From: Takakia lepidozioides
Taxonomy: Eukaryota > Plantae > Bryophyta
Direction of reading: 5' to 3'
Assembly: GCA_030704615.1 (NCBI GenBank)
Contig: CM060731.1
Span: 84,134,001-84,198,000, forward strand
Length of the DNA: 64,000 nt
Shown here: positions 1 through 64,000 of the stretch, piece after piece
Layout: each line of letters opens with the position of its first letter
Position numbering within the stretch: the first letter of the stretch is position 1
Position numbers and translations under genes: made by a program
Notes under the pieces: model-generated
Seen by the model: only the letters and a program-made list of their open reading frames with translations
Told to the model about the DNA's origin: nothing
Databases searched by the model: none

Positions 1-67
1 AAAGGTGAAATCGATATGAAGTGGCGTTCAGTCAAAATTGCCTTCAAATTGAGGATCCCCCACAACC

Positions 68-3000
68 TCATGTTCGGGTCAGTTTGAGGAACTTGGTAGA
101 CCACAGGGCCGTGCTGCCTACAGTGTCACTGAGCATCACAATGGGAGGCCTAACATCATTGTTGGGGTATGGTAGAGCAACATCTGCCCCATGTACTGAT
201 TCAACCGAGACAACATGATAATCGGCATGAACGACATAAGCCAGCCAGTCAGTCGACATGCCCAATATATGGCCCACGCCTGCCTTCCGTTTGGGTGCAT
301 TGGGGTCAAACATTGTGACCTTGTCACCAACCTGAAACTGGGACAGCCAACACCACCAATGTGTGCCCTTGTCATTTGTTATGCACATGCAACAGTTATG
401 GACAGGGAAAACGCGAGATGCCATCATATAGCCCTACAAACAAAATACGGATGTACTTCCACGAAGGAAAACTTACAACAGGTGCCGGCGCTTTGAAGCT
501 TCCCATACGGCTCCCATCAATGTTGCTGGCAGCAAGTCTTGCGGACTTCTTCCTCATATTCACCGCAACAATTTCCTTTGGTGGCTTTTGAATCAATAGA
601 AACCCACACATGTACACAGAAGTCATGATTGGCCTGCAGGTATTGCATAATCGACTTGGAACAGCACAAGAATATAGGAACACGAGTACTTACCTTCCGT
701 ACAACGGCCAATTTTGTTGTTGAATCAATGTTCTTCCCTGCCCCAACAATAACCACTCCTGTGCCCTTAGCCCCTGCCCCTATGTCTTGGGCACTCTGTC
801 TAAGTTCACTGCCGGTGTGATCCTCCAGTACAGGCACTCCCTTCTCAATAAGGGGGGATAGGTCATCATTGGCACCATAATTAAGGCAAGGATCGTCACA
901 TGCCATGTTCTGAACTTTGTCCTCACCTGTGGCATCTTCTTCCACAATACTGCCCCCTTTCCTTTGTCCACTGCCTCCACTGCTAGGAGGCTGCTCACCT
1001 GTACTTGTCATTTCCACAGTAGTCGCAGGTGGGACAACACCATGAACAGGGGGCGACAACTCACACACAATGTTTGATGTTGATGGAGATTCATCCCTCG
1101 GCAGGTCCAAACCGAGCTTCGCTGCCAATGCCATGTTGAACTTGTCTGTCTTAGATACTGCAGCGGCAAACATGGATTTCACTACCTGCAATTCCAATTT
1201 GTGCTCCATTGAGCTGGCCTCCATTGTATGTTTCCATCCTTCCAAGCCATCAAGCCGAGAAGCCAATGCTCCAAGGCCCTGCCACAAAAAGAGTGCAAAT
1301 ACGATTCAATACATCTATCGCACTAGCCATGCGAGGTAATTTATTGGACAACAACACAGGAAGGCAAAACCATAAATAATTGACAAGCACATCATTGCAA
1401 CAAATGCAGGTGGGTTAGTTACTTACAGATCGGGTGGCCCTGCTGAATCAGAACCATACCCCTTGTTGCTATTCTTGCTCCCCGAAATTTCGGATAGAAG
1501 TGGAGGACGACCACTTGTCTTAGCCTACACATGGACATGATATGGGAATATTAGTGCCATCCTCTAAGAGTAAGATACAAATGACAAGACACCTCACTAC
1601 CTGAATATATTGGCAATGTCATGAGACAGGCAGATTTACCAGACGTTCCTCAACGCCGCTAAGGCCACTGCGTCCAGATCTCGAAGGGGCACCAACATGC
1701 CCCCGTGCATGCTTGCCATTATCACGACTCTTTTGCCATTCGGGCGTGTTCCAATGCCTCACAAGTTCTGCCCAAGTCTTGTCCGCAACATAGTGGGGCT
1801 TAGGTTTGCCACGGGAGTACACTTTTCTAAACAGTTTGATGCGCTGGTATTTAATGACGCCTCCAATCTCAGTTCGAAGTTGGGCGCCAGTTATCCCAGG
1901 AGGTAAATATTCCCAATCATCTGCTAATAGTTCACCCACCTCGTCAATCAGACTTTGAGGTTGAAGATGGATGGGCACAGAACAGTCCAGCACACGTTGG
2001 CATTGCCCTCGCAGGGCTGCCAGCCAGTCATTCCGTGCATCCCCGCATGGGCCCTTTTTGCCACACGCAACTATGAATCTCTTTTGCCCAGCAGCTACAT
2101 TTGCACAAGACGTTTCCTTCAACCCTCTCCGTGCTACTCTCCTCGCCTTGCGCAAAAAATTGGCTCTGTCCTTGCCAGTCAAATGTTGCGCATCTGGAGT
2201 CATATTGGAATCACGGGCCTCCTCTCCTCCCTCACAACCTGCAACATGGGGCCCTTCGGGCGGACATGAACCCTGCCACGCACCAACGTGGGGTGTGGGG
2301 TGGGCAGGAACATAACCTGTGCTCGGAGCTGGTGAGCTTGGGAATTGAAGAGGCCGCGAAGCGTTGCAATTGGGTGAAGCTATGGGCTGCCTGGAATAAG
2401 GGCCATGCAACGGCGCACTATACATGGGGCTTCTGGGATACGTTGCCTGGGGAGGATGCGCAGGTGGGGGAGGGTTGGGGTGAGGGTACCACACACCTTC
2501 GTGGTAGTGCCCATGCTGAACAGGAGCATGTTGTGCTTCCCCAGTTTGCGGAAATGCCCCACACGGAACTGCACATGACCGGTTCTCCCCTGACGGGCTG
2601 TTTGCATTGTACGACTGAGAAAAGGGCGGGTGAATTTCAGGGGCGGCTGGAACATGAGCAGTCTGTTGTTCATACTGTGCATACCTCTGAATGCCAGGGG
2701 GATAAAATGCACCAGTGTTACGTGGAAAGGAGGGAGGGCCTCCTCCATCCGGGGTTGGTTGAAGACGTGGGGAGGGATGGTTGAAGACACCTGCCGGAGC
2801 AACTCCCTTCTTCTTTCTCACTGGATCCTGCAAATCAACATGTGGGAAAGAGTTATGTAGGAAGATAAAGCATGAACATCATGTAGGATACATCAACAAA
2901 AAACGCGCTCTATAATATACATACACTGAATGCAGCAGAAATCGCACCCAAAATGCATTTAGGTCTGATCCATTGAACACGCCAAACGTCACTGGGAAAG

Positions 3001-4389
3001 TCCTCCTTGTATGTTTCGACCCTCTTTCGGGGTTCTTTGGGGAATCCCTTGTAGGCACAATCTGGCCCCGATGACCATCGTACATATCAATGAGAGTACA
3101 ATATGATAATGGCTGATAATGGCTTCACATATTATCAACATTTGACAATAGAGGGGGCAGGAAGATGGGGGAGGAAGAGTCGTGAGCGCCCCCTCTCGGA
3201 CATGGCTGGCTGATGAGGCGGTTACCATCGTGCTCCTGGGGGTTCCTCCTCTCCCACTACAATTTCTTTCTTGTTGCAACATGACACCACAATATGCAGC
3301 CCCCTACCTGTGCAGGTCCCTCCCTCCCACAACCCCCTTTGCGCTTTTTGGGTATTAAGACAGGCCATCACAAGTTTGAACCTCCTGTGAGGGAGTCAGC
3401 AATCTGCAGAGTTGCATTTCTCATGGCACAAAATGGAAAAATGTATAGAAGACTTTAATAACAGATTTGGGTTCCAAGGAATAGACAGTAGATAAACCCT
3501 TGTATCATGAGGTATAGAGGGCAAGAAAGTGGTGCTTCATCCTGCTAGTGGAAAATGGAAAAAACTGCTGGGACCAAAAGGAAAAACAAATAAGAAGATG
3601 CAAATCCTGCCACAAACCTAAGAAATCAGTACAGCAAATGCCCACTTACCTCTCGTGGAAGAGGAGCTGGCCGTTTTGGTGCCCTCGGAGCATGCGTTGC
3701 ATTGGGAGGCTCGGTCAGTCCACATGCACCACTGATGTAGTTCTCCAAATCTGATACCTTGTCCACATCATCTCCATCCTCGTCCTCCTCTATGTCCTCG
3801 TGCATTTCCTCCTCCGAATCGTCGTCGTCATCTATGTTGTAATCCTCATCGAGCTCCTGATCACGCTCGTCGAGTTCCTCTGCCTCAGAGCCCACCGACT
3901 GGGGAGTCTCGGGCTCTTCCTCCGCCATCGAAGGTAATGCTAGTTCTTTCAAGCGCCCACTTCGTCGAGGAGGCCCGTTCCACACAACTTTGGAGCTCCT
4001 AGTCGGCCGTTGTACACTCCTAGCTATGCTGCGCACACATTTCCAAAACCCTGTGTGAATCTTGCCCTAAACAAAAGGCGATCGTGAAAGTGCCATCACC
4101 ATGAAACCTATGGGAGGGAAAAGCAGTAGGCTAATGTGGTGGGAAACCCCTACTCACTACCTGTGTAGCATGCATACTAAGGACAAGGGTGATCTGCTCA
4201 CCTGCGCGCAACGCTCCCAATGTTCAGCTGAGCCAACGTCTCCTTGTTGGCCGCTATGCGCCTCTCTCGCTCTTCCTCGTAGGCAGTGCGTGGAGGGGTG
4301 TCGGGTGTAGAGGCCTTGCGTGTCCGTGCCATGGCGGGTTCCTCCTCGTCGCTCAAATCGCAGTAATCGACCTCAAACAAGACTACCAT
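68..4389 (-). CDS. CACTA/En-Spm TnpA-like accessory gene, multi-exon, possibly degenerate
   Basis: Minus-strand segments: 4198-4389 (YEEERERRIAANKETLAQLNI, a common TnpA N-terminal helix); acidic segment 3626-4036; 1619-2833 with Transposase_24-like TWAELVRHWNTPEWQKSRDNGKHARGH..SRSGRSG; 68-427 with Tnp1/En-Spm-like VVSVESV..DVALPYP..LSDTVGSTALW. Exon boundaries are not fully resolved. Confidence 0.65.
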
Positions 4390-4558
4390 GATCTACTGAT
4401 CAAACAATAGAAGGAGCGCATGTAGGAAACAGAGGGGAGGTGGACCCGCCATACGAATACTCCAACGCCTGCAAGCACAAACGTAGGTTCCCCACATCCG
4501 AGCACTCGCTGACTTCCCACTTCAAAAACTAGCCAAACCCAGAAGCGTTTCGTGGGGG

Positions 4559-7500
4559 ATGAGAGAGGCCGGAACTAGAAACACCCGGCGCCGCACTGCG
4601 GTGCCCCACACTGACGCAGGACTTTGGCAAATCGAGGAACGACGTGCAACTAGACTGGGTATTTCAAAGATAATGTGTCCCTGCAACGACTGCCATGGGG
4701 GTCGACTCCAATTCGTGGAAACTGCCAAATTGCATTTGCTTGCCAACGACCGGGATCCACTGTTGGGTTATCCCATGGTGAGTGACGTGCATCTCTCGCC
4801 TCACTTCTCGCAGACATAACTTAGGATGAAGCCCTTAGAATGGTAATGTTGAACGGCCCTCCACTGTACATGTACGGTGGACTACTGTATGGAAACTAGC
4901 ACGGTCAATTTGGAGATTCCCTGTTTTATGCAACACGTTACATTTTGGACAAGACTATACTCTTATAGTTTGCAGGTGAACATGCAGGTGGAGAGTGTCG
5001 ACTCCGAAGACGAAGACTTTGTGGAAGAACGTAGCCCCCCTGAGGATGATGTGGAAAGACAAATTAGCCTGTTCCTGTTCGTGGTGGAGAGAATCTAGAC
5101 CCCGACGTCGACATCATTCGCATGTTGCAGGAAACATTTGCAGTTGCAGATAATGTGCAAAGCACCATTAATGAGGATGAAGGGCTTGGAGAAGACGAGC
5201 GCCATCATGATGGACAAAGTCATGGGGATGGGGATGACGGTGCTGCTTTCCAATTTCAGCATCAAGCAACCACACCTCTGTATGTTGGCTGCCCCACCAG
5301 CTGCTTGAGTGCGACGTTGCTTTTGCTCAATGTTAGTGCTACTCATGGTGTCACAAACGCAGCGATGGATGAGCTTCTGAAACTTTTTCACGGACATCTA
5401 TTGCCTAAAGGGAACTTTTTGCCCAAATCTCATTACGAAGCGAAGAAACTTATAACAAAAGCTGGGCTTAATTACGATAGCATCCATGCTTGTGAGAAGG
5501 GATGTGTGCTATAGGGAGATCTGCAGGATGCACCATCTTGCCCTAAATGTGGGGCGCCTCGGTACATCCCTGGCATGAAGACGTTGGTTCCACAGAAGGT
5601 CTTGCGGCATTTCCCCTTGATTCCCCGGCTGCAGCGCATGTACAAGTGCAAGGAGATATCTAAGCTTATGGTGTGGCACATGGAGAACCAAAGTCAAGAT
5701 GGGAAGATGAGACACCCGCCTGACAGCCTTGCATGGAAATACATTGACGATACATGGCCTGCTTTTGCAGCTGAACCTCGCAACTTGCGACTAGGTCTGG
5801 CATGGGATGGTATCAATCCCTTTGGTGATAAATCAACAAAATGGTCTACGTGGCCAGTCTTGCTCATGAACTACAACCTTCCTCCTTGGCTGAGCACAAA
5901 GCCTTTTTTTATGATGTTGACACTCTTAATTCCAGGGACATCCGTGAAGAAGACCAATGCGGATGTGTTCTTGCAGCCTCTGGTGGATGAGCTGACCGTG
6001 TTGTGGGAAGGTGTTAGGGCTAATGATGCATCTGGCAATGAAGGATCAAGGACCTTTGTCATGAGAGCCATTCTGATGTGGTCAGTACATGACTATCCTG
6101 CATATGCCATGCTAGCAGGGTGTGCAGTTGGGGGCTACAAGGCTTGTCCCGTGTGCGGGCCCAATCTTGATGCCAGGCACTCCAGTGCACTGAGCAAAAT
6201 GGTGTACCAGGGGCACAGAAAATTCTTACCAGCAGGCCATCCATATAGACGCAATCGCAACCACTTCAATGGAGCCTCCGATCACAGACCACCCCCCCCC
6301 AAGTATCCACTGTGGATCAGCTCCAAAATGCGGAGGAAAACGAGGGTTCATGGAAACATTTGGCAGCCGTCGTCGGAATGTGTGCCCTGCCAAATCCCAT
6401 GGCATGAAGCGAAGGTCGATCCTTTGGAACCTGCCATATTGGAAGGTGGGTATGTCTTCATTGTTTGTTTGTCGGCAGGGCTGATTTCATAGTTGCATGG
6501 ATACAGTTGTAAGGATCATCACACACGACTTAGATTTCAGCCTAATGCAAATTGCATGAAGCAAGTTTGGAGTCGCCTATGTATGGCACATGTAGCAGCA
6601 ATATGGTTGTTTCCATGAAAATGTCTGGCTTTTGTCTCTCTGGATACTGTCTGCAGCATGCAAGGCTGGTTTCTTCCTTTTCCCATTATTAAGATGTCAT
6701 CTCTTGGCTTTACCATCAAAGTATACCATATTGATGGTGGTTCCATGATTGCAGGATTTGTTGATACGGTATACCCTTGATGTTATGCACTGTGAAAAAA
6801 ACATTTATGAAAACATATTGCGCACCATATTGGGGGAAAAGGACACAGTAAAGAGCAGGAAGGACATGGAGAATGAGGGCATACGACCTCACTTATGGTT
6901 AAAACCCCACCCCGGAGATGGCAGGAAGTTGGTGAAGCCGCAGGCTCCTTACGTGTTGAATCGACAGGAAACTACTACCTTCTATGCAACTTTGGGTGCT
7001 CTAAAGACACCGACAGGGTATGGTGCTTCATTTAAGAAGCATATTGCTAAGAACAAGCTTTCACACATGAAGAGTCATGACTACCATCTACTGATGCAAC
7101 AAGTTCTACCTTTGTGCATTCGAGGTTTGCTGGGCAAAGGTCCAAGGCTCGCAATCATGAAGCTATCTCGTGTATTTCGCGCATTGTGCATGAAAACAGT
7201 GGATCCCGAGGAACTACCAGCCCTGAAGGAGGATGTGGTTGTAACGCTTTGTTTGTTGGAGAAAGAGTTTCCCCCCTCATTCTTCGATCTCATGACCCAC
7301 CTTGTGCTACACCTTGTGAATGAATTGGAGGTTTGTGGTCCTGTTAGTTCGCGTTGGATGTACCCCATCGAGAGGTACATGAAAAATTTGAAGGGATATG
7401 TGAAGAGCTATGCCCGGCCAGAAGGTTGCATGGCCAGGAGGTATTCTCTTGGAGAGGCTCTTGGCCTCCTCATAGAGTACATGGCTGCATTTCCAGGAAC

Positions 7501-8753
7501 TTGTAGAAGGGTCTGGGATTGCAACGAAGAAGAAAGTGTTGCGGGAGAAGTATTAGAGGGCTTTGGAACTCCAAGGAAACTGTCGGCTGAGCTTCGGGCT
7601 AGTGCACACGACTATGTGCTTCACAACACGGCGTGCATGAGACCGTTTCTGAGGTAAGTATACATCGTTTATTTGGCTTCACATGCTAACTCTGGGGGCC
7701 ATTTCCGGACACAAAATTGGCGCATTCACAATTTTCACTCAGCCTCTTTGTACATACTATGGTCCTGACTAAGTGTGAATTGAGTATGACCAGACTTTAT
7801 GATATTGAGAAGGCCACCATAGAATCAGCCAGAGCTGAATTTCGAGCCACATACACCACCCAAGGGAGAAATGCACACCAACGCACCGTTCCATACCCCG
7901 AAAACATGTTGCCTTTGCCTGCTTTTCATATGTGGATACAGTCGGCAGTACAAAATGTTGTTTCAAGAGGAGCAGCGTATGATGCAAATATTCGTCATCT
8001 GTGTAAGCCACCAGGGTTTGTTGCTCGTTCATTTCGGTCTATGTGGGCATACGGAAATCACTTTAGAGTGGTGGAAACAGGTGTGGTTGATTACCATGTC
8101 ACATTCGACTCTAGGGTTGCACAGATTTTTGCCGAAGAGTCAACGGGAAGGGGTGTGGATGGTAACCTGTCATGAACCAGCTGCAATATGTTGGTGTTGT
8201 TCGTGAAATTTTACAGCTTCAGTATGGTGCTGTCACTCCTGTAGTATTCATATGTGAATGGGTCAGAGCAAGCTTGTCAGGTCGCAACCGCACCATGAAG
8301 AAGGATGAGTATGGTTTCCTACTCGTGGACTTCGATCGCATGTTGCCACCGGGAGATGAACCATTCACATTTCCATGGCAAGTCGAGCAAGTTTTTTTTG
8401 CAGATGAGCCCTCCAACGCTGGTAACTGGAAAGTAGTACTTCAGAAGGAGCCGCGCTCACGGCGCGTGGTACATGATGTCACTGGTGTCAGCTTTGGTGA
8501 GAATGAGTCATGCGTAAGGATGCAAGTGGCGGAGGCATTGGAGGATGTGAATCCCAACACAGAATTTGGACCTTCAACGACCCTTACCGAAGCTGAGATG
8601 GCTACTATTGCTATGATGAGGCCCCCACGAAGGGACGAACCATGGCACCGAGATAGTGAGGATTGCAACACTGACCATGAGTGTAGTGAAAGTAGTAGCG
8701 ATGAAGATGACTACATCTGGGAAAATGACAATAGCGTCATGTTGACATTTTAA
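4559..8753 (+). pseudogene. CACTA/En-Spm transposase (TnpD): transposase-associated, Transposase_21, DUF4218 and DUF4216 domains
   Basis: IMCPCNDC..LHLL at 4559-4777; LPKSHYEAKKLI..IHACEKGCVL ending in an in-frame TAG at 5512-5514; LRHFPLIPRLQRMY, FAAEPRNLRLGLAWDGINPF and NLPPW at 5575-6300; frameshift in the C-run near 6291-6300; LDVMHCEKN, MKSHDYH, FPPSFFDLMTHL and RWMYPIERYM at 6749-7657; DEYGFLLVDF and EPFTFPWQVEQVFF at 8172-8753. Confidence 0.93.
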
Positions 8754-10307
8754 CTGACACACTGAGTGACATTTTTAGTTCCAAATCACTGGACACCCTG
8801 TGCTTCAGCCACTGGCCTGGTAAAATGACATATGCATTATATGACATTTTGAGTGGCACACTAAGGCGCATTTTGAGTCCCAAATCAGCGCACATCCTGT
8901 GTTGCAACCTCCACTTATTGCGGTTATTTTCCCTGTGAATGTAGCAGCGAGGAAGATGATTCCTGGTAAAAGGGCAATAGCGTCATGTTGGCATTTTGGG
9001 TTGCTTCAGTTGTTACTCCACCTCTCTACTATCTCCCCCCCTGCCCACATCCATGCCTTACTTACTCTCTAGCTACGAACTGAATTCTGATGCCTCTGCT
9101 CCTCCCTCCCCCGCTCTATTTTCCCTGTGTTCAGATTGTGGGGGTTGGGTGCAATGTGTTGGGGATGTACTTTTTTATAATGTTTGTTCTGGTTTGGTGC
9201 AGTCGGGGGACAATCTGCACAACAAGTCACATGTTGGATCTGATGGGCATTGCAACTGTGGATGCTGATTCACATGTCTTCCCCACTAATGGGACCCCTC
9301 TGTTCATGCTTGGGATTTGGCAAGTTCGTAAACCCCCACTTTTTTGACTCTGTGCTTGCAGGTCACATGGGCAGAGCCATGCATGGGGCAGAGCCATTCA
9401 GTTGGCTACAGGTTCAATTCCTCCGCACATGACAGTATGTGGCCCTATTTATGATGGCTTTGACTTACTCATAGAGAGGGCTCGTTCCACGGTTACTCTA
9501 TTTTTTGGCTTGTTTAAAAACCCTCACTGTGACAGGGATGAGGCTTCTATCATTGCTCAATTTAGAGGCGATGTGATGGTGGAGGAGAATGTTCATGAAT
9601 CACAAGAAGGTATGGGGCACCTCGGAACCCATGAATTCAGAATCATGGAGATTCCAGATTCATATATAGCCAAAGTTGATCTTTTGCTTTGTGATTTCTC
9701 TCTGTTTCTCATGTTTGTGAGATTTGGTGCTTCATCCCTCTGCATGTACCACCCCGCTTTGTCATGATTGCGAGTTGGAATTGTAGAGATGACCTTTCTT
9801 TGAAAACATACATACTTTGTATGGGGGGCTTGAGGTGAGCAATCCAAAGACCATTATGTGTTACAAACACCAATTACCAGTCCACATTATGGGTGTGTAC
9901 TTTGCATGGATTTGCAACCCCCCACATTATTTGGTCCTTCCGAAAATAAAACTCTTTCTTGCTAGAGCTGGAAGCTCATGGGCGCTATGCCTTCAACCAT
10001 CCAGATGTGTTGTTATTTGTTCTGAATGTGGACATCACCACATGTGCACTTGTAATTTTACCGCCCATTACCAAGTTGTTGTACCACACATGAAACAAAA
10101 GTATTACAGATTCATAAGCAGTATGGTTGAAAGGTCTGAGAAGTAGATAACAAGAGGCAAGCTGAACGTCGTACAGGGGACACTCAGTTTTTGACAGGAG
10201 AGGCCAGTTAAGTACGTAAACTTGAGGCAAAACCCAAAAGGATAATGTACGCAGGCTGAAATGTGGATAGTCTCTGCATTGCTACTGCTTCACCCCCAAA
10301 CCATCAA

Positions 10308-10690
10308 TGACGCAATGGCGTGAGCGTTGCGCGTGAGCGCGCGAGCGTACGCTCACGCAGGAGTGACGTGGCGTGAGCCTGCACACACGCTGATGTGGCG
10401 GTAAATGATGACGTGGCACTGTCCGTCATCTGCCACGTCAGCATTAACATGCGTCGCCTATAACCGTGGATGGTCCTATGACTGTGGAATTAATGCAGGG
10501 AATCTTGCCTAAATAGAATCAAGACGAGCGTTGAGGCCTACAATTGCAGCATCCAACATTGTGCAATTACAAATGCTTGTTTCACTTTTACAATTACGAG
10601 GACGAAAAAATATCCTCACAAAGTGTGCGCCATAAAGGCTGCCACGGGAAGACCTTCCTCCCTCCTCAAATAACAATGAGAGTTAGGATC
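10308..10690. mobile_element. Terminal/subterminal region of Mutator-like element, family A
   Basis: GC-rich end with repeated CGTGAGC/GCTCAC and ACGTGG motifs. It is homologous over ~400 bp to 54048-54460, which begins exactly where a Copia ORF is broken, so the shared left boundary is a real element end. Confidence 0.75.
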
Positions 10691-10894
10691 ATCTTCAAAA
10701 GATGATTGTAGTGCATAGCGACAGCAAGACATATAGACTTCGAACGGTGTAATGACAAATGTGCACTACCTAAAAGTTGTCACTCAGAGCTCACTCCGTA
10801 TAGTTGGAGGCCATATCATTGCACCGCCGATGAATTGATGTGAATTACACATTTCAAATCATGGTCGTCCACATACCACATTTCATAGTTGATG

Positions 10895-13800
10895 CTACCC
10901 ATGTGTTGTATCCCGCTGCAAAAGAGTATCGACCTCATTGAAACTCATAGTGGCCTGGTGAATGAAGTTGTCACGTTTGGGATCGCAAACCATCCTCTTC
11001 AAAAATATGAAATACAAATGTTTGCAGGGTATGAATTTACCTCTCTTGCCCAAACTGGTTGATAGCATATTCACAAAATCAGGACATGTGCAATTGGGGA
11101 AATTGGAAACCGTGATGTCGTAGGTCCTGTCATGAACAGCAGATGTGGAAGTGATGATTGTGAATACCCGACCATATCCTGGATCGGGTACTTCCGTGGT
11201 GCTTCCAACACGAGCTTGGAGCATTCTTGCGGACTCCACTTTGCCAAAGTGTTCAGCGGTTGGAGGGAAACGCCGAACGAGCTTTCCATCTCGTTTGGTT
11301 GGCCACAAGTCAGGATTTGCCGGGGGGACCCGGGAGGACGCAGAAGTAGTAGCACATGCATGGAGTTGGGGTTGTCTCGCAAGGGAAAAACCTGCCTCCT
11401 CCAGCATTTCAATCTCCTGAAAGCTGAGATGTGTTCCCACCTTCACGGATCAAACGGTTGGAGGAGATGGCTTCATCACTACGGAAGGACGCACAGTTCC
11501 ATGCACACATCTGGCACAATCATCTGCGCAAAACCAGAACTTGTGGTTCTTGGCTTCTGGTTGACCGTATGGACGCATCAAGCCCGTGAAAGTCGGAGCA
11601 GGAGTTCGGGCACCACCTTTGGATATAGATGAAGTGCACTTCTCGAAATTAGTTGCCCTGATCGCTGTACATTTCACACGAGACCCTACACTTGTGCGTT
11701 CTATGTGCCAAATGTGGTCGGGGCATGCGGACTCAAACACATCAAGGGGGTTGTTTCTCTCCTGCACAAGTTCAGTGGCACTGTTTGATGCTGGAGCTTG
11801 CCGTCGTGTTGGAGGTTCCTCCACAATGGAGGTTCCGGACATGGAGCTGTCATGCAGGGGAACACGAGGCTTCGAGAAGTTATCACGGTCTGCCCTGTGG
11901 GAATCTGAATCCGAACTAGGTGGAGTGTTCAATTTCCTCTTACAGGAGCCGAATCTCTCCTCCCCTTCGAGATGTGGAACTCTAGAAACAAGTGGCGTTC
12001 CCTGGGCATACATGCTCACCGCCCGTGCTATCTTGATTGGATCCCCAGATCTGTTTGCAGCACGCAACATCAACTCCCATTTGTCCGGACCCTTGCCACC
12101 AACCCCACCTCGTAAGAAATCACGGTATCGGGTTTGTTGTTGCAAGGCACGTATCAAATCATCTGTTGTTGCCACATACAAATCCCGACCTCGTTTCCCA
12201 GACTGCTGCAACCATGCGTTGTGCACAGTTTCTGCCAAATTGCAAGATGGCATGTCCGCCATTTCCTCAATGGACATGTTCTGCAAAGTGCAGAACCACA
12301 CTTCAAAACAGTGAACAGAAAACAACATAAAGAAAGCGAGGACACAATAAAATGGAAAGCAAATGTATGAAAAAGCAATAAATATCAGCCTCGTACCAAT
12401 GGCATGGCTGCTCCCCACTGTCTATACCGGAAGTGCCAAAATGCCAGCCAATCTTCCAATGCTCTCATACTCTCAAGTGATGCAGCTCCAGAAGAGAACC
12501 ACCAGGCACGAATTGTCTGGAACAAAGTGTCCGCCTCCTTCATTGTTCTAGCATCTTTGTACTTTTGCACAATTTACGGTGCTGAGTCTGCATCTCTGGT
12601 TTGATGTCCGACTTTGTATGTTTTTCCAGAGATTGTGTCCAATGGAATAGACATGCACGCTCTCTTCCTCGCATTGGAACTTTTGGGTCGCCCGATCCGA
12701 AGACAATACGAACAGCATTGAAATTTGCTTGAGCACTATCCGCCATGAAACCTGCAAAATTTGGAGATGGCAGCCCATGGCAGCCCATGACACGTATCAG
12801 GGAATTCCACATGAGCTTCTGGGATTCCGTATCCTCGGATTGCATGTCACAAACTGCAATTGTCATAACTCGTTGGTACACTGGATCGTAGACATGACAA
12901 GCCATTGTTGTCCAATCCTTCACTCGTTTCACATGATCAAACATAAGAAAACAGTTCTGCAAGTCCCCAGTCTTCTGCATCCGCTTCACGAGGTAACCCC
13001 ACTGCCCTCCCCAACAGTCGACATTTTGAAAAGAAAAACTTTGATGGCACCTTGACCTGGGAATACATTGTCCTGGATGTAATTGTACTTGCTCACTCGT
13101 TTCAATTCCAAAATATTGTCTATGAAGCCTCTGATCCCAGAGCCCATTCTCAATGCATTGATCTGATGCCGAATGTTCGGTGAACTTAAAGTGGAGAAAT
13201 GATCCATGACCAGGTCCAATGCTGCACCATCAAGTTTAGTCCCCAAAGAATCCTCTTCACTCAAAATATGGCTTTCCAAGAAGGACTTGCTTGCGCCAAG
13301 AGCAATTGCAGATGTTGTTGCGGATGGGTTTCTCCCGAACTCCTGTTTAATCAACCTCGATACTGTCTCAACACTCTCCCTGTAATCCCCTTCGAGACAG
13401 GATGGTTATGGAATCCGAAATGCACACAAGCTCTTGTCATTGTTTTCAAACGGTGGACAACATAGTACATTCTTGCTCCGCAGAGCGCCAAGCAGGATGG
13501 CACAAGTTTGCAGAATTTGCAGACGAAAGTGTTTGCCGGTGGAGGGGCAGTCCCAGGCTGAAATGGATTTTCCGCCAGACCCTCCCATTCGCTTTGATTA
13601 TGAACTCCAGACTGAAGAAAGTGTCTGCAATTCAAATTATCACACCTAAGGTGTCCATTGCAAACTGTCCTCCTGAAAACAAGCTTGTCATCATTCTGAA
13701 TATTGGATGTTTTTGTTCTGCACCACGGGTGCCCGTCGTGTTTCTTGTCCATTCCATGCATCATGATTGTTACACCTCCAACTCGCGGAGGAGGAGGCAG

Positions 13801-14830
13801 CTCGAATAGGATATCGCCATCAAAAGTCTCCGGCAAGAACTTCACAGGCATCTGCTTCAAAGATTCCCAATCAATTCCCCGCAACTCACTTTTGAATCCA
13901 GCCATTCCTCCCATCGCCCGCAATTTTGGAATGCCACTACAAATCTCTTCTTCATCAGCTTTTCCAACCACAGTAGGAAGGACTGGATTTGGAATTTCAC
14001 TTATGTCATCATCGGAAGAATCCGAAAGCTCAACGATTGGAGTGGAGGACGTCTGTTCTTTTTTCACCACCACCTCCCTCTTGTCTTCAACGACCGAAGC
14101 AGCAGTCCCGGGCGTCACATATGACCCAAGGGACTTTTGCCGAGGCTCTCCAAGTACTCTTTATCGACCAGGACGCACTATCCACTAGCTGATATGAGCC
14201 GTCTCATCACGATTTTGGAAAGAGTATTTCAACAACTTCCCTTTAAGATCGTACACCTCTTTCTCCAAAAAGATGGAGCAATTCTGCAGCTGAAAACGGG
14301 TAGCCAAGACATGTTCCAGAACAATTGTAAATCCATTGTCAAGGACTTCCTGGGAGAACGGCACTGGTTTGTCGTCAGAGAAGAACTCCGCTTCAGAGGA
14401 AGCCATCTTCCTTCCTCGCGTACGTTTGTACCTTGCTATCGCAGATCTAGTGTAAATCGGTTTACTGATGTCTCCAGAACACAGTTGAAGAATGAGCAGA
14501 GAATATGGCGGAGGAAGCTCAGACAACGACTGTGCATATTATGTTATTCTTTCCAGATATGCAGCCGTCCATTTTAATTACTTTTCTTGTGGGCCCAGTG
14601 GTCAGAGTATCCCTAGGATCAGTGTCGGCAGCTGTTAAACCGTTAACCTGAACCTCATCAATAAACCCAATAACAAAGCCGACTTCCTGGAAGCATGCCA
14701 CAGGATCTGGGGATGGGATTGCAGATTAAGTAAATGTATCTTTATACTACTACCAATGATCATGCGCACCTGGAAAGTTCCAAATGTGAAACGAATGTGG
14801 GGTTTGGCTAACAAGGATGACCGTGTATGA
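10895..14830 (-). pseudogene. Mutator-superfamily DDE transposase with GCM/WRKY-like Zn domain and C-terminal SWIM finger (copy 1)
   Basis: DGHPW..CNGHLRCDNLNC..CKFC..C...CGA..HFGFHNHP at 13351-14118. MULE catalytic pattern: FDHVKR (D1), FMADSAQAN (D2), CLFHW (CxxH), NLAETVH (E). SWIM finger CTCPDF..PCKHLYF at 10895-11446. Several frameshifts and an intron near 12286-12393. The start codon is uncertain. Confidence 0.85.
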
Positions 14831-15261
14831 TATTCCAAGATTTGTCATCAAACTCTCGTTCATTTACATTTATTTGTGTAAGACGTGCGCCAAGATTTCT
14901 GGGATTCGCTGTTATTTTTAAATATTGAAACCGTTCTAATAAAGAACACGCCGTTTATTTTGGGCGACACACGTCAGACATCCAAAACTGAATACGAACA
15001 GCTGTACACCAATTGCTGGCATGTGCACTAATAAGGGAACGACTATGTGTAACGGTCACGCGAGAGGGAATCCGATGCTTCTAAAGACACGCAAGAACGC
15101 AGGCAATCCCGCAAGAAATCGGGAGTCACTGCGTTTTTCTACTTTTCGCGCTTAGAGAGAGAGTGGTAGTCAAGCTGGAGAGGGTTCCTTCTACAATACG
15201 AAAGAGAAGAAAGTCTCTTTATTTTACTTCCCTTAGAGAGAGACGCAGAGCAAGAGAGCAA

Positions 15262-18200
15262 ATGACGAGGCGTCGTTTGTTGGAGAACACAGGGCCAAGG
15301 CAGCAGGTGAACGCGGAGACTGATTCAGAAGAGCAGACGGAGACTGAGGCAGCGGCTGTGACACAGTCTGCGATAAGAGTGCGCCAGCCTGTGGAGGCAG
15401 AGATGATTCGCAGGGACACTGAAGGAGGTGGAAGCACGCGGAACGCCGAACCGGGAGAAGGTCCAAAAACCCTAGAGCAGACAGAAATTCCGGCAGATGT
15501 GAGAGGGAAGAGGAAAGCTGCAGAAGGGGATCCAATTTCAAAACCTAAGAAGGCGCCAGTAAGTTTTATCTAACTTACATTTCATTGTTGAAGATATGCG
15601 TAGAGATTGAGTGGAATGTCCCAGACAGGGATTGTCGCTACCAACCATCACAAAGGTGATTTGCTTTCTACTCCTCTGCTAAGGGTTTACCGCACAATGA
15701 GTGGGTGACTATCGGTACAGTCATTCACTGTTGTTCAGATCATATAGTCTGTCTGATTGCCTTTCAAGGAGTCCTTCCTCTTCCCTTCTTTAGCAGGAAC
15801 TACTGAATTGCGAGCGTCGTTAACGCCATTCAATTCTCCTCATGAGATTTATATACCTATGTGTTTGAAGAGAGAGTGAGGGTCGGCATACCGTCAATCA
15901 TCGTTGTTCAGACCATACAGTTTGTCTGATTGCCTTTCAAGCAGTCCTTCCTCTTCCCATGCTGGCGACGGTAATCACAGTGGAGTCAATCTGAATAATC
16001 TGCACTTACTGTCCGCCCTAAACTATACTGAATGTCGTTGCCGCCAATCACTTGCACATAGATGTCATTACACAACACCGATCCGGCAGGTCGTTATCTT
16101 TTGTGATTGTCGTTAACGCCGTTTGCTATCGCTCTCGCTTTTGTTTTGAATACGGCAATATCAGCTTTGCTTGTGTAGATTGTGCTGAATTGTTTCACAC
16201 CATTCATAGTGAGTTTCTTTGAGACAGAGTGATGGTCGTTACCGCCATTCACTATTTGCAAATTAGTCAGTCAGAACTGAATGGCATCGTGCAGAAAACT
16301 ATGAGGTCGAAGCCTACAAGATCAGAGGGGAAAGGATCTGGAGATGGGGACGAGTCCGCAAAAAGCTCAGAGAATACATATGAAGCAGATGAATCTGAAG
16401 TGCACTACCTTGACAAGGTGAAAGAACTCATGTCATTCCAGAAGGTAAACTCTCAGGAGGTTATAAAAGACATGCTCGTATCTGGAGGGCGTCTGGACAT
16501 CCCTCTGTGCCGGATGATATCAATGCCTATTGTGCGTCCTCCTCTTTCCCATGACATAACAAAATTGGAAAGTGATTTTGTGCATGGATATAGACTTGGT
16601 GCACAAGTTTTTTATGTGTCACTGACGGATATAAATGGGAAAAGCACATTAGTGTCTCCAGAGATCAGTGATAACTGGGATGAGTGCTAGAAAGATGCCA
16701 ATGAGGAGTTTGAGCTGGGCCTCATGATGGGAAAGAACACCCAGCAATTCTGCAACCACATGTTCTGCGTCTGGGACGACAACCACCGATTGCTGGCATG
16801 GATGGGATACATTCAGAAACACCATGCGAAAGACAAAGACAAGCATGTTGTTGTGGAGGCAATGGTTTTGGATCCTGGAAACGACATCGCTAGGCTTCTT
16901 ACAGCTATGCACGACGTGAACAAGTAAGTCATCCAGGAGATTTCATTCCTTCTGTAGTGTCTTATTAATCCTCAAAAAACAGTGTTAAGGAATGCAATGT
17001 TTTCAATGTTTTTGCAGATCGACAGAGAAATCGCATGTGACAACAAGCTTGGTTCACACACTATTCCGAATTCAGAGGATTGGTTTGATGAAGCTGGATG
17101 ATTTTCGGACAGTACTACCACCCAATATCATCAAGAAGTGCGAAACAGGAAGAGCTGCAGGCACTTGGTATTCTTTGACACGAGAGGTGTTTCTGGAGTA
17201 CATGTATGCGGTAAGCCCGAGTCTGTACTCTGTTTACTTTTCGAATACATGTTTGTTGCCCCTTCGGAGCTAATTACTACTTGAATCAATGCAGCAAGAA
17301 CTGGCAGAGGCAGCTGAGAAGGGAAAATCCGAATATTACCGCACTACACCAGAGGAACTAAGGACATCAAAAGGTGTGGAAGCTACAATAAAGAAGGAGT
17401 TTGAAATGCGAAGAACCAAATTGATGTCCGCCTTTGGAAAGCAGCTTAGAATAGTAGATCCTGGACTTGGTCCTGAGTTCCTTCAGCAGATCAAAACACA
17501 TTATGACAAGCATGTGCATCCGGAGATGCAGCAGGAGAAATTGCACCGGCTGGCCATATCGATGGTCGACCACAAACAAAAATAAGGTGGCTGGAGATAT
17601 GGAACTCAGATCAAACAGTAAAGGACTTGAATCAGTTCCCAAAGAGCACCATACAGCCTGGCACAAAGGTGGAAGGAATCAGTGATTTGGTGTTTGATAA
17701 CTGGCTCCACAAGGCTACATTTTGGAGTCAGGTGTGTATTCAAACATGCCGTTTTCTTCTCTTCAAGTATGCGATGAGTATCTTATTTGCAATTCTGACA
17801 AATATATTATTTGCAGCTCGAAAAGCGCGCCGTCATTGTGCTGGATCAGACTTTGAAGGACCTGAACATTTCGATTGTTTCCCCTCCCCAAATGTCATTG
17901 GAGGCATACATAAGGAAGTGGAGAGGTCTCACCTGGAGATACTGTTTTTTCCGGGAGTTCTCCAAAGATGGTAACATTTTACGGTCCAACGACTTTGACA
18001 GTCAGGTTGGAGGAGAGTGGGCCATGATGCGAGTTGTGTACAGGTGCAATGTCATACTTGAAACTCTACTGCTTTTTTTGGGAAAAAATGTGGCTTCATA
18101 AGGATTGCAATCATAGATCCAGATTGAATGTCGTTGACGACATTCACTTCTTTGTCTGAGTCATTCTTAAGCAAGTATATGAATTCACCTGGTTAGGATC

Positions 18201-19255
18201 TAAGGGTGTAATTATAGTGTCCCTGATTAGAATTGATAATGTCCTTGAATGGCATTGACGACATTCACATCCGGAGTTGTTGAGAGGTCCTCAGAGTTAT
18301 AATTTTTTGTAATGTCCATAGAGGTTATAGTGAGGGTTCCTCACTTCATATTGCTGAATGTCAATGTAGACATTCAGTTGTTCTGCATTGTTTTTGCCTC
18401 TTGCGAGGAATCTGGAGGCTTGATAAGCTCTGTTATGAGAAATCCAAAGTGAATGTCGTTGATGACATTCACTTGTGTGTCTGTATTATTCAACAGCGAC
18501 AATTTGAATTTACATGGATTGGGAGCTAAGTAATTGGTTCCTTGTTGGTATTTTGTGAATGGCGTTGACGCCATTCACATACAGTGTTGTTGTGAGGTCC
18601 TCAGTGATATGTTCGTTATGAATGTGCATTGAGTTTTCGTGGAGGGTTCCTTACTCGAGTTATGATTTCCATCCTGTGATTTTGCTTCATTTGAGGAATA
18701 ATTAGGCTTGATTAGTGAATGTCGTTGACGACATTCACTTCTATGTCTGTGTCATTCCAAAACGATAGTTTGCATTCATCTGGATTAGGGTGTATTTACA
18801 GTATCATTGAATGGAATGTTTTGAATGGCGTTGATGACATTCACATCTGGAGCATTCGTGTGGTCCTGAAAGGTCCTTGGAGCAGTTCTCAGAGCCATTT
18901 CAATCTATGTTTTTTTCATTCTGTTCTACTTGCATCTTACTCACTGAGCGCTTTTGTGGGTTGGGATTCATCTCATTTTTTCAGGTACACGAAATATGTG
19001 CTTATGGAAGGAAATCACCTGAGCGGAATTCCAGACTATCTTGACATGTGGTCGGACCCTGCAAACGATCCAACCATGTATACTGTAGGGATATTGAAGG
19101 ACTGGAGTCCTTCTCACTTCAGAGACTGTGGGTGGTACCTTGATTGCCCACCGGAGCACACGACCTTTCAAGAACAGCATATGAAATACTTGAACAATAA
19201 CGCTGAGATGCTGGCGCCTTTGACTGACGAAGAGTACCAACGAAACATAAAGGAG
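15262..19255 (+). pseudogene. ParB-like-domain cargo gene, copy 1, 3'-truncated
   Basis: Approximate GT-AG exons 15262-15558, 16295-16923, 17019-17210, 17296-17731, 17817-18043 and 18985-19255. Contains IPLCRMISMPIVRP..DITKLESDFVHGY and WDDNHRLLAW (16775-16789). Colinear with 28732-31400 with the same intron positions. Has in-frame stops and ends abruptly in Gypsy integrase. Confidence 0.8.
18125..18843. repeat. Intronic array of 7 palindromes, consensus TGAATG(T/G)CGTTGACG(A/C)CATTCA
   Basis: Copies near 18125, 18246, 18354 (degenerate), 18447, 18554, 18714 and 18822. More degenerate copies lie in the first intron (~15814, 16029, 16104, 16229). Confidence 0.9.
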
Positions 19256-20290
19256 TGGCAGGGGGCCATTTTGGAGAAGAGACTACCAGTAGGAAGATAC
19301 TACTTGCCAGTTACTGGTGGCCTACCTTGTTCAAAGATGTGCACAAGTATTGTAAAACTTGTGATGAGTGTCAGAGGCTAGGACCATTGCAGAGGTCTGG
19401 AAAGATAGCTTTGCATCCTACAATGCCTACTGAACCATTTCAGAAATGGGGACTGGACTTTGTTGGACCAATAAACCCGCCAGCCAAGAATACACAGAAC
19501 AAGTATATAATAGCTATTGATTATACTACGAAGTGGGTGGAAGCTAAAGCTCTGGGGGACAACACAGCTAAGTCCACAGCCAGGTTCCTGTATGAGAACA
19601 TACTTACACGGTTTGGCTGTCCCCTGGAATTTATCAGTGATCAGGGAAGTCACTTCATCAATGAGACCATAAAACTCTTGACTAAGGAGTTCATGATTGT
19701 GCATAGGAAAAGTACAACCTATTACCCACAAGGTAATGGACAGGCAGAGGCTACCAACAAAATACTATGTACCATCTTGGCTAAAATAGTCAATGCAAAC
19801 AGAACAGACTGGGATACAAAGCTACTGACAGCTTTGTGGTCATACAGGACTTCATATAAAGTCACCACTAAGTATACACCATTCCAATTAGTTTATGGTA
19901 TGGAAGCTTTACTTCCAGTGGAGTTTTTATTACCTACTATGAGAACTGAATGGGGAAGAAGAATGGAATTAAAAGATTCAATTAAGGTCAGGAAACATGA
20001 ATTATACCATATGGAGGAAGTACAAGCTGATGCAGCTGACAACATGACGAGAATACAGATGAAAAGGAAGGATCAGTTTGATGAAGGGAAGTTGAAGACT
20101 TTCAAAACATGAGATTTGGTTTGTGGTTGCAGAAGAAAGGAAAGATTAAGGCTTCTAAGCTTAAATCGCCATGGAAGGGACCTTATGTCATACAAAAGAT
20201 GTATGATAACAACACGGCCATGTTACAAACCATTAACAAAGAAATGTTGGGCAGGGTCAATGCCAACAAGTTGAAAGGATACAGTGGTAT
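19256..20290 (+). pseudogene. Gypsy integrase
   Basis: GGHFG..YWWPTLFKDV..CKTCDECQR Zn finger; WGLDFVGP, FISDQG and GQAEATN D-D-E core; WKGPY (GPY/F motif) after a frameshift near 20110. Confidence 0.93.
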
Positions 20291-20427
20291 CCATGACAAG
20301 CCATTGAGGCACGATTTGCATATAGAACCACACGAGCAAATACAGGCTGTTCCAGTAATACCAACGAAGCATAGAATACTTGTCGTTAAACCGGTGAGGA
20401 GAGGAAAACATAGATGTTTAAATAGCT

Positions 20428-20705
20428 ATCACAGCCCAACACAGGGTCACACAGCCCATCACAGCCCAACACAGGGTCACACAGCCCATCACCGCCCAAC
20501 ACAGGGTCACACAGCCCATCACAGCCCAACACAGGGTCACACAGCCCATCATAGCCCAACACAGGGTCACACAGCCCATCACAGCCCAACACAGGGTCAC
20601 ACAGCCTATCACAGCCCAGCACAATGTCACACAGTCGCGCACAGCCTAGCACAGGGCGGCACAGCCTGTCACAGCCTCACACAGCCAATCAGAATTACAC
20701 AGTCC
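20428..20705 (+). repeat. 30-bp tandem repeat (ATCACAGCCCAACACAGGGTCACACAGCCC) x6 plus degenerate tail
   Basis: Directly visible. The unit is built from 10-bp CACAG subunits. Confidence 0.95.
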
Positions 20706-21305
20706 ATAGGATTAGTGACAGGTGGACGAAAGAAAACATCAGGGAAATGGCCGGCGGAAGAAAGGGCGGAAGTCAGTTTAAAAGTGGACGCGTGGAAGTC
20801 AGGCCGTGACGCACAGCTGAGAAGGAGCTGCAAGAACAAGTGTCATCAAGAAAAAGGACAGGAGTGGCCGTCAAAGTACCTACCTACTACGTCAAAGAGG
20901 ATGGATGGCGGGCCCATGGAAAATCCACTAAAGAAAATTAATTCTAAAATCCAGTCACAGCGGTTACAGCCAATCATGAAGCAGGAGCAACTTCAAGAAA
21001 GTAAAAAGGTTCTGAGCGTAAGAGTCGGCGTCGTTCCAAGTAACGGGCGTCTCGACGGGACAGACAATCAATGCGATAGTTTTGAAGCTATGAGGGAACT
21101 AGCAGATTATACGCTCGCGATACTACTCACGCAGTGGCGAGGAAACAGAAGAACAGAGAGTAACTTTTCTCTTGATCAATGCTTGCAAGCCCCGCAGGTT
21201 TACAGGACACTACCCATAGCATTTTGTGGCAATCATACGTTTGTGCTTTGTGCTCTGCAGGCATTACTTCAGTTGTTACAGCCACAGCCTTACGGTTTCT
21301 CTAAA

Positions 21306-24300
21306 ATGAAGAGAGTAAGAGGGATGGAGGACATCAAGGTGAAAAGCACCACAATCCTGCAGAAACAGACGATTGTGACGCCATACGCGGTGAAGTTACT
21401 AGAGGAACTGCGATTACAAGGATTGCAAAACAAGGATTGGACATTGCACCATCGGAAGTACATGTTAGAATTCTTGCAGAACTTTGACCCAAAGACAGGA
21501 GCCACAATGGTGAAGGGAGTTGAATTAGAACTTACTCCCTTATACCTACAGCAATTGTTTTCATTACCAGCAGGTCAGGTTCATGTGGACGAGCACAGGG
21601 CTAGATTGCAGATGAAAGATTTGTTTGAAGAAGGGAGTTTCTTTAAAACTCAAGGCTATGCTTGTACCAAAGCAATGTACCCAGGGCTCAAGGAGGTAGG
21701 CCAGATATTGAACGTTCTGTTTGCCATGAAACAGAACCAGCAGTATTTGAGCAGATCCTTCACAGAGGAAATACTCAAAGGCCTGAGAGGAGAAGAGGTA
21801 GCATGGGAGAACATCATGTACAACGGACTGGTAGAGGAGATGAAAAGATTGCAGGGAACTGCCGCTAAATCTCCTATCATAGTATCTGGGCCAGTCATTG
21901 CACAAATCATCCTAGACTCATGCGTACTTGATGCGAGAGAAAGGAAGGAAATGGGAGTGTTTGAAATAACAACCACTACCATAGAAGAGCAAGGTTCTTC
22001 ACAGGGTGAAGGAGGATTGGCAGAGCATCAACAGCCCAAAAGACAGAGGAAAGGGATCACGTTGGAAGCCAAACCATTAGCTACAAGGCAGCAGGAGGAA
22101 GAAGTTACTCAAGCTCTTGTCCAGGAGAGGGTACAACAGCACAGAGATCAAGGGTTACAAACAACACAACCTGTGGAGAGGGAACAGGAAGTCAATTCAG
22201 TATCACAGCCATCACAGCCAGGTGAACGGCTTGCCAAAGAGTTACCACAAGTGGTCCATGCGGTTCCTCCACAAATAATAGATTTGGAAACAGAAGGGTT
22301 AGATATTCCAACTACAGAGCAAGTGGTGGCAGAGATTGAGAGAGGTGATCTTCTCTATGAAGACTCTAGTTTGCTCAGAGAGAGAGTGGAGCCAGAGGTC
22401 CAAAATCTGTCCAGTGAACTTCCTGATGTGCAGGTAATACCCCCACCAGCACCGCAAGTTCCAGAAGAGGAACATCAGGACACAGCAGCATCTGGGAGAA
22501 ATGAGGAAATTGAGAAGGAGGATCTGGTGGAGCAGTGGCCTGAGTGGTTTGTGAGGCATCATCCTATGGATGAGAGGGGTGAACAGCAGCATGTTAACCA
22601 TGATGGGCCTCAGCAGGCTATGCTGATGAACTCCATAAGCTGAACCCTCAATTTGTTGGGAACTTACATGAAGTCACATGTTCCAGTGACTCAGTTGGAA
22701 GTTCTGAAGGAGGAACTCAGAAAAGAGTTCGAAAATCGGTTGGCAACCGAGTGTGTTAACAAAGTTGAGATGGAAGTGCATCTGCAGTTGCAACAGGAGT
22801 TGGGGGAAACAAAGAATGCTTTGCAATTTGCTAAGCAGCAACTGATTGAGGGGGGTCTGGAGCAAGACCATCTGCAGGAGATACACGAGCAGCAATTATT
22901 CCAATTGCAGAACAAGCATGAGGATGAGATGCAAGGACTAAAGGAACAACAGGCAGAGTTGGAGGTAGTACATCAAAGGATGACGGTGCAATGTGCCACC
23001 CTCACAAATGTTCTAGAGCAAGCCACAACAGAAGCCAACCAGCAGAGGGAGCGATGTGTAAGGGCAGAAACGGAGGTAGTGGAGCAAGCCAAATTCATTG
23101 TGGACCTCAAAGATACAATATGTCACAATGAGGGTGCTTTACAGCAATACAAACAGGTTGAGGCTAACCAGGAGAAGTACATTGTGGAGTTACAACAGAC
23201 CCTTATGTCGAATAGGAATCAACTCTCTGTAGCTAACAAGGCAGCGAGGGAAGCCAATAATCTGGCTGCAGCTTATGCCAATTTAGTTGAACCTCATGAG
23301 AAGCGCATGCAAGGATTGCAACAGCAGTTAGATGCCTACAGACTCAAGGAGGAGCAGAGTCTCAGAGATGTTACACAAGACAGAGTGGATGACCAACTTT
23401 TAAAAGTATGGTTAGCACAAGGGCCAGTGGAAGGGAAAGCACCGAGAAAACTCACCCAGGGGGAGATGAATGACCTGAGGCTGCAAGTGCAGAATATTGC
23501 CACCACTACTATAGACAATGTCTATAGTAGAATAGGAGAGCTCCAAGAGGATGTGGATACACTGCAGACTCAAGTGGAGGACTTGAGTTCAAACATAGAC
23601 CAAAGGCTCATGATTCTTGAAGAACATCTCATGGAGGCGTATTTGAGGGCCAGAACTCTAGTTTTCGGGTCTTCTTCGCAAGAAGTGCAGGGGATGCCAA
23701 TGGTGGAAACACCAATAGAACCAGTTTCACAGCAGGTGGCTGTACAGGTTATTGAATCTCCTATGACAGCAGTTGCACGGCCTGAGGTATGGGGAAATGC
23801 TGCTTTCAACCACCCAAGACTCATGCACGGGAATACAACCGAGCAATGATCATGCCCTTCAATGAAATTCCAAATAGCTTGGATTTGGCTTGGAATCAAT
23901 TTGGTCCTCCACAATCCTTTCCACACTACTACCAAATAATGCGCATTTGGTTGCCAGTGGCCACTCGGACTAAGATTCTGGCAATGAATCAGCTCATTGA
24001 GGATCATCATTTTTCAAGGTATTGGTCTGAGGCAGGCACCATGTTGAAGGAGTTAATAGCTTTCCAGGTTGTTCATGGGCACATTCACACCAAAACAAAG
24101 GAAGTAGCGAGTTTGGTCATGGGATGTGGAATTTATTATACTGCTTGTTTCATTGCACGTTACCACATTGAGCAGCAGAAGATGCAGTCCAGATTTCTGA
24201 CTTATTCCACTACAGATCATTGGACCTTACCTGTGGTGCCGCATCATACGTATTTATATGATGTGAAAATCATGTTACAGAGGGATTCACAACTCCGTTC

Positions 24301-24853
24301 ATGGTTTAACATGGCCTGGAACAACTTGAGCAACGAAAAATGATATATTGACGACATTTTTAATAAGGAGCAAACAGCTTGGCAATACCTATACTGCTCC
24401 AAAGTTACTGGCACACCTCTCACCTATACTGAGAAGGAATTGTTGAAGTTCAATCAACTTGCTTTCAACAGGTTACACAACGTTGTGAAGCTTAAGGTTC
24501 CTGACATGGTGGGGCCACACTGTATGCCAATTTTCATTCCAGAGAAACCAAGAAAGGCAAGAAAACCAAAAAACTGCAGGACTGAAGCAGATTCGGACAC
24601 AACAACTGAAACTTCAGAACAAACTCTTGACATATGGGAGGAATATGATCAAGCACTGCACGACAAGAAACAACGGGGCCACACCAGAGCCATTACAGCC
24701 GGTTCAGTCAAAGGGCAACAAATCAGGTTCAAGTACAGCTCAAGCATCTCCAGCAAGCAGTCATAGAACTCGGGCACGTACAGAGAGCCCTCCACTGCAC
24801 TCTCACAAACAGACAGGACCACGTTCACAAAGATTTACTGATCCTAAGCAGTA
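21306..24853 (+). pseudogene. Retrotransposon extra ORF (ORF3-like) with plant-transposon-protein-like N-terminus and long coiled coil
   Basis: LEFLQNFDPKTGATMVKGVELELTPLYLQQLFSLP resembles the extra-ORF domain of Athila/Tat-like elements. ORFs 20109-22643 and 22653-23849 are in one frame, and 23789-24343 and 24440-24766 are in another, so this reads as one broken ORF. E/Q/L-rich heptads at 22653-23650. Confidence 0.6.
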
Positions 24854-24892
24854 AACCGTGAGGACACGGCTTTTTGAGAGGGGAAGGGGTAA

Positions 24893-25587
24893 TGTTAGGA
24901 GGCAGTCTGGGACTTAGGCATTTTTATGGGTTCTGTGGAGTCTGGGACTTAGACACTTCTATGGGTTCTGAGGGGTACCCTTAATTTTTTGAGATAGCCC
25001 GTCACAGCCAGTCACAGCCCGACACAGCCCGAAACAGCCGTCACAGTCTAACACAGTCGCACAGTCAGTCACAGCTGTCACAGTCATAGGGAACGGTTAT
25101 CATGACAGGGAACGACTGTGGGGAACAACATCTGCCTGGGAACATGTAATTCACGGAGGACGGTTAGTGAAGGAAAATGGTTAGAACAGGGGGGAAGGAG
25201 ATAAAGCGGGCAGCGGAGACGGGAGGGGACTTTTTGGGGATGGAGATCACTGCTGGGGGACTTTAGCCACGGAGATCACTCCTGGGGAAGGACTAAGATC
25301 GAAGGAAGGGAAGCTGGCGAGGAGGAAGGAGATACTATAGGACAGAGTTAGTACGAGATGAAGGATTACTTAGAGGGATAGGTTAGAGAAGTTAGGACAT
25401 CAGCATGTATCCGATTATGATTAATCTGATTCTCATCCGATACAAACACCTTGTGTTGAGAGACTTGAGTGAAGCTGTGTATGAATGAAATCAGGGGGCC
25501 CAAGAAGCAATCTGACGCTTAAAAAGATACCTGATCATGATAAACAGGGAATATAAACTGATAAGGAATATAATTGGAAACCCAACA
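24893..25587 (+). repeat. 3' LTR of the Gypsy element
   Basis: TGTTAGG...CCCAACA ends; starts 3 nt after the PPT. The right end is inferred from terminal symmetry only. Confidence 0.7.
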
Positions 25588-25738
25588 ATGATTCACTAGC
25601 TGCAGGTCATGACTGATTGTTTCACGCGGGCTGAATGCTTAGAGATATCCAACTCTTCTATCTTGGAGTTTCCCCCTCGGATAGCGAAGGGATGGGTGAG
25701 TAAAAGCCGTGTGACAGTGCAGCTGAGCACGGCCTGAC

Positions 25739-27462
25739 ATGACAACAATTAAACATCATACTGAGACAAGAGAAACAGTCAAGGACACAGTCATGCATAT
25801 GGCAACAAGTAATCACCCTTCAAACATGATTGAAAACATACATGAGGTCAAAGGCAATTCGAAATCAGCGAAGGGTACTGCAGCTAAGAGTTGGAGTGTC
25901 TTTAAAGACAAAGGGAAGAGAAAGAAACACTTCACTGGCAATGAGGGGAGGCTGTGGAAACGCCAAGAGGATGGCACAAATGATAGAAATAACAGGGTTG
26001 GGCAAAGGATCCTGCAGGAAGAAGAAAGGGTATGTCAGCATGGAAAGGACGTGCAGCTCATTCCAATGGAAAGGGGAACATTCGTGCAGTTAAGTACAAC
26101 AACCAATTGCCCTTCAATTATGGCTGGAATTTTCCAAAAGGCGAGGGATAATAAGGAGGAGAATAGGCCTGATACAGTGAGTTGCTTAGGGGCAATGAAA
26201 CAACTTTCTTTTGAAGAAATCAGCAATTACACAAGCAAGGGAAGGAAACTATAGTCCTTGTATGTGAAAGGAGGGTAATACGGTGCAAGTGCAAAAGGAA
26301 GGGAGGCACAAGGAGGTCACTTACTGCTAATTGGGATATGCTAGAGATCACAAGAAGGGAACAGGGGTACCCAGTAAGCAGAAGAGCAGCTGAGCAGGTG
26401 TGGGATGATGTTCGGGCTGCAAACACAACGGCGAACCAAGCAATTGTCACTACAACTAAAGATACGAGTAAGTGGAGCAACATGATGGCAGCATGGAATA
26501 TCTGCCGAGGGATGCTGGTTGGCAAGGAGCTGCGACATATGGTGAATGAGGAGAGAGACCTGTCCCGAATCAACATGGTTCAAACACAATCTGAAAGATG
26601 TAAAGAAAAGGTGCATTTGAAGGCAGAAGGGTATTATTTTCAGACTAGTGAAGAGCCTAATTACACAAGGGAAGAACGAGAAGGCAAGCAAGGAAAAATC
26701 TCACAAGCGGAAATGCAACCCTAAACGGCGAAAGTAGAACATACACGACGAGCACTTGAGAACATACCCATGAAACGTCAAGCATGAGCACCACGTGCAG
26801 TGAAGGGAAGAATGTATGGGGGGCAGCAGTTATAACTGAACTACAAATGCGTTTGCTGCACTCAGTGACGAAAGAATACGGAGGAGCGGCAAAACTGCCA
26901 TATGTGTTTATCTATGGACATTGGACACAAAAGAAAGGATGTTGGGCGCACCTACGATTCATGGAAAACCAAAAGACAACAGGTGTCGATAGATTGCGGA
27001 GCTAGTGGAGCTCAGGACATTCTGCCTGAGTATGTGAGACTTCCTACAGACAATAAGGGAAATTTTTTCACAGTGCGTCTAATTGAAGACTGCTCTTCAG
27101 CAGTCTGCTTCAACTGCAGCCAAATGCTCCACATTAAGGTGGATTGCCCAACAGGAAAGAGAAAGCTTTCTCCAGCATCCAAGCTGCCACTGGGCAGCCA
27201 AACTAGAGGGTCAAATGGCAGGGTCTCCCTCCAGTGCAACAACAACAATCAAGTGCTCAATCCCAAGATCTCCGTTCTTCAGCCCAAACTCTTCCCCCCA
27301 GTGATCACTTGCAAGTTGCGGGCAGTAGAGTTGCCTTCCAACGCCATATCAGCAATCAGGACCCTATGCAACTCGAAGCGGCATCCACCCCTCGCAGGCA
27401 GCCACTTGGCAAAAAAGATAGCAGCAGAGCTGCTGCACAAATCAAACCCTAAACTCCATTAG
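25739..27462 (+). pseudogene. Degenerate LINE ORF1-like remnant with zinc knuckle
   Basis: LPEYVRLP..VCFNCSQMLHIKVDCP (CX2CX4HX4C) at ~27020-27150. Upstream ORFs are fragmented. Confidence 0.45.
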
Positions 27463-28096
27463 CACAAAAAGCTATGCCTTCTATGGTGGTCCACTCTCCA
27501 AAATTCTTACCAGTATTGCAAACAATCCATCTTTTGCAAAAACTTGCCTCAGGCAGGCTTCATTTCCAGGCCAGGACCTGAAAGGGTGCTCAGCCTTGGA
27601 ATCCACGGAAGCGTCATTAGCAACATGTGTCACGCCAATCATTTATAGGAAAGGAAATAGGCCTAATGTGCTCATTACCTCTGATGACTGGGAATCTAGT
27701 GCCCTCACCACATTGTCCTACCATGCCCTGTGGAGAGGAGGGGAGAGGAGAGGAGGGAAAAGAGAAAGCCCGCGGAAGGGAAGGCGAATGCGGGAGAGGA
27801 GGAGAAAGAAAAGAGAAAGCCGCGGGAGATCAGGGGAGAAAGATCGTGGAGCGAAAAAAAAACAAAAAACAAACAAAACGACGATCCCACGATTTGATCC
27901 CAGGATGCATCGCGGCGAAATCGCCATTTTTACCACTACACTATCCCTTAAAACTCAACAACCCCCTCCTGTAAAATTATATTTAAGGTGTTTTAAACCC
28001 CCCTCTGTATGTATAATGTTGTACATGGGGGGGTTTAAAATACCCCCTCCTGTGCACGCACGTGGCTGGTACATTTAATGAGGAGTGCACCCCCCG

Positions 28097-28614
28097 GGGC
28101 TGCAGTCCAGTGGCGTTTTGATGTAGTTTTTTTGAACGGTCAAAACTCATCAAACAACCTTGCGTTGACGCAAGGTTGTTTGAGAGTCCACCAAATGTCT
28201 CTTTTTGCCTTCACACCCACAGCTGCAACCCCAAGAAACAACCTTGCGTCAACGCAAGGTTGATTTGGGCTGCAGTCCAGTATCGTTTTGATGTAGTTTT
28301 TTTTAACGTTTGAAGCTCTTCAAACTACCTTGCGTTGACGCAAGGTAGTTTGAGAGTCCTGCCAATGTCTATTTTTGCCTTCAATCCCACAGTTGCAAGC
28401 CCCACAAACAACCTTGCGTCAACGCAAGGTTGATTTGGGCTGCAGTCCTCTGTCCTTCTGTATGGTTTTTTTGAACAGCTGAAGCTCATCAAACAACCTT
28501 GCGTTGACGCGAGGTAGTTTGAGAGTCCTACCAATGTCTGTTTTTTGCCTTCAATCCCACAATTGCAAGCCCCACAAACAACCTTGCGTCAACGCAAGGT
28601 TGATTTGGGCTGCA
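28097..28614. repeat. 170-bp tandem repeat x3, each unit with two palindromes AACCTTGCGT(TG/CA)ACGCAAGGTT
   Basis: Units start with GGGCTGCA at 28097, 28267 and 28437, with a further start at 28607. Palindromes near 28150, 28239, 28320, 28409, 28489 and 28579. Confidence 0.95.
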
Positions 28615-28731
28615 AACCAAGGGTCATTTTGATTTGTCGCAAGGCTGTTTTGGGCCATGCCATTGCATGTTTATCTGCCATTGTGTTCAATACCAGACTT
28701 CATGACTGATAGATCTTTCGGTTTTTTACAG

Positions 28732-31700
28732 AGGAAAATGAAAAGGAAAGAACCTGGCAGAGATGGAGCAAAGGCAGAGTATGAAGATGATGAAGAAGGC
28801 GATGACGAACATTACACAGACAGAGCTGAGGTTGTTATCGGGGGACAGAAGGTGAACTCTTGGAAGGTAATCTTGTCAATGAAAATTCCTGGTGGAGATA
28901 TCCTTATCCCACTGTGCAGAATGATATCGTGCCTGATGTCCGCCCAACATTCGAAACGACATAAGGAAACTCAATAATGATTTTGTGCATGGGTATGTGA
29001 AGGGTTCTGCGGTGTTCTATGTTTCCACAACTGACCCGAAGGGCGAAGAGTGCCCTGTATCAGAAGAGATAGAGCAAGGTTGGGATCCATGTTGGCGTGA
29101 AGTTAACAGGGAGTTTGAGGCCAAACTATCCAAGAAGGCTTCCACGAAAGTTTTCATGCGGAAGATGTTTTTTGTATGGGATGGCAATCACCGGTTGCTT
29201 GCTTGGATGGACTACATATCCGAATTGCACTCTGACGAAAAGGATTGGCACTGGAGCGTCCATTCTATGGTCCTGGATCACAAAGGATGAATCACACAAC
29301 TGCTCACTGCCATGCACGACATCAACAAGTAAGTTTTCCAAAGTTGTTGTGCATTATGTGATTGCATTGCTCTGTTTCTAGTTGTTTTCTTCTTAATTGG
29401 CAACGTGACTGTTCGATGCAGATCAAACAAAACCTCCCACGTAACAACCAACCTCTGCCACACCCTTTTCCGGGTCTAGAAGATCGGTATGATGCCACTG
29501 GAATCGTTTGCGAACGTGTTGAGTCCAAGTCAAATGAAGAGATGCAGGGAGAAGAAGCTCATCACCTGGTATAGCCTGACAAGAGAGGCATTTCTTGACT
29601 ACATGTACACGGTAAAGAAACTTAAACCGAATTGAAATTCAGACTACTTTGTTCCCTCTATTCAATGGATGTGAACTGAAGGATCCTATATTTTGGATTG
29701 TTTGCAGCAAGAGATAGCAAAGACAGGATTGAAGGCAAAGGCCGAATACTACGCCACTCACGCAGAGGAGGAGAGGTCTGTTGTGGGGGTGGCGGAGGCA
29801 ATCCGGTTTGAGATGGATAACCACAGAAAGAACCTGCTGAGTGCGTTTGACAAACAAATCCGCATTGCAGATCCCGGTCTCGGTTCGGAGTTCCTAGAGC
29901 AGGTGAAAGTGCACTACGACAAGTATGAAACTAAACCCGAAATGACTCAAGAGAACTGCATCGCTTGTCCATTTCAATGGTGGACACCGCAACCAAAATC
30001 AGGTGGTTGGAGATTTGGAACTCAGATCCTCTGGTGAAGGACACGTATGGGTTTCCAAGAACAGAGAAAGACCCCAAAACCAATGTCATAAAAGTGGTGA
30101 GCGACCACTCCTTCGACCAATGGCTTCACAAAGCTACATTCTGGAGCCAGGTGAGAGAAACTACCCATTCATTCTTGTAGTCTGCATTTTTCCATAGTTC
30201 CGTGTTGCTTGGCTCTGTAGCCTCACATTTGCCTTTGTTGGGACAGCTGGAGAAGCGTGCTATTGCAGCACTGGGAGAGTCCTTGATTGACTACAAAATC
30301 ACCATGACAACACCCATAATCTCTCCTGACAAATACATTCGGAGATGGAAAGGTGCAATATGGAACAACTGTTTCTTCAGGGAGTTCGAAAGAGAAAGGA
30401 ATCAGTACAGTAACGAGCAAGCTATGAAGCGAGTCTTGTACATGTATCATGTTTCTTCATTGCGTCTGTTCGTGGTTGCGTTTTTCTTCCATGAATCAAT
30501 CTTATGTTCTTACAAGGTTGGTTTGGGACTGCCAATGTCAGGCTATTCTGATCGTCTGCAGTTCCTTTTCCAGTTGCAATTTAACCTTGCATCAACGCAA
30601 GGTTGATTCGGGCTGATGGTTCTGCACTTCATGAACATATTCTTGTTTTTGGAATGCTACTTCTCTAGGCATGTCCCAACCTTGCGTTGACGCAAGGTTG
30701 GATACAGGTCCAGCATAATAGTATTTTTTGAGATTTCTCTGCACGTAGAAGTTCATTTTCCGTTCGTTCTCTTCTTCTCCATTGTCTCCTCGATTCAAAT
30801 TCTGCTTCTCACTATTCATTTTACAGACTCATTTCAACCTTGCGTTAACGCAAGGTTGATTGAGGCTTGATTTTATCTGCACATTTCAGTTATACTTCAA
30901 TGTTTCAGCCTTGCGTTGAAGCAAGGTTATTCATTGCTCATAATAGACCAATTTTGTGTTTTCATTGTTGGTTTTGGCAAATCGTTGGGATGGCTCAAAC
31001 AACCTTGCGTCAACGCAAGGTTGATCGAGGTATTGTGTTTTTCTAGCTTCTTTGTGTCTGATGGACAATGGCCTTCACGAAATTGTTCATTTGGGTGTGT
31101 TTTCCAGGTACATATACCATGTCTTCATTCCCGGCAAGTACCTCAGTGATGAACCAGATTTCATTTTCATGCGGGCGGACCCCACTAAGGACAAGACAAT
31201 GTACACTGCGGGAATTGCGAAAGATTGGGGCAGGGCGCACTTTAGAGACTGTGGCTGTGGACTTGCCAAAACAGGACACACCGTTCGAGGAGGTGGTCAT
31301 GCGCAACTTCAATGACAATGCAACAGCTCTTGCACCACTCAGTGACAAGGAAATTCAGGAGAGAATAATTCAATCCCTCGCAGCAAAGGAGCCGGAGAAA
31401 AGTAGCACTCCCAAACGCAAAGGGAAGGGTGCAGGTGATGGGAAGGGTAAGGGGAAGATTGTGGCTGGGCAGGAACAGGGTGTGCAGGACACCACGGAGC
31501 GTCAGCCCTCTCCAACTCGCAACGACAGGAGAACTCCGAAAACTAAAGAACAGCCTTACGAGGCCAGAGAGCACCCTTCTCGGGTTTTGGGTCAGTATGA
31601 AATTGAGGTAACGAGAGCTTCTTGGCAATGATGGAATCCAGAAAATCCACATTCAAATGAGAGAAATTGAAGACTTAGGACATCCTGGTTTCTTTCCTCA

Positions 31701-32799
31701 CAAAGGTGCCCACACAAAACTTTGTCTGGTGTGTTTTTCAATTTGTTCAAGATTGTGTATGCTCCTAACTAGTCTACTGTTTTTGTTATGTGAAACAAGT
31801 CACCAAAAGACCTGAATGGGTGAATGGAAGCCAGCAAGCGTACGCAACAGACCTGGTGGTGCTGGACATTCCAGATGGTTTGCATGTGCCGGATGTCCTC
31901 CCATCAAACACAACGCCATCATGGAACAAGTCAGATGCCCTTTTCTGGCAGTGGGTTCTTTCCTTCAGCAATAATTTTTTGTCTGATGCAGGAGCACTTC
32001 TTCTTTTGCAGGCAAAAGACATGCTTGCGCGCAGAACCCTTTTCAGTTACATGAAGGCTTCCGGATTTAAGGTCATCCAAACATGGACGTGTATCAACAC
32101 TCTTCCACTTTCCAAGGGAGAGTTCCCAGGACAGAGGGTGAGTTCAGGATGGTGGACTGCCTCTTCTTGTAATTTCATTCGGTTGAGTTCATTAAGCATG
32201 TTCAAAAACTGAATGTTTGGGGGGGGGGGGAATGCAGACTCGGGTGTTCGAGGCTTTATGCTTGGTGAGGATGCGAAAGGACACCCTCCCTCCCGGTATT
32301 GCGGAGTTCCAGTTGAGAGACCTTGCAACACACATCGACCCCACCTGCGAGCCTGTGGGGGACAATGTCCTGTACAATTACGTGGACCCTAGGCGGACCA
32401 TGAAAAGGGCGAATGGTGTCCCTTGGAGAGGTGCTTGGGAGAAATCTCCAGCATTCATGCAGACTCTGGTGGAGAATTGCAGCCGGCATGGGGGGCGGGT
32501 GGTGGACTTGTCTTTGGGAACAGGTGTGCCAGGAGTGCCAAGTCTCCTGCTCTACCGTATCTAATGATTCTTGGTTTTTTAACCATTCGTTCTGTGCATT
32601 TGCAGGTGCAACATTCCATGCCTGTAAGAGCGCCGGTAGACACTTCTTCGGCATGGAGGGGGATGCGGAGCTGTTTTCATGCAAGATTCAACAACTCACC
32701 TCCGGCTCAACATTAGCCCCACACAAAGAAACAGTTTTCGACGAGCGGGAACTTCCAGATGAAGACCTCGACGTGGACTCCGACTTTGAGTGTATGTAA
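28732..32799 (+). pseudogene. ParB/Srx-like domain fused to beta-class amino (N4C/N6A) DNA methyltransferase, cargo copy 2
   Basis: Approximate exons 28732-29328, 29422-29611, 29708-30150, 30246-30443, 31108-31607, ~31800-32137, 32238-32523 and 32606-32799. WDGNHRLLAW at 29180-29194. DLVVLDIPD (motif IV-like) at 31865-31876. After splicing: EKSPAFMQTLVENCSRHGGRVVDLSLGTGATFHACKSAGRHFFGMEGD (motifs X, I, II). Contains frameshifts and stops. Confidence 0.82.
30583..31023. repeat. Intronic array of 5 palindromes AACCTTGCGTYRACGCAAGGTT
   Basis: Copies near 30583, 30676, 30834, 30908 (imperfect) and 31000, inside intron 30444-31107. Confidence 0.92.
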
Positions 32800-33379
32800 G
32801 TCCGGTTTGTTTTGGATGACATGTCGGATTTTACATTATTCAGACCTTCATTTTGTTGCAAAGCATTTCCCTTCCGCGGTCCTGTCTTTCTGCTTACTGG
32901 TCTTGCAACTTTGGGAATCTTTGCAGGACACCAAAAACGAGGAGAAGCATCCCTTTCTTTGCTAACCCGGAATTATTCCCGAGCCCACCTGCCCCCCTGC
33001 AGTTGCCATGCTATGCGGAGGCTGCCGCTAGGGAGTTTACTCTCTGCGACTCTCCCCCTCTAGTTTGCTTCAATCGTGTAGAAAAGGTGGACAGCAGGGC
33101 TAGGATCTTTATGGACATTAGTGCGTCAGAGTCCGGTGCTACCACAAGTTCCAGTGCATAGACATTTTCCGATTGGGTCCACCTGTTGGGGAATATCTAG
33201 GGAATCAATTGTGAGGAGATTGCTTCTCTTGCTTCAACTGCGTGCCTCCTTCCCAACATTGTCTACATAAGACATTTTCTGGACATAAAATTTTTCATCT
33301 TCATTTGCAAGTCCATCATACAATCTCTGTGGGTCCACAATACTTCCAGTCTTTACACATACGCACGTAAATTGTTCAT

Positions 33380-33595
33380 GCATCCAAAACATAAGTCCAT
33401 CCATCAACTGCCCGAAATTCTACCATTCCAAATTTGTCACTCCGTCATTCATCCAGTGTTCCAGCATATATCATCCATCATTCGCCCCACACTCAGCCAT
33501 CATGAATGTAACATCCAACCAACATTCATCCACCATCCATCCAACATTTTTTATCCATCCGCCATTCATCCAATGTTCATCCAGCTTCACATCTA
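33380..33595 (+). repeat. Degenerate (CATC/CCAT)-rich simple repeat
   Basis: Dense CATCC/ATTCATCC motifs. Confidence 0.6.
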
Positions 33596-33689
33596 GGTAC
33601 GCATTACATTTTCACTCGTTCCCAAGGGAATAGGTCCCCTGGGTTATCACCGTCCGTGGTTGTGGGCCCCTACACCCTCTGGTGTGAGC

Positions 33690-33790
33690 ATCTTTCCGCT
33701 CACGGATTGGCATCTTCTCGCTCACGTATCTTCCCGCTCACGCGAGCCGCTCACGGACCAGCATCCCCCAACTTGTTTCCAATCAATGAC
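33690..33790. mobile_element. Probable cargo-side terminus of a family-A Mutator-like element
   Basis: Four CGCTCACG motifs (33698-33755), the reverse complement of the CGTGAGCG motifs at 10319 onward. Unrelated LINE sequence follows. Confidence 0.55.
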
Positions 33791-33811
33791 ATGGGGGAGG
33801 ACATCTTGGAT

Positions 33812-34451
33812 GACCTCAAGGGTCTACCCACTCTGGGCACTAGACTGAAATTTAAACTCAGGGCAGGAAGCCTACCATTGAACAACAAACAGAAGCAGAG
33901 AGGAAAGGGAGAGTGCAATTGCCCGTTGTGTGGGCAATCTGAAGACAGTACTCATTTTCTGATACACTGTCCGGGGTTCTCTCACCAAAGAGACGCTCTC
34001 TTCAAATCTATCAAGGGAATTGTGCCTGTACCTCTGTTTACCAACTTTGAAAGTCTCAAGGCTGAGCCAAAAGCCCAGGCCCTCTTGAGGCCTAGTTATT
34101 GGGCAAATCACACACAGTAGATTGATGCTTGTGTGAAGGGATTTCTAGAGGATATCTGGAAAACCCGGATTAATTCTATATATGAAGGTAAGTCTTACTA
34201 CCAACGTTAGCCCCTGACAGAGGCAGGTTCTGTCCCTTTTGTTTCCGCTCAAACTGGGCATGGGGTCAATGGCCACAAGGCTACGGCAAACAACGTCTTA
34301 TGAATACAATCTTTTTAACTTTTTCTGCACTCTCTCTCCCTTGTGGTTTGTTTATTTTTGTGAGCAGCAAAAATAAGAGGGAAGATACTTTTTGTCATGT
34401 CAAGACAAAGACAGGACCCCTAGGGTCGTTGTCATGAATAAGAAGAATAAT
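33812..34451 (+). mobile_element. LINE 3' fragment (ORF2 C-terminal CCHC region and 3' UTR)
   Basis: TRLKFKLRAGSLPL..CNCPLCGQSEDSTHFLIHCPGF, with a short GAA/TAA-rich tail at ~34436-34451. Confidence 0.7.
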
Positions 34452-35433
34452 CAGACATATCAGCCACTTAACAATGGCACCATCTATCAATCATCAAGCT
34501 TAGAAAATCCAGAATTACATCCTGCACAGTAATGTGTTCATGTCAGTATTATTCATAACCCAAAGAGTATTCCACTGATGTTGATTGACCATCACTCATG
34601 ACCATGATATACATTCAGATGTCTGGGTGGGATGGCGGGTACTTGGCCATATTTTGGCCTTGATGTGGAGCAGGTCAAATGGTCATATAGATTTACTGTC
34701 CGCAAGCTATAATCCAAGCATACTTACTCAAACCCCATGGGTGTCATGGAGGGTTTTTTTTTTTAAAAGGAAAAAGAACACTTGGATATCACAGATTTAA
34801 ATACCTTGCCCTGCCAGTATTTGTTTAAACTGGTTTGCAGCACAGCTTGCCCCCACAGGGGAGGAGGATATGTCTGGTAAGTTTTCCAGAATACCCCTAT
34901 ACCTTTATTTCTTGCTACAGCTGAAAATCAAAGTTCATGACACAGCAAGGTAAAAATAAAGGATTGCATACACATCCTATGACAGTATATGATACTGTCA
35001 GCACACCCTATTCACATCATTCCACGTTTGACCATGTCATTATACCATGTCCAGGCGGTATTTCCACTTAACCACCCTGGCTGCCTCAAAAACCAGTTAT
35101 CAATTATATTGCTGCCATATTTCAGTGTCAGCCGAATAGCCACAGGCAAAATCTTCACCATACCCTGGCCTAAGCAACTAGCTAACAAAGCTATCCGGGT
35201 TGGAACATAACAGGGGTATTTTACCATCAGGGGTACCTGAGTAGCTGCAACAAACAGTTCCTTGCAGCCTCTCCTTTTGTTTCCAACTACCATAAGGCAA
35301 GCAAAGCAAACTAGTGAGAATGCCAAAGAAAGCAGGGAAGCAAGACAAAAAGAAAAATAACATTTTTTTACTGTTTGGGGGATGGTCGCCATCTCTCCAC
35401 AAGCCCAACCGTGCAGGGAGGTCTCCGCCAACA

Positions 35434-36207
35434 CGAGGTTAGCTATTTCATGAGCATGAGCGGCATGAGCGGCATGAGCAGAGTAGTAAGACAATCGGTT
35501 TTCATGAGCAGAAGTACAAATTTCGAAAAATAAAATAAAAAAAAAACAATTAAAAAACATTAATTTAATGCAATGTGTAATGAAAAACAAATATATTATT
35601 CGGCCCCTTGAAGGGAAAATTGTAGTTTGACAGTTGTGCTCATGATATTTCGTCTTCCACTCATGCCAATTCCCAGCGACATGTGCAAATATGGCGCCGA
35701 ATTTCGCGGTAATAGGGTCCGTAACCTGAAAAAATGGCGACGTATTTTGCGGTAATAGGTCTCTCTGGCGAAAAATGGTGCCGAATTCCGCGGCTATAGG
35801 TCCCCTCATGACAGGCAAATGCGAAGTGGGCTGCTGTTCGCGAAGTGTATGGAGGCGGGGAACCCATGCCCGATCGTGAGAGAACGTGTGGTATCAGCCA
35901 TGAATCCCCGAAATTGCGGTTGCCCCTTCCCTGCTCGCAGCATCTGTTCATTGATGGATTCCCACATGATCTTCTGTGATTCTGTATCCTCACATTTCAT
36001 TTCGCAAATTGCGATCGTCATGAGCTTCCAAAAATTCGGATGGTACACGTGACAAGCCATTATACTCCATCCGTGTATCCGCTTCACGTTGTCAAACATA
36101 ATCCAGCTCCTTCCCAGCTCCCCCCCCGAACGCATCATGTCCACCAGATGGACTCCACAGCCCTTTCCAATAGTTGACATCTTGAATATGAAACATCTCT
36201 CATCCAC
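35434..36207 (-). mobile_element. Internally deleted Mutator-like element, family B: terminus plus transposase core fragment
   Basis: RCFIFKMST..WIMFDNVKRI..LMTIAICEMK..FRGFMAD at ~35890-36207 matches 61218-62660. The end CGAGGTT..ATTTCATGAGCA at 35434 matches 59045. Confidence 0.8.
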
Positions 36208-36296
36208 ACTAATAAAACCCCAAGGTATTAGAATCTTTCAAGGGGTCCGGGGTCTTGTAGCATCATGGCCTTTTTGGTATTCCGTAGCCTAGGGAC

Positions 36297-36701
36297 TGTC
36301 AAGGACGAGAACATGACTGAACACAAACAAGAGATCAGACTAGAGGTACAAGACTAGACAAGAAGTCAAGGTCGGCGTGGCCGAATGCATGATGGGTAAA
36401 CATGAATCAAGATGATCTTTATACTCCATTAGGGAAGCTTCTTAGAGAACTTCCTAGTAGCCACAAAAGAGGTATCTTGATGGAGAAGTTTCCTCCAAAG
36501 GAAGCTTCCTGAGCAGTTTCCCAAGTTACTCTCGGTAATTTGATAAACTCTTGGTAACTTGGTAACTAATGGTAACTTATGGTAAATCATGGTAGATCAT
36601 GGTAGATCATGATAAATCACGGTAAATCATGGTAATTTTCGGTAACTTGGTAACTTCTGGTATTTACTCCTGGTAAGTTCCTCTGGGGTATGTCCGTGAC
36701 A
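36297..36701 (-). repeat. 3' LTR of the chromovirus, internally deleted and rearranged
   Basis: Direct match to 41883-42065 and inverted match to 37224-37651. Preceded on the minus strand by the PPT AGAGGAGGGGGTGA. Confidence 0.88.
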
Positions 36702-37689
36702 TCACCCCCTCCTCTAGCGCCGAATTCCTCAAGGAGCGGTAAAAGCTTGGACTTGCTTAGAGTTGGAGAAAATCCAAAATCCGGCGAATGGTACTTGCCA
36801 AGTATTCGGCTCTTCGTTCTTGACTCAAATGATTTATAGGTCCATCGATAGTGTCCAACACCTTGAACTTGGGACCACGCAGTGATTTGAACATTCTGAT
36901 TTTCGAAGCTGGCATTCAAACATGATTTCGTTGCCCTCTGGATTCGAAGCCTCAACCTCCAACATGATTATCAGACTTCGAGTAGGCTCCACTTGCCGTC
37001 GTACGGGGTCCAGACGAGGAAGTACGCGTCGCATTGCTGGCCCATCGTCTCGAGAGCGTCGGCGTAATGTTGAAGGTCGTGAGAGTCGGAACGGCTAGTC
37101 TGGTAGTTGGGTAAACAACAGCTCCAATGTATTTAATTCCAGTGACTCCATGCTGCCAATACAAGATGCAAGAGTGCTGGAAGTGTAGCTATATATACTG
37201 ATGGGTGGTGCTCCTCCCTCCTTAGCTTCCTTTGGAGGAAACTTCTCCATCAAGATACCTCCTTTGTTTAAGGAAACTTCTCCATCAAGATTTTTTTTTT
37301 TAACCTTGGAAACTCTCCATCAAGAAACCTCCATTAGGGAAGTTTCTTAAGAAATTTCATAGTAGCCAGTATATATAGGAGGCGAGACTGGATACTCTTC
37401 AGTCATTCGGTCCCAGTACCCAGTTCAGCTTCCAGTACTGTGCCCAATTTCCAGTATTCGGCACTCTAGTCCAGTTTCCAGCATTCTAGTATTCAAGTTG
37501 AGTTCCAGTATCTTGTACTCTTGTTATAAAGATCATCTTGATTCCTGTTTACCCATCATGCATTCGGCCACGCCGACCTTGACTTCTTGTCTAGTCTTGT
37601 ACCTCTAGTCTGATATCTTGTTTGTGTTCAGTCATGTTCTCGCCCTTGAGAGTTTGACGAGACTAAAGTTTGTTCCTTAGTTAGTTGAG

Positions 37690-40600
37690 ATGGAAGGCAC
37701 ATTTGCGGAAATGGTCGCCATTTTGCAGAGTCTTCAGCTCTAGATGCAAGAACTTTGTACCTCTACCGCCCAATTACAAGCTGATCAGTCTCAAGATCTT
37801 GGCAACGCTCTCCACAATTTGCAATAACAAATTTTAAAGTTAAAGGAGTCGAACAATGGATCTGCAACCATACGAATCCCTACTGCAACAGCTCCTACTG
37901 CAACGGTTCATCTTCAACAGATTATGAGAGAACCAAAAATCAGCATGCCCGAGAAATTTGATGGGACGAGATCAAGATTTTGCGGTTTTGTTCAACAAGT
38001 ACGATTGTTCCTACGACTACATCTACAACGCTACCCCGATGAAGGTATTCAAGTGGGATTCGTGGGCACCCTTCTATCAGACACCGCCCTATCTTGGTTT
38101 GTATACTGAGCGAATTCATCACCCAAGTCATTGCATGCGATAATCGTTTGTTCGAAAAACATCAAGAGAAGCGATCTGGATGGTCGACGACGCATCATGC
38201 TGTTGCTACTAGGGCACCAAACACAACGATCCATCAGACATCCGGTAGTGATCAAAAGAAGATTCAAAGCTCGGGACGCAACTCAAGTGTTCGATACGAG
38301 GAGGTTGAAAAACGAAGATGTCCAGTCACAGTAGGGACCATGCGGCTCGACACCACAAATTCCTCACAAAAAAAAGGTTTTTTTTCTACCTCCAAACCCT
38401 GCATCTTGCTTCACAGTTCCGGTAAAAATCAGAGTGCAAAATCGAGATATCTCTGTAGAAGCACTTTTGGACTTAGGAGCTTCAACATGTTTTATTGATA
38501 AAAACTTTGCGCAGCAACACAATTTAACGCACGTAAAGAAGAAACTCTCGGCCCCCGTTGAAGTCATCGATGGACGACCGTTAGCATCAAGAAATGTTGA
38601 CCATGAAACTCGACCACTTGAAGTGAAGCTTAAAGATCAAGCATCACATATTGTTTTCAACTTCGTTTAGTCTCCAACGAATCATGTGATCCTTGGACTT
38701 CCCTGGTTTGTACTTCACAATCCTGACATCGACTGACGATTGCGAAAAATTTCTACAAGACAAAAATGTAGAAATATCAAAGGTATTCAACCCATGTTCC
38801 TTGGAGCTAGAGCTTTCATGAGAGCTACAAAAAAAGATGCGACATTTGCACTTTATGCGACTCCGATCAAGACCACAACAGACAAATGTACTTCAACGTT
38901 AACCACTCAATATCAAGATTTCAAGGATGTCTTCGAGAAGAAAAATGCAGACATATTGCCAGAACATCGACCTTATGATTGTGCAATTGAGTTACAAGAA
39001 GGAACCCAACCACCATTCGGCCCAATCTATAACTTATCCCAGACGGAGTTGGCTGCATTACGTGAATACATTGATGAAAATTTGTCGAAGAACTTCATCC
39101 AACATTCAAAATAACATGCGGGGACGCCTATCTCGTTTGTAAAAAAGAACGACGGATTATTACGCTTGTGTGTAGACTATCGCGGTCTCAACAAAGTCAC
39201 AATTAAGAATCGTTATCCGTTGCCACTGATTTATAGGCTTCTCGATCAGCTGGGACGAGCGAAGATTTTCACCAAAATTGAGTTGAGATGAGCTTATAAC
39301 CTTGTACGGATAAAAGAAGGAGACGAATGGAAAACATCTTTTCGAACAAGATATGGACATTTTGAATACAGTGTTATGCCTTTCGGTCTTACAAATGCTC
39401 CAGGAATTCTCCAACATATGATGAATGACATCTTTCGAGAATTTTTAGATGACTTTGTAGCCATATATTTGGACGATATTTTGATATTTTCGCAGAATGA
39501 AGAAGAACATGGCCGCCATGTACGCATTGTCTTTGACAAATTAAGAGAAAGAGGACTATATGTCAAGTTAGAATTTTTATTATTTTTTTTTTTTCATCAA
39601 TCTGAGGTCAAATTTCTGGGCTACATCATTTTCGACAAATGCGTCTTTATGAATCAGAAGAAGATACAAACCATCATCGAGTGGATTAGACCAACTTCGG
39701 TCCGAGATGTACAATGTTTTCTGGGATTTGCAAATTTCAATAAAATCTTCATCAATGACTACTCCAAAGTTGCTGCACCATTGACACGACTCACATGGAA
39801 GGACAAATTTGTATGGGACGAGAAGGCTGACCAGACATTTGAAAGGCTGAAACAGACATTTACAACGGCTCCAATACTGGTACATGCAGACCCATCTAAA
39901 CATTTTTTTTGGAAGCAGATGCATCGGACTTTGCACTTGGTGCTGTACTCTCTTAATACGGTACAGATGGCCGACTTCACCCTGTTGGTTTTCGTTCTCG
40001 CAAATTTTCCGCTGCGGAGATCAATTATGAAATCCATGACAAAGAACTTCTAGCGATTATCGATGCTTTTGAAGAGTGACATCATCTATTGGAGGGAGCT
40101 AAACATCAGGTCACTGTCTACACCGATCACAAAAACCTCGAGTATTTTATGAGTGTTCGTGTTTTAATGTCAAGCGAGATGAAATATGTCAGTAGCAAGG
40201 TTTGATTTTGTTATTACCTACCGTCCCGGGTATCTTCAAGGAAAACCAAATGCTCTTTCTCGACGATCGTATCTTGCGCCAAAAGAAGGGGACGCAGCTT
40301 TCGACCAACAAAAATCCATCATCTTGAAACCAACAAATCTCCAATTGAATATGCTATCCATGTCCACCTGTGACGATGCAGAGATCATAAAGGAGATTCA
40401 GGAAACACTGAAGAGCGACCAATTTGCTAAAACATTACGAAGTCAACTGAATCAACCTCAAGACCACCTACATGTTACAAACGATTTCGAATTCAAAGAT
40501 GGCTTACTTTACTTCAGGAACTTCTCTATGTACCTCCAGGACCTATACGACTTCGAATTCTTCAAACAGGTCATGATCTTCCGGCTGCAGGACATTTCGG

Positions 40601-41847
40601 CTTCAACAAAACAATGGAATTGATATACATGGACTATTGGTGGCCGCAAATGTGGAAACTCGTGAAAGAATTTATAAAATCTTGCGACACGTGTGCTAGA
40701 GCGAAGGGACCACAACATCGACCATACGGCCTTCTTCAACCATTACCCATTCCCAATGGTCCATGGTCGTCCGTGTCTATGGACTTTATTATGGTCCTTC
40801 CAATTTCCAAGACCACCGATTCAATCCTTGTTATTGTGGATTGTTTTACGAAGACGACACATTTCATTCCATGTAATAAGACGGTTACCAGCGATGAAAC
40901 TGCAAGACTCTTCCTCAATAATATCTACTGCATTCATGGACTCCTGAAGGACATCGTATCTGATCGAGAACCACAGTTCATATCAAATTTTTGGAGGGGA
41001 TTATTTCACATATTGGATACTAAGATCAACCTCTACAGCTAATCATCCACAAACTGATGGTCAAACTGAACGCGTAAACCAAATTTTGGAGCAATATCTT
41101 CGTTGTACGATAAATTATCACTAAGATAATTGGACGGACCTTCTGCCATTGGCTGAGTTTGCCTACAACAACACTATACATTCTTCGACCAAACAAACTT
41201 CATTTTTCTCCAATTATGGTCATCATCCTCGAGCAAACCCTTTCCACATGAAGACTGTTAGAAGCCATGCTGCGGAAAACCTTATTACTCATCTTGCTAC
41301 GATTCACAAGGAGCTTACATTACACTTCGCAGAAGCTCAAAAACAATACAAGGAATATGCAGGTCAACATCGACAACTTCAACCCCAATTCAAGGTCGGA
41401 GATCGTGTATGGCTTCTTCGACGGGACATACAAACCTCGCGATCAAAGAAGTTAGATTATCAACGCCTGCGACCATTCAAAATTATTCGTCAAATAAATC
41501 CGGTCAGTTTTCGGCTTGAACTCCCACGAAGTATGCGTATCCATCCAATCTTCCATGTCTTGTTATTAGAGTTGTATCATCACTCAAGTATCCCCAGGCG
41601 AGTTTTTGTACCACCTCCACCGATTGAAGTCAATCAGGAAATCGAGTATGAAGTCGATGAAGTCCTAGACTCTCGCATCAAGTATAAACATCTTGAGTAT
41701 TTCGTATATTGGAAAGGCTACGACATCAGCGAACGAACGTGGGAACCGTCATCCAACCTCACCAATGCATCTGACAAAGTCCAAACGTTCATCTACGATA
41801 TCCAGCTAAGCCTCGAGCCACACGTCAATAAAACGTCACTACGATGA
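37690..41847 (+). pseudogene. Chromovirus gag-pol (gag, protease, RT, RNase H, integrase, chromodomain)
   Basis: REPKISMPEKFDG (gag); ALLDLGAS (protease); MPFGLTNAP and YLDDILIFS (RT); SVSMDFI (integrase); EYEVDEVLDSR..YFVYWKGY..TWEP (chromodomain). Many stops and frameshifts. Confidence 0.95.
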
Positions 41848-42873
41848 TGTCAGCCAAGACTCCACATTCAGTGTACCTAACCTCCTGAGTAGTTTATCAA
41901 GTTACTCTCGGTAATTTGGTAAACTCCCGGTAATTTGGTAACTAATGGTAACTCATGGTAAATCACGGTAAATCATGATAAATCATGGTAACTTTTGGTA
42001 ACATGATAACTTGATAACTACTGGTATTTACTCCTGGTAAGTTCCTCTGGGCTATGTCGGTGACAGGGACCGCCTCATCTTACTTCTCCCGCCTCTGAAT
42101 TTCGTGTGATGGGACATTTAAACGGTCCTTATTACCATGTTTCTCTTATATATGAAAAAAACGACAAATTATTGGCATGGTGGAGGTTGTGGTCTGGTGG
42201 TAGGTCGGTGGTGATATAGCGATACAAGTGTGGGGTTCCATTCCCCGAACGCGGTTCTACCTCCATGGAGGTAGTTTATAATTACTCTCATGCAGGTAGT
42301 TAGCTTGGTTTTGCAACTTCATGTAAAAAATCCTAAAATTACCTGCATGGAGGTAATTGTAAATTTCTAAAGCAAAAAAAGTTCTAAGTCCTCAACGCAT
42401 GAAGGTAATTTGTTCCTATGTTAATGAGACGCCACACAAAATTCGGAGCCACTTCTCTCCAACAGCTCTAGAAGGAGGACCCACCACCCCCTCATATATC
42501 CTACTTCTATCTCTAGGCTTCACATATCAACCATTCCAACACTAGCCACTCCATTGCTCTCCCTTTTTTCTTTCTTTCTTTTTTCCCCCCTCTTTTCGAT
42601 CTTCAGAAATAATTCGTGCCTTTGACCCTTCCTTATTGGCTGTATCCGGCAAGGGATAGAGACATTGGGGAGACATCTTGCCTAGGGGGAAAACTAGGCT
42701 TTAATGGAGGGTTGATGGGGCGATTCATGAAGCCCTGGAAAAAGTATAAAACAACAACCCAAAATCACCGAAAGAGCCTCTTGTGGAGCCGCTTGTTTAT
42801 GATGCAAATGCCTAAGTCGTTAGCAACACGCCCACAAAGTAATTAACAGTTTACAAAGAAAGAAGCCATAAAA

Positions 42874-42953
42874 GATGGGATGTGGGATTTGATCCCACGC
42901 CCTCTCGGACTGGAGCCTAGATCCAGCGGCTTAGACCACTCGGCCAAACCGTC
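42874..42953 (-). tRNA. tRNA-Leu(UAG), probable pseudogene
   Basis: Minus strand reads GACGGTTTGGCCGAGTGGTCTAAG..CTGGA-TCTAGGC-TCCAG..GTGGGATCAAATCCCAC, with a long variable arm, anticodon TAG (42917-42919) and a following T-run. C at position 33, GATC in place of GTTC, and a mismatched acceptor stem indicate decay. Confidence 0.85.
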
Positions 42954-43583
42954 TAAACTAGGAGCAACAAATTGTAAGTTATGCTATTTATTTTTGTAAA
43001 TCTTGCGATCAATTGTACAACCACCTGATCACGCTCGCTTTGTCTTTTCTTTTCGCTTTTTATTTTATTTTTTAAATTTTTAAGCGAAAGGGGACGGACG
43101 CTTGTCTCCTTGTCGTAATAAAAAGAGTACATGCGTCATAGTACTATTAGGAAATATGGGTTCATGCTCTGCCCACAAGTGAGTTTTTTTTACGTCCAGC
43201 TCAAATCTGGCTTCTGAACGCACAGGTCGGAAACTGTGAAGAGAATCTGTTGAGTAACAAGCACAAGGACAGCACGAGCCTGGTTGTGTGGCACACCATC
43301 ACAAGGTTGTTTTTTGAGTGTGTACCAGTGGAGCCCACAACTTCATCAAGCAATCCATGGAGATGCAGGCCTATTGGTTTGCCCTTCACTTACTCCAGCC
43401 AGTGAGTGTGGCTCAATGGATTGGAGGTTTGGAGGGAGAAGGGAGGGCAGTTGATACCCTGAGACCATACAGCTTCACTACTACGGCCTGGTAGAACAGG
43501 GGAAAACTAGGGAGAGCTGCTACACAAGCTCATGACCCAATGAGCAATCATCCAAAGATGGGTATTTAGCTGTGCACCCAACA

Positions 43584-45740
43584 TCAACAAATGTCTAGAG
43601 ATAGTTGGTTCCTCAATGCTACAGTCCTTACAGAAGTGAGATTTGCAATAATCTCATTGGTCAGAATACCCTCTATGAGTGCCACAGGTATCCACCTCTT
43701 GGGTTGCACCTCCAAAATGTAGGACAAGTACGTTTGCACTCGTTGTTGCACATCCACACCTTGCAAGCCTGAGGCTGGCTTTATGCCCACCTGTATGAAA
43801 AGGTTCAACACAATTGCATTGAGAGATGGAGAGAACAGGAAAATGAGACAAAGGTCAAAGCCAGCCCAACTAAGAGCCACTTTTCTCTACAGAGGAGTTG
43901 CTGCCCTCTTTCATAGGCCCAAGGACATGTGAAAAAGGACACGGTAGAACAACATAGTCGTGGGGAGACAGAAGAAGAGAGAGATAAATGTATCAATTGA
44001 GTGTTCCATAAGGGCATAGTCCCCACAGGATACTCGCTCTCTTCGTGCCAGTTTTAGGTTTTCACGCCACAAGGGTGTATGAGACTCATTCCAAAATTGA
44101 CGTACTGCTCAAACACAGCCTAAAGGTGATTGAGAGTTTTGAGGTATGAGCTGACATGGAAATGATGGTAGAAAATATGGCAAGTCATATTGTGTCTTGA
44201 AGAGGGCAGGAGAATGAACCTTAGTGCTGTTGTGTTGCTTTTGTGGATTCTTCCTTTGATGGTGTCTTCCCTCGTTGCTGAGGTGTTTATGAAAAGGTTC
44301 CCAATTAGGTTTAATCCAGAAACTTGCCCTTTGAGAGAGAGAGAGTCCGGTTTGGAGGTAACTAGAGGAAAGGGAATCATACCTGGTGCATGCACCAGGT
44401 GCCACGGAAAATCTGAAAGTCACCCTCCACAGTCTCGAAGTGTAGGTCTCGGCGGGTTCCATCAGGAAGCACCTCTAAGGAAGCTTCAGTCACTTCAACC
44501 ACAGCTTTTGCTTGAAACTTCACACCAAAAGTGAGGTTTGTCTCTCCTATCTGTCCCCACAGAGCCATCAAAACCCCGGGCAAAAAGAAAAGAAAAACAC
44601 CTCTAAGGAAGCTTCAGTCACTTCAACCACAGCTTTTGCTTGAAACTTCACACCAAAAGTGAGGTTTGTCTCTCCTATCTGTCCCCACAGAGCCATCAAA
44701 ACCCCGGGCAAAAAGAAAAGAAAAACATTTATCACCAATGCATTTGAAAGAGACGGGAGGTCAATACTCGGACCAATACTCTTATTATGCTAACTGAGGT
44801 TGATATGTCTGGAGCAAAGTTTTGTTGTTCCATACTGTGTCCAACACCACCTGTGTGTCGTAAAACAGAAACATTCCAGAAGAATGTATTTTAACCTGGA
44901 CTACTTATGAGGTATGAAGAAACTATACGATTTCCACATCCCAGCACTCCAAATACTTCACTACGAACACCGGTCTCTGAAAGGATTGAACAGGGAGAAC
45001 AGTACCTGTAGAACACGAGCTCCATTAGAGCGGCGCTCTAGGAGCTGGCTGACAGCAAGGCCTGGGATGTGATCCGCAAGATTATCATAGTCTGTCAATA
45101 CTCCCCAGACAGCTTCCAACGGTGCACTGATTGCAACTCTTGCCTCCACCCTTCTCTTATTATTTCCCAATTTGTCTACTGTTACAAAAACACCTCCGCC
45201 CACCATCGCTGTGGAGACAGGTATGTCTTCCGCCTTGCTTTTCGGCTCAACGGAAACCCCCACCGAAGGCACCCCCTCCTTCTGCCTCCCAAAGGCTTTT
45301 AGCTGATGCACGAATGGTCTCTTTTGCCTAGACGACCTCCTAACGTTTGAGCGTTCCGTAACAATTGCAATCGAAAAATTTGCAGCTGTTGATTCACTAT
45401 GCCTTCTACTGTCTGGCCTTTCTTTGGTGGCTACAACGGCCATTTTCAAAGACCGAATTTTGTGAGGGGTGATCCGAGGTGTCGACATCCTACACATACT
45501 GTCCCCTCGTCCCGTCGCATTGTAGGAGGTGTTGATGCACCGGGTATTAGTCTTCTGACCTCCCAGAAATTGACACACTGGCGACGGATCTGGAAAGACT
45601 TTGCCTCTCCAAGCACAAGAATCATTGAAACTCGTCAAACATATCCCCCCGAGGGACCTTTTTCCTTGGCTATGAGTTTGAAGATGGAACTCCTTCGACA
45701 TTTCAATGCGGTTCGGAGTGTACGCTGCTGCATGGGTCAT
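43584..45740 (-). CDS. START/SRPBCC (polyketide cyclase/Coq10-like) protein, probably plastid-targeted
   Basis: Three in-frame GT-AG exons: 45740-45006, 44550-44383 and 43790-43584. RRVEARVAISAPLEAVWGVLTDYDNLADHIPGL, VEGDFQIFRGTW and LSYILEVQPK..IPVALIEG. Long S/R-rich N-terminal extension. Confidence 0.9.
44470..44725. repeat. Perfect 128-bp tandem duplication
   Basis: 44470-44597 is repeated at 44598-44725 and spans the exon 2 splice acceptor. Confidence 0.95.
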
Positions 45741-47897
45741 CTCCCAGATATCGGACGGAAAAGGGGCCCTGATAGCGCCTCCTCAGGATGTGGCGGGACA
45801 CGATTACCCAGTAGGAGCGGGACAATTCACCAAAATCCGTAGGACAAAACACGCTGGGAAAGCGGGTGCCGTGCACAGACACGCGTGGAGAGAGAGAGAG
45901 ACCACACAGCATACAGGAAGTTTTGTACTATGGAACGGTCAGGGCCGGGCCATTCTACCCCCCTTCTCTGCCCGGACTGAAACTTTGGCGAGGCCGGGAG
46001 CCCTGACCGTTCCATCGCGTTATGGTCAGAGGTGGTTTTTTCGTTTTTTCCCATCATCATTTTGGGCGCAAGGTCTTGTTCTTTCTTCTCCAACATTTTC
46101 GATCAAGGTCATGTAGAGGAAACGGTCAAGTAGATGAAACGTCATACTTGCCTCGCAAAAAACAATTGAGTACCTGCCCGCTACAGAAACTGCCCGAAAC
46201 ATGGAGGACCCGAGCATTCTGCCAACTATTCATGCATTCTGCGATCTGCTTGGGCATTCTGCGACCTACTCGGGCATTCTGCTACCTACTCGAATACTCT
46301 GCCATTTAACGGAGGGTCAAAAATGGCAGAAAAACCACCTCCTGACCATAACGAGCTTGCAAACCCACACTAACAGCTATGGCAGCATTGCATACTGCCC
46401 ACATTCTGGGAGAAATGTTTTTTGCTTAAGCCCCTCTACTTCATTATGAATGACTGGGCAAAACCCAAATACCAAAATCACGGAGAGATCGATGAACCCT
46501 GGTTGAATTACGCGGGGAAAGTGGTGGTGACACCTGGAGACCGTGGACATTTATCCTTCATACACTGACACGTGAGTTTCGGGCTACCTAATCTTCTTCA
46601 GAGTTTTGTTTTAACTTAGCGGGTTAGGAGTTTATTGGACTTGGGTCCTTGTGCACATTGATTCAATTTTCATCCGTTAATGAGGCGTGATCATTTCGTG
46701 GAGATGATTGCAGCTTGGTCTCGTCTCTCGGTGCTGATGGTATGTGCTTAATGTCCAATCTTGTCGTGATCGTCACCGACTTTGACGGTCTGGCCATTGA
46801 CCAGAAGGTTTTATGAACAGTCACTCAACGTCACACATTACAAACCATGTACAAAGGACTTGTTACCTTTGCAGCTTACATCACCGTAGCCGCCTTTGGG
46901 AGCAAGTTCAGACAGTCTGCGTACTCTCTGCATTGGTCTTCTTTAGCTTTGCCAACAAATGGGTATGCCTTTTTCCTTCGGAAGGGAGGATACTCACCAC
47001 GCAAGGGAGGTTGGGTAATATCCGTGGCTTGAGCCTCCCTTCCTCTTGGCTAAGAAAAACACTACAGTTTTTTGAGTTAGGATGCAGCAAAATACATCAA
47101 GAATCACCTTACGGAACTAAAACCTGCAACACAAGGTACTGTGTGGGAGGCGTCACGCAGCTATGAGCGTCACTCTGACATCTGAACTCTTCTACTGCAT
47201 ACTTCGTGTGCAGGAACCGTGCATGTAAAGTGTGTGAGCAATAATAGGACATACATTTTAGCGATGACTTGCTGGCGAGCTCTAGAGGTGCTAGGACACA
47301 AATACAAGTTCCTTCACACATCTCTGTGCCGTCCTGTGTGACAAAATCAAATTCGTGGAACGGAGGTCAGTTGGTCTTTGAACCAAACCCACACTTATGG
47401 AATTGAAACGATAACCATGACAGGTACGCTACATGTAGTGTCACGTAATGTCCAGATTCAAGAACTCGTATTATTAAAGATATGAGTGAACGCAATCTCA
47501 GCTGTTTCGCACTGCAGCAGGATGCAACCGTTTCTCCCTATGTTCAAGGGATCCTCAGCGAGCACTTTAATCCACTGAAAGAAAACCCCACAATCACGCT
47601 TCTCTGCTCATCCCCCATTCTGTAGCCTTCTGGCGTGCCTATGAACTATTTGGAAGCTGAAAAGTGACATCTCCTTCCTTGGTTCCCTACCCGTCCCCGA
47701 GTGTCTCCCACGAAGATCTGCTTTCCACCCTTTTCCAAGCCTAAGTCTGCTTCAACCCATACATCCGAAGTGTGGAAAGAATAGCAACTGAAACTGCTTC
47801 GCGCCTCTTCAAACAGAGTCCGCAACGACCAATCAGTCCAAACACTCCACCAACTCGTAAGTCACAGTGATCCAAAACGAGGAAATGTGATGATGTC

Positions 47898-48368
47898 TCA
47901 ACCTGATAGCTTTGCAGTTTCACAGCTAAGCCTTGCCCTCTTTGCAGCATGAACTGCCACCTTCTTGACGAAAGGGGCGTAATCCTCCCACGGCAGTCCA
48001 TCCGGAAGCGCTGGGAGGTCGTCCGGAGAATCAGAAAAATTGAAAGGAATGTTTTTTCCTGTGTAGAATATGCCCACATCATATGCTCTAGCAGCTTCTT
48101 GGGGTGTCTTGTATGTCCCGAGCCATATCTTGCGCTTTTGAGCAGTTGGTCGGATCTCTGTAACCCACTTGTTGAGCTCTGGTCGATGCCGAACGCCTCT
48201 GTAATTAGTTACCTCTGGTTCCCTTTCCGTATCAAGCTCCGGGCTCCCCACATCGTATGGACGATTCAAATCGAAGTCTCTAACTCCATGACTAAACTTT
48301 TCTCTACATCGGAAATCTTCAATCTCTGCATATCGAAGGTGTTTTACAGATGATGCCATATCAGGCAT
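47898..48368 (-). CDS. AP2/ERF transcription factor (single AP2 domain)
   Basis: YRGVRHRPELNKWVTEIRPTAQKRKIWLGTYKTPQEAARAYD..FNF. The first in-frame ATG is at 48368; the ORF-track start at 48476 is TTG. An upstream exon is possible. Confidence 0.9.
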   Translation of the reverse strand: MPDMASSVKHLRYAEIEDFRCREKFSHGVRDFDLNRPYDVGSPELDTEREPEVTNYRGVRHRPELNKWVTEIRPTAQKRKIWLGTYKTPQEAARAYDVGIFYTGKNIPFNFSDSPDDLPALPDGLPWEDYAPFVKKVAVHAAKRARLSCETAKLSG

Positions 48369-49810
48369 CTCTAGCACGACTGTTACTACTAGTCCTCCCT
48401 CCACAACCTCGCCAAGTCCCGGCCAATCCCGGCTGCAGTGATCAACTAACTTATGAACCTCCCCCTCTCCATGCAATCCCCGGATATAAGCTCACATAGG
48501 CAGAGCTGCGAGCTTGCGACAAATAAAAGGCACACAAGGCACCACCAAGCAGTCAGTTTGACTGCCCACATCATTCCAAGAGGATTATGAGGGTCGAGTC
48601 GGTGGATGCCCCGAGACCCTCATTTTTCCAGCTTGTATAGTATTCCATGTTGACAGTGCTCACTCGTGCCTGCAGCCGTCAAAGGTGTCTGGGCAGAGAT
48701 GGAAGCATGTGGCGCCTGGCCGAGTAGGAGACAGAAGATAGGTTCAGGTCCACCGCCAAGCTCTCTCTCCGCTCCTTCCACCTTGCTTCGCCATAGCCAT
48801 TCAACCCCAGCTCTGACACTGCACGCAGCGCTGGAGTGCAGCGTACCACAGACCCAGCACCGCCACCGACAACGCTTTACTGCCACCCACCCACCGACAC
48901 TTCCCTCCTTTTGGACGATCGTCCCCGCACACCTCGTCCTCCGACGACAACTCCAGAGTTTCCGTCTGCGGTGAGAACGATCCTCCGCTCTGTGGTACCG
49001 ACTTCATCCACTCCCAACGTGCGGCTGACCTTATCTCTATTATAATATATGTAATATTAATAGTAATAATAATAATGATTCCAAAACGTGAATATTTTAT
49101 ATATTTATTGGAAAACTTTTCTGAAAGAGCACCGCCCTGGGCCCTACCGAGAGAGAGAGACACACAAGCAACTCTATCACTCATCTTTCTCACTTTTGTA
49201 GTAGGGTATTGTTGGCTCATGAGTGCAATGAATGCCATCTGCAAGACATCATTGTCTTCCATGAAACTGGGTTCTTCCTGGTGCAGCTCGCCTACCCTCT
49301 TCTTTTTTTGCCTCATGTTGCATATGTGCTCACCTCCCCAGCACTGAGAAATCAATTCAGTCCAGATCCATGTTTTATTTCATGCTGTGAACATTGAAAT
49401 CGTGGTGGTTGTCTATTCCTAATCTCCTGTGCATCATGCTTGAAAGAATCTGTTGGCAGGGTCGCCTTCATATTTGAACATACTAGTTACTTTTTGTCAC
49501 AAATTGTGACAACGTGTGTGTCTATATCTGAATGTGGGCATCCAAGGTTCACTCGATATCAATCGCCTAGAGAGCGATTTCGTTGTGTTCCGTACGAGTT
49601 TCCTATTACTGTGCAGTGCTCCCTGACAAGTTCAAGGTTTTTTAGGGTTTGATCTTTGATGGCTTCGTGTACTCTATTTAAATCAAGCTTGACATTCTCC
49701 CTAACACTTTGCAGCCTGACACTCTGAAATGGTCCGGGAGTTCCAGTCCACCCTGGGGCAGACGTGCAACTGGGTCCCCAGCTCTAATCGCACAAACCTG
49801 TACAGAGCGT

Positions 49811-52800
49811 TGTTGAGTATTTTAGTCAAAGAAGATCGACGACGTCTAGATCTGTAATGGTCGAACAGATCAGATCAATGGCTCCACTCAATATGTGAAG
49901 TAGGCTAATTTAGTGTCCAGACCACTCCGCCAGTCGCCATTAGTTAATCATGAAAAGAGTAGTCTTCCTTGCTCTCTCTGATACTTAGGACTAGTATATT
50001 ATGCTTGCTTCGGGTTTAATGAAGTAGACTTCGGACATCTCATTTCTCCTTCACGATTCCTAACATGGTATCAGAACGGGTTAGTTGATAGGGTCTCTTA
50101 GAAGCTGACACTGTCAGTAGAACTCTTAGTAGTATTCTAAGTTTCTTTGAGTCAATATGGCCCATGGGGAGAGCAGCATGTCTGAGAGCTCCAAACTGGG
50201 AGGATAGTCCAATTATAGCACGTGGAAATTCTGTGTATCCAGATTGCTATAGAGAGATGAGCTCATAGATATAGTTGAGCCAAATGCCGATGGAATCTTT
50301 ATGCCGATTGAGGAAGAATTCCAGGCTGACCAGGATCAGAGGAAGAAGAAGGCTCTAGCGATTATTAGCCTATCCGTGAAAGATGAAATCCTGCCGCATA
50401 TTGCTAGGATCACTGATCTAGCGCAGATGTGGCAAACTTTGAAGGACCTGTTTGAACAACGAAGTAGTGCGCGACGTCTGTTACTTAAGATCAAGTTCAC
50501 AAATCTTCGATTGGAGGAAGGAGGTTCAATTGCCAATTACTTCAAGCAGCTGAAGGACCTCATCAACCAGCTAGCTAACATTGGTGACGTGGTGCGAGAG
50601 GATGAACTCGTTGAGCAAATTCTTGTTACACTTCCCGAAAGCTATGAATCACTTGCCAACGCGCTGATCTACCGTGCTGAACTTCCCACTCTTAGCAAGC
50701 TAACTGGCATTTTACTACACGATGAGGCTAAGAAGGAAATCCGAGGGAAGAAAACAGAGGACGAGGCTCTGTTCATCAAATCCAAATTCAACAAGGCCAA
50801 GGTCTATGACAAGAATCGTAAGGGTGGTGGAGCAAAACAGGAGGGAAGCTGCAATTTTTGTGGCAATCCAAACCACTGGATGCGCACATGAGTTGAACTT
50901 TCAAATGAAATCAAACGCCGAGCAACAGAGCGTGAACGTAAGGTGAACAGTGTTAATCTTGTGGAGGAAGGGAGCGATGAAGAAATCGACAATTTCCATG
51001 AATGCAACGATGCACCAAGAGAACTAGCTGCAGACATCTTGGAACTGAATTTGGCTGAATACGACAAATCCAACTGGTACGTGGATAGCGGCGCTACCAA
51101 GCATGTCACTCGCAATGAGAATTTGCTTAGTGATGTCAAGAAAGGAGATGAAAATATCAAGTTCAAAACCGCTGGAGGAAACTCTCACGATGTTGCTGGA
51201 GTGGGCAACATTACTCTCTCTCTCAAAAATACTGCAATAAAAGAAGAAGTTTTGTACGTTCCGGGTGTATCAAAGAATTTATTGTCTGTCGGTACATTAG
51301 CAGATAAGGGATTCCAACTTCTTTTCAACAATCAGCATGTCTATCTCTTGAATGCTTCATTCAAAGTTCTAACCAAAGGGACTCGAGATCAATCAAACGG
51401 TTTGTACAAACTGACTGTGTCTAGGGGATTCTTCTTGGGATCAGTGACTAACACAATCAATCTCAGTAGAATCTGGCATCTTAGGTTTGGGCATTTAAAT
51501 CACAAAAGCTTACATCTGATGCATGAAAAGGGTCTCGTCACCAGTCCACCAAAGATTTCTCTTGCCGACTCAGCATGTTAGGCTTGTGCACTAGGTAAGC
51601 AGAGTCGTCAGAAAGCTCCAAGGAAGAGTTTACACCGTAAAGTCCAACCTTTTGAACTGATCCATACAGATTTGTGTGGACCATTTTCTGTCAAATCTTT
51701 GTCTGGGGCTTACTACGTTTTGACCTTTATCGATGACTATGGTCACTTTGGCTGGGTCTACTTTCTTTGGAAGAAAAGTGAGACACTCACTCATTTCCAG
51801 CATTTTCATGCGAAGGTCTTGAGACAATTTAACATGTCAGTCAAAGTCTTACGATCAGATAAAGGAGGGGAATACAGTTCTCTCTTATTCTCTAGTTTTT
51901 GCAAAGAACACGGCATTGATAGGCAGTTCACGCAAACTAACACACCGCATCAGAACGGTGTAGCCGAGCGTAGAAACAGAACCTTGTTAGAAAAGGCAAG
52001 AAGTCTAGCCTTCGGTGCTAATTTCCCAGCTGCTCTTTGGGCCGAGGCCATCAACACTGCAAATTATCTAACAAATATATCTCCTACCAGGGCAAATGAT
52101 GATGTCACTCCCTATCAAAAAATTATACGGACAGGTCCCTGATGTCAAACATCTTAGAGTCAGAAGTTGTGAATGTTTTGTTCACGTTAACACTCAGAAG
52201 TCCAAATGGTCACCAAAGTCCAGGAGCTGTGCACTGCTAGGATACGATACATCCACGAAGGGCTATAGATATTTCTGTCCAGAGTTGAACAAAATTACAG
52301 TGTCAAAAGATGTCATTTTTTCTGAAGATCACATGAGCTTCATGCTGGTTACAACCAGAACAACGATTGAGGACCCTGCAACAACTGTATTCTGCCATCT
52401 CCAGAGACTCGAATACTACCGGACCAACCAGCAGAACAACAAGTTGACGTACCCTATTTCGACCAAGGCGCTGAAACTCCTCAAAATATCACTGAACATT
52501 CAACACATGCTGAATCTACGAGCAGTGATGATCAACATGCCTAGGTGACAGTGAAAGCTCACCTTGTCATTCAATCAATGTTTCAGGCTCTTTTGCTAAT
52601 CAGTCTGAACAAGGTCATTTGGAGGAGGTGATGCCTGTAGAGCCTGAAATTCACACTCGTGTTGGCCGCCTTGTCAGGCCACCCAAGCGGTTCAATGATT
52701 TTGTTATGGGGTTGTCTGAATCCACAATTACTGAACCTACGAGTTTTTCTGAAGCTTCCCAGATACCCGGATGGGTTGAAACTATGGAACATGAGATTAG

Positions 52801-54047
52801 TTCCATACATAAGAACAAAACTTGGGTACTAGAGGATTTGCCCCCTGGTCGAAAACCAATCACAACTAAATGGATTTACAAGTTGAAAACCAATGCGGAT
52901 GGCACCACATCAAAACTGAAAGCGCGCTTGGTTGCTCATGGATTTCAACAGCGCGAAGGGGAGGACTTTGAGGAAACCTATGCCCCAGTTGCCAAATATA
53001 ATACTTTGCGTGCCATCACTGCACTAGCTGGTCACAATGGATGGTCGATCTACCATCTTAACGTGAAGACTGCCTTTCTAAATGGCGAACTCTCTGAGGA
53101 AGTTTTTGTACAACAACCAGAAGGGTTTGAAGAAAAAAGGTAAAGAGAGCAAAGTATGCAGATTACACAAAGCATTGTATGGATTGCGCCAAGCACCTCG
53201 TGCCTGGTATACTAAGATCGATGAATACTTGCAAAAGCAAGGATTGGAGAAAGGCATCGCTGATGGCAACGTGTATTCACGAAGGTGACAAGGTGGTTCT
53301 TTTAATTCTTTATGTCGATGATGTTTATCTCACTGGTAACCACGCTACTAAGCTCCAGTGGATTAGAACAGAAATTCAGAAGAGATTTGAGATGACAGAT
53401 TTGGGTTTGCTAAGTCATTCATTAGGGCTGGAGTATTTTTTTTTCGGTCAGAGGGTATTACTGTTACGCAGAGAGGATACAGAGCACAGATGTTGAAAGA
53501 ATTTGGGTTTGCTAACTGCAACGCTACAGCTGTATCTATGCTACAAGGACTTAAACTCATGCCAAACATGGGGGCTTCCGCAGTCGATGCACAAATGTAC
53601 CAACAAATGATAGGGAAATTGAATTTCCTGACACAAATCCGACCAGACATTTTTTTTACAGTAAATATGGTGAGTAGGTTCTCGAACCAACCCCAAACTC
53701 CACATCTGGATGTTGTGAAGCACTTGTTTAGGTATATCAAAGGTACGGTGGACTTTGGTATTTGTTATCGTCGAGGGGAGGAAAGCGTACTCGCTGGCTA
53801 TTCAGATGCCGACTGGGCTGGAGACATTCACGATCGCAAATCAACAACAGGTTACCTGTTTTGTTTGGGATCGAGTCCAATCACATGGGGTAGCAGAAAA
53901 CAGCCATGCACAGCTCTTTCATCCACAGAAGCCGAATATATGGCCATGACGAGTGGAGCAAAAGAGGCTGTGTGGCTGAGGAGATTGTTTGGAGAAATTC
54001 AAGCAATCGACGAACAAGAACCAACGAAAATGATGGTCGACAATCAA
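49811..54047 (+). mobile_element. Ty1/Copia LTR retrotransposon, broken within RNase H
   Basis: 5' LTR 49811-50065 (TGTTG...TAACA); PBS TGGTATCAGA (iMet type) at 50066; gag, WYVDSGATKH protease, integrase (LRSDKGGEY, QNGVAERRNRTL), RT (KARLVAHGF, LYVDD) and RNase H (GYSDADWAG, SSTEAEY) ending at DNQ. Many lesions. Confidence 0.95.
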
Positions 54048-54460
54048 CGACGCAACCGCGTGAGCCTCGCGCGTGAGCGTGTGAGCGTACGCTCACACAC
54101 TGGTGACGTGACATGAGCGTACGCTCACACCAGGTGACATGGCGTGAGCGTGATGCCAGCAGGTTGCCATGGTGTCGAATGTTGACGTGGCGCCATGTCA
54201 GCATCCGCCACGTCAACCGAAACATACGGCGCCTATACCAGAGGGTCCTATGACCGTGGGATGAACTTAGGGAACATGAAACCAAAATACCATCAAGAAT
54301 ACCATCAAAATACCCGAAATGGGAAATACGCCTAAACTGTGGCATCCATTCCACAACAATTTGCAATTACAATGAGGACAAAATAACCTCATAAGGCTCC
54401 ATTGAGGCTAACCCAGGATGACCCTGCTTCCTCCCAAAATAACGAAGAGAAGAGGGATCA
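54048..54460. mobile_element. Family-A Mutator-like terminus inserted in Copia RNase H
   Basis: CGACGCAACCGCGTGAGC...GTCCTATGACCGTGG...GCAATTACAA...AAATAAC aligns with 10308-10690. Confidence 0.8.
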
Positions 54461-54472
54461 CGGTATCAAATA

Positions 54473-54685
54473 GAAGCCTGCAGTACATATACTAGTCCTA
54501 AGTATCAGAGAGAGCAGGGAAGCACTACTTTTTTCATGATTAACTAGTGGCGACTGGCGGAGTGGTCTGGACACTAAATTAGCCTACTTCACATATTGAG
54601 TGGAGCCATTGATCTGATCTGTTCGACCGTTACAGATCTAGACGTTGTCGATCTTCTTTGACTAACATACTCAACACCTCCCCTC
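54473..54685 (-). repeat. Inverted partial Copia 3' LTR with its PPT
   Basis: 54473-54676 is the near-identical reverse complement of 49811 to ~50011. The PPT GAGGGGAGG lies on the minus strand at 54677-54685. Confidence 0.92.
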
Positions 54686-56027
54686 GAACTTGGAAGCTAT
54701 TCATCTTTCCAAGAGAGTATATGAAAAAAAAATGTCATTCTAGTTTAGACTACATGCTCTAATTATTGGCAGAATTCGAGTAGTCAATTGTGTAATAACA
54801 TGAAGCCCTTCAAATGTATTTACTGTCATAAAGTATATAGAGATAAGAAAAAACTTAACATTCACAGGATAAATGGCTGTGATGTTGTTGGGGAGGGTGG
54901 GCCTAAACTTGAAATGTACCCTGTGTTTGAAGCAAGGTAGAGGTTGATCTGGAGACAGTTCTGAGGGAGCATGGTCTCATGCCTCCTGCAAAACAAAGAC
55001 AGCGGAGAAGACGACATTCCACGACAACAGGTGAAGCAGAGGAAGGCCTTGCGTATGCCCACACACTCAGAGAATGTTCATGCGGATATGGACTTAATCG
55101 TGTTGTCCGAAAAAGCTGACATGCCACAGTCCCCTGATCCAGCAGAATGCAAGCAAATGGTTAAGTCTGCCACTTCTGCACCTGTAAGTAGAAAGGAGGC
55201 CAGGCAAGCCTTTGTGGCAACTTCATTGATGCTCAAATCCGACATAGTGGTGCCTCCCAAACCCGCACTATCTGATGAAGTTCAAGTTGTTGTCGGACGG
55301 GTTCCCTTCTCCGGATGATCCTTCTTTCTTGGACCGACTTGTAGCACTTGTGGGGAGCTTCGAATTTTCAGATGTCATGATGGGCAATGCCTATGGTCAA
55401 TGGTGTGTTAAGCAGATGGTAATACCTCTTCTTCATGACCTGCACCCTTATTTGACACTGTTTTGTTCTCTATCATGTGTACGTGTCATGAAGTTCTTTG
55501 CATACATGAATTATTGTTCTACTCTAATGTTTCATGGGTCTGTTATGCCGGGGGAGTAGCATGTTGCACCTCCTGAGGAGAAGGCAGTCGTGCAAAAGAC
55601 ATTGGAAACATTTGCCATACGGCCTGGAGTATCTTGTGACCATGCAACTCAATACCAACAGTGCATTCATGTTGTTGCACATCACAAGTACAGTACCGCA
55701 CTGATGGATTCTAAATTGAAGCTTATTGTAGCTCAATCTGAATTAGAGAGTCGTAGAACTGCGTTCGTCGATGAGGCTATGGCAAAATGGGATGAGCGTG
55801 TACATGATGAAAAACAGGAGGTTAAATGGGGCTGGTCCCAAATTATCAAGGGGGTGACATCCCAAAGGTGTAGGATAACATGTTTACACATTTAGAGGAT
55901 GAAGCTGACAAATTGATGGACATTCTGGCGGAGGGTCGGAGAACCTCTCAATGTCCCAAGACTCCCCTAATTGTACGGGTCTTCCGTCTCATTTGGATGA
56001 ATCGAGTTGACAAGACCACTCCCCTTT

Positions 56028-56292
56028 CAACACGCCAATACTGGGGGTTGGTTCATTTTTCTAAAAATGAACAAAAAAGCGATTGCCAATGCTGACAGTC
56101 GTTTCATTTTTCCAAATAAAAAAAACGACCGCCAATACTGGCGGTCGCTTCGTTTTTTTTATAAAAAAAAACGACCGCCAATATTGGCAGTCGCTTCAAT
56201 TTTCTTAAAAAGAAAAGAAAAAACGACCGCCAATACTGTTGGTCGCTTCATTTAAAATTTAAAGATAAAATAAAATAAAACGACCGCCAGGC
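56028..56292. repeat. Array of 22-bp palindromes CGACCGCCA-ATA(C/T)-TGGCGGTCG with A/T-tract spacers
   Basis: Copies near 56028 (degenerate), 56080, 56126, 56172 and 56224, with a half site at 56281. Spacing is ~46-57 bp. Confidence 0.85.
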
Positions 56293-56864
56293 CACCGGGT
56301 TTGAACCCCGGACCTGTCGAGAGGCGCCTCGCCACGTGGCGAGGCGCGACAGGTCCAAAAATTCCACACACGGACAGAGGCAGGTCAGCGGGTTTGAACC
56401 CGCGACCTCTCGACAGGAGCGGAGAGGTGGCGAGGCGCAACTGGCCAGTCGCGCGACACGTGGCGCGACGCAATTGGCTAGTCGTCCCTCTTCATGCACA
56501 AGGCTTTTGGGGGGGGGTATATAAACCCTTCCCCCTCCCCTCTATGATCACTTTTGCTCCTCTGTGTGTGCGATTCCTTGGCTTTCTGTAGTCTTCAGAC
56601 TTCATTGTTTGGCATTGACAACGTGAGGTGCAAAGGTGTTTATTTGGGGAGGGAGAGGTTTCGTCGATTTTTTATTTGGTCGGTCCCACCAGTTCAACCC
56701 TTCTTCACCGTTTCACCGTTCTAGCATCATTTCTTCACTGTTTTACCATTTTAGGATCTCCTGTGGCCCTTTTTTTACAATATACGAAGATATCCTCCAC
56801 ACGTCCATTACCCTTTTTTCTTTTCCATCACCTGTAGTGGCAAACGGTTTATATAATGTCAGGG

Positions 56865-57600
56865 AATGCGAGCTCAAATACTGGGCCGGAGTTGTCGTCT
56901 CGAGGTCGGGGTAAAAATAGGAAAACGAAACATGCCCACGAGCGAGATAGTCAGATCAACAAGCAAGACTATCCGGGACCAGAGGCCAGGGACGTGGTAA
57001 ATAAAGTGGTAGTTGATTATTTCAAAGAAAAGGACATGATGAGGCTGCAAAGTGCTTATGTTCGACATGGATACGAGGGGTTTTGTATTTTTCTGTAGAA
57101 TATGGAGAGGAGAATGAGGGAGGCTTTGGCTAGAGATGAGTGGACGGAGGAGATGAACAAGCGGAAATTCTTACAGTGGCTCGAGAGTAGGGCGAAAGAT
57201 GCCACGTGGAATTTGAGGCAGGTAATGAAGACAGTGGTGCGTAGAACAACCGAAGGTCGGGTGCCTAGCTGGGAGAAGGACTTGTTCCAGCGTGTCGAGT
57301 GGTTGGCGGACACGGCAGGGCCCTATGTGAGACACCGGACTAGGGCAGTCCCTTGGAAGACAGGGTCATCGAGCGTGGGAGGCAGTACAGAATTTATTTA
57401 CGTCAACACAAGTGCACAGCTACTACAGCTTGACGCCTACAAAGAAGGAGGGTATGCCAGAGTTCGTAAGGTTAAAATTGTTGAGGACTCAAGAATACCG
57501 CAAAATTGGGAGCTAGCGGGAAAAACACCCAAGGACAAAAACCCGAAAGTTGCGCTCAGCCAACATAACAACGAGACTTTGGCTGTGAAGTTCCAGCATG
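56865..57600 (+). pseudogene. Truncated protein-kinase-like gene (N-lobe only)
   Basis: YKEGGYARVRKVKI...ELAGKTPK resembles the Gly-loop and the VAxK lysine. One internal stop at 57096-57098. It breaks into AT-rich sequence at 57601. A TATA-like TATATAAA lies at ~56518. Confidence 0.45.
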
Positions 57601-58543
57601 TGTTAAGTGAATTTACAGCATTGTGCTAAAATATATTTTTATGACTTTTAGAACCAATTAATGGGACGGCATGATCTATAGAGAGTATTAAAACCAATTG
57701 ATATGGGCTTTGAACTCGAGACCTACTCGCGAATATGAGGAGTGAGAATAATTTAAAAACATTCCAAAAACTTTTGTTGTGTCAGGGATTCATCCTAAAA
57801 TCTCCAAGGAGTGAATTTGGAGGAAAAACAAAGAAATTATTGGAATCCTGGAAATTAAAAGGTGCCAGCACAGAAAATTAAAGTGACCAATGAGAAGGAA
57901 GGAACCATTGGTATCTAAGAAATAGAGCGTTGTCTCTTGAAGGACAAGGATGAAAAAGGACAAGGAGGCGAAAGGGAGAGATGACTGAAGAACATGGATC
58001 AGAATAGGAATCAAGAAAATAGACTAGATGAGGGGTGGTAGTATGAGAGACTATGATCTGAAACTATGAAGAAGGCTTATTTACATAAAGGAAATAAATA
58101 GTAGCATAGGAAATAGGAAAGCGATGAAGAACTATAATATTTGTGATCATTTTCCATATTATAAAAAAATCAGTTTTCCATTCCCTTCGTTTTGTGACAT
58201 AAATAAATAATTATGTAGCATATACAATTCAGAAATGGAGGGAAAATATGGACAAACATTGGTGCGTATGCCGGGAGCAAACTTTTGTCTGCTCTCGTAA
58301 GTTGAGTTTAAAGCTTTTTCTGATCTAGCTGAAAAGGATCAGGGTTATATTGCTCGAGTGAAAATAATAATAATAATAATGGAAACTCAAAATATATCTA
58401 TTTTATTTATTTAAATGTGATATGTATTCTGGAGCTGACTATAAATGCTCTAAAGGATTTAAAAGATACCATAGCAGTTTCGGATTTCACAATGACAAGG
58501 AATCACTTAAACAACACAATTTTGGTGTCCAAAGATTTAAATT

Positions 58544-58993
58544 ATGAATCTGTTGCAAGAAGTCCCACATTCATGGAAGTTACTTTTTGATGGGGCTGCT
58601 CGTAATAATCCAAGCCATGCAGCAATTGGTGTGGTTTTAATTGATCCGTTCGGTCTAATATATAAGCAATTAGCTGAGTATATTGGTTTCCCAATTTCTA
58701 ATAATGTGGCAGAATATAAAGCTCTCATAAGGGGTTTGGAGGAAACGAAGCTTCATGGCATTTCTAGTGTTGAAATTAATACAGACTCTGAATTGGTCTA
58801 GTGTCAAATCACTAGAGAGTATTATATTTATGATAGGAAACTTTGTCAATTGAATGAAGAAGTCCAGAAGTTGTTAAAATTATTTGACTCTGTCACAATA
58901 AAATGTATTCCAAGGGAGGAAAATCACCTAGCAGACTCATTAGCAAACATAGCTTTGAATGCTAGAGTGGGGTTAGAAAGAGTGTTACATTGA
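58544..58993 (+). pseudogene. Stand-alone RNase HI domain (archaeal/plant-type)
   Basis: WKLLFDGAARNNP, SNNVAEYKALIRGLE, INTDSELV and IPREENHLADSLAN, with all D-E-D-D residues present. One in-frame TAG at 58799-58801. Confidence 0.88.
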
Positions 58994-59044
58994 ATTCAGA
59001 CCACTGAATTATTGAGCGTCATGCCCAATGCAATCTCTTTAAAC

Positions 59045-59160
59045 CGAGGTTTATTATTTCATGAGCAGAAACCATGAGCCATGAGCCATGAGCCGCATGA
59101 GCGGTGAGCCGAAGTCTAAGATATGCGGATTTCATGAGCGGACTCCTCCAAATTTGGAAA
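59045..59160. mobile_element. Family-B Mutator-like terminus
   Basis: CGAGGTT..ATTTCATGAGC with tandem CATGAGC motifs, homologous to 35434-35530 and located 3' of the transposase. Confidence 0.75.
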
Positions 59161-59889
59161 TGCGGCAGATTAAACAAGTATTAAAATAATAGTTTTTTAA
59201 TTTGACCTTGCCGTTTTTGGACGTTCCAGATCATGTAATGCGGCGAAGATATGTCGTCAGTAACAAGTCCGCTCATGGTTTTTTAGATCCGCTCATGGAA
59301 ATAAGTGACCGTGCAACGGGAAATCCAGTATACCACTGCAAAAGGACGTCGCATACTGGCCTGTATAGAGTATTCCGCGGTTTTACATGCCTTAACATTG
59401 GAATGAAGCTGATCCTTTTGCCGCGATTGAACCAATGGAGTCTGCACCAATAGAGTCTGCAGTACTTCACAATTCTGTCTTCTTCGGGTATTCGGCGGGA
59501 AAGGTTTGCAACTGAACTGGGAAATAAGGTGCCGCATTAGGGTTGGCACGTGCGAAATTTCGGAGCGGTTTGGTGTTGGCGAAGGCCGCCTCTACCAGTA
59601 CCTACGACGATACTTGGAAATGCGGCGCCGCATTTCCTTGTCGGAGGTCGAATGAGGAAAGCAAGTTTTCGGAAAGCAGAAAAAACATGAACCCTCCAAC
59701 ATACAAAAATACATGCACGTGGAAACAAGTGAACGATATAGTAATATCTTAGTTCGAGCAAAACAGGTTACTGGTAGGCAAGACATATGTCGGACCTTTC
59801 TGTGGCCAGAGTCTGTGGTACTGGCAGTAGTACAGTTCTACTATCCGAAAAGGATGGGCGTACCATTGTATTGGGACCGCAAGCCAAGC

Positions 59890-62800
59890 TCACTGGTCCC
59901 CTGGATCCATATTCAGAAGAGTGTGAACCTCCTGGGGGCTCAACCCTGGTGCATGTATGAAGTGATGAGTTGTGGAATTACAACGGAGTCTCTTCAGGTA
60001 CACGTAGTACAAATGCTTGCAAGGGCAGTATGATGCCCCCTTGTTCGCCATGATCTGGAAGTCGGTGCAAGTGCAGGTGGGTAATTCTGAAATGGTGATG
60101 GTGTATACCTCATTGCGAACAGCTGAGCCTGTCGTGGCCATCTGATACACACGCCCAAATCCTGGTGGGGGCACTTCTGTCGAGCTCTGGATTGTACAGT
60201 TCATCCGAAGTGCATTCTCCATCCTTGTCTCGTTCACTTTTGAGGGAGGTCGCCGCCTCTTCGATTTCCCCCAACGGTGTGTAGGATGCTTAGAGCTGTC
60301 GTGTCCCATTGTTCTTGCTCTCACAGGGGTCGATGGTGGAGGCTGTGGAAGCAGAAATGGTTGTCTGGGGACGTCAGTGCGCTGCACCATCCGAAATCCT
60401 GTGGCGGTAAGGGCGTCGGCCTCAACCTGACTCAGATCGCAGCCTGGTTCCACCGGCCACACCGGGGGAGCCTCTGGCATTGTTTGTATGCCGTACTTGG
60501 GCTTTCCATACACGCAAGTCATAATGTTGTGCCTGCAGAACCAGAACTGGGTGGTTGTCGCCTCCGCAAACTTTGCATGGACAAATCTTCCTGTAAAAGT
60601 AGGAGCAGGGACAGCCCCATCTGGATTCCTCCTTATCATCTCTAAACAACGTTGCCGTGTATCCACATGATTTGTGGAACACCTTCCTCGAAACGACGGC
60701 TTTGTGCGAGCAATTCTCCACTGTGATGCAGACACAGTCGTCTCCACAATGGCTTGGCCATACTGCATAACAGCGGGCGGAATCTGGGGCAAGGGAGCGG
60801 TGGGAATTTCTCACACGAAATCCCCGGTTGTAGGCGACGGCGATCTGGAATTTCTTGGGCTTCCACTGCTGGAAGACACATTGTGCGGCAACATGACGGG
60901 ACCTCGAGGTGCTGTCCGAATGTTCCTGTCGGATCTCCAGGAATCCTCTTCGCACCCGGGTTCCTCTTCAATCCTCCGCCTCACAGGGCGAGTCCGGACG
61001 TCCCCCTCTAGGTGTTCACCTCTTCGGTGCAGAGGCGTCCCTTTGATCTTCTCTCACAATGCTGTCGCCCATTTCAGTGGATTCTTGGACCTTGAAGCTG
61101 TTCGTACCAACAATTCCTCCCTGTCCGGCCCAAAGCCCCATTGTTTGCCGCTCAGGAACTTGTAGTACGTGGCTTGCTGCATGATTGCTCTGTCGATGTC
61201 CTCCGTTGTGGCCGTCACTACGTCCACCAGATGTGCGGCAGAAGACCCTCGCCAGGAGGAGTGGACCGATTCTGCCATATTCGTGTTCGGCATGTCCGTG
61301 TCGGAATCCAAGCACCGCTCCTAGAAGGACACAGACAATGGTGAGGGACCAATCGAAATGTCCGTAACAGAAAGACAAATGAACGAAAATGACAGCAGCC
61401 TACCTCCCGCATGTACTGTCCGAACTGTCGATACCGAAAATGCCACCACCCCAACCAGCTGTGCAATGCTCCCAGATTGGTTGTCTCCACTACACCTGAC
61501 GTGTTCCACCAAGCCTCGATGATAGCAAACTTAACCTCCGCGTCATCAAATGTGGGTGCATCCTTCCACGCCGTACAAAGGACACGGTGTTCAGCCTGGA
61601 ATGAGCTAGCAACAAATTTGGAAGTGTAGTGAGATAGACTCTGCATCCAATGGAATCCACAGGATCTCTCTTTCCCCTCCATTGGAACATTGGGATCCTC
61701 ACCGTACACACGCCGCACCGCTGCCCAGTTGGCCTGAGCGTTGTCTGCCATGAATCCCCTGAAATTGGGCTCTGGCAATCCCGCCCTTGCCATCTGCTCG
61801 TTTATGCCCTCCCACATATGCATCTCGGACTGTGTGTCCTCCCCTTTCATCTCGCAGATTGCAATCGTCATGAGCCTCTTGGAGTGATAGTCATAAACAT
61901 GCGCACCCATAGTCACCCACTGATGGTTTGTAATTCGCTTGATGTGATCAAACATCACCCAAGCATTCGACAAGTTTCCAGTTGTCATGCGAGTGACCAA
62001 GTCGACTCCACTCCCAGGCCCACACGTCGACATTTTGAAAATGTAACAACGATCGGATTCGTTGCCTTGCCCTGGAAACCTGCTACCTTGGATGTAGTCA
62101 TATCCAGTCATTCGTTTCACCTCCAGGATTGAGTACATGTCCGACCCCCTGCCGAACTCCTGCTTGCAAGATACGATGTGATTCCGCACATTCGGACTAC
62201 AAATGTGCGAGACGGACTCCAAGAGGTCACGCATCTCGTCTTCGGTCAAGGGCTCTCGGTCGGAACCATCTTCAGACATGATTTTGCCAAGAGCAATCTT
62301 GTGGGCTGCCTTCAGCTGAATCTGCTTTGGTCTGGCTCCGGGGCTCAATTTCACCTCCTCTTTTATGATGTCGTGTGCTTCCTGCACAGCCTCATGCATG
62401 TTGCCTCTCGCCAAGGGGTGGCAGTGGACCCCAACGTGTATGCAAGCTCTAGTCAAGTCCGGGAGCAAATGGATTACGTAATATTGCTTGGCTCTGCACA
62501 TGGACATACACGTCGGTGGTTCTTTCCAATGTGCACACTTGAAAGAACCCGCAGGAGCTTGGTTGGAGACAATGAATGGATGATGCGTTGTGCCAGTCCA
62601 ATCCGTCTCGTTTCTCCGCCCTCCTTGGAGAGAAAGTGGAAGCAGGTGGGATTGAGGCACCTCAGCTTCCCCGCACAGAAGACATATCGTACACGAACAC
62701 CATCAGCAATTTTCGTGCTACTGGTCTTCGTCACACACCAGGGGTGTCCGTCATGCTTTCGATCCATGTCTGTTAACATCCCGGAGGCTTTGTTTGACGA

Positions 62801-63600
62801 AACAGGAACAGGTGGAAACTCGAAGATGACATTGCCATCGACTTCGGGAGGCAGAAACGTTACCTTTTTGACTGGGAATTTGGCATAGTCGAGAGCAGCC
62901 AGCTCGGAGCGAGAACCATCGAGGTGATGTTGTCGTAGGAGCTGCACAATGGACCGGGTTGGAGTTATGCTCGAGGGCACATGCGTAGCACTACAGAGAC
63001 GTCCATGCCGGATTTGAACGACCGTGTGGAGGACATGGGTACCTCAATGCAATCATCTTCCTCGTCGGAAATGTCGAATACGTCCACACGAGAAGCTATG
63101 GAGGGTCTTGACGGTCCAGGTCGGGAATGATTATCGTTGCATACCTCTCTGTTGGCAGTGGCCGCCTGTCAGTTTCCGGACTCCTTTGTGGATGGTGTGG
63201 GCAGCGACTGATTCGGAAAGGGAATGGGCATTCCCACAGCTCGGTACAGGATGGTGTCTGATGGGGGGACGCGCCATTCCATTCCGCAACCTCCGTCGTT
63301 ACCTAGCACGACAATGGTCTCGTCAACCTGCCCAGAAACATCCTTCCTTTCTTCTTCCAAATAAATTGTGCCCGGTTTGAGCTTGAATTTAGAACAAAGG
63401 TAAGTTTCAGTCACTCTGCAAAGTCCTCCCTCGTTTGGGATCCAGGCTCTCCCAAGTTGGGGAGGACAACAAACTATAGCGTAGGAATTCGGAGCCATCG
63501 AAGACCGCACGAAGTTGGCAAGTGCAAGGATCAGTATAGCGAGAGACCAAGGCTCATAGGCACCACGTCAGTGGTAATGCGGAGTCCATCGCCGATTGAA
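59890..63600 (-). pseudogene. Mutator-superfamily GCM-like/DDE/SWIM transposase (family B copy)
   Basis: DGHPW..CAGKLRCLNPTC..HVGVHCHP; FDHIKR, FMADNAQAN, CGFHW and NMAESVH; SWIM finger CTCTDF..PCKHLYY. Intron near 61320-61401 is at the same position as in copy 1. Frameshifts present; start uncertain. Confidence 0.87.
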
Positions 63601-64000
63601 GTAGAAGTATTGTTTCAAGCTACATGCATGAAGGTGGGCGGTGTGATTCCATATGCAGTAAGTGACACAATGATGGCCGATTCGGCGACGAAAATAACAT
63701 CTCCTGACAGTGGATCAAGTAGTAGTATTCGGGGTGCAGACATGAACGTTCGCACTGTCAAGTGCCAGGGGTGCTAGTTAAAACGGTTAGATACCCAAGT
63801 TGTGCTCATTAACACAGGCCGCAATTGTGTTGTTTCGGAGCACTGCAACCCATTGCACATGGATGAATGGGAAGGCGGTCCCGCAACCCAGTTCGACATC
63901 ATCCACTCCTTGATTGTGATCGGAAATGCGGTACCGGATTTCCGTCCGATTTCTTTCATTGGAATCCAGAGAGGTTACCCATATCTGACGTGTGTGCTAC

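Follow-up and report, generated by a model that had tools for sequence, protein, structure and literature searches.

Conserved, subfamily-specific palindromes in a moss transposon accessory gene are candidate docking sites for its ParB-fold protein

Two broken copies of a transposon accessory gene (hereafter, the cargo gene) in the moss Takakia lepidozioides carry short palindromes with a similar core and different arms, and this raises the question of what these palindromes are and which molecule, if any, reads them. The window, i.e. the whole stretch of 64,000 nucleotides that was analysed, is transposon-dense eukaryotic DNA, with a CACTA element, LTR elements, LINE pieces and an AP2 gene. 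The features that bear on the cargo genes are listed in Table 1.

Table 1. Features of the cargo copies and their surroundings (positions within the window)
Feature	Position	Strand	Details
MULE-like transposase gene	10898..14400	-	SWIM finger, D..CxFH motif; head-to-head with cargo copy 1
Cargo copy 1, broken	15264..19250	+	TGAATGT/G-arm palindromes; truncated by a retroelement near 19250
Palindrome intron of copy 1	18044-18985	+	seven sites
Intervening LTR retroelement and other repeats	19250..28096	+	LTR ~24893-25716
Tandem array of copy 2	28097..28633	.	170-bp unit x3.2; TRF, 86% matches
Upstream palindromes of copy 2 (n=6)	starts 28156, 28240, 28326, 28410, 28495, 28580
ParB-like exon of copy 2	28732..29328	+	VRP..WDGNHR..MHDIN; frameshift near 28935, stop 29288
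All-helical middle region of copy 2	29422..31607	+	~29422-29611, 29708-30150, 30248-30443, 31108-31607
Intron after the RVLY exon of copy 2	30444..31107	+	five palindromes; GT..AG read off the sequence
Intronic palindromes of copy 2 (n=5)	starts 30583, 30678, 30836, 30907, 31001 (to 31022)
Beta-class amino-methyltransferase-like exons of copy 2	31800..32795	+	three exons
Methyltransferase exon a, copy 2	~31800-32137	+	motif IV DIPD
Methyltransferase exon b, copy 2	32238-32523	+	EKS..VVDLSLGTG
Methyltransferase exon c, copy 2	32606-32795	+	GRHFFGME
CGCTCACG repeats	33697..33760	.	mirror the GTGAGCG repeats at 10300-10400

Cargo genes and neighbouring elements

Cargo copy 2 is a spliced pseudogene (28732 to ~32800) with stops and frameshifts, including, in its middle region, a stop at 29477 and frameshifts near 29975 and 31241. 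The retroelement and repeats lying between the two copies interrupt the first and have taken the place of the 5' part of the second, and they are separate from the cargo system. Both window copies are dead relics, each of its own subfamily. RNA-type contigs skip three introns, namely the palindrome intron of copy 1 (18040>18982, GT..AG), the intron at 30151-30247 (GT..AG, run X7) and the one that precedes the final methyltransferase exon (joint 32524>32614, runs X6 and X7), so close relatives appear to be transcribed and spliced, the RNA nature of the two runs, from two studies, being a guess. Multi-copy read depth, in contigs from three runs of one sample, spans ~27840 to 33500; in run X1, the summed depth over this interval was ~1000-7000, with the least-covered listed contigs near 40. 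This depth indicates a multi-copy family, and it is not equivalent to copy number.

The transposase gene opposite copy 1 has a D..CxFH motif that we take to be of the MULE type. Its SWIM match was below the Pfam cut-off (E 0.0023), and the MULE Pfam family gave no match to it even at E 10. Of 203 metagenome matches, the best 80 were collapsed into 43 distinct related loci, and a transposase was found upstream of the cargo, in the same orientation as in copy 1, in six of them; the remaining 37 had no such transposase in the available DNA, many of these loci being short or decayed. The CGCTCACG repeats downstream of copy 2 are likely to be the right subterminal region of the element. A CACTA terminus at 27934 was considered and rejected, its partner repeat being absent near the right end, and a CACTA transposase was rejected as the carrier, with no matches in the 43 loci.

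Palindromes of the two cargo copies

The palindrome of copy 2, AACCTTGCGTYRACGCAAGGTT, was found by pattern search in seven exact copies in the 64-kb window, and in 11 copies at up to two mismatches; outside these 11 sites the window contained none, even when four mismatches were allowed. The first-pass annotation had placed six copies in an array upstream of the ParB exon and five in the intron after the RVLY exon, and this was confirmed, the count of 11 requiring the tolerance of two mismatches. Each 170-bp unit of the array comprises two 22-bp palindromes in alternating orientation, and the array ends ~100 bp upstream of the acceptor of the ParB exon. The orientations are balanced in copy 2 (5 TTGA, 5 TCAA and 1 TTAA), and the outer CpGs of its sites are intact in 20 of 22 cases, the CpG observed/expected ratio being 0.2 in the remainder of the array. 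The arms, when extended to 16 bp, do co-vary between 28150-28183 and 28320-28353, as had been proposed, in the form of one compensatory pair of differences. The site at 28495 is a half-converted hybrid in which the left and right states are unpaired.

The same two locations had also been claimed for copy 1. This held for the intron, with seven good sites (18125-18843), but the four upstream sites (15811-16251) are much weaker, with 2-4+ mismatches, and no clean tandem array was found among them. The octamer CGTYRACG occurs 14 times in the window (1.05 expected), and all 14 occurrences lie inside the two cargo copies. Its central GTYRAC had been read as an invariant core and potential methylation target; however, none of the 105 cores identified in relatives contains GTYRAC. 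The idea of an invariant core was therefore abandoned, and GTYRAC (HincII) was rejected as the target. In the search, which left the core centre unconstrained, 96 of the 105 cores had CG, CA or TG at this position, so the shared grammar is CG-N-CG-N-CG. The GTYRAC of the window is a decayed CGTCGACG, with the CpG spacing alone common to the family, and the TTGA and TCAA centres are two readings of a deaminated TCGA common to both window subfamilies.

Site grammar in related loci

The full site consists of a 7-bp arm, CG-N-CG-N-CG and a second 7-bp arm. In the 43 loci, strict sites with three CpGs numbered 56 upstream (21 loci) and 24 in the intron (9 loci), with none in the body of the ParB exon and four in 250 kb elsewhere. 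A looser pattern (7-bp arms plus YR-N4-YR) was found 57 times in 72.6 kb of upstream DNA, where shuffling gave a mean of 5.6, and 34 times in 52.6 kb of the intron zone, where the shuffle mean was 5.0. Of the 30 loci with sufficient upstream DNA, 18 had two or more surviving sites, as did 6 of the 26 with sufficient downstream DNA, and many related loci have lost palindromes. Heavy C>T decay affects all three site CpGs in old copies, which implies that the host marked the sites with 5mC at some stage.

The arm types of the relatives include CAACTTT, CTACTTT, GTACTTT, CTTCTCT and AAGCATT, in addition to the two types of the window. The expectation that arrays with distinct arms would occupy both zones in other subfamilies was borne out. 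In the four arm types represented by several loci, the right arms complement the left arms in a comparison made with no palindrome filter. Upstream and intronic arms of the same locus are at distances of 0, 0, 0, 2 and 0, against a between-locus mean of 1.95 (6/120 permutations), and the upstream and intronic sites share ~30-33 bp, so one set was copied from the other. A second class of upstream palindromes, of the AGCT type, was found among the related loci, implying more than one reader.

Constraint and the relationship between arms and protein

In the intronic repeats of copy 1, 4 of the 44 columns inside sites are variable, compared with 132 of the 219 columns outside (p 1e-10); the corresponding values for the array of copy 2 are 3/44 and 29/127 (p 0.023). 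Conservation is thus much higher in the sites than in their carrier repeats, and this is stronger evidence of function than the correlation between arms and tree described below. Youth of the repeats was rejected as the cause of site identity, since the columns outside the sites vary far more. The palindromes are a real, constrained and family-wide feature.

Arm type tracks the tree of the cargo protein (Mantel rho 0.52, p 0.0006, 25 loci), as the first-pass annotation had predicted, with a lower correlation when the three most distant loci were removed (rho 0.26, p 0.003, 22 loci), and clades mostly have one common arm type. However, arms and protein are linked in one element, so this agreement is expected from linkage alone. 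Co-evolution of arms and protein found no support at the level of residues: non-sister clades with the same arms showed no excess of private residues, with 13/491 and 7/466 private shared residues in same-arm pairs and 6-25 in comparable pairs. Of the proposed address code, subfamily-specific arms that follow the tree are retained, whereas the invariant core and the residue-level co-evolution are not.

Domains and fold of the cargo protein

The first exon of copy 2 has 435 relatives at E<=0.001 (50% clusters), one of which (P0195) is unbroken and 85% identical to it. Among the 120 matches listed, named relatives came from the moss Ceratodon and the fern Adiantum, and there was no named algal match. 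A full-length relative from Ceratodon (P0152, 1147 aa) combines an N-terminus of the ParB/Srx fold with PF01555 at the C-terminus (residues 903-1119, 30.4 bits with a cut-off of 26.7, E 4.9e-7), and the methyltransferase exons of the window align to this domain, with the motif order IV...X-I. The cargo exons of the window alone gave no Pfam match and no useful match to PDB sequences, and P0152 had a weak DpnA match (E 0.053). Pfam detected no family beyond PF01555 on the cargo protein, and none of VANC type; a word-index protein search with the methyltransferase exon yielded no match. No relative was found in viral contigs and prokaryote genomes with one narrow peptide pattern, a result that says little about origin.

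In the structural model of P0152, residues 200-390 had pLDDT values mostly above 90, and the model was unusable past residue 505. The N-terminal fold matched KorB (Z 8.0, rmsd 2.6, 93 aligned), PadC (Z 7.9) and Pnob8 ParB (Z 6.9), and SerK and Srx were also among the five best structural rows, all of them ParB/Srx-fold proteins, with modest Z scores. The top Foldseek rows were Noc, Srx, KorB and ParB, none of which reached E<=0.001. Residues G335, N336, H337 and R338, which make up the phosphate-binding GxxR motif of Box II, show conservation of at least 90% across 114 rows, as does an Asn downstream of GNHR. Despite the modest scores, the model assigns the cargo N-terminus to the ParB/Srx fold superfamily; the nucleotide that the protein would prefer is not predictable from sequence. 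The middle region was modelled as all-helical (pLDDT 75; best structural match Z 6.7), it contained no recognisable helix-turn-helix or other known DNA-binding fold, and an Atlas search with this domain gave scores of 0.81 or lower throughout.

Candidate readers of the palindromes

The fixed length, two-fold symmetry and balanced orientations of the sites, together with their position in a ParB-like gene, led us to infer duplex docking sites, and the equal use of both orientations in copy 2 suits such a duplex reading. With a confidence slightly better than even, we favour the view that the palindromes are conserved, subfamily-specific words in the accessory gene and likely duplex docking sites for its ParB-fold/methyltransferase-fold protein. 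A cargo protein with two-fold symmetry would read two 9-bp half-sites, each made up of an arm and a CG, and the arms would confer family specificity on the predicted docking. The protein might then load, or spread by means of a ParB NTP switch, over the cargo gene and the promoter of the neighbouring transposase; by shielding the element from host CpG methylation, or counteracting it, the protein would probably keep the element expressed. The candidate docking sites would thus be parS-like and VANC-like: analogy with ParB clamps (PMC8367383) and with VANC/VANDAL (PMC5735166) suggests that their role is probably one of anti-silencing, by loading and subsequent spreading. The methyltransferase domain would be a weak or dead enzyme, serving as a base- or SAM-binding module, more probably than a writer of GTYRAC, and new arms could spread by hairpin-templated correction inside single sites and by short conversion events that link the two arrays. 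A more specific version is more tentative: a ParB-parS-like switch of mosses and ferns, in which an NTP-gated sliding clamp encoded by the transposon would load at family-coded, CpG-framed palindromes in its introns, sense their methylation and drag the repurposed methyltransferase along the element, which would thereby be protected or marked.

The alternative that survives best keeps the same docking sites and takes the fused domain to be a non-canonical but active amino-methyltransferase, depositing 4mC or 6mA on or near them. The target would be moved from GTYRAC to the CpG frame, where 4mC would block 5mC. The PF01555 match is above the cut-off across the whole domain, the exons are spliced in the RNA-type runs of two studies, the CpGs of the sites are well preserved, and the Ectocarpus protein discussed below is described as a predicted 4mC or 6mA writer (PMC12477816). 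The first Asp and the Pro of motif IV, the downstream PxW and an acidic residue after the SAM-binding motif are also kept in the cargo domain. However, motif IV reads DIPD in the window, DIPE in locus L001, DTPF in Ceratodon and DVPF or DLPF in the fern; none of the 29 aligned rows, which are mostly decayed copies, has the form [DNS]PP[YFW], D-x-P-aromatic is present in five, and the final residue is acidic in the window and L001. Motif I of the family is DLxxSTG-like, the canonical form being FxGxG, the 4mC enzymes known from plants and rotifers carry SPPY, and the C>T decay in old copies indicates CpGs once marked with 5mC. The non-canonical catalytic motif (DIPD) renders methylation doubtful and, being non-canonical throughout the family, further weakens GTYRAC as a methylation target. 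We consider it doubtful that the domain still writes a mark, and the alternative as a whole unlikely.

The palindromes might instead be internal regulatory sites bound by the transposase or another element protein rather than by the cargo protein. Transposases can activate their own copies in a sequence-specific manner, according to the text consulted (10.64898/2026.08.24.746577), and linkage alone would make the arms follow the cargo tree. A third transposase gene in the window has a site of the same grammar on each side (59616 and 63922); one of these is downstream, near the end of the element, and the transposase therefore stays a rival reader. However, the motif of copy 1 occurs neither in its transposase nor in its terminal region, the motif of locus L054 is likewise confined to the cargo gene and missing near its transposase and ends, the element ends bear different repeats of their own, and the inverted-repeat arrays of red algae are also described as adjoining a ParB-like gene (10.1101/2025.02.11.637652). 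Such a reader is, in our view, improbable.

Every site is intronic or lies just 5' of an acceptor, and the sites form stable stem-loops (z -3.8 to -8.3), as would suit pre-mRNA hairpins or small-RNA sources controlling the splicing or expression of the cargo. However, such folding is common to any palindrome, and the two orientations, which would give different RNA loops, are used equally. Recognition as duplex DNA agrees better with the fixed length of 22 bp and the CpG spacing, and no Rfam match was found in 15000-34000, making a function in RNA very improbable. Slightly less probable still is a neutral by-product, in which template switching made quasi-palindromes perfect, and duplication multiplied them, without any reader: the compensatory change at 28320, the hybrid at 28495 and the stretch shared by upstream and intronic sites would fit hairpin-templated repair and copying, but length, CpG frame and the two positions are kept across proteins only ~40% identical, and the sites stay constant while the carrier repeats diverge at 60% of columns.

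The predicted docking of the cargo protein lends itself to experiment. The moss family provides exact candidate sites and numerous natural arm variants alongside the corresponding protein variants, and Ceratodon, a moss whose genome is sequenced, offers a full-length gene model (M758_1G295400), so tests of cognate versus non-cognate pairs are directly possible. If true, this reading would bear on how the selfish elements of early-diverging land plants distinguish self from non-self, would place a ParB switch on eukaryotic chromatin, and could provide orthogonal protein-site pairs for locus-specific epigenetic work. If the clamp-switch version were true, land plants would possess a second anti-silencing system, bacterial-derived and re-programmable, independent of VANC.

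Comparison with known systems

ParB-like accessory genes and arrays of inverted repeats are already known in algal transposons from the texts consulted, with self-binding proposed. A land-plant version or family-specific arms were not found in the literature searched (mostly open-access main texts). The moss cargo shares with the bacterial ParB-type clamps (ParB-parS, Noc-NBS and KorB-OB; PMC8367383) and with phage ParB-N6/N4-methyltransferase fusions (10.1101/2025.10.10.680097), as these are described in the parts of the sources consulted, a GxxR-type ParB fold, palindromic sites and an N6/N4 methyltransferase fusion. It differs from bacterial ParB in having no ParA, no recognised helix-turn-helix, a spliced gene, CpG-framed 22-bp sites and a degenerate catalytic motif.

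Bacterial-type beta-class amino-methyltransferases have been described in eukaryotes, as rotifer N4CMT, which is linked to silencing (PMC8885841), and Marchantia DN4MT1 (10.1101/2021.02.12.428880). From these descriptions, both are host genes with an intact SPPY and a chromodomain or no extra domain, whereas the cargo of the window is a transposon gene with DIPD. A language-model neighbour of the cargo N-terminal region is DUF3723, described as a conserved cargo of fungal Starships (10.1101/2021.12.13.472469) and hence also carried by a eukaryotic mobile element, the likeness being a language-model score (0.96) and not an alignment. Iyer et al. described ParB-HTH-fused methylases of chlorophytes and chytrids, and no moss or fern ParB-methylase family appears in the text consulted (PMC4738411). 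Further related literature is available (PMC13229309).

VANDAL/VANC of Arabidopsis, named in the Bostrychia work as the sole proven case (10.1101/2025.02.11.637652), is, according to the text consulted, of Mutator type, and resembles the moss element, itself a candidate MULE, in having an accessory gene and family-specific motifs clustered in introns and tandem repeats (PMC5735166). However, the VANC motifs are 8-9-bp and non-palindromic (PMC5735166), whereas the moss sites are 22-bp palindromes, and binding and demethylation are proven for VANC (PMC5735166), whereas the cargo sites are candidates from sequence. The cargo is not a VANC-type protein, having a ParB fold and PF01555 instead.

The traits of the algal systems are a ParB-like gene with a DNA-modifying domain opposite a transposase, and inverted-repeat arrays beside the gene, both of which were found here. 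Sola1-1_Ec32 of Ectocarpus is described as encoding an accessory protein of ~1100 aa with ParB-like and N4/N6 methyltransferase domains, opposite a DNA transposase, for which binding and modification of its own element were proposed without a test (PMC12477816). The moss cargo is likewise a ParB-like and methyltransferase fusion opposite a transposase, a likeness by description. However, Sola1-1_Ec32 is from a brown alga with a Sola1 carrier, whereas the moss and fern cargo is from land plants with a MULE-like carrier, and target sites are not given in the text consulted (PMC12477816), whereas exact candidate sites are available for the moss family. In the Bostrychia Plavaka elements, tandem arrays of inverted repeats are reported beside the ParB-like gene (PAG3/PAG2) in several families, with a self-binding hypothesis (10.1101/2025.02.11.637652). 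ParB is fused there to a 2OG oxygenase, the methylase being a separate SET-domain gene, whereas the moss cargo joins ParB to PF01555. The text consulted on PAG3/PAG2 gives neither a site grammar nor family-specific arms (10.1101/2025.02.11.637652), whereas the moss family has both.

Palindromes and transposases

The third MULE-like transposase gene has on either side a palindrome, GGAAATG-CGGCGCCG-CATTTCC, with the same grammar as those of the cargo, the transposon gene for a ParB-like/PF01555 methyltransferase-like protein. Any cargo of this transposase would lie past the end of the window, and decayed relatives of its palindrome were found at 35684-35800, within an internally deleted derivative. 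The palindrome repeated in the tandem array is a different one, CGACCGC-CAATACTG-GCGGTCG; further GC-rich palindromes follow the array at 56324 and 56448, and a Pfam search of the adjoining ORFs matched no family.

A second palindrome class, with 4-bp arms around CG-AGCT-CG-AGCT-CG (decayed), was observed among the 43 metagenome loci related to the cargo, with 22 upstream sites in nine of them (L018, L023, L025, L030, L031, L033, L036, L041 and L048), located 700-1700 bp 5' of the WDGNH motif marking the ParB-like exon. In the 43 loci, none was found in the intron zone or in 250 kb elsewhere, and the class was absent from the 64-kb window. These palindromes may be sites for a second reader.

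Features of the window
Feature	Position	Strand	Remarks
CACTA/EnSpm element	500-8800		
Subterminal-like repeat blocks	10300-10524, 33697-33760, 54040-54298; 35449-35528, 59080-59160		GTGAGCG and CATGAGC types
LINE-like 3' fragment	33770-34312		weak zf-RVT match; very high-copy
46-bp tandem array	56029-56300		five copies of a 22-bp 9-4-9 palindrome
Third MULE-like transposase gene	59890-63500	minus	
Flanking palindromes	59616-59637 and 63922-63943		

Other elements and relatives of the ParB-like region

The subterminal-like blocks of both types seem to mark the ends of different subfamilies of the MULE-like carrier element. The LINE-like fragment lies immediately past the right end of the element of cargo copy 2. 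On its plus strand the CACTA/EnSpm element has Transposase_21, DUF4218 and DUF4216; it also carries a divergent Transposase_24-like gene. Two host-like genes (a polyketide-cyclase/START-like exon; an AP2-domain ORF) lie on the minus strand at 44964-45782 and 47901-48491.

In the Atlas search, based on a protein language model, the clusters closest to the ParB-like region (residues 60-315 of protein P0004) were fungal DUF3723 proteins, with a score of 0.96. These proteins, described as conserved Starship cargo in 10.1101/2021.12.13.472469, may also be ParB-fold self-recognition proteins.
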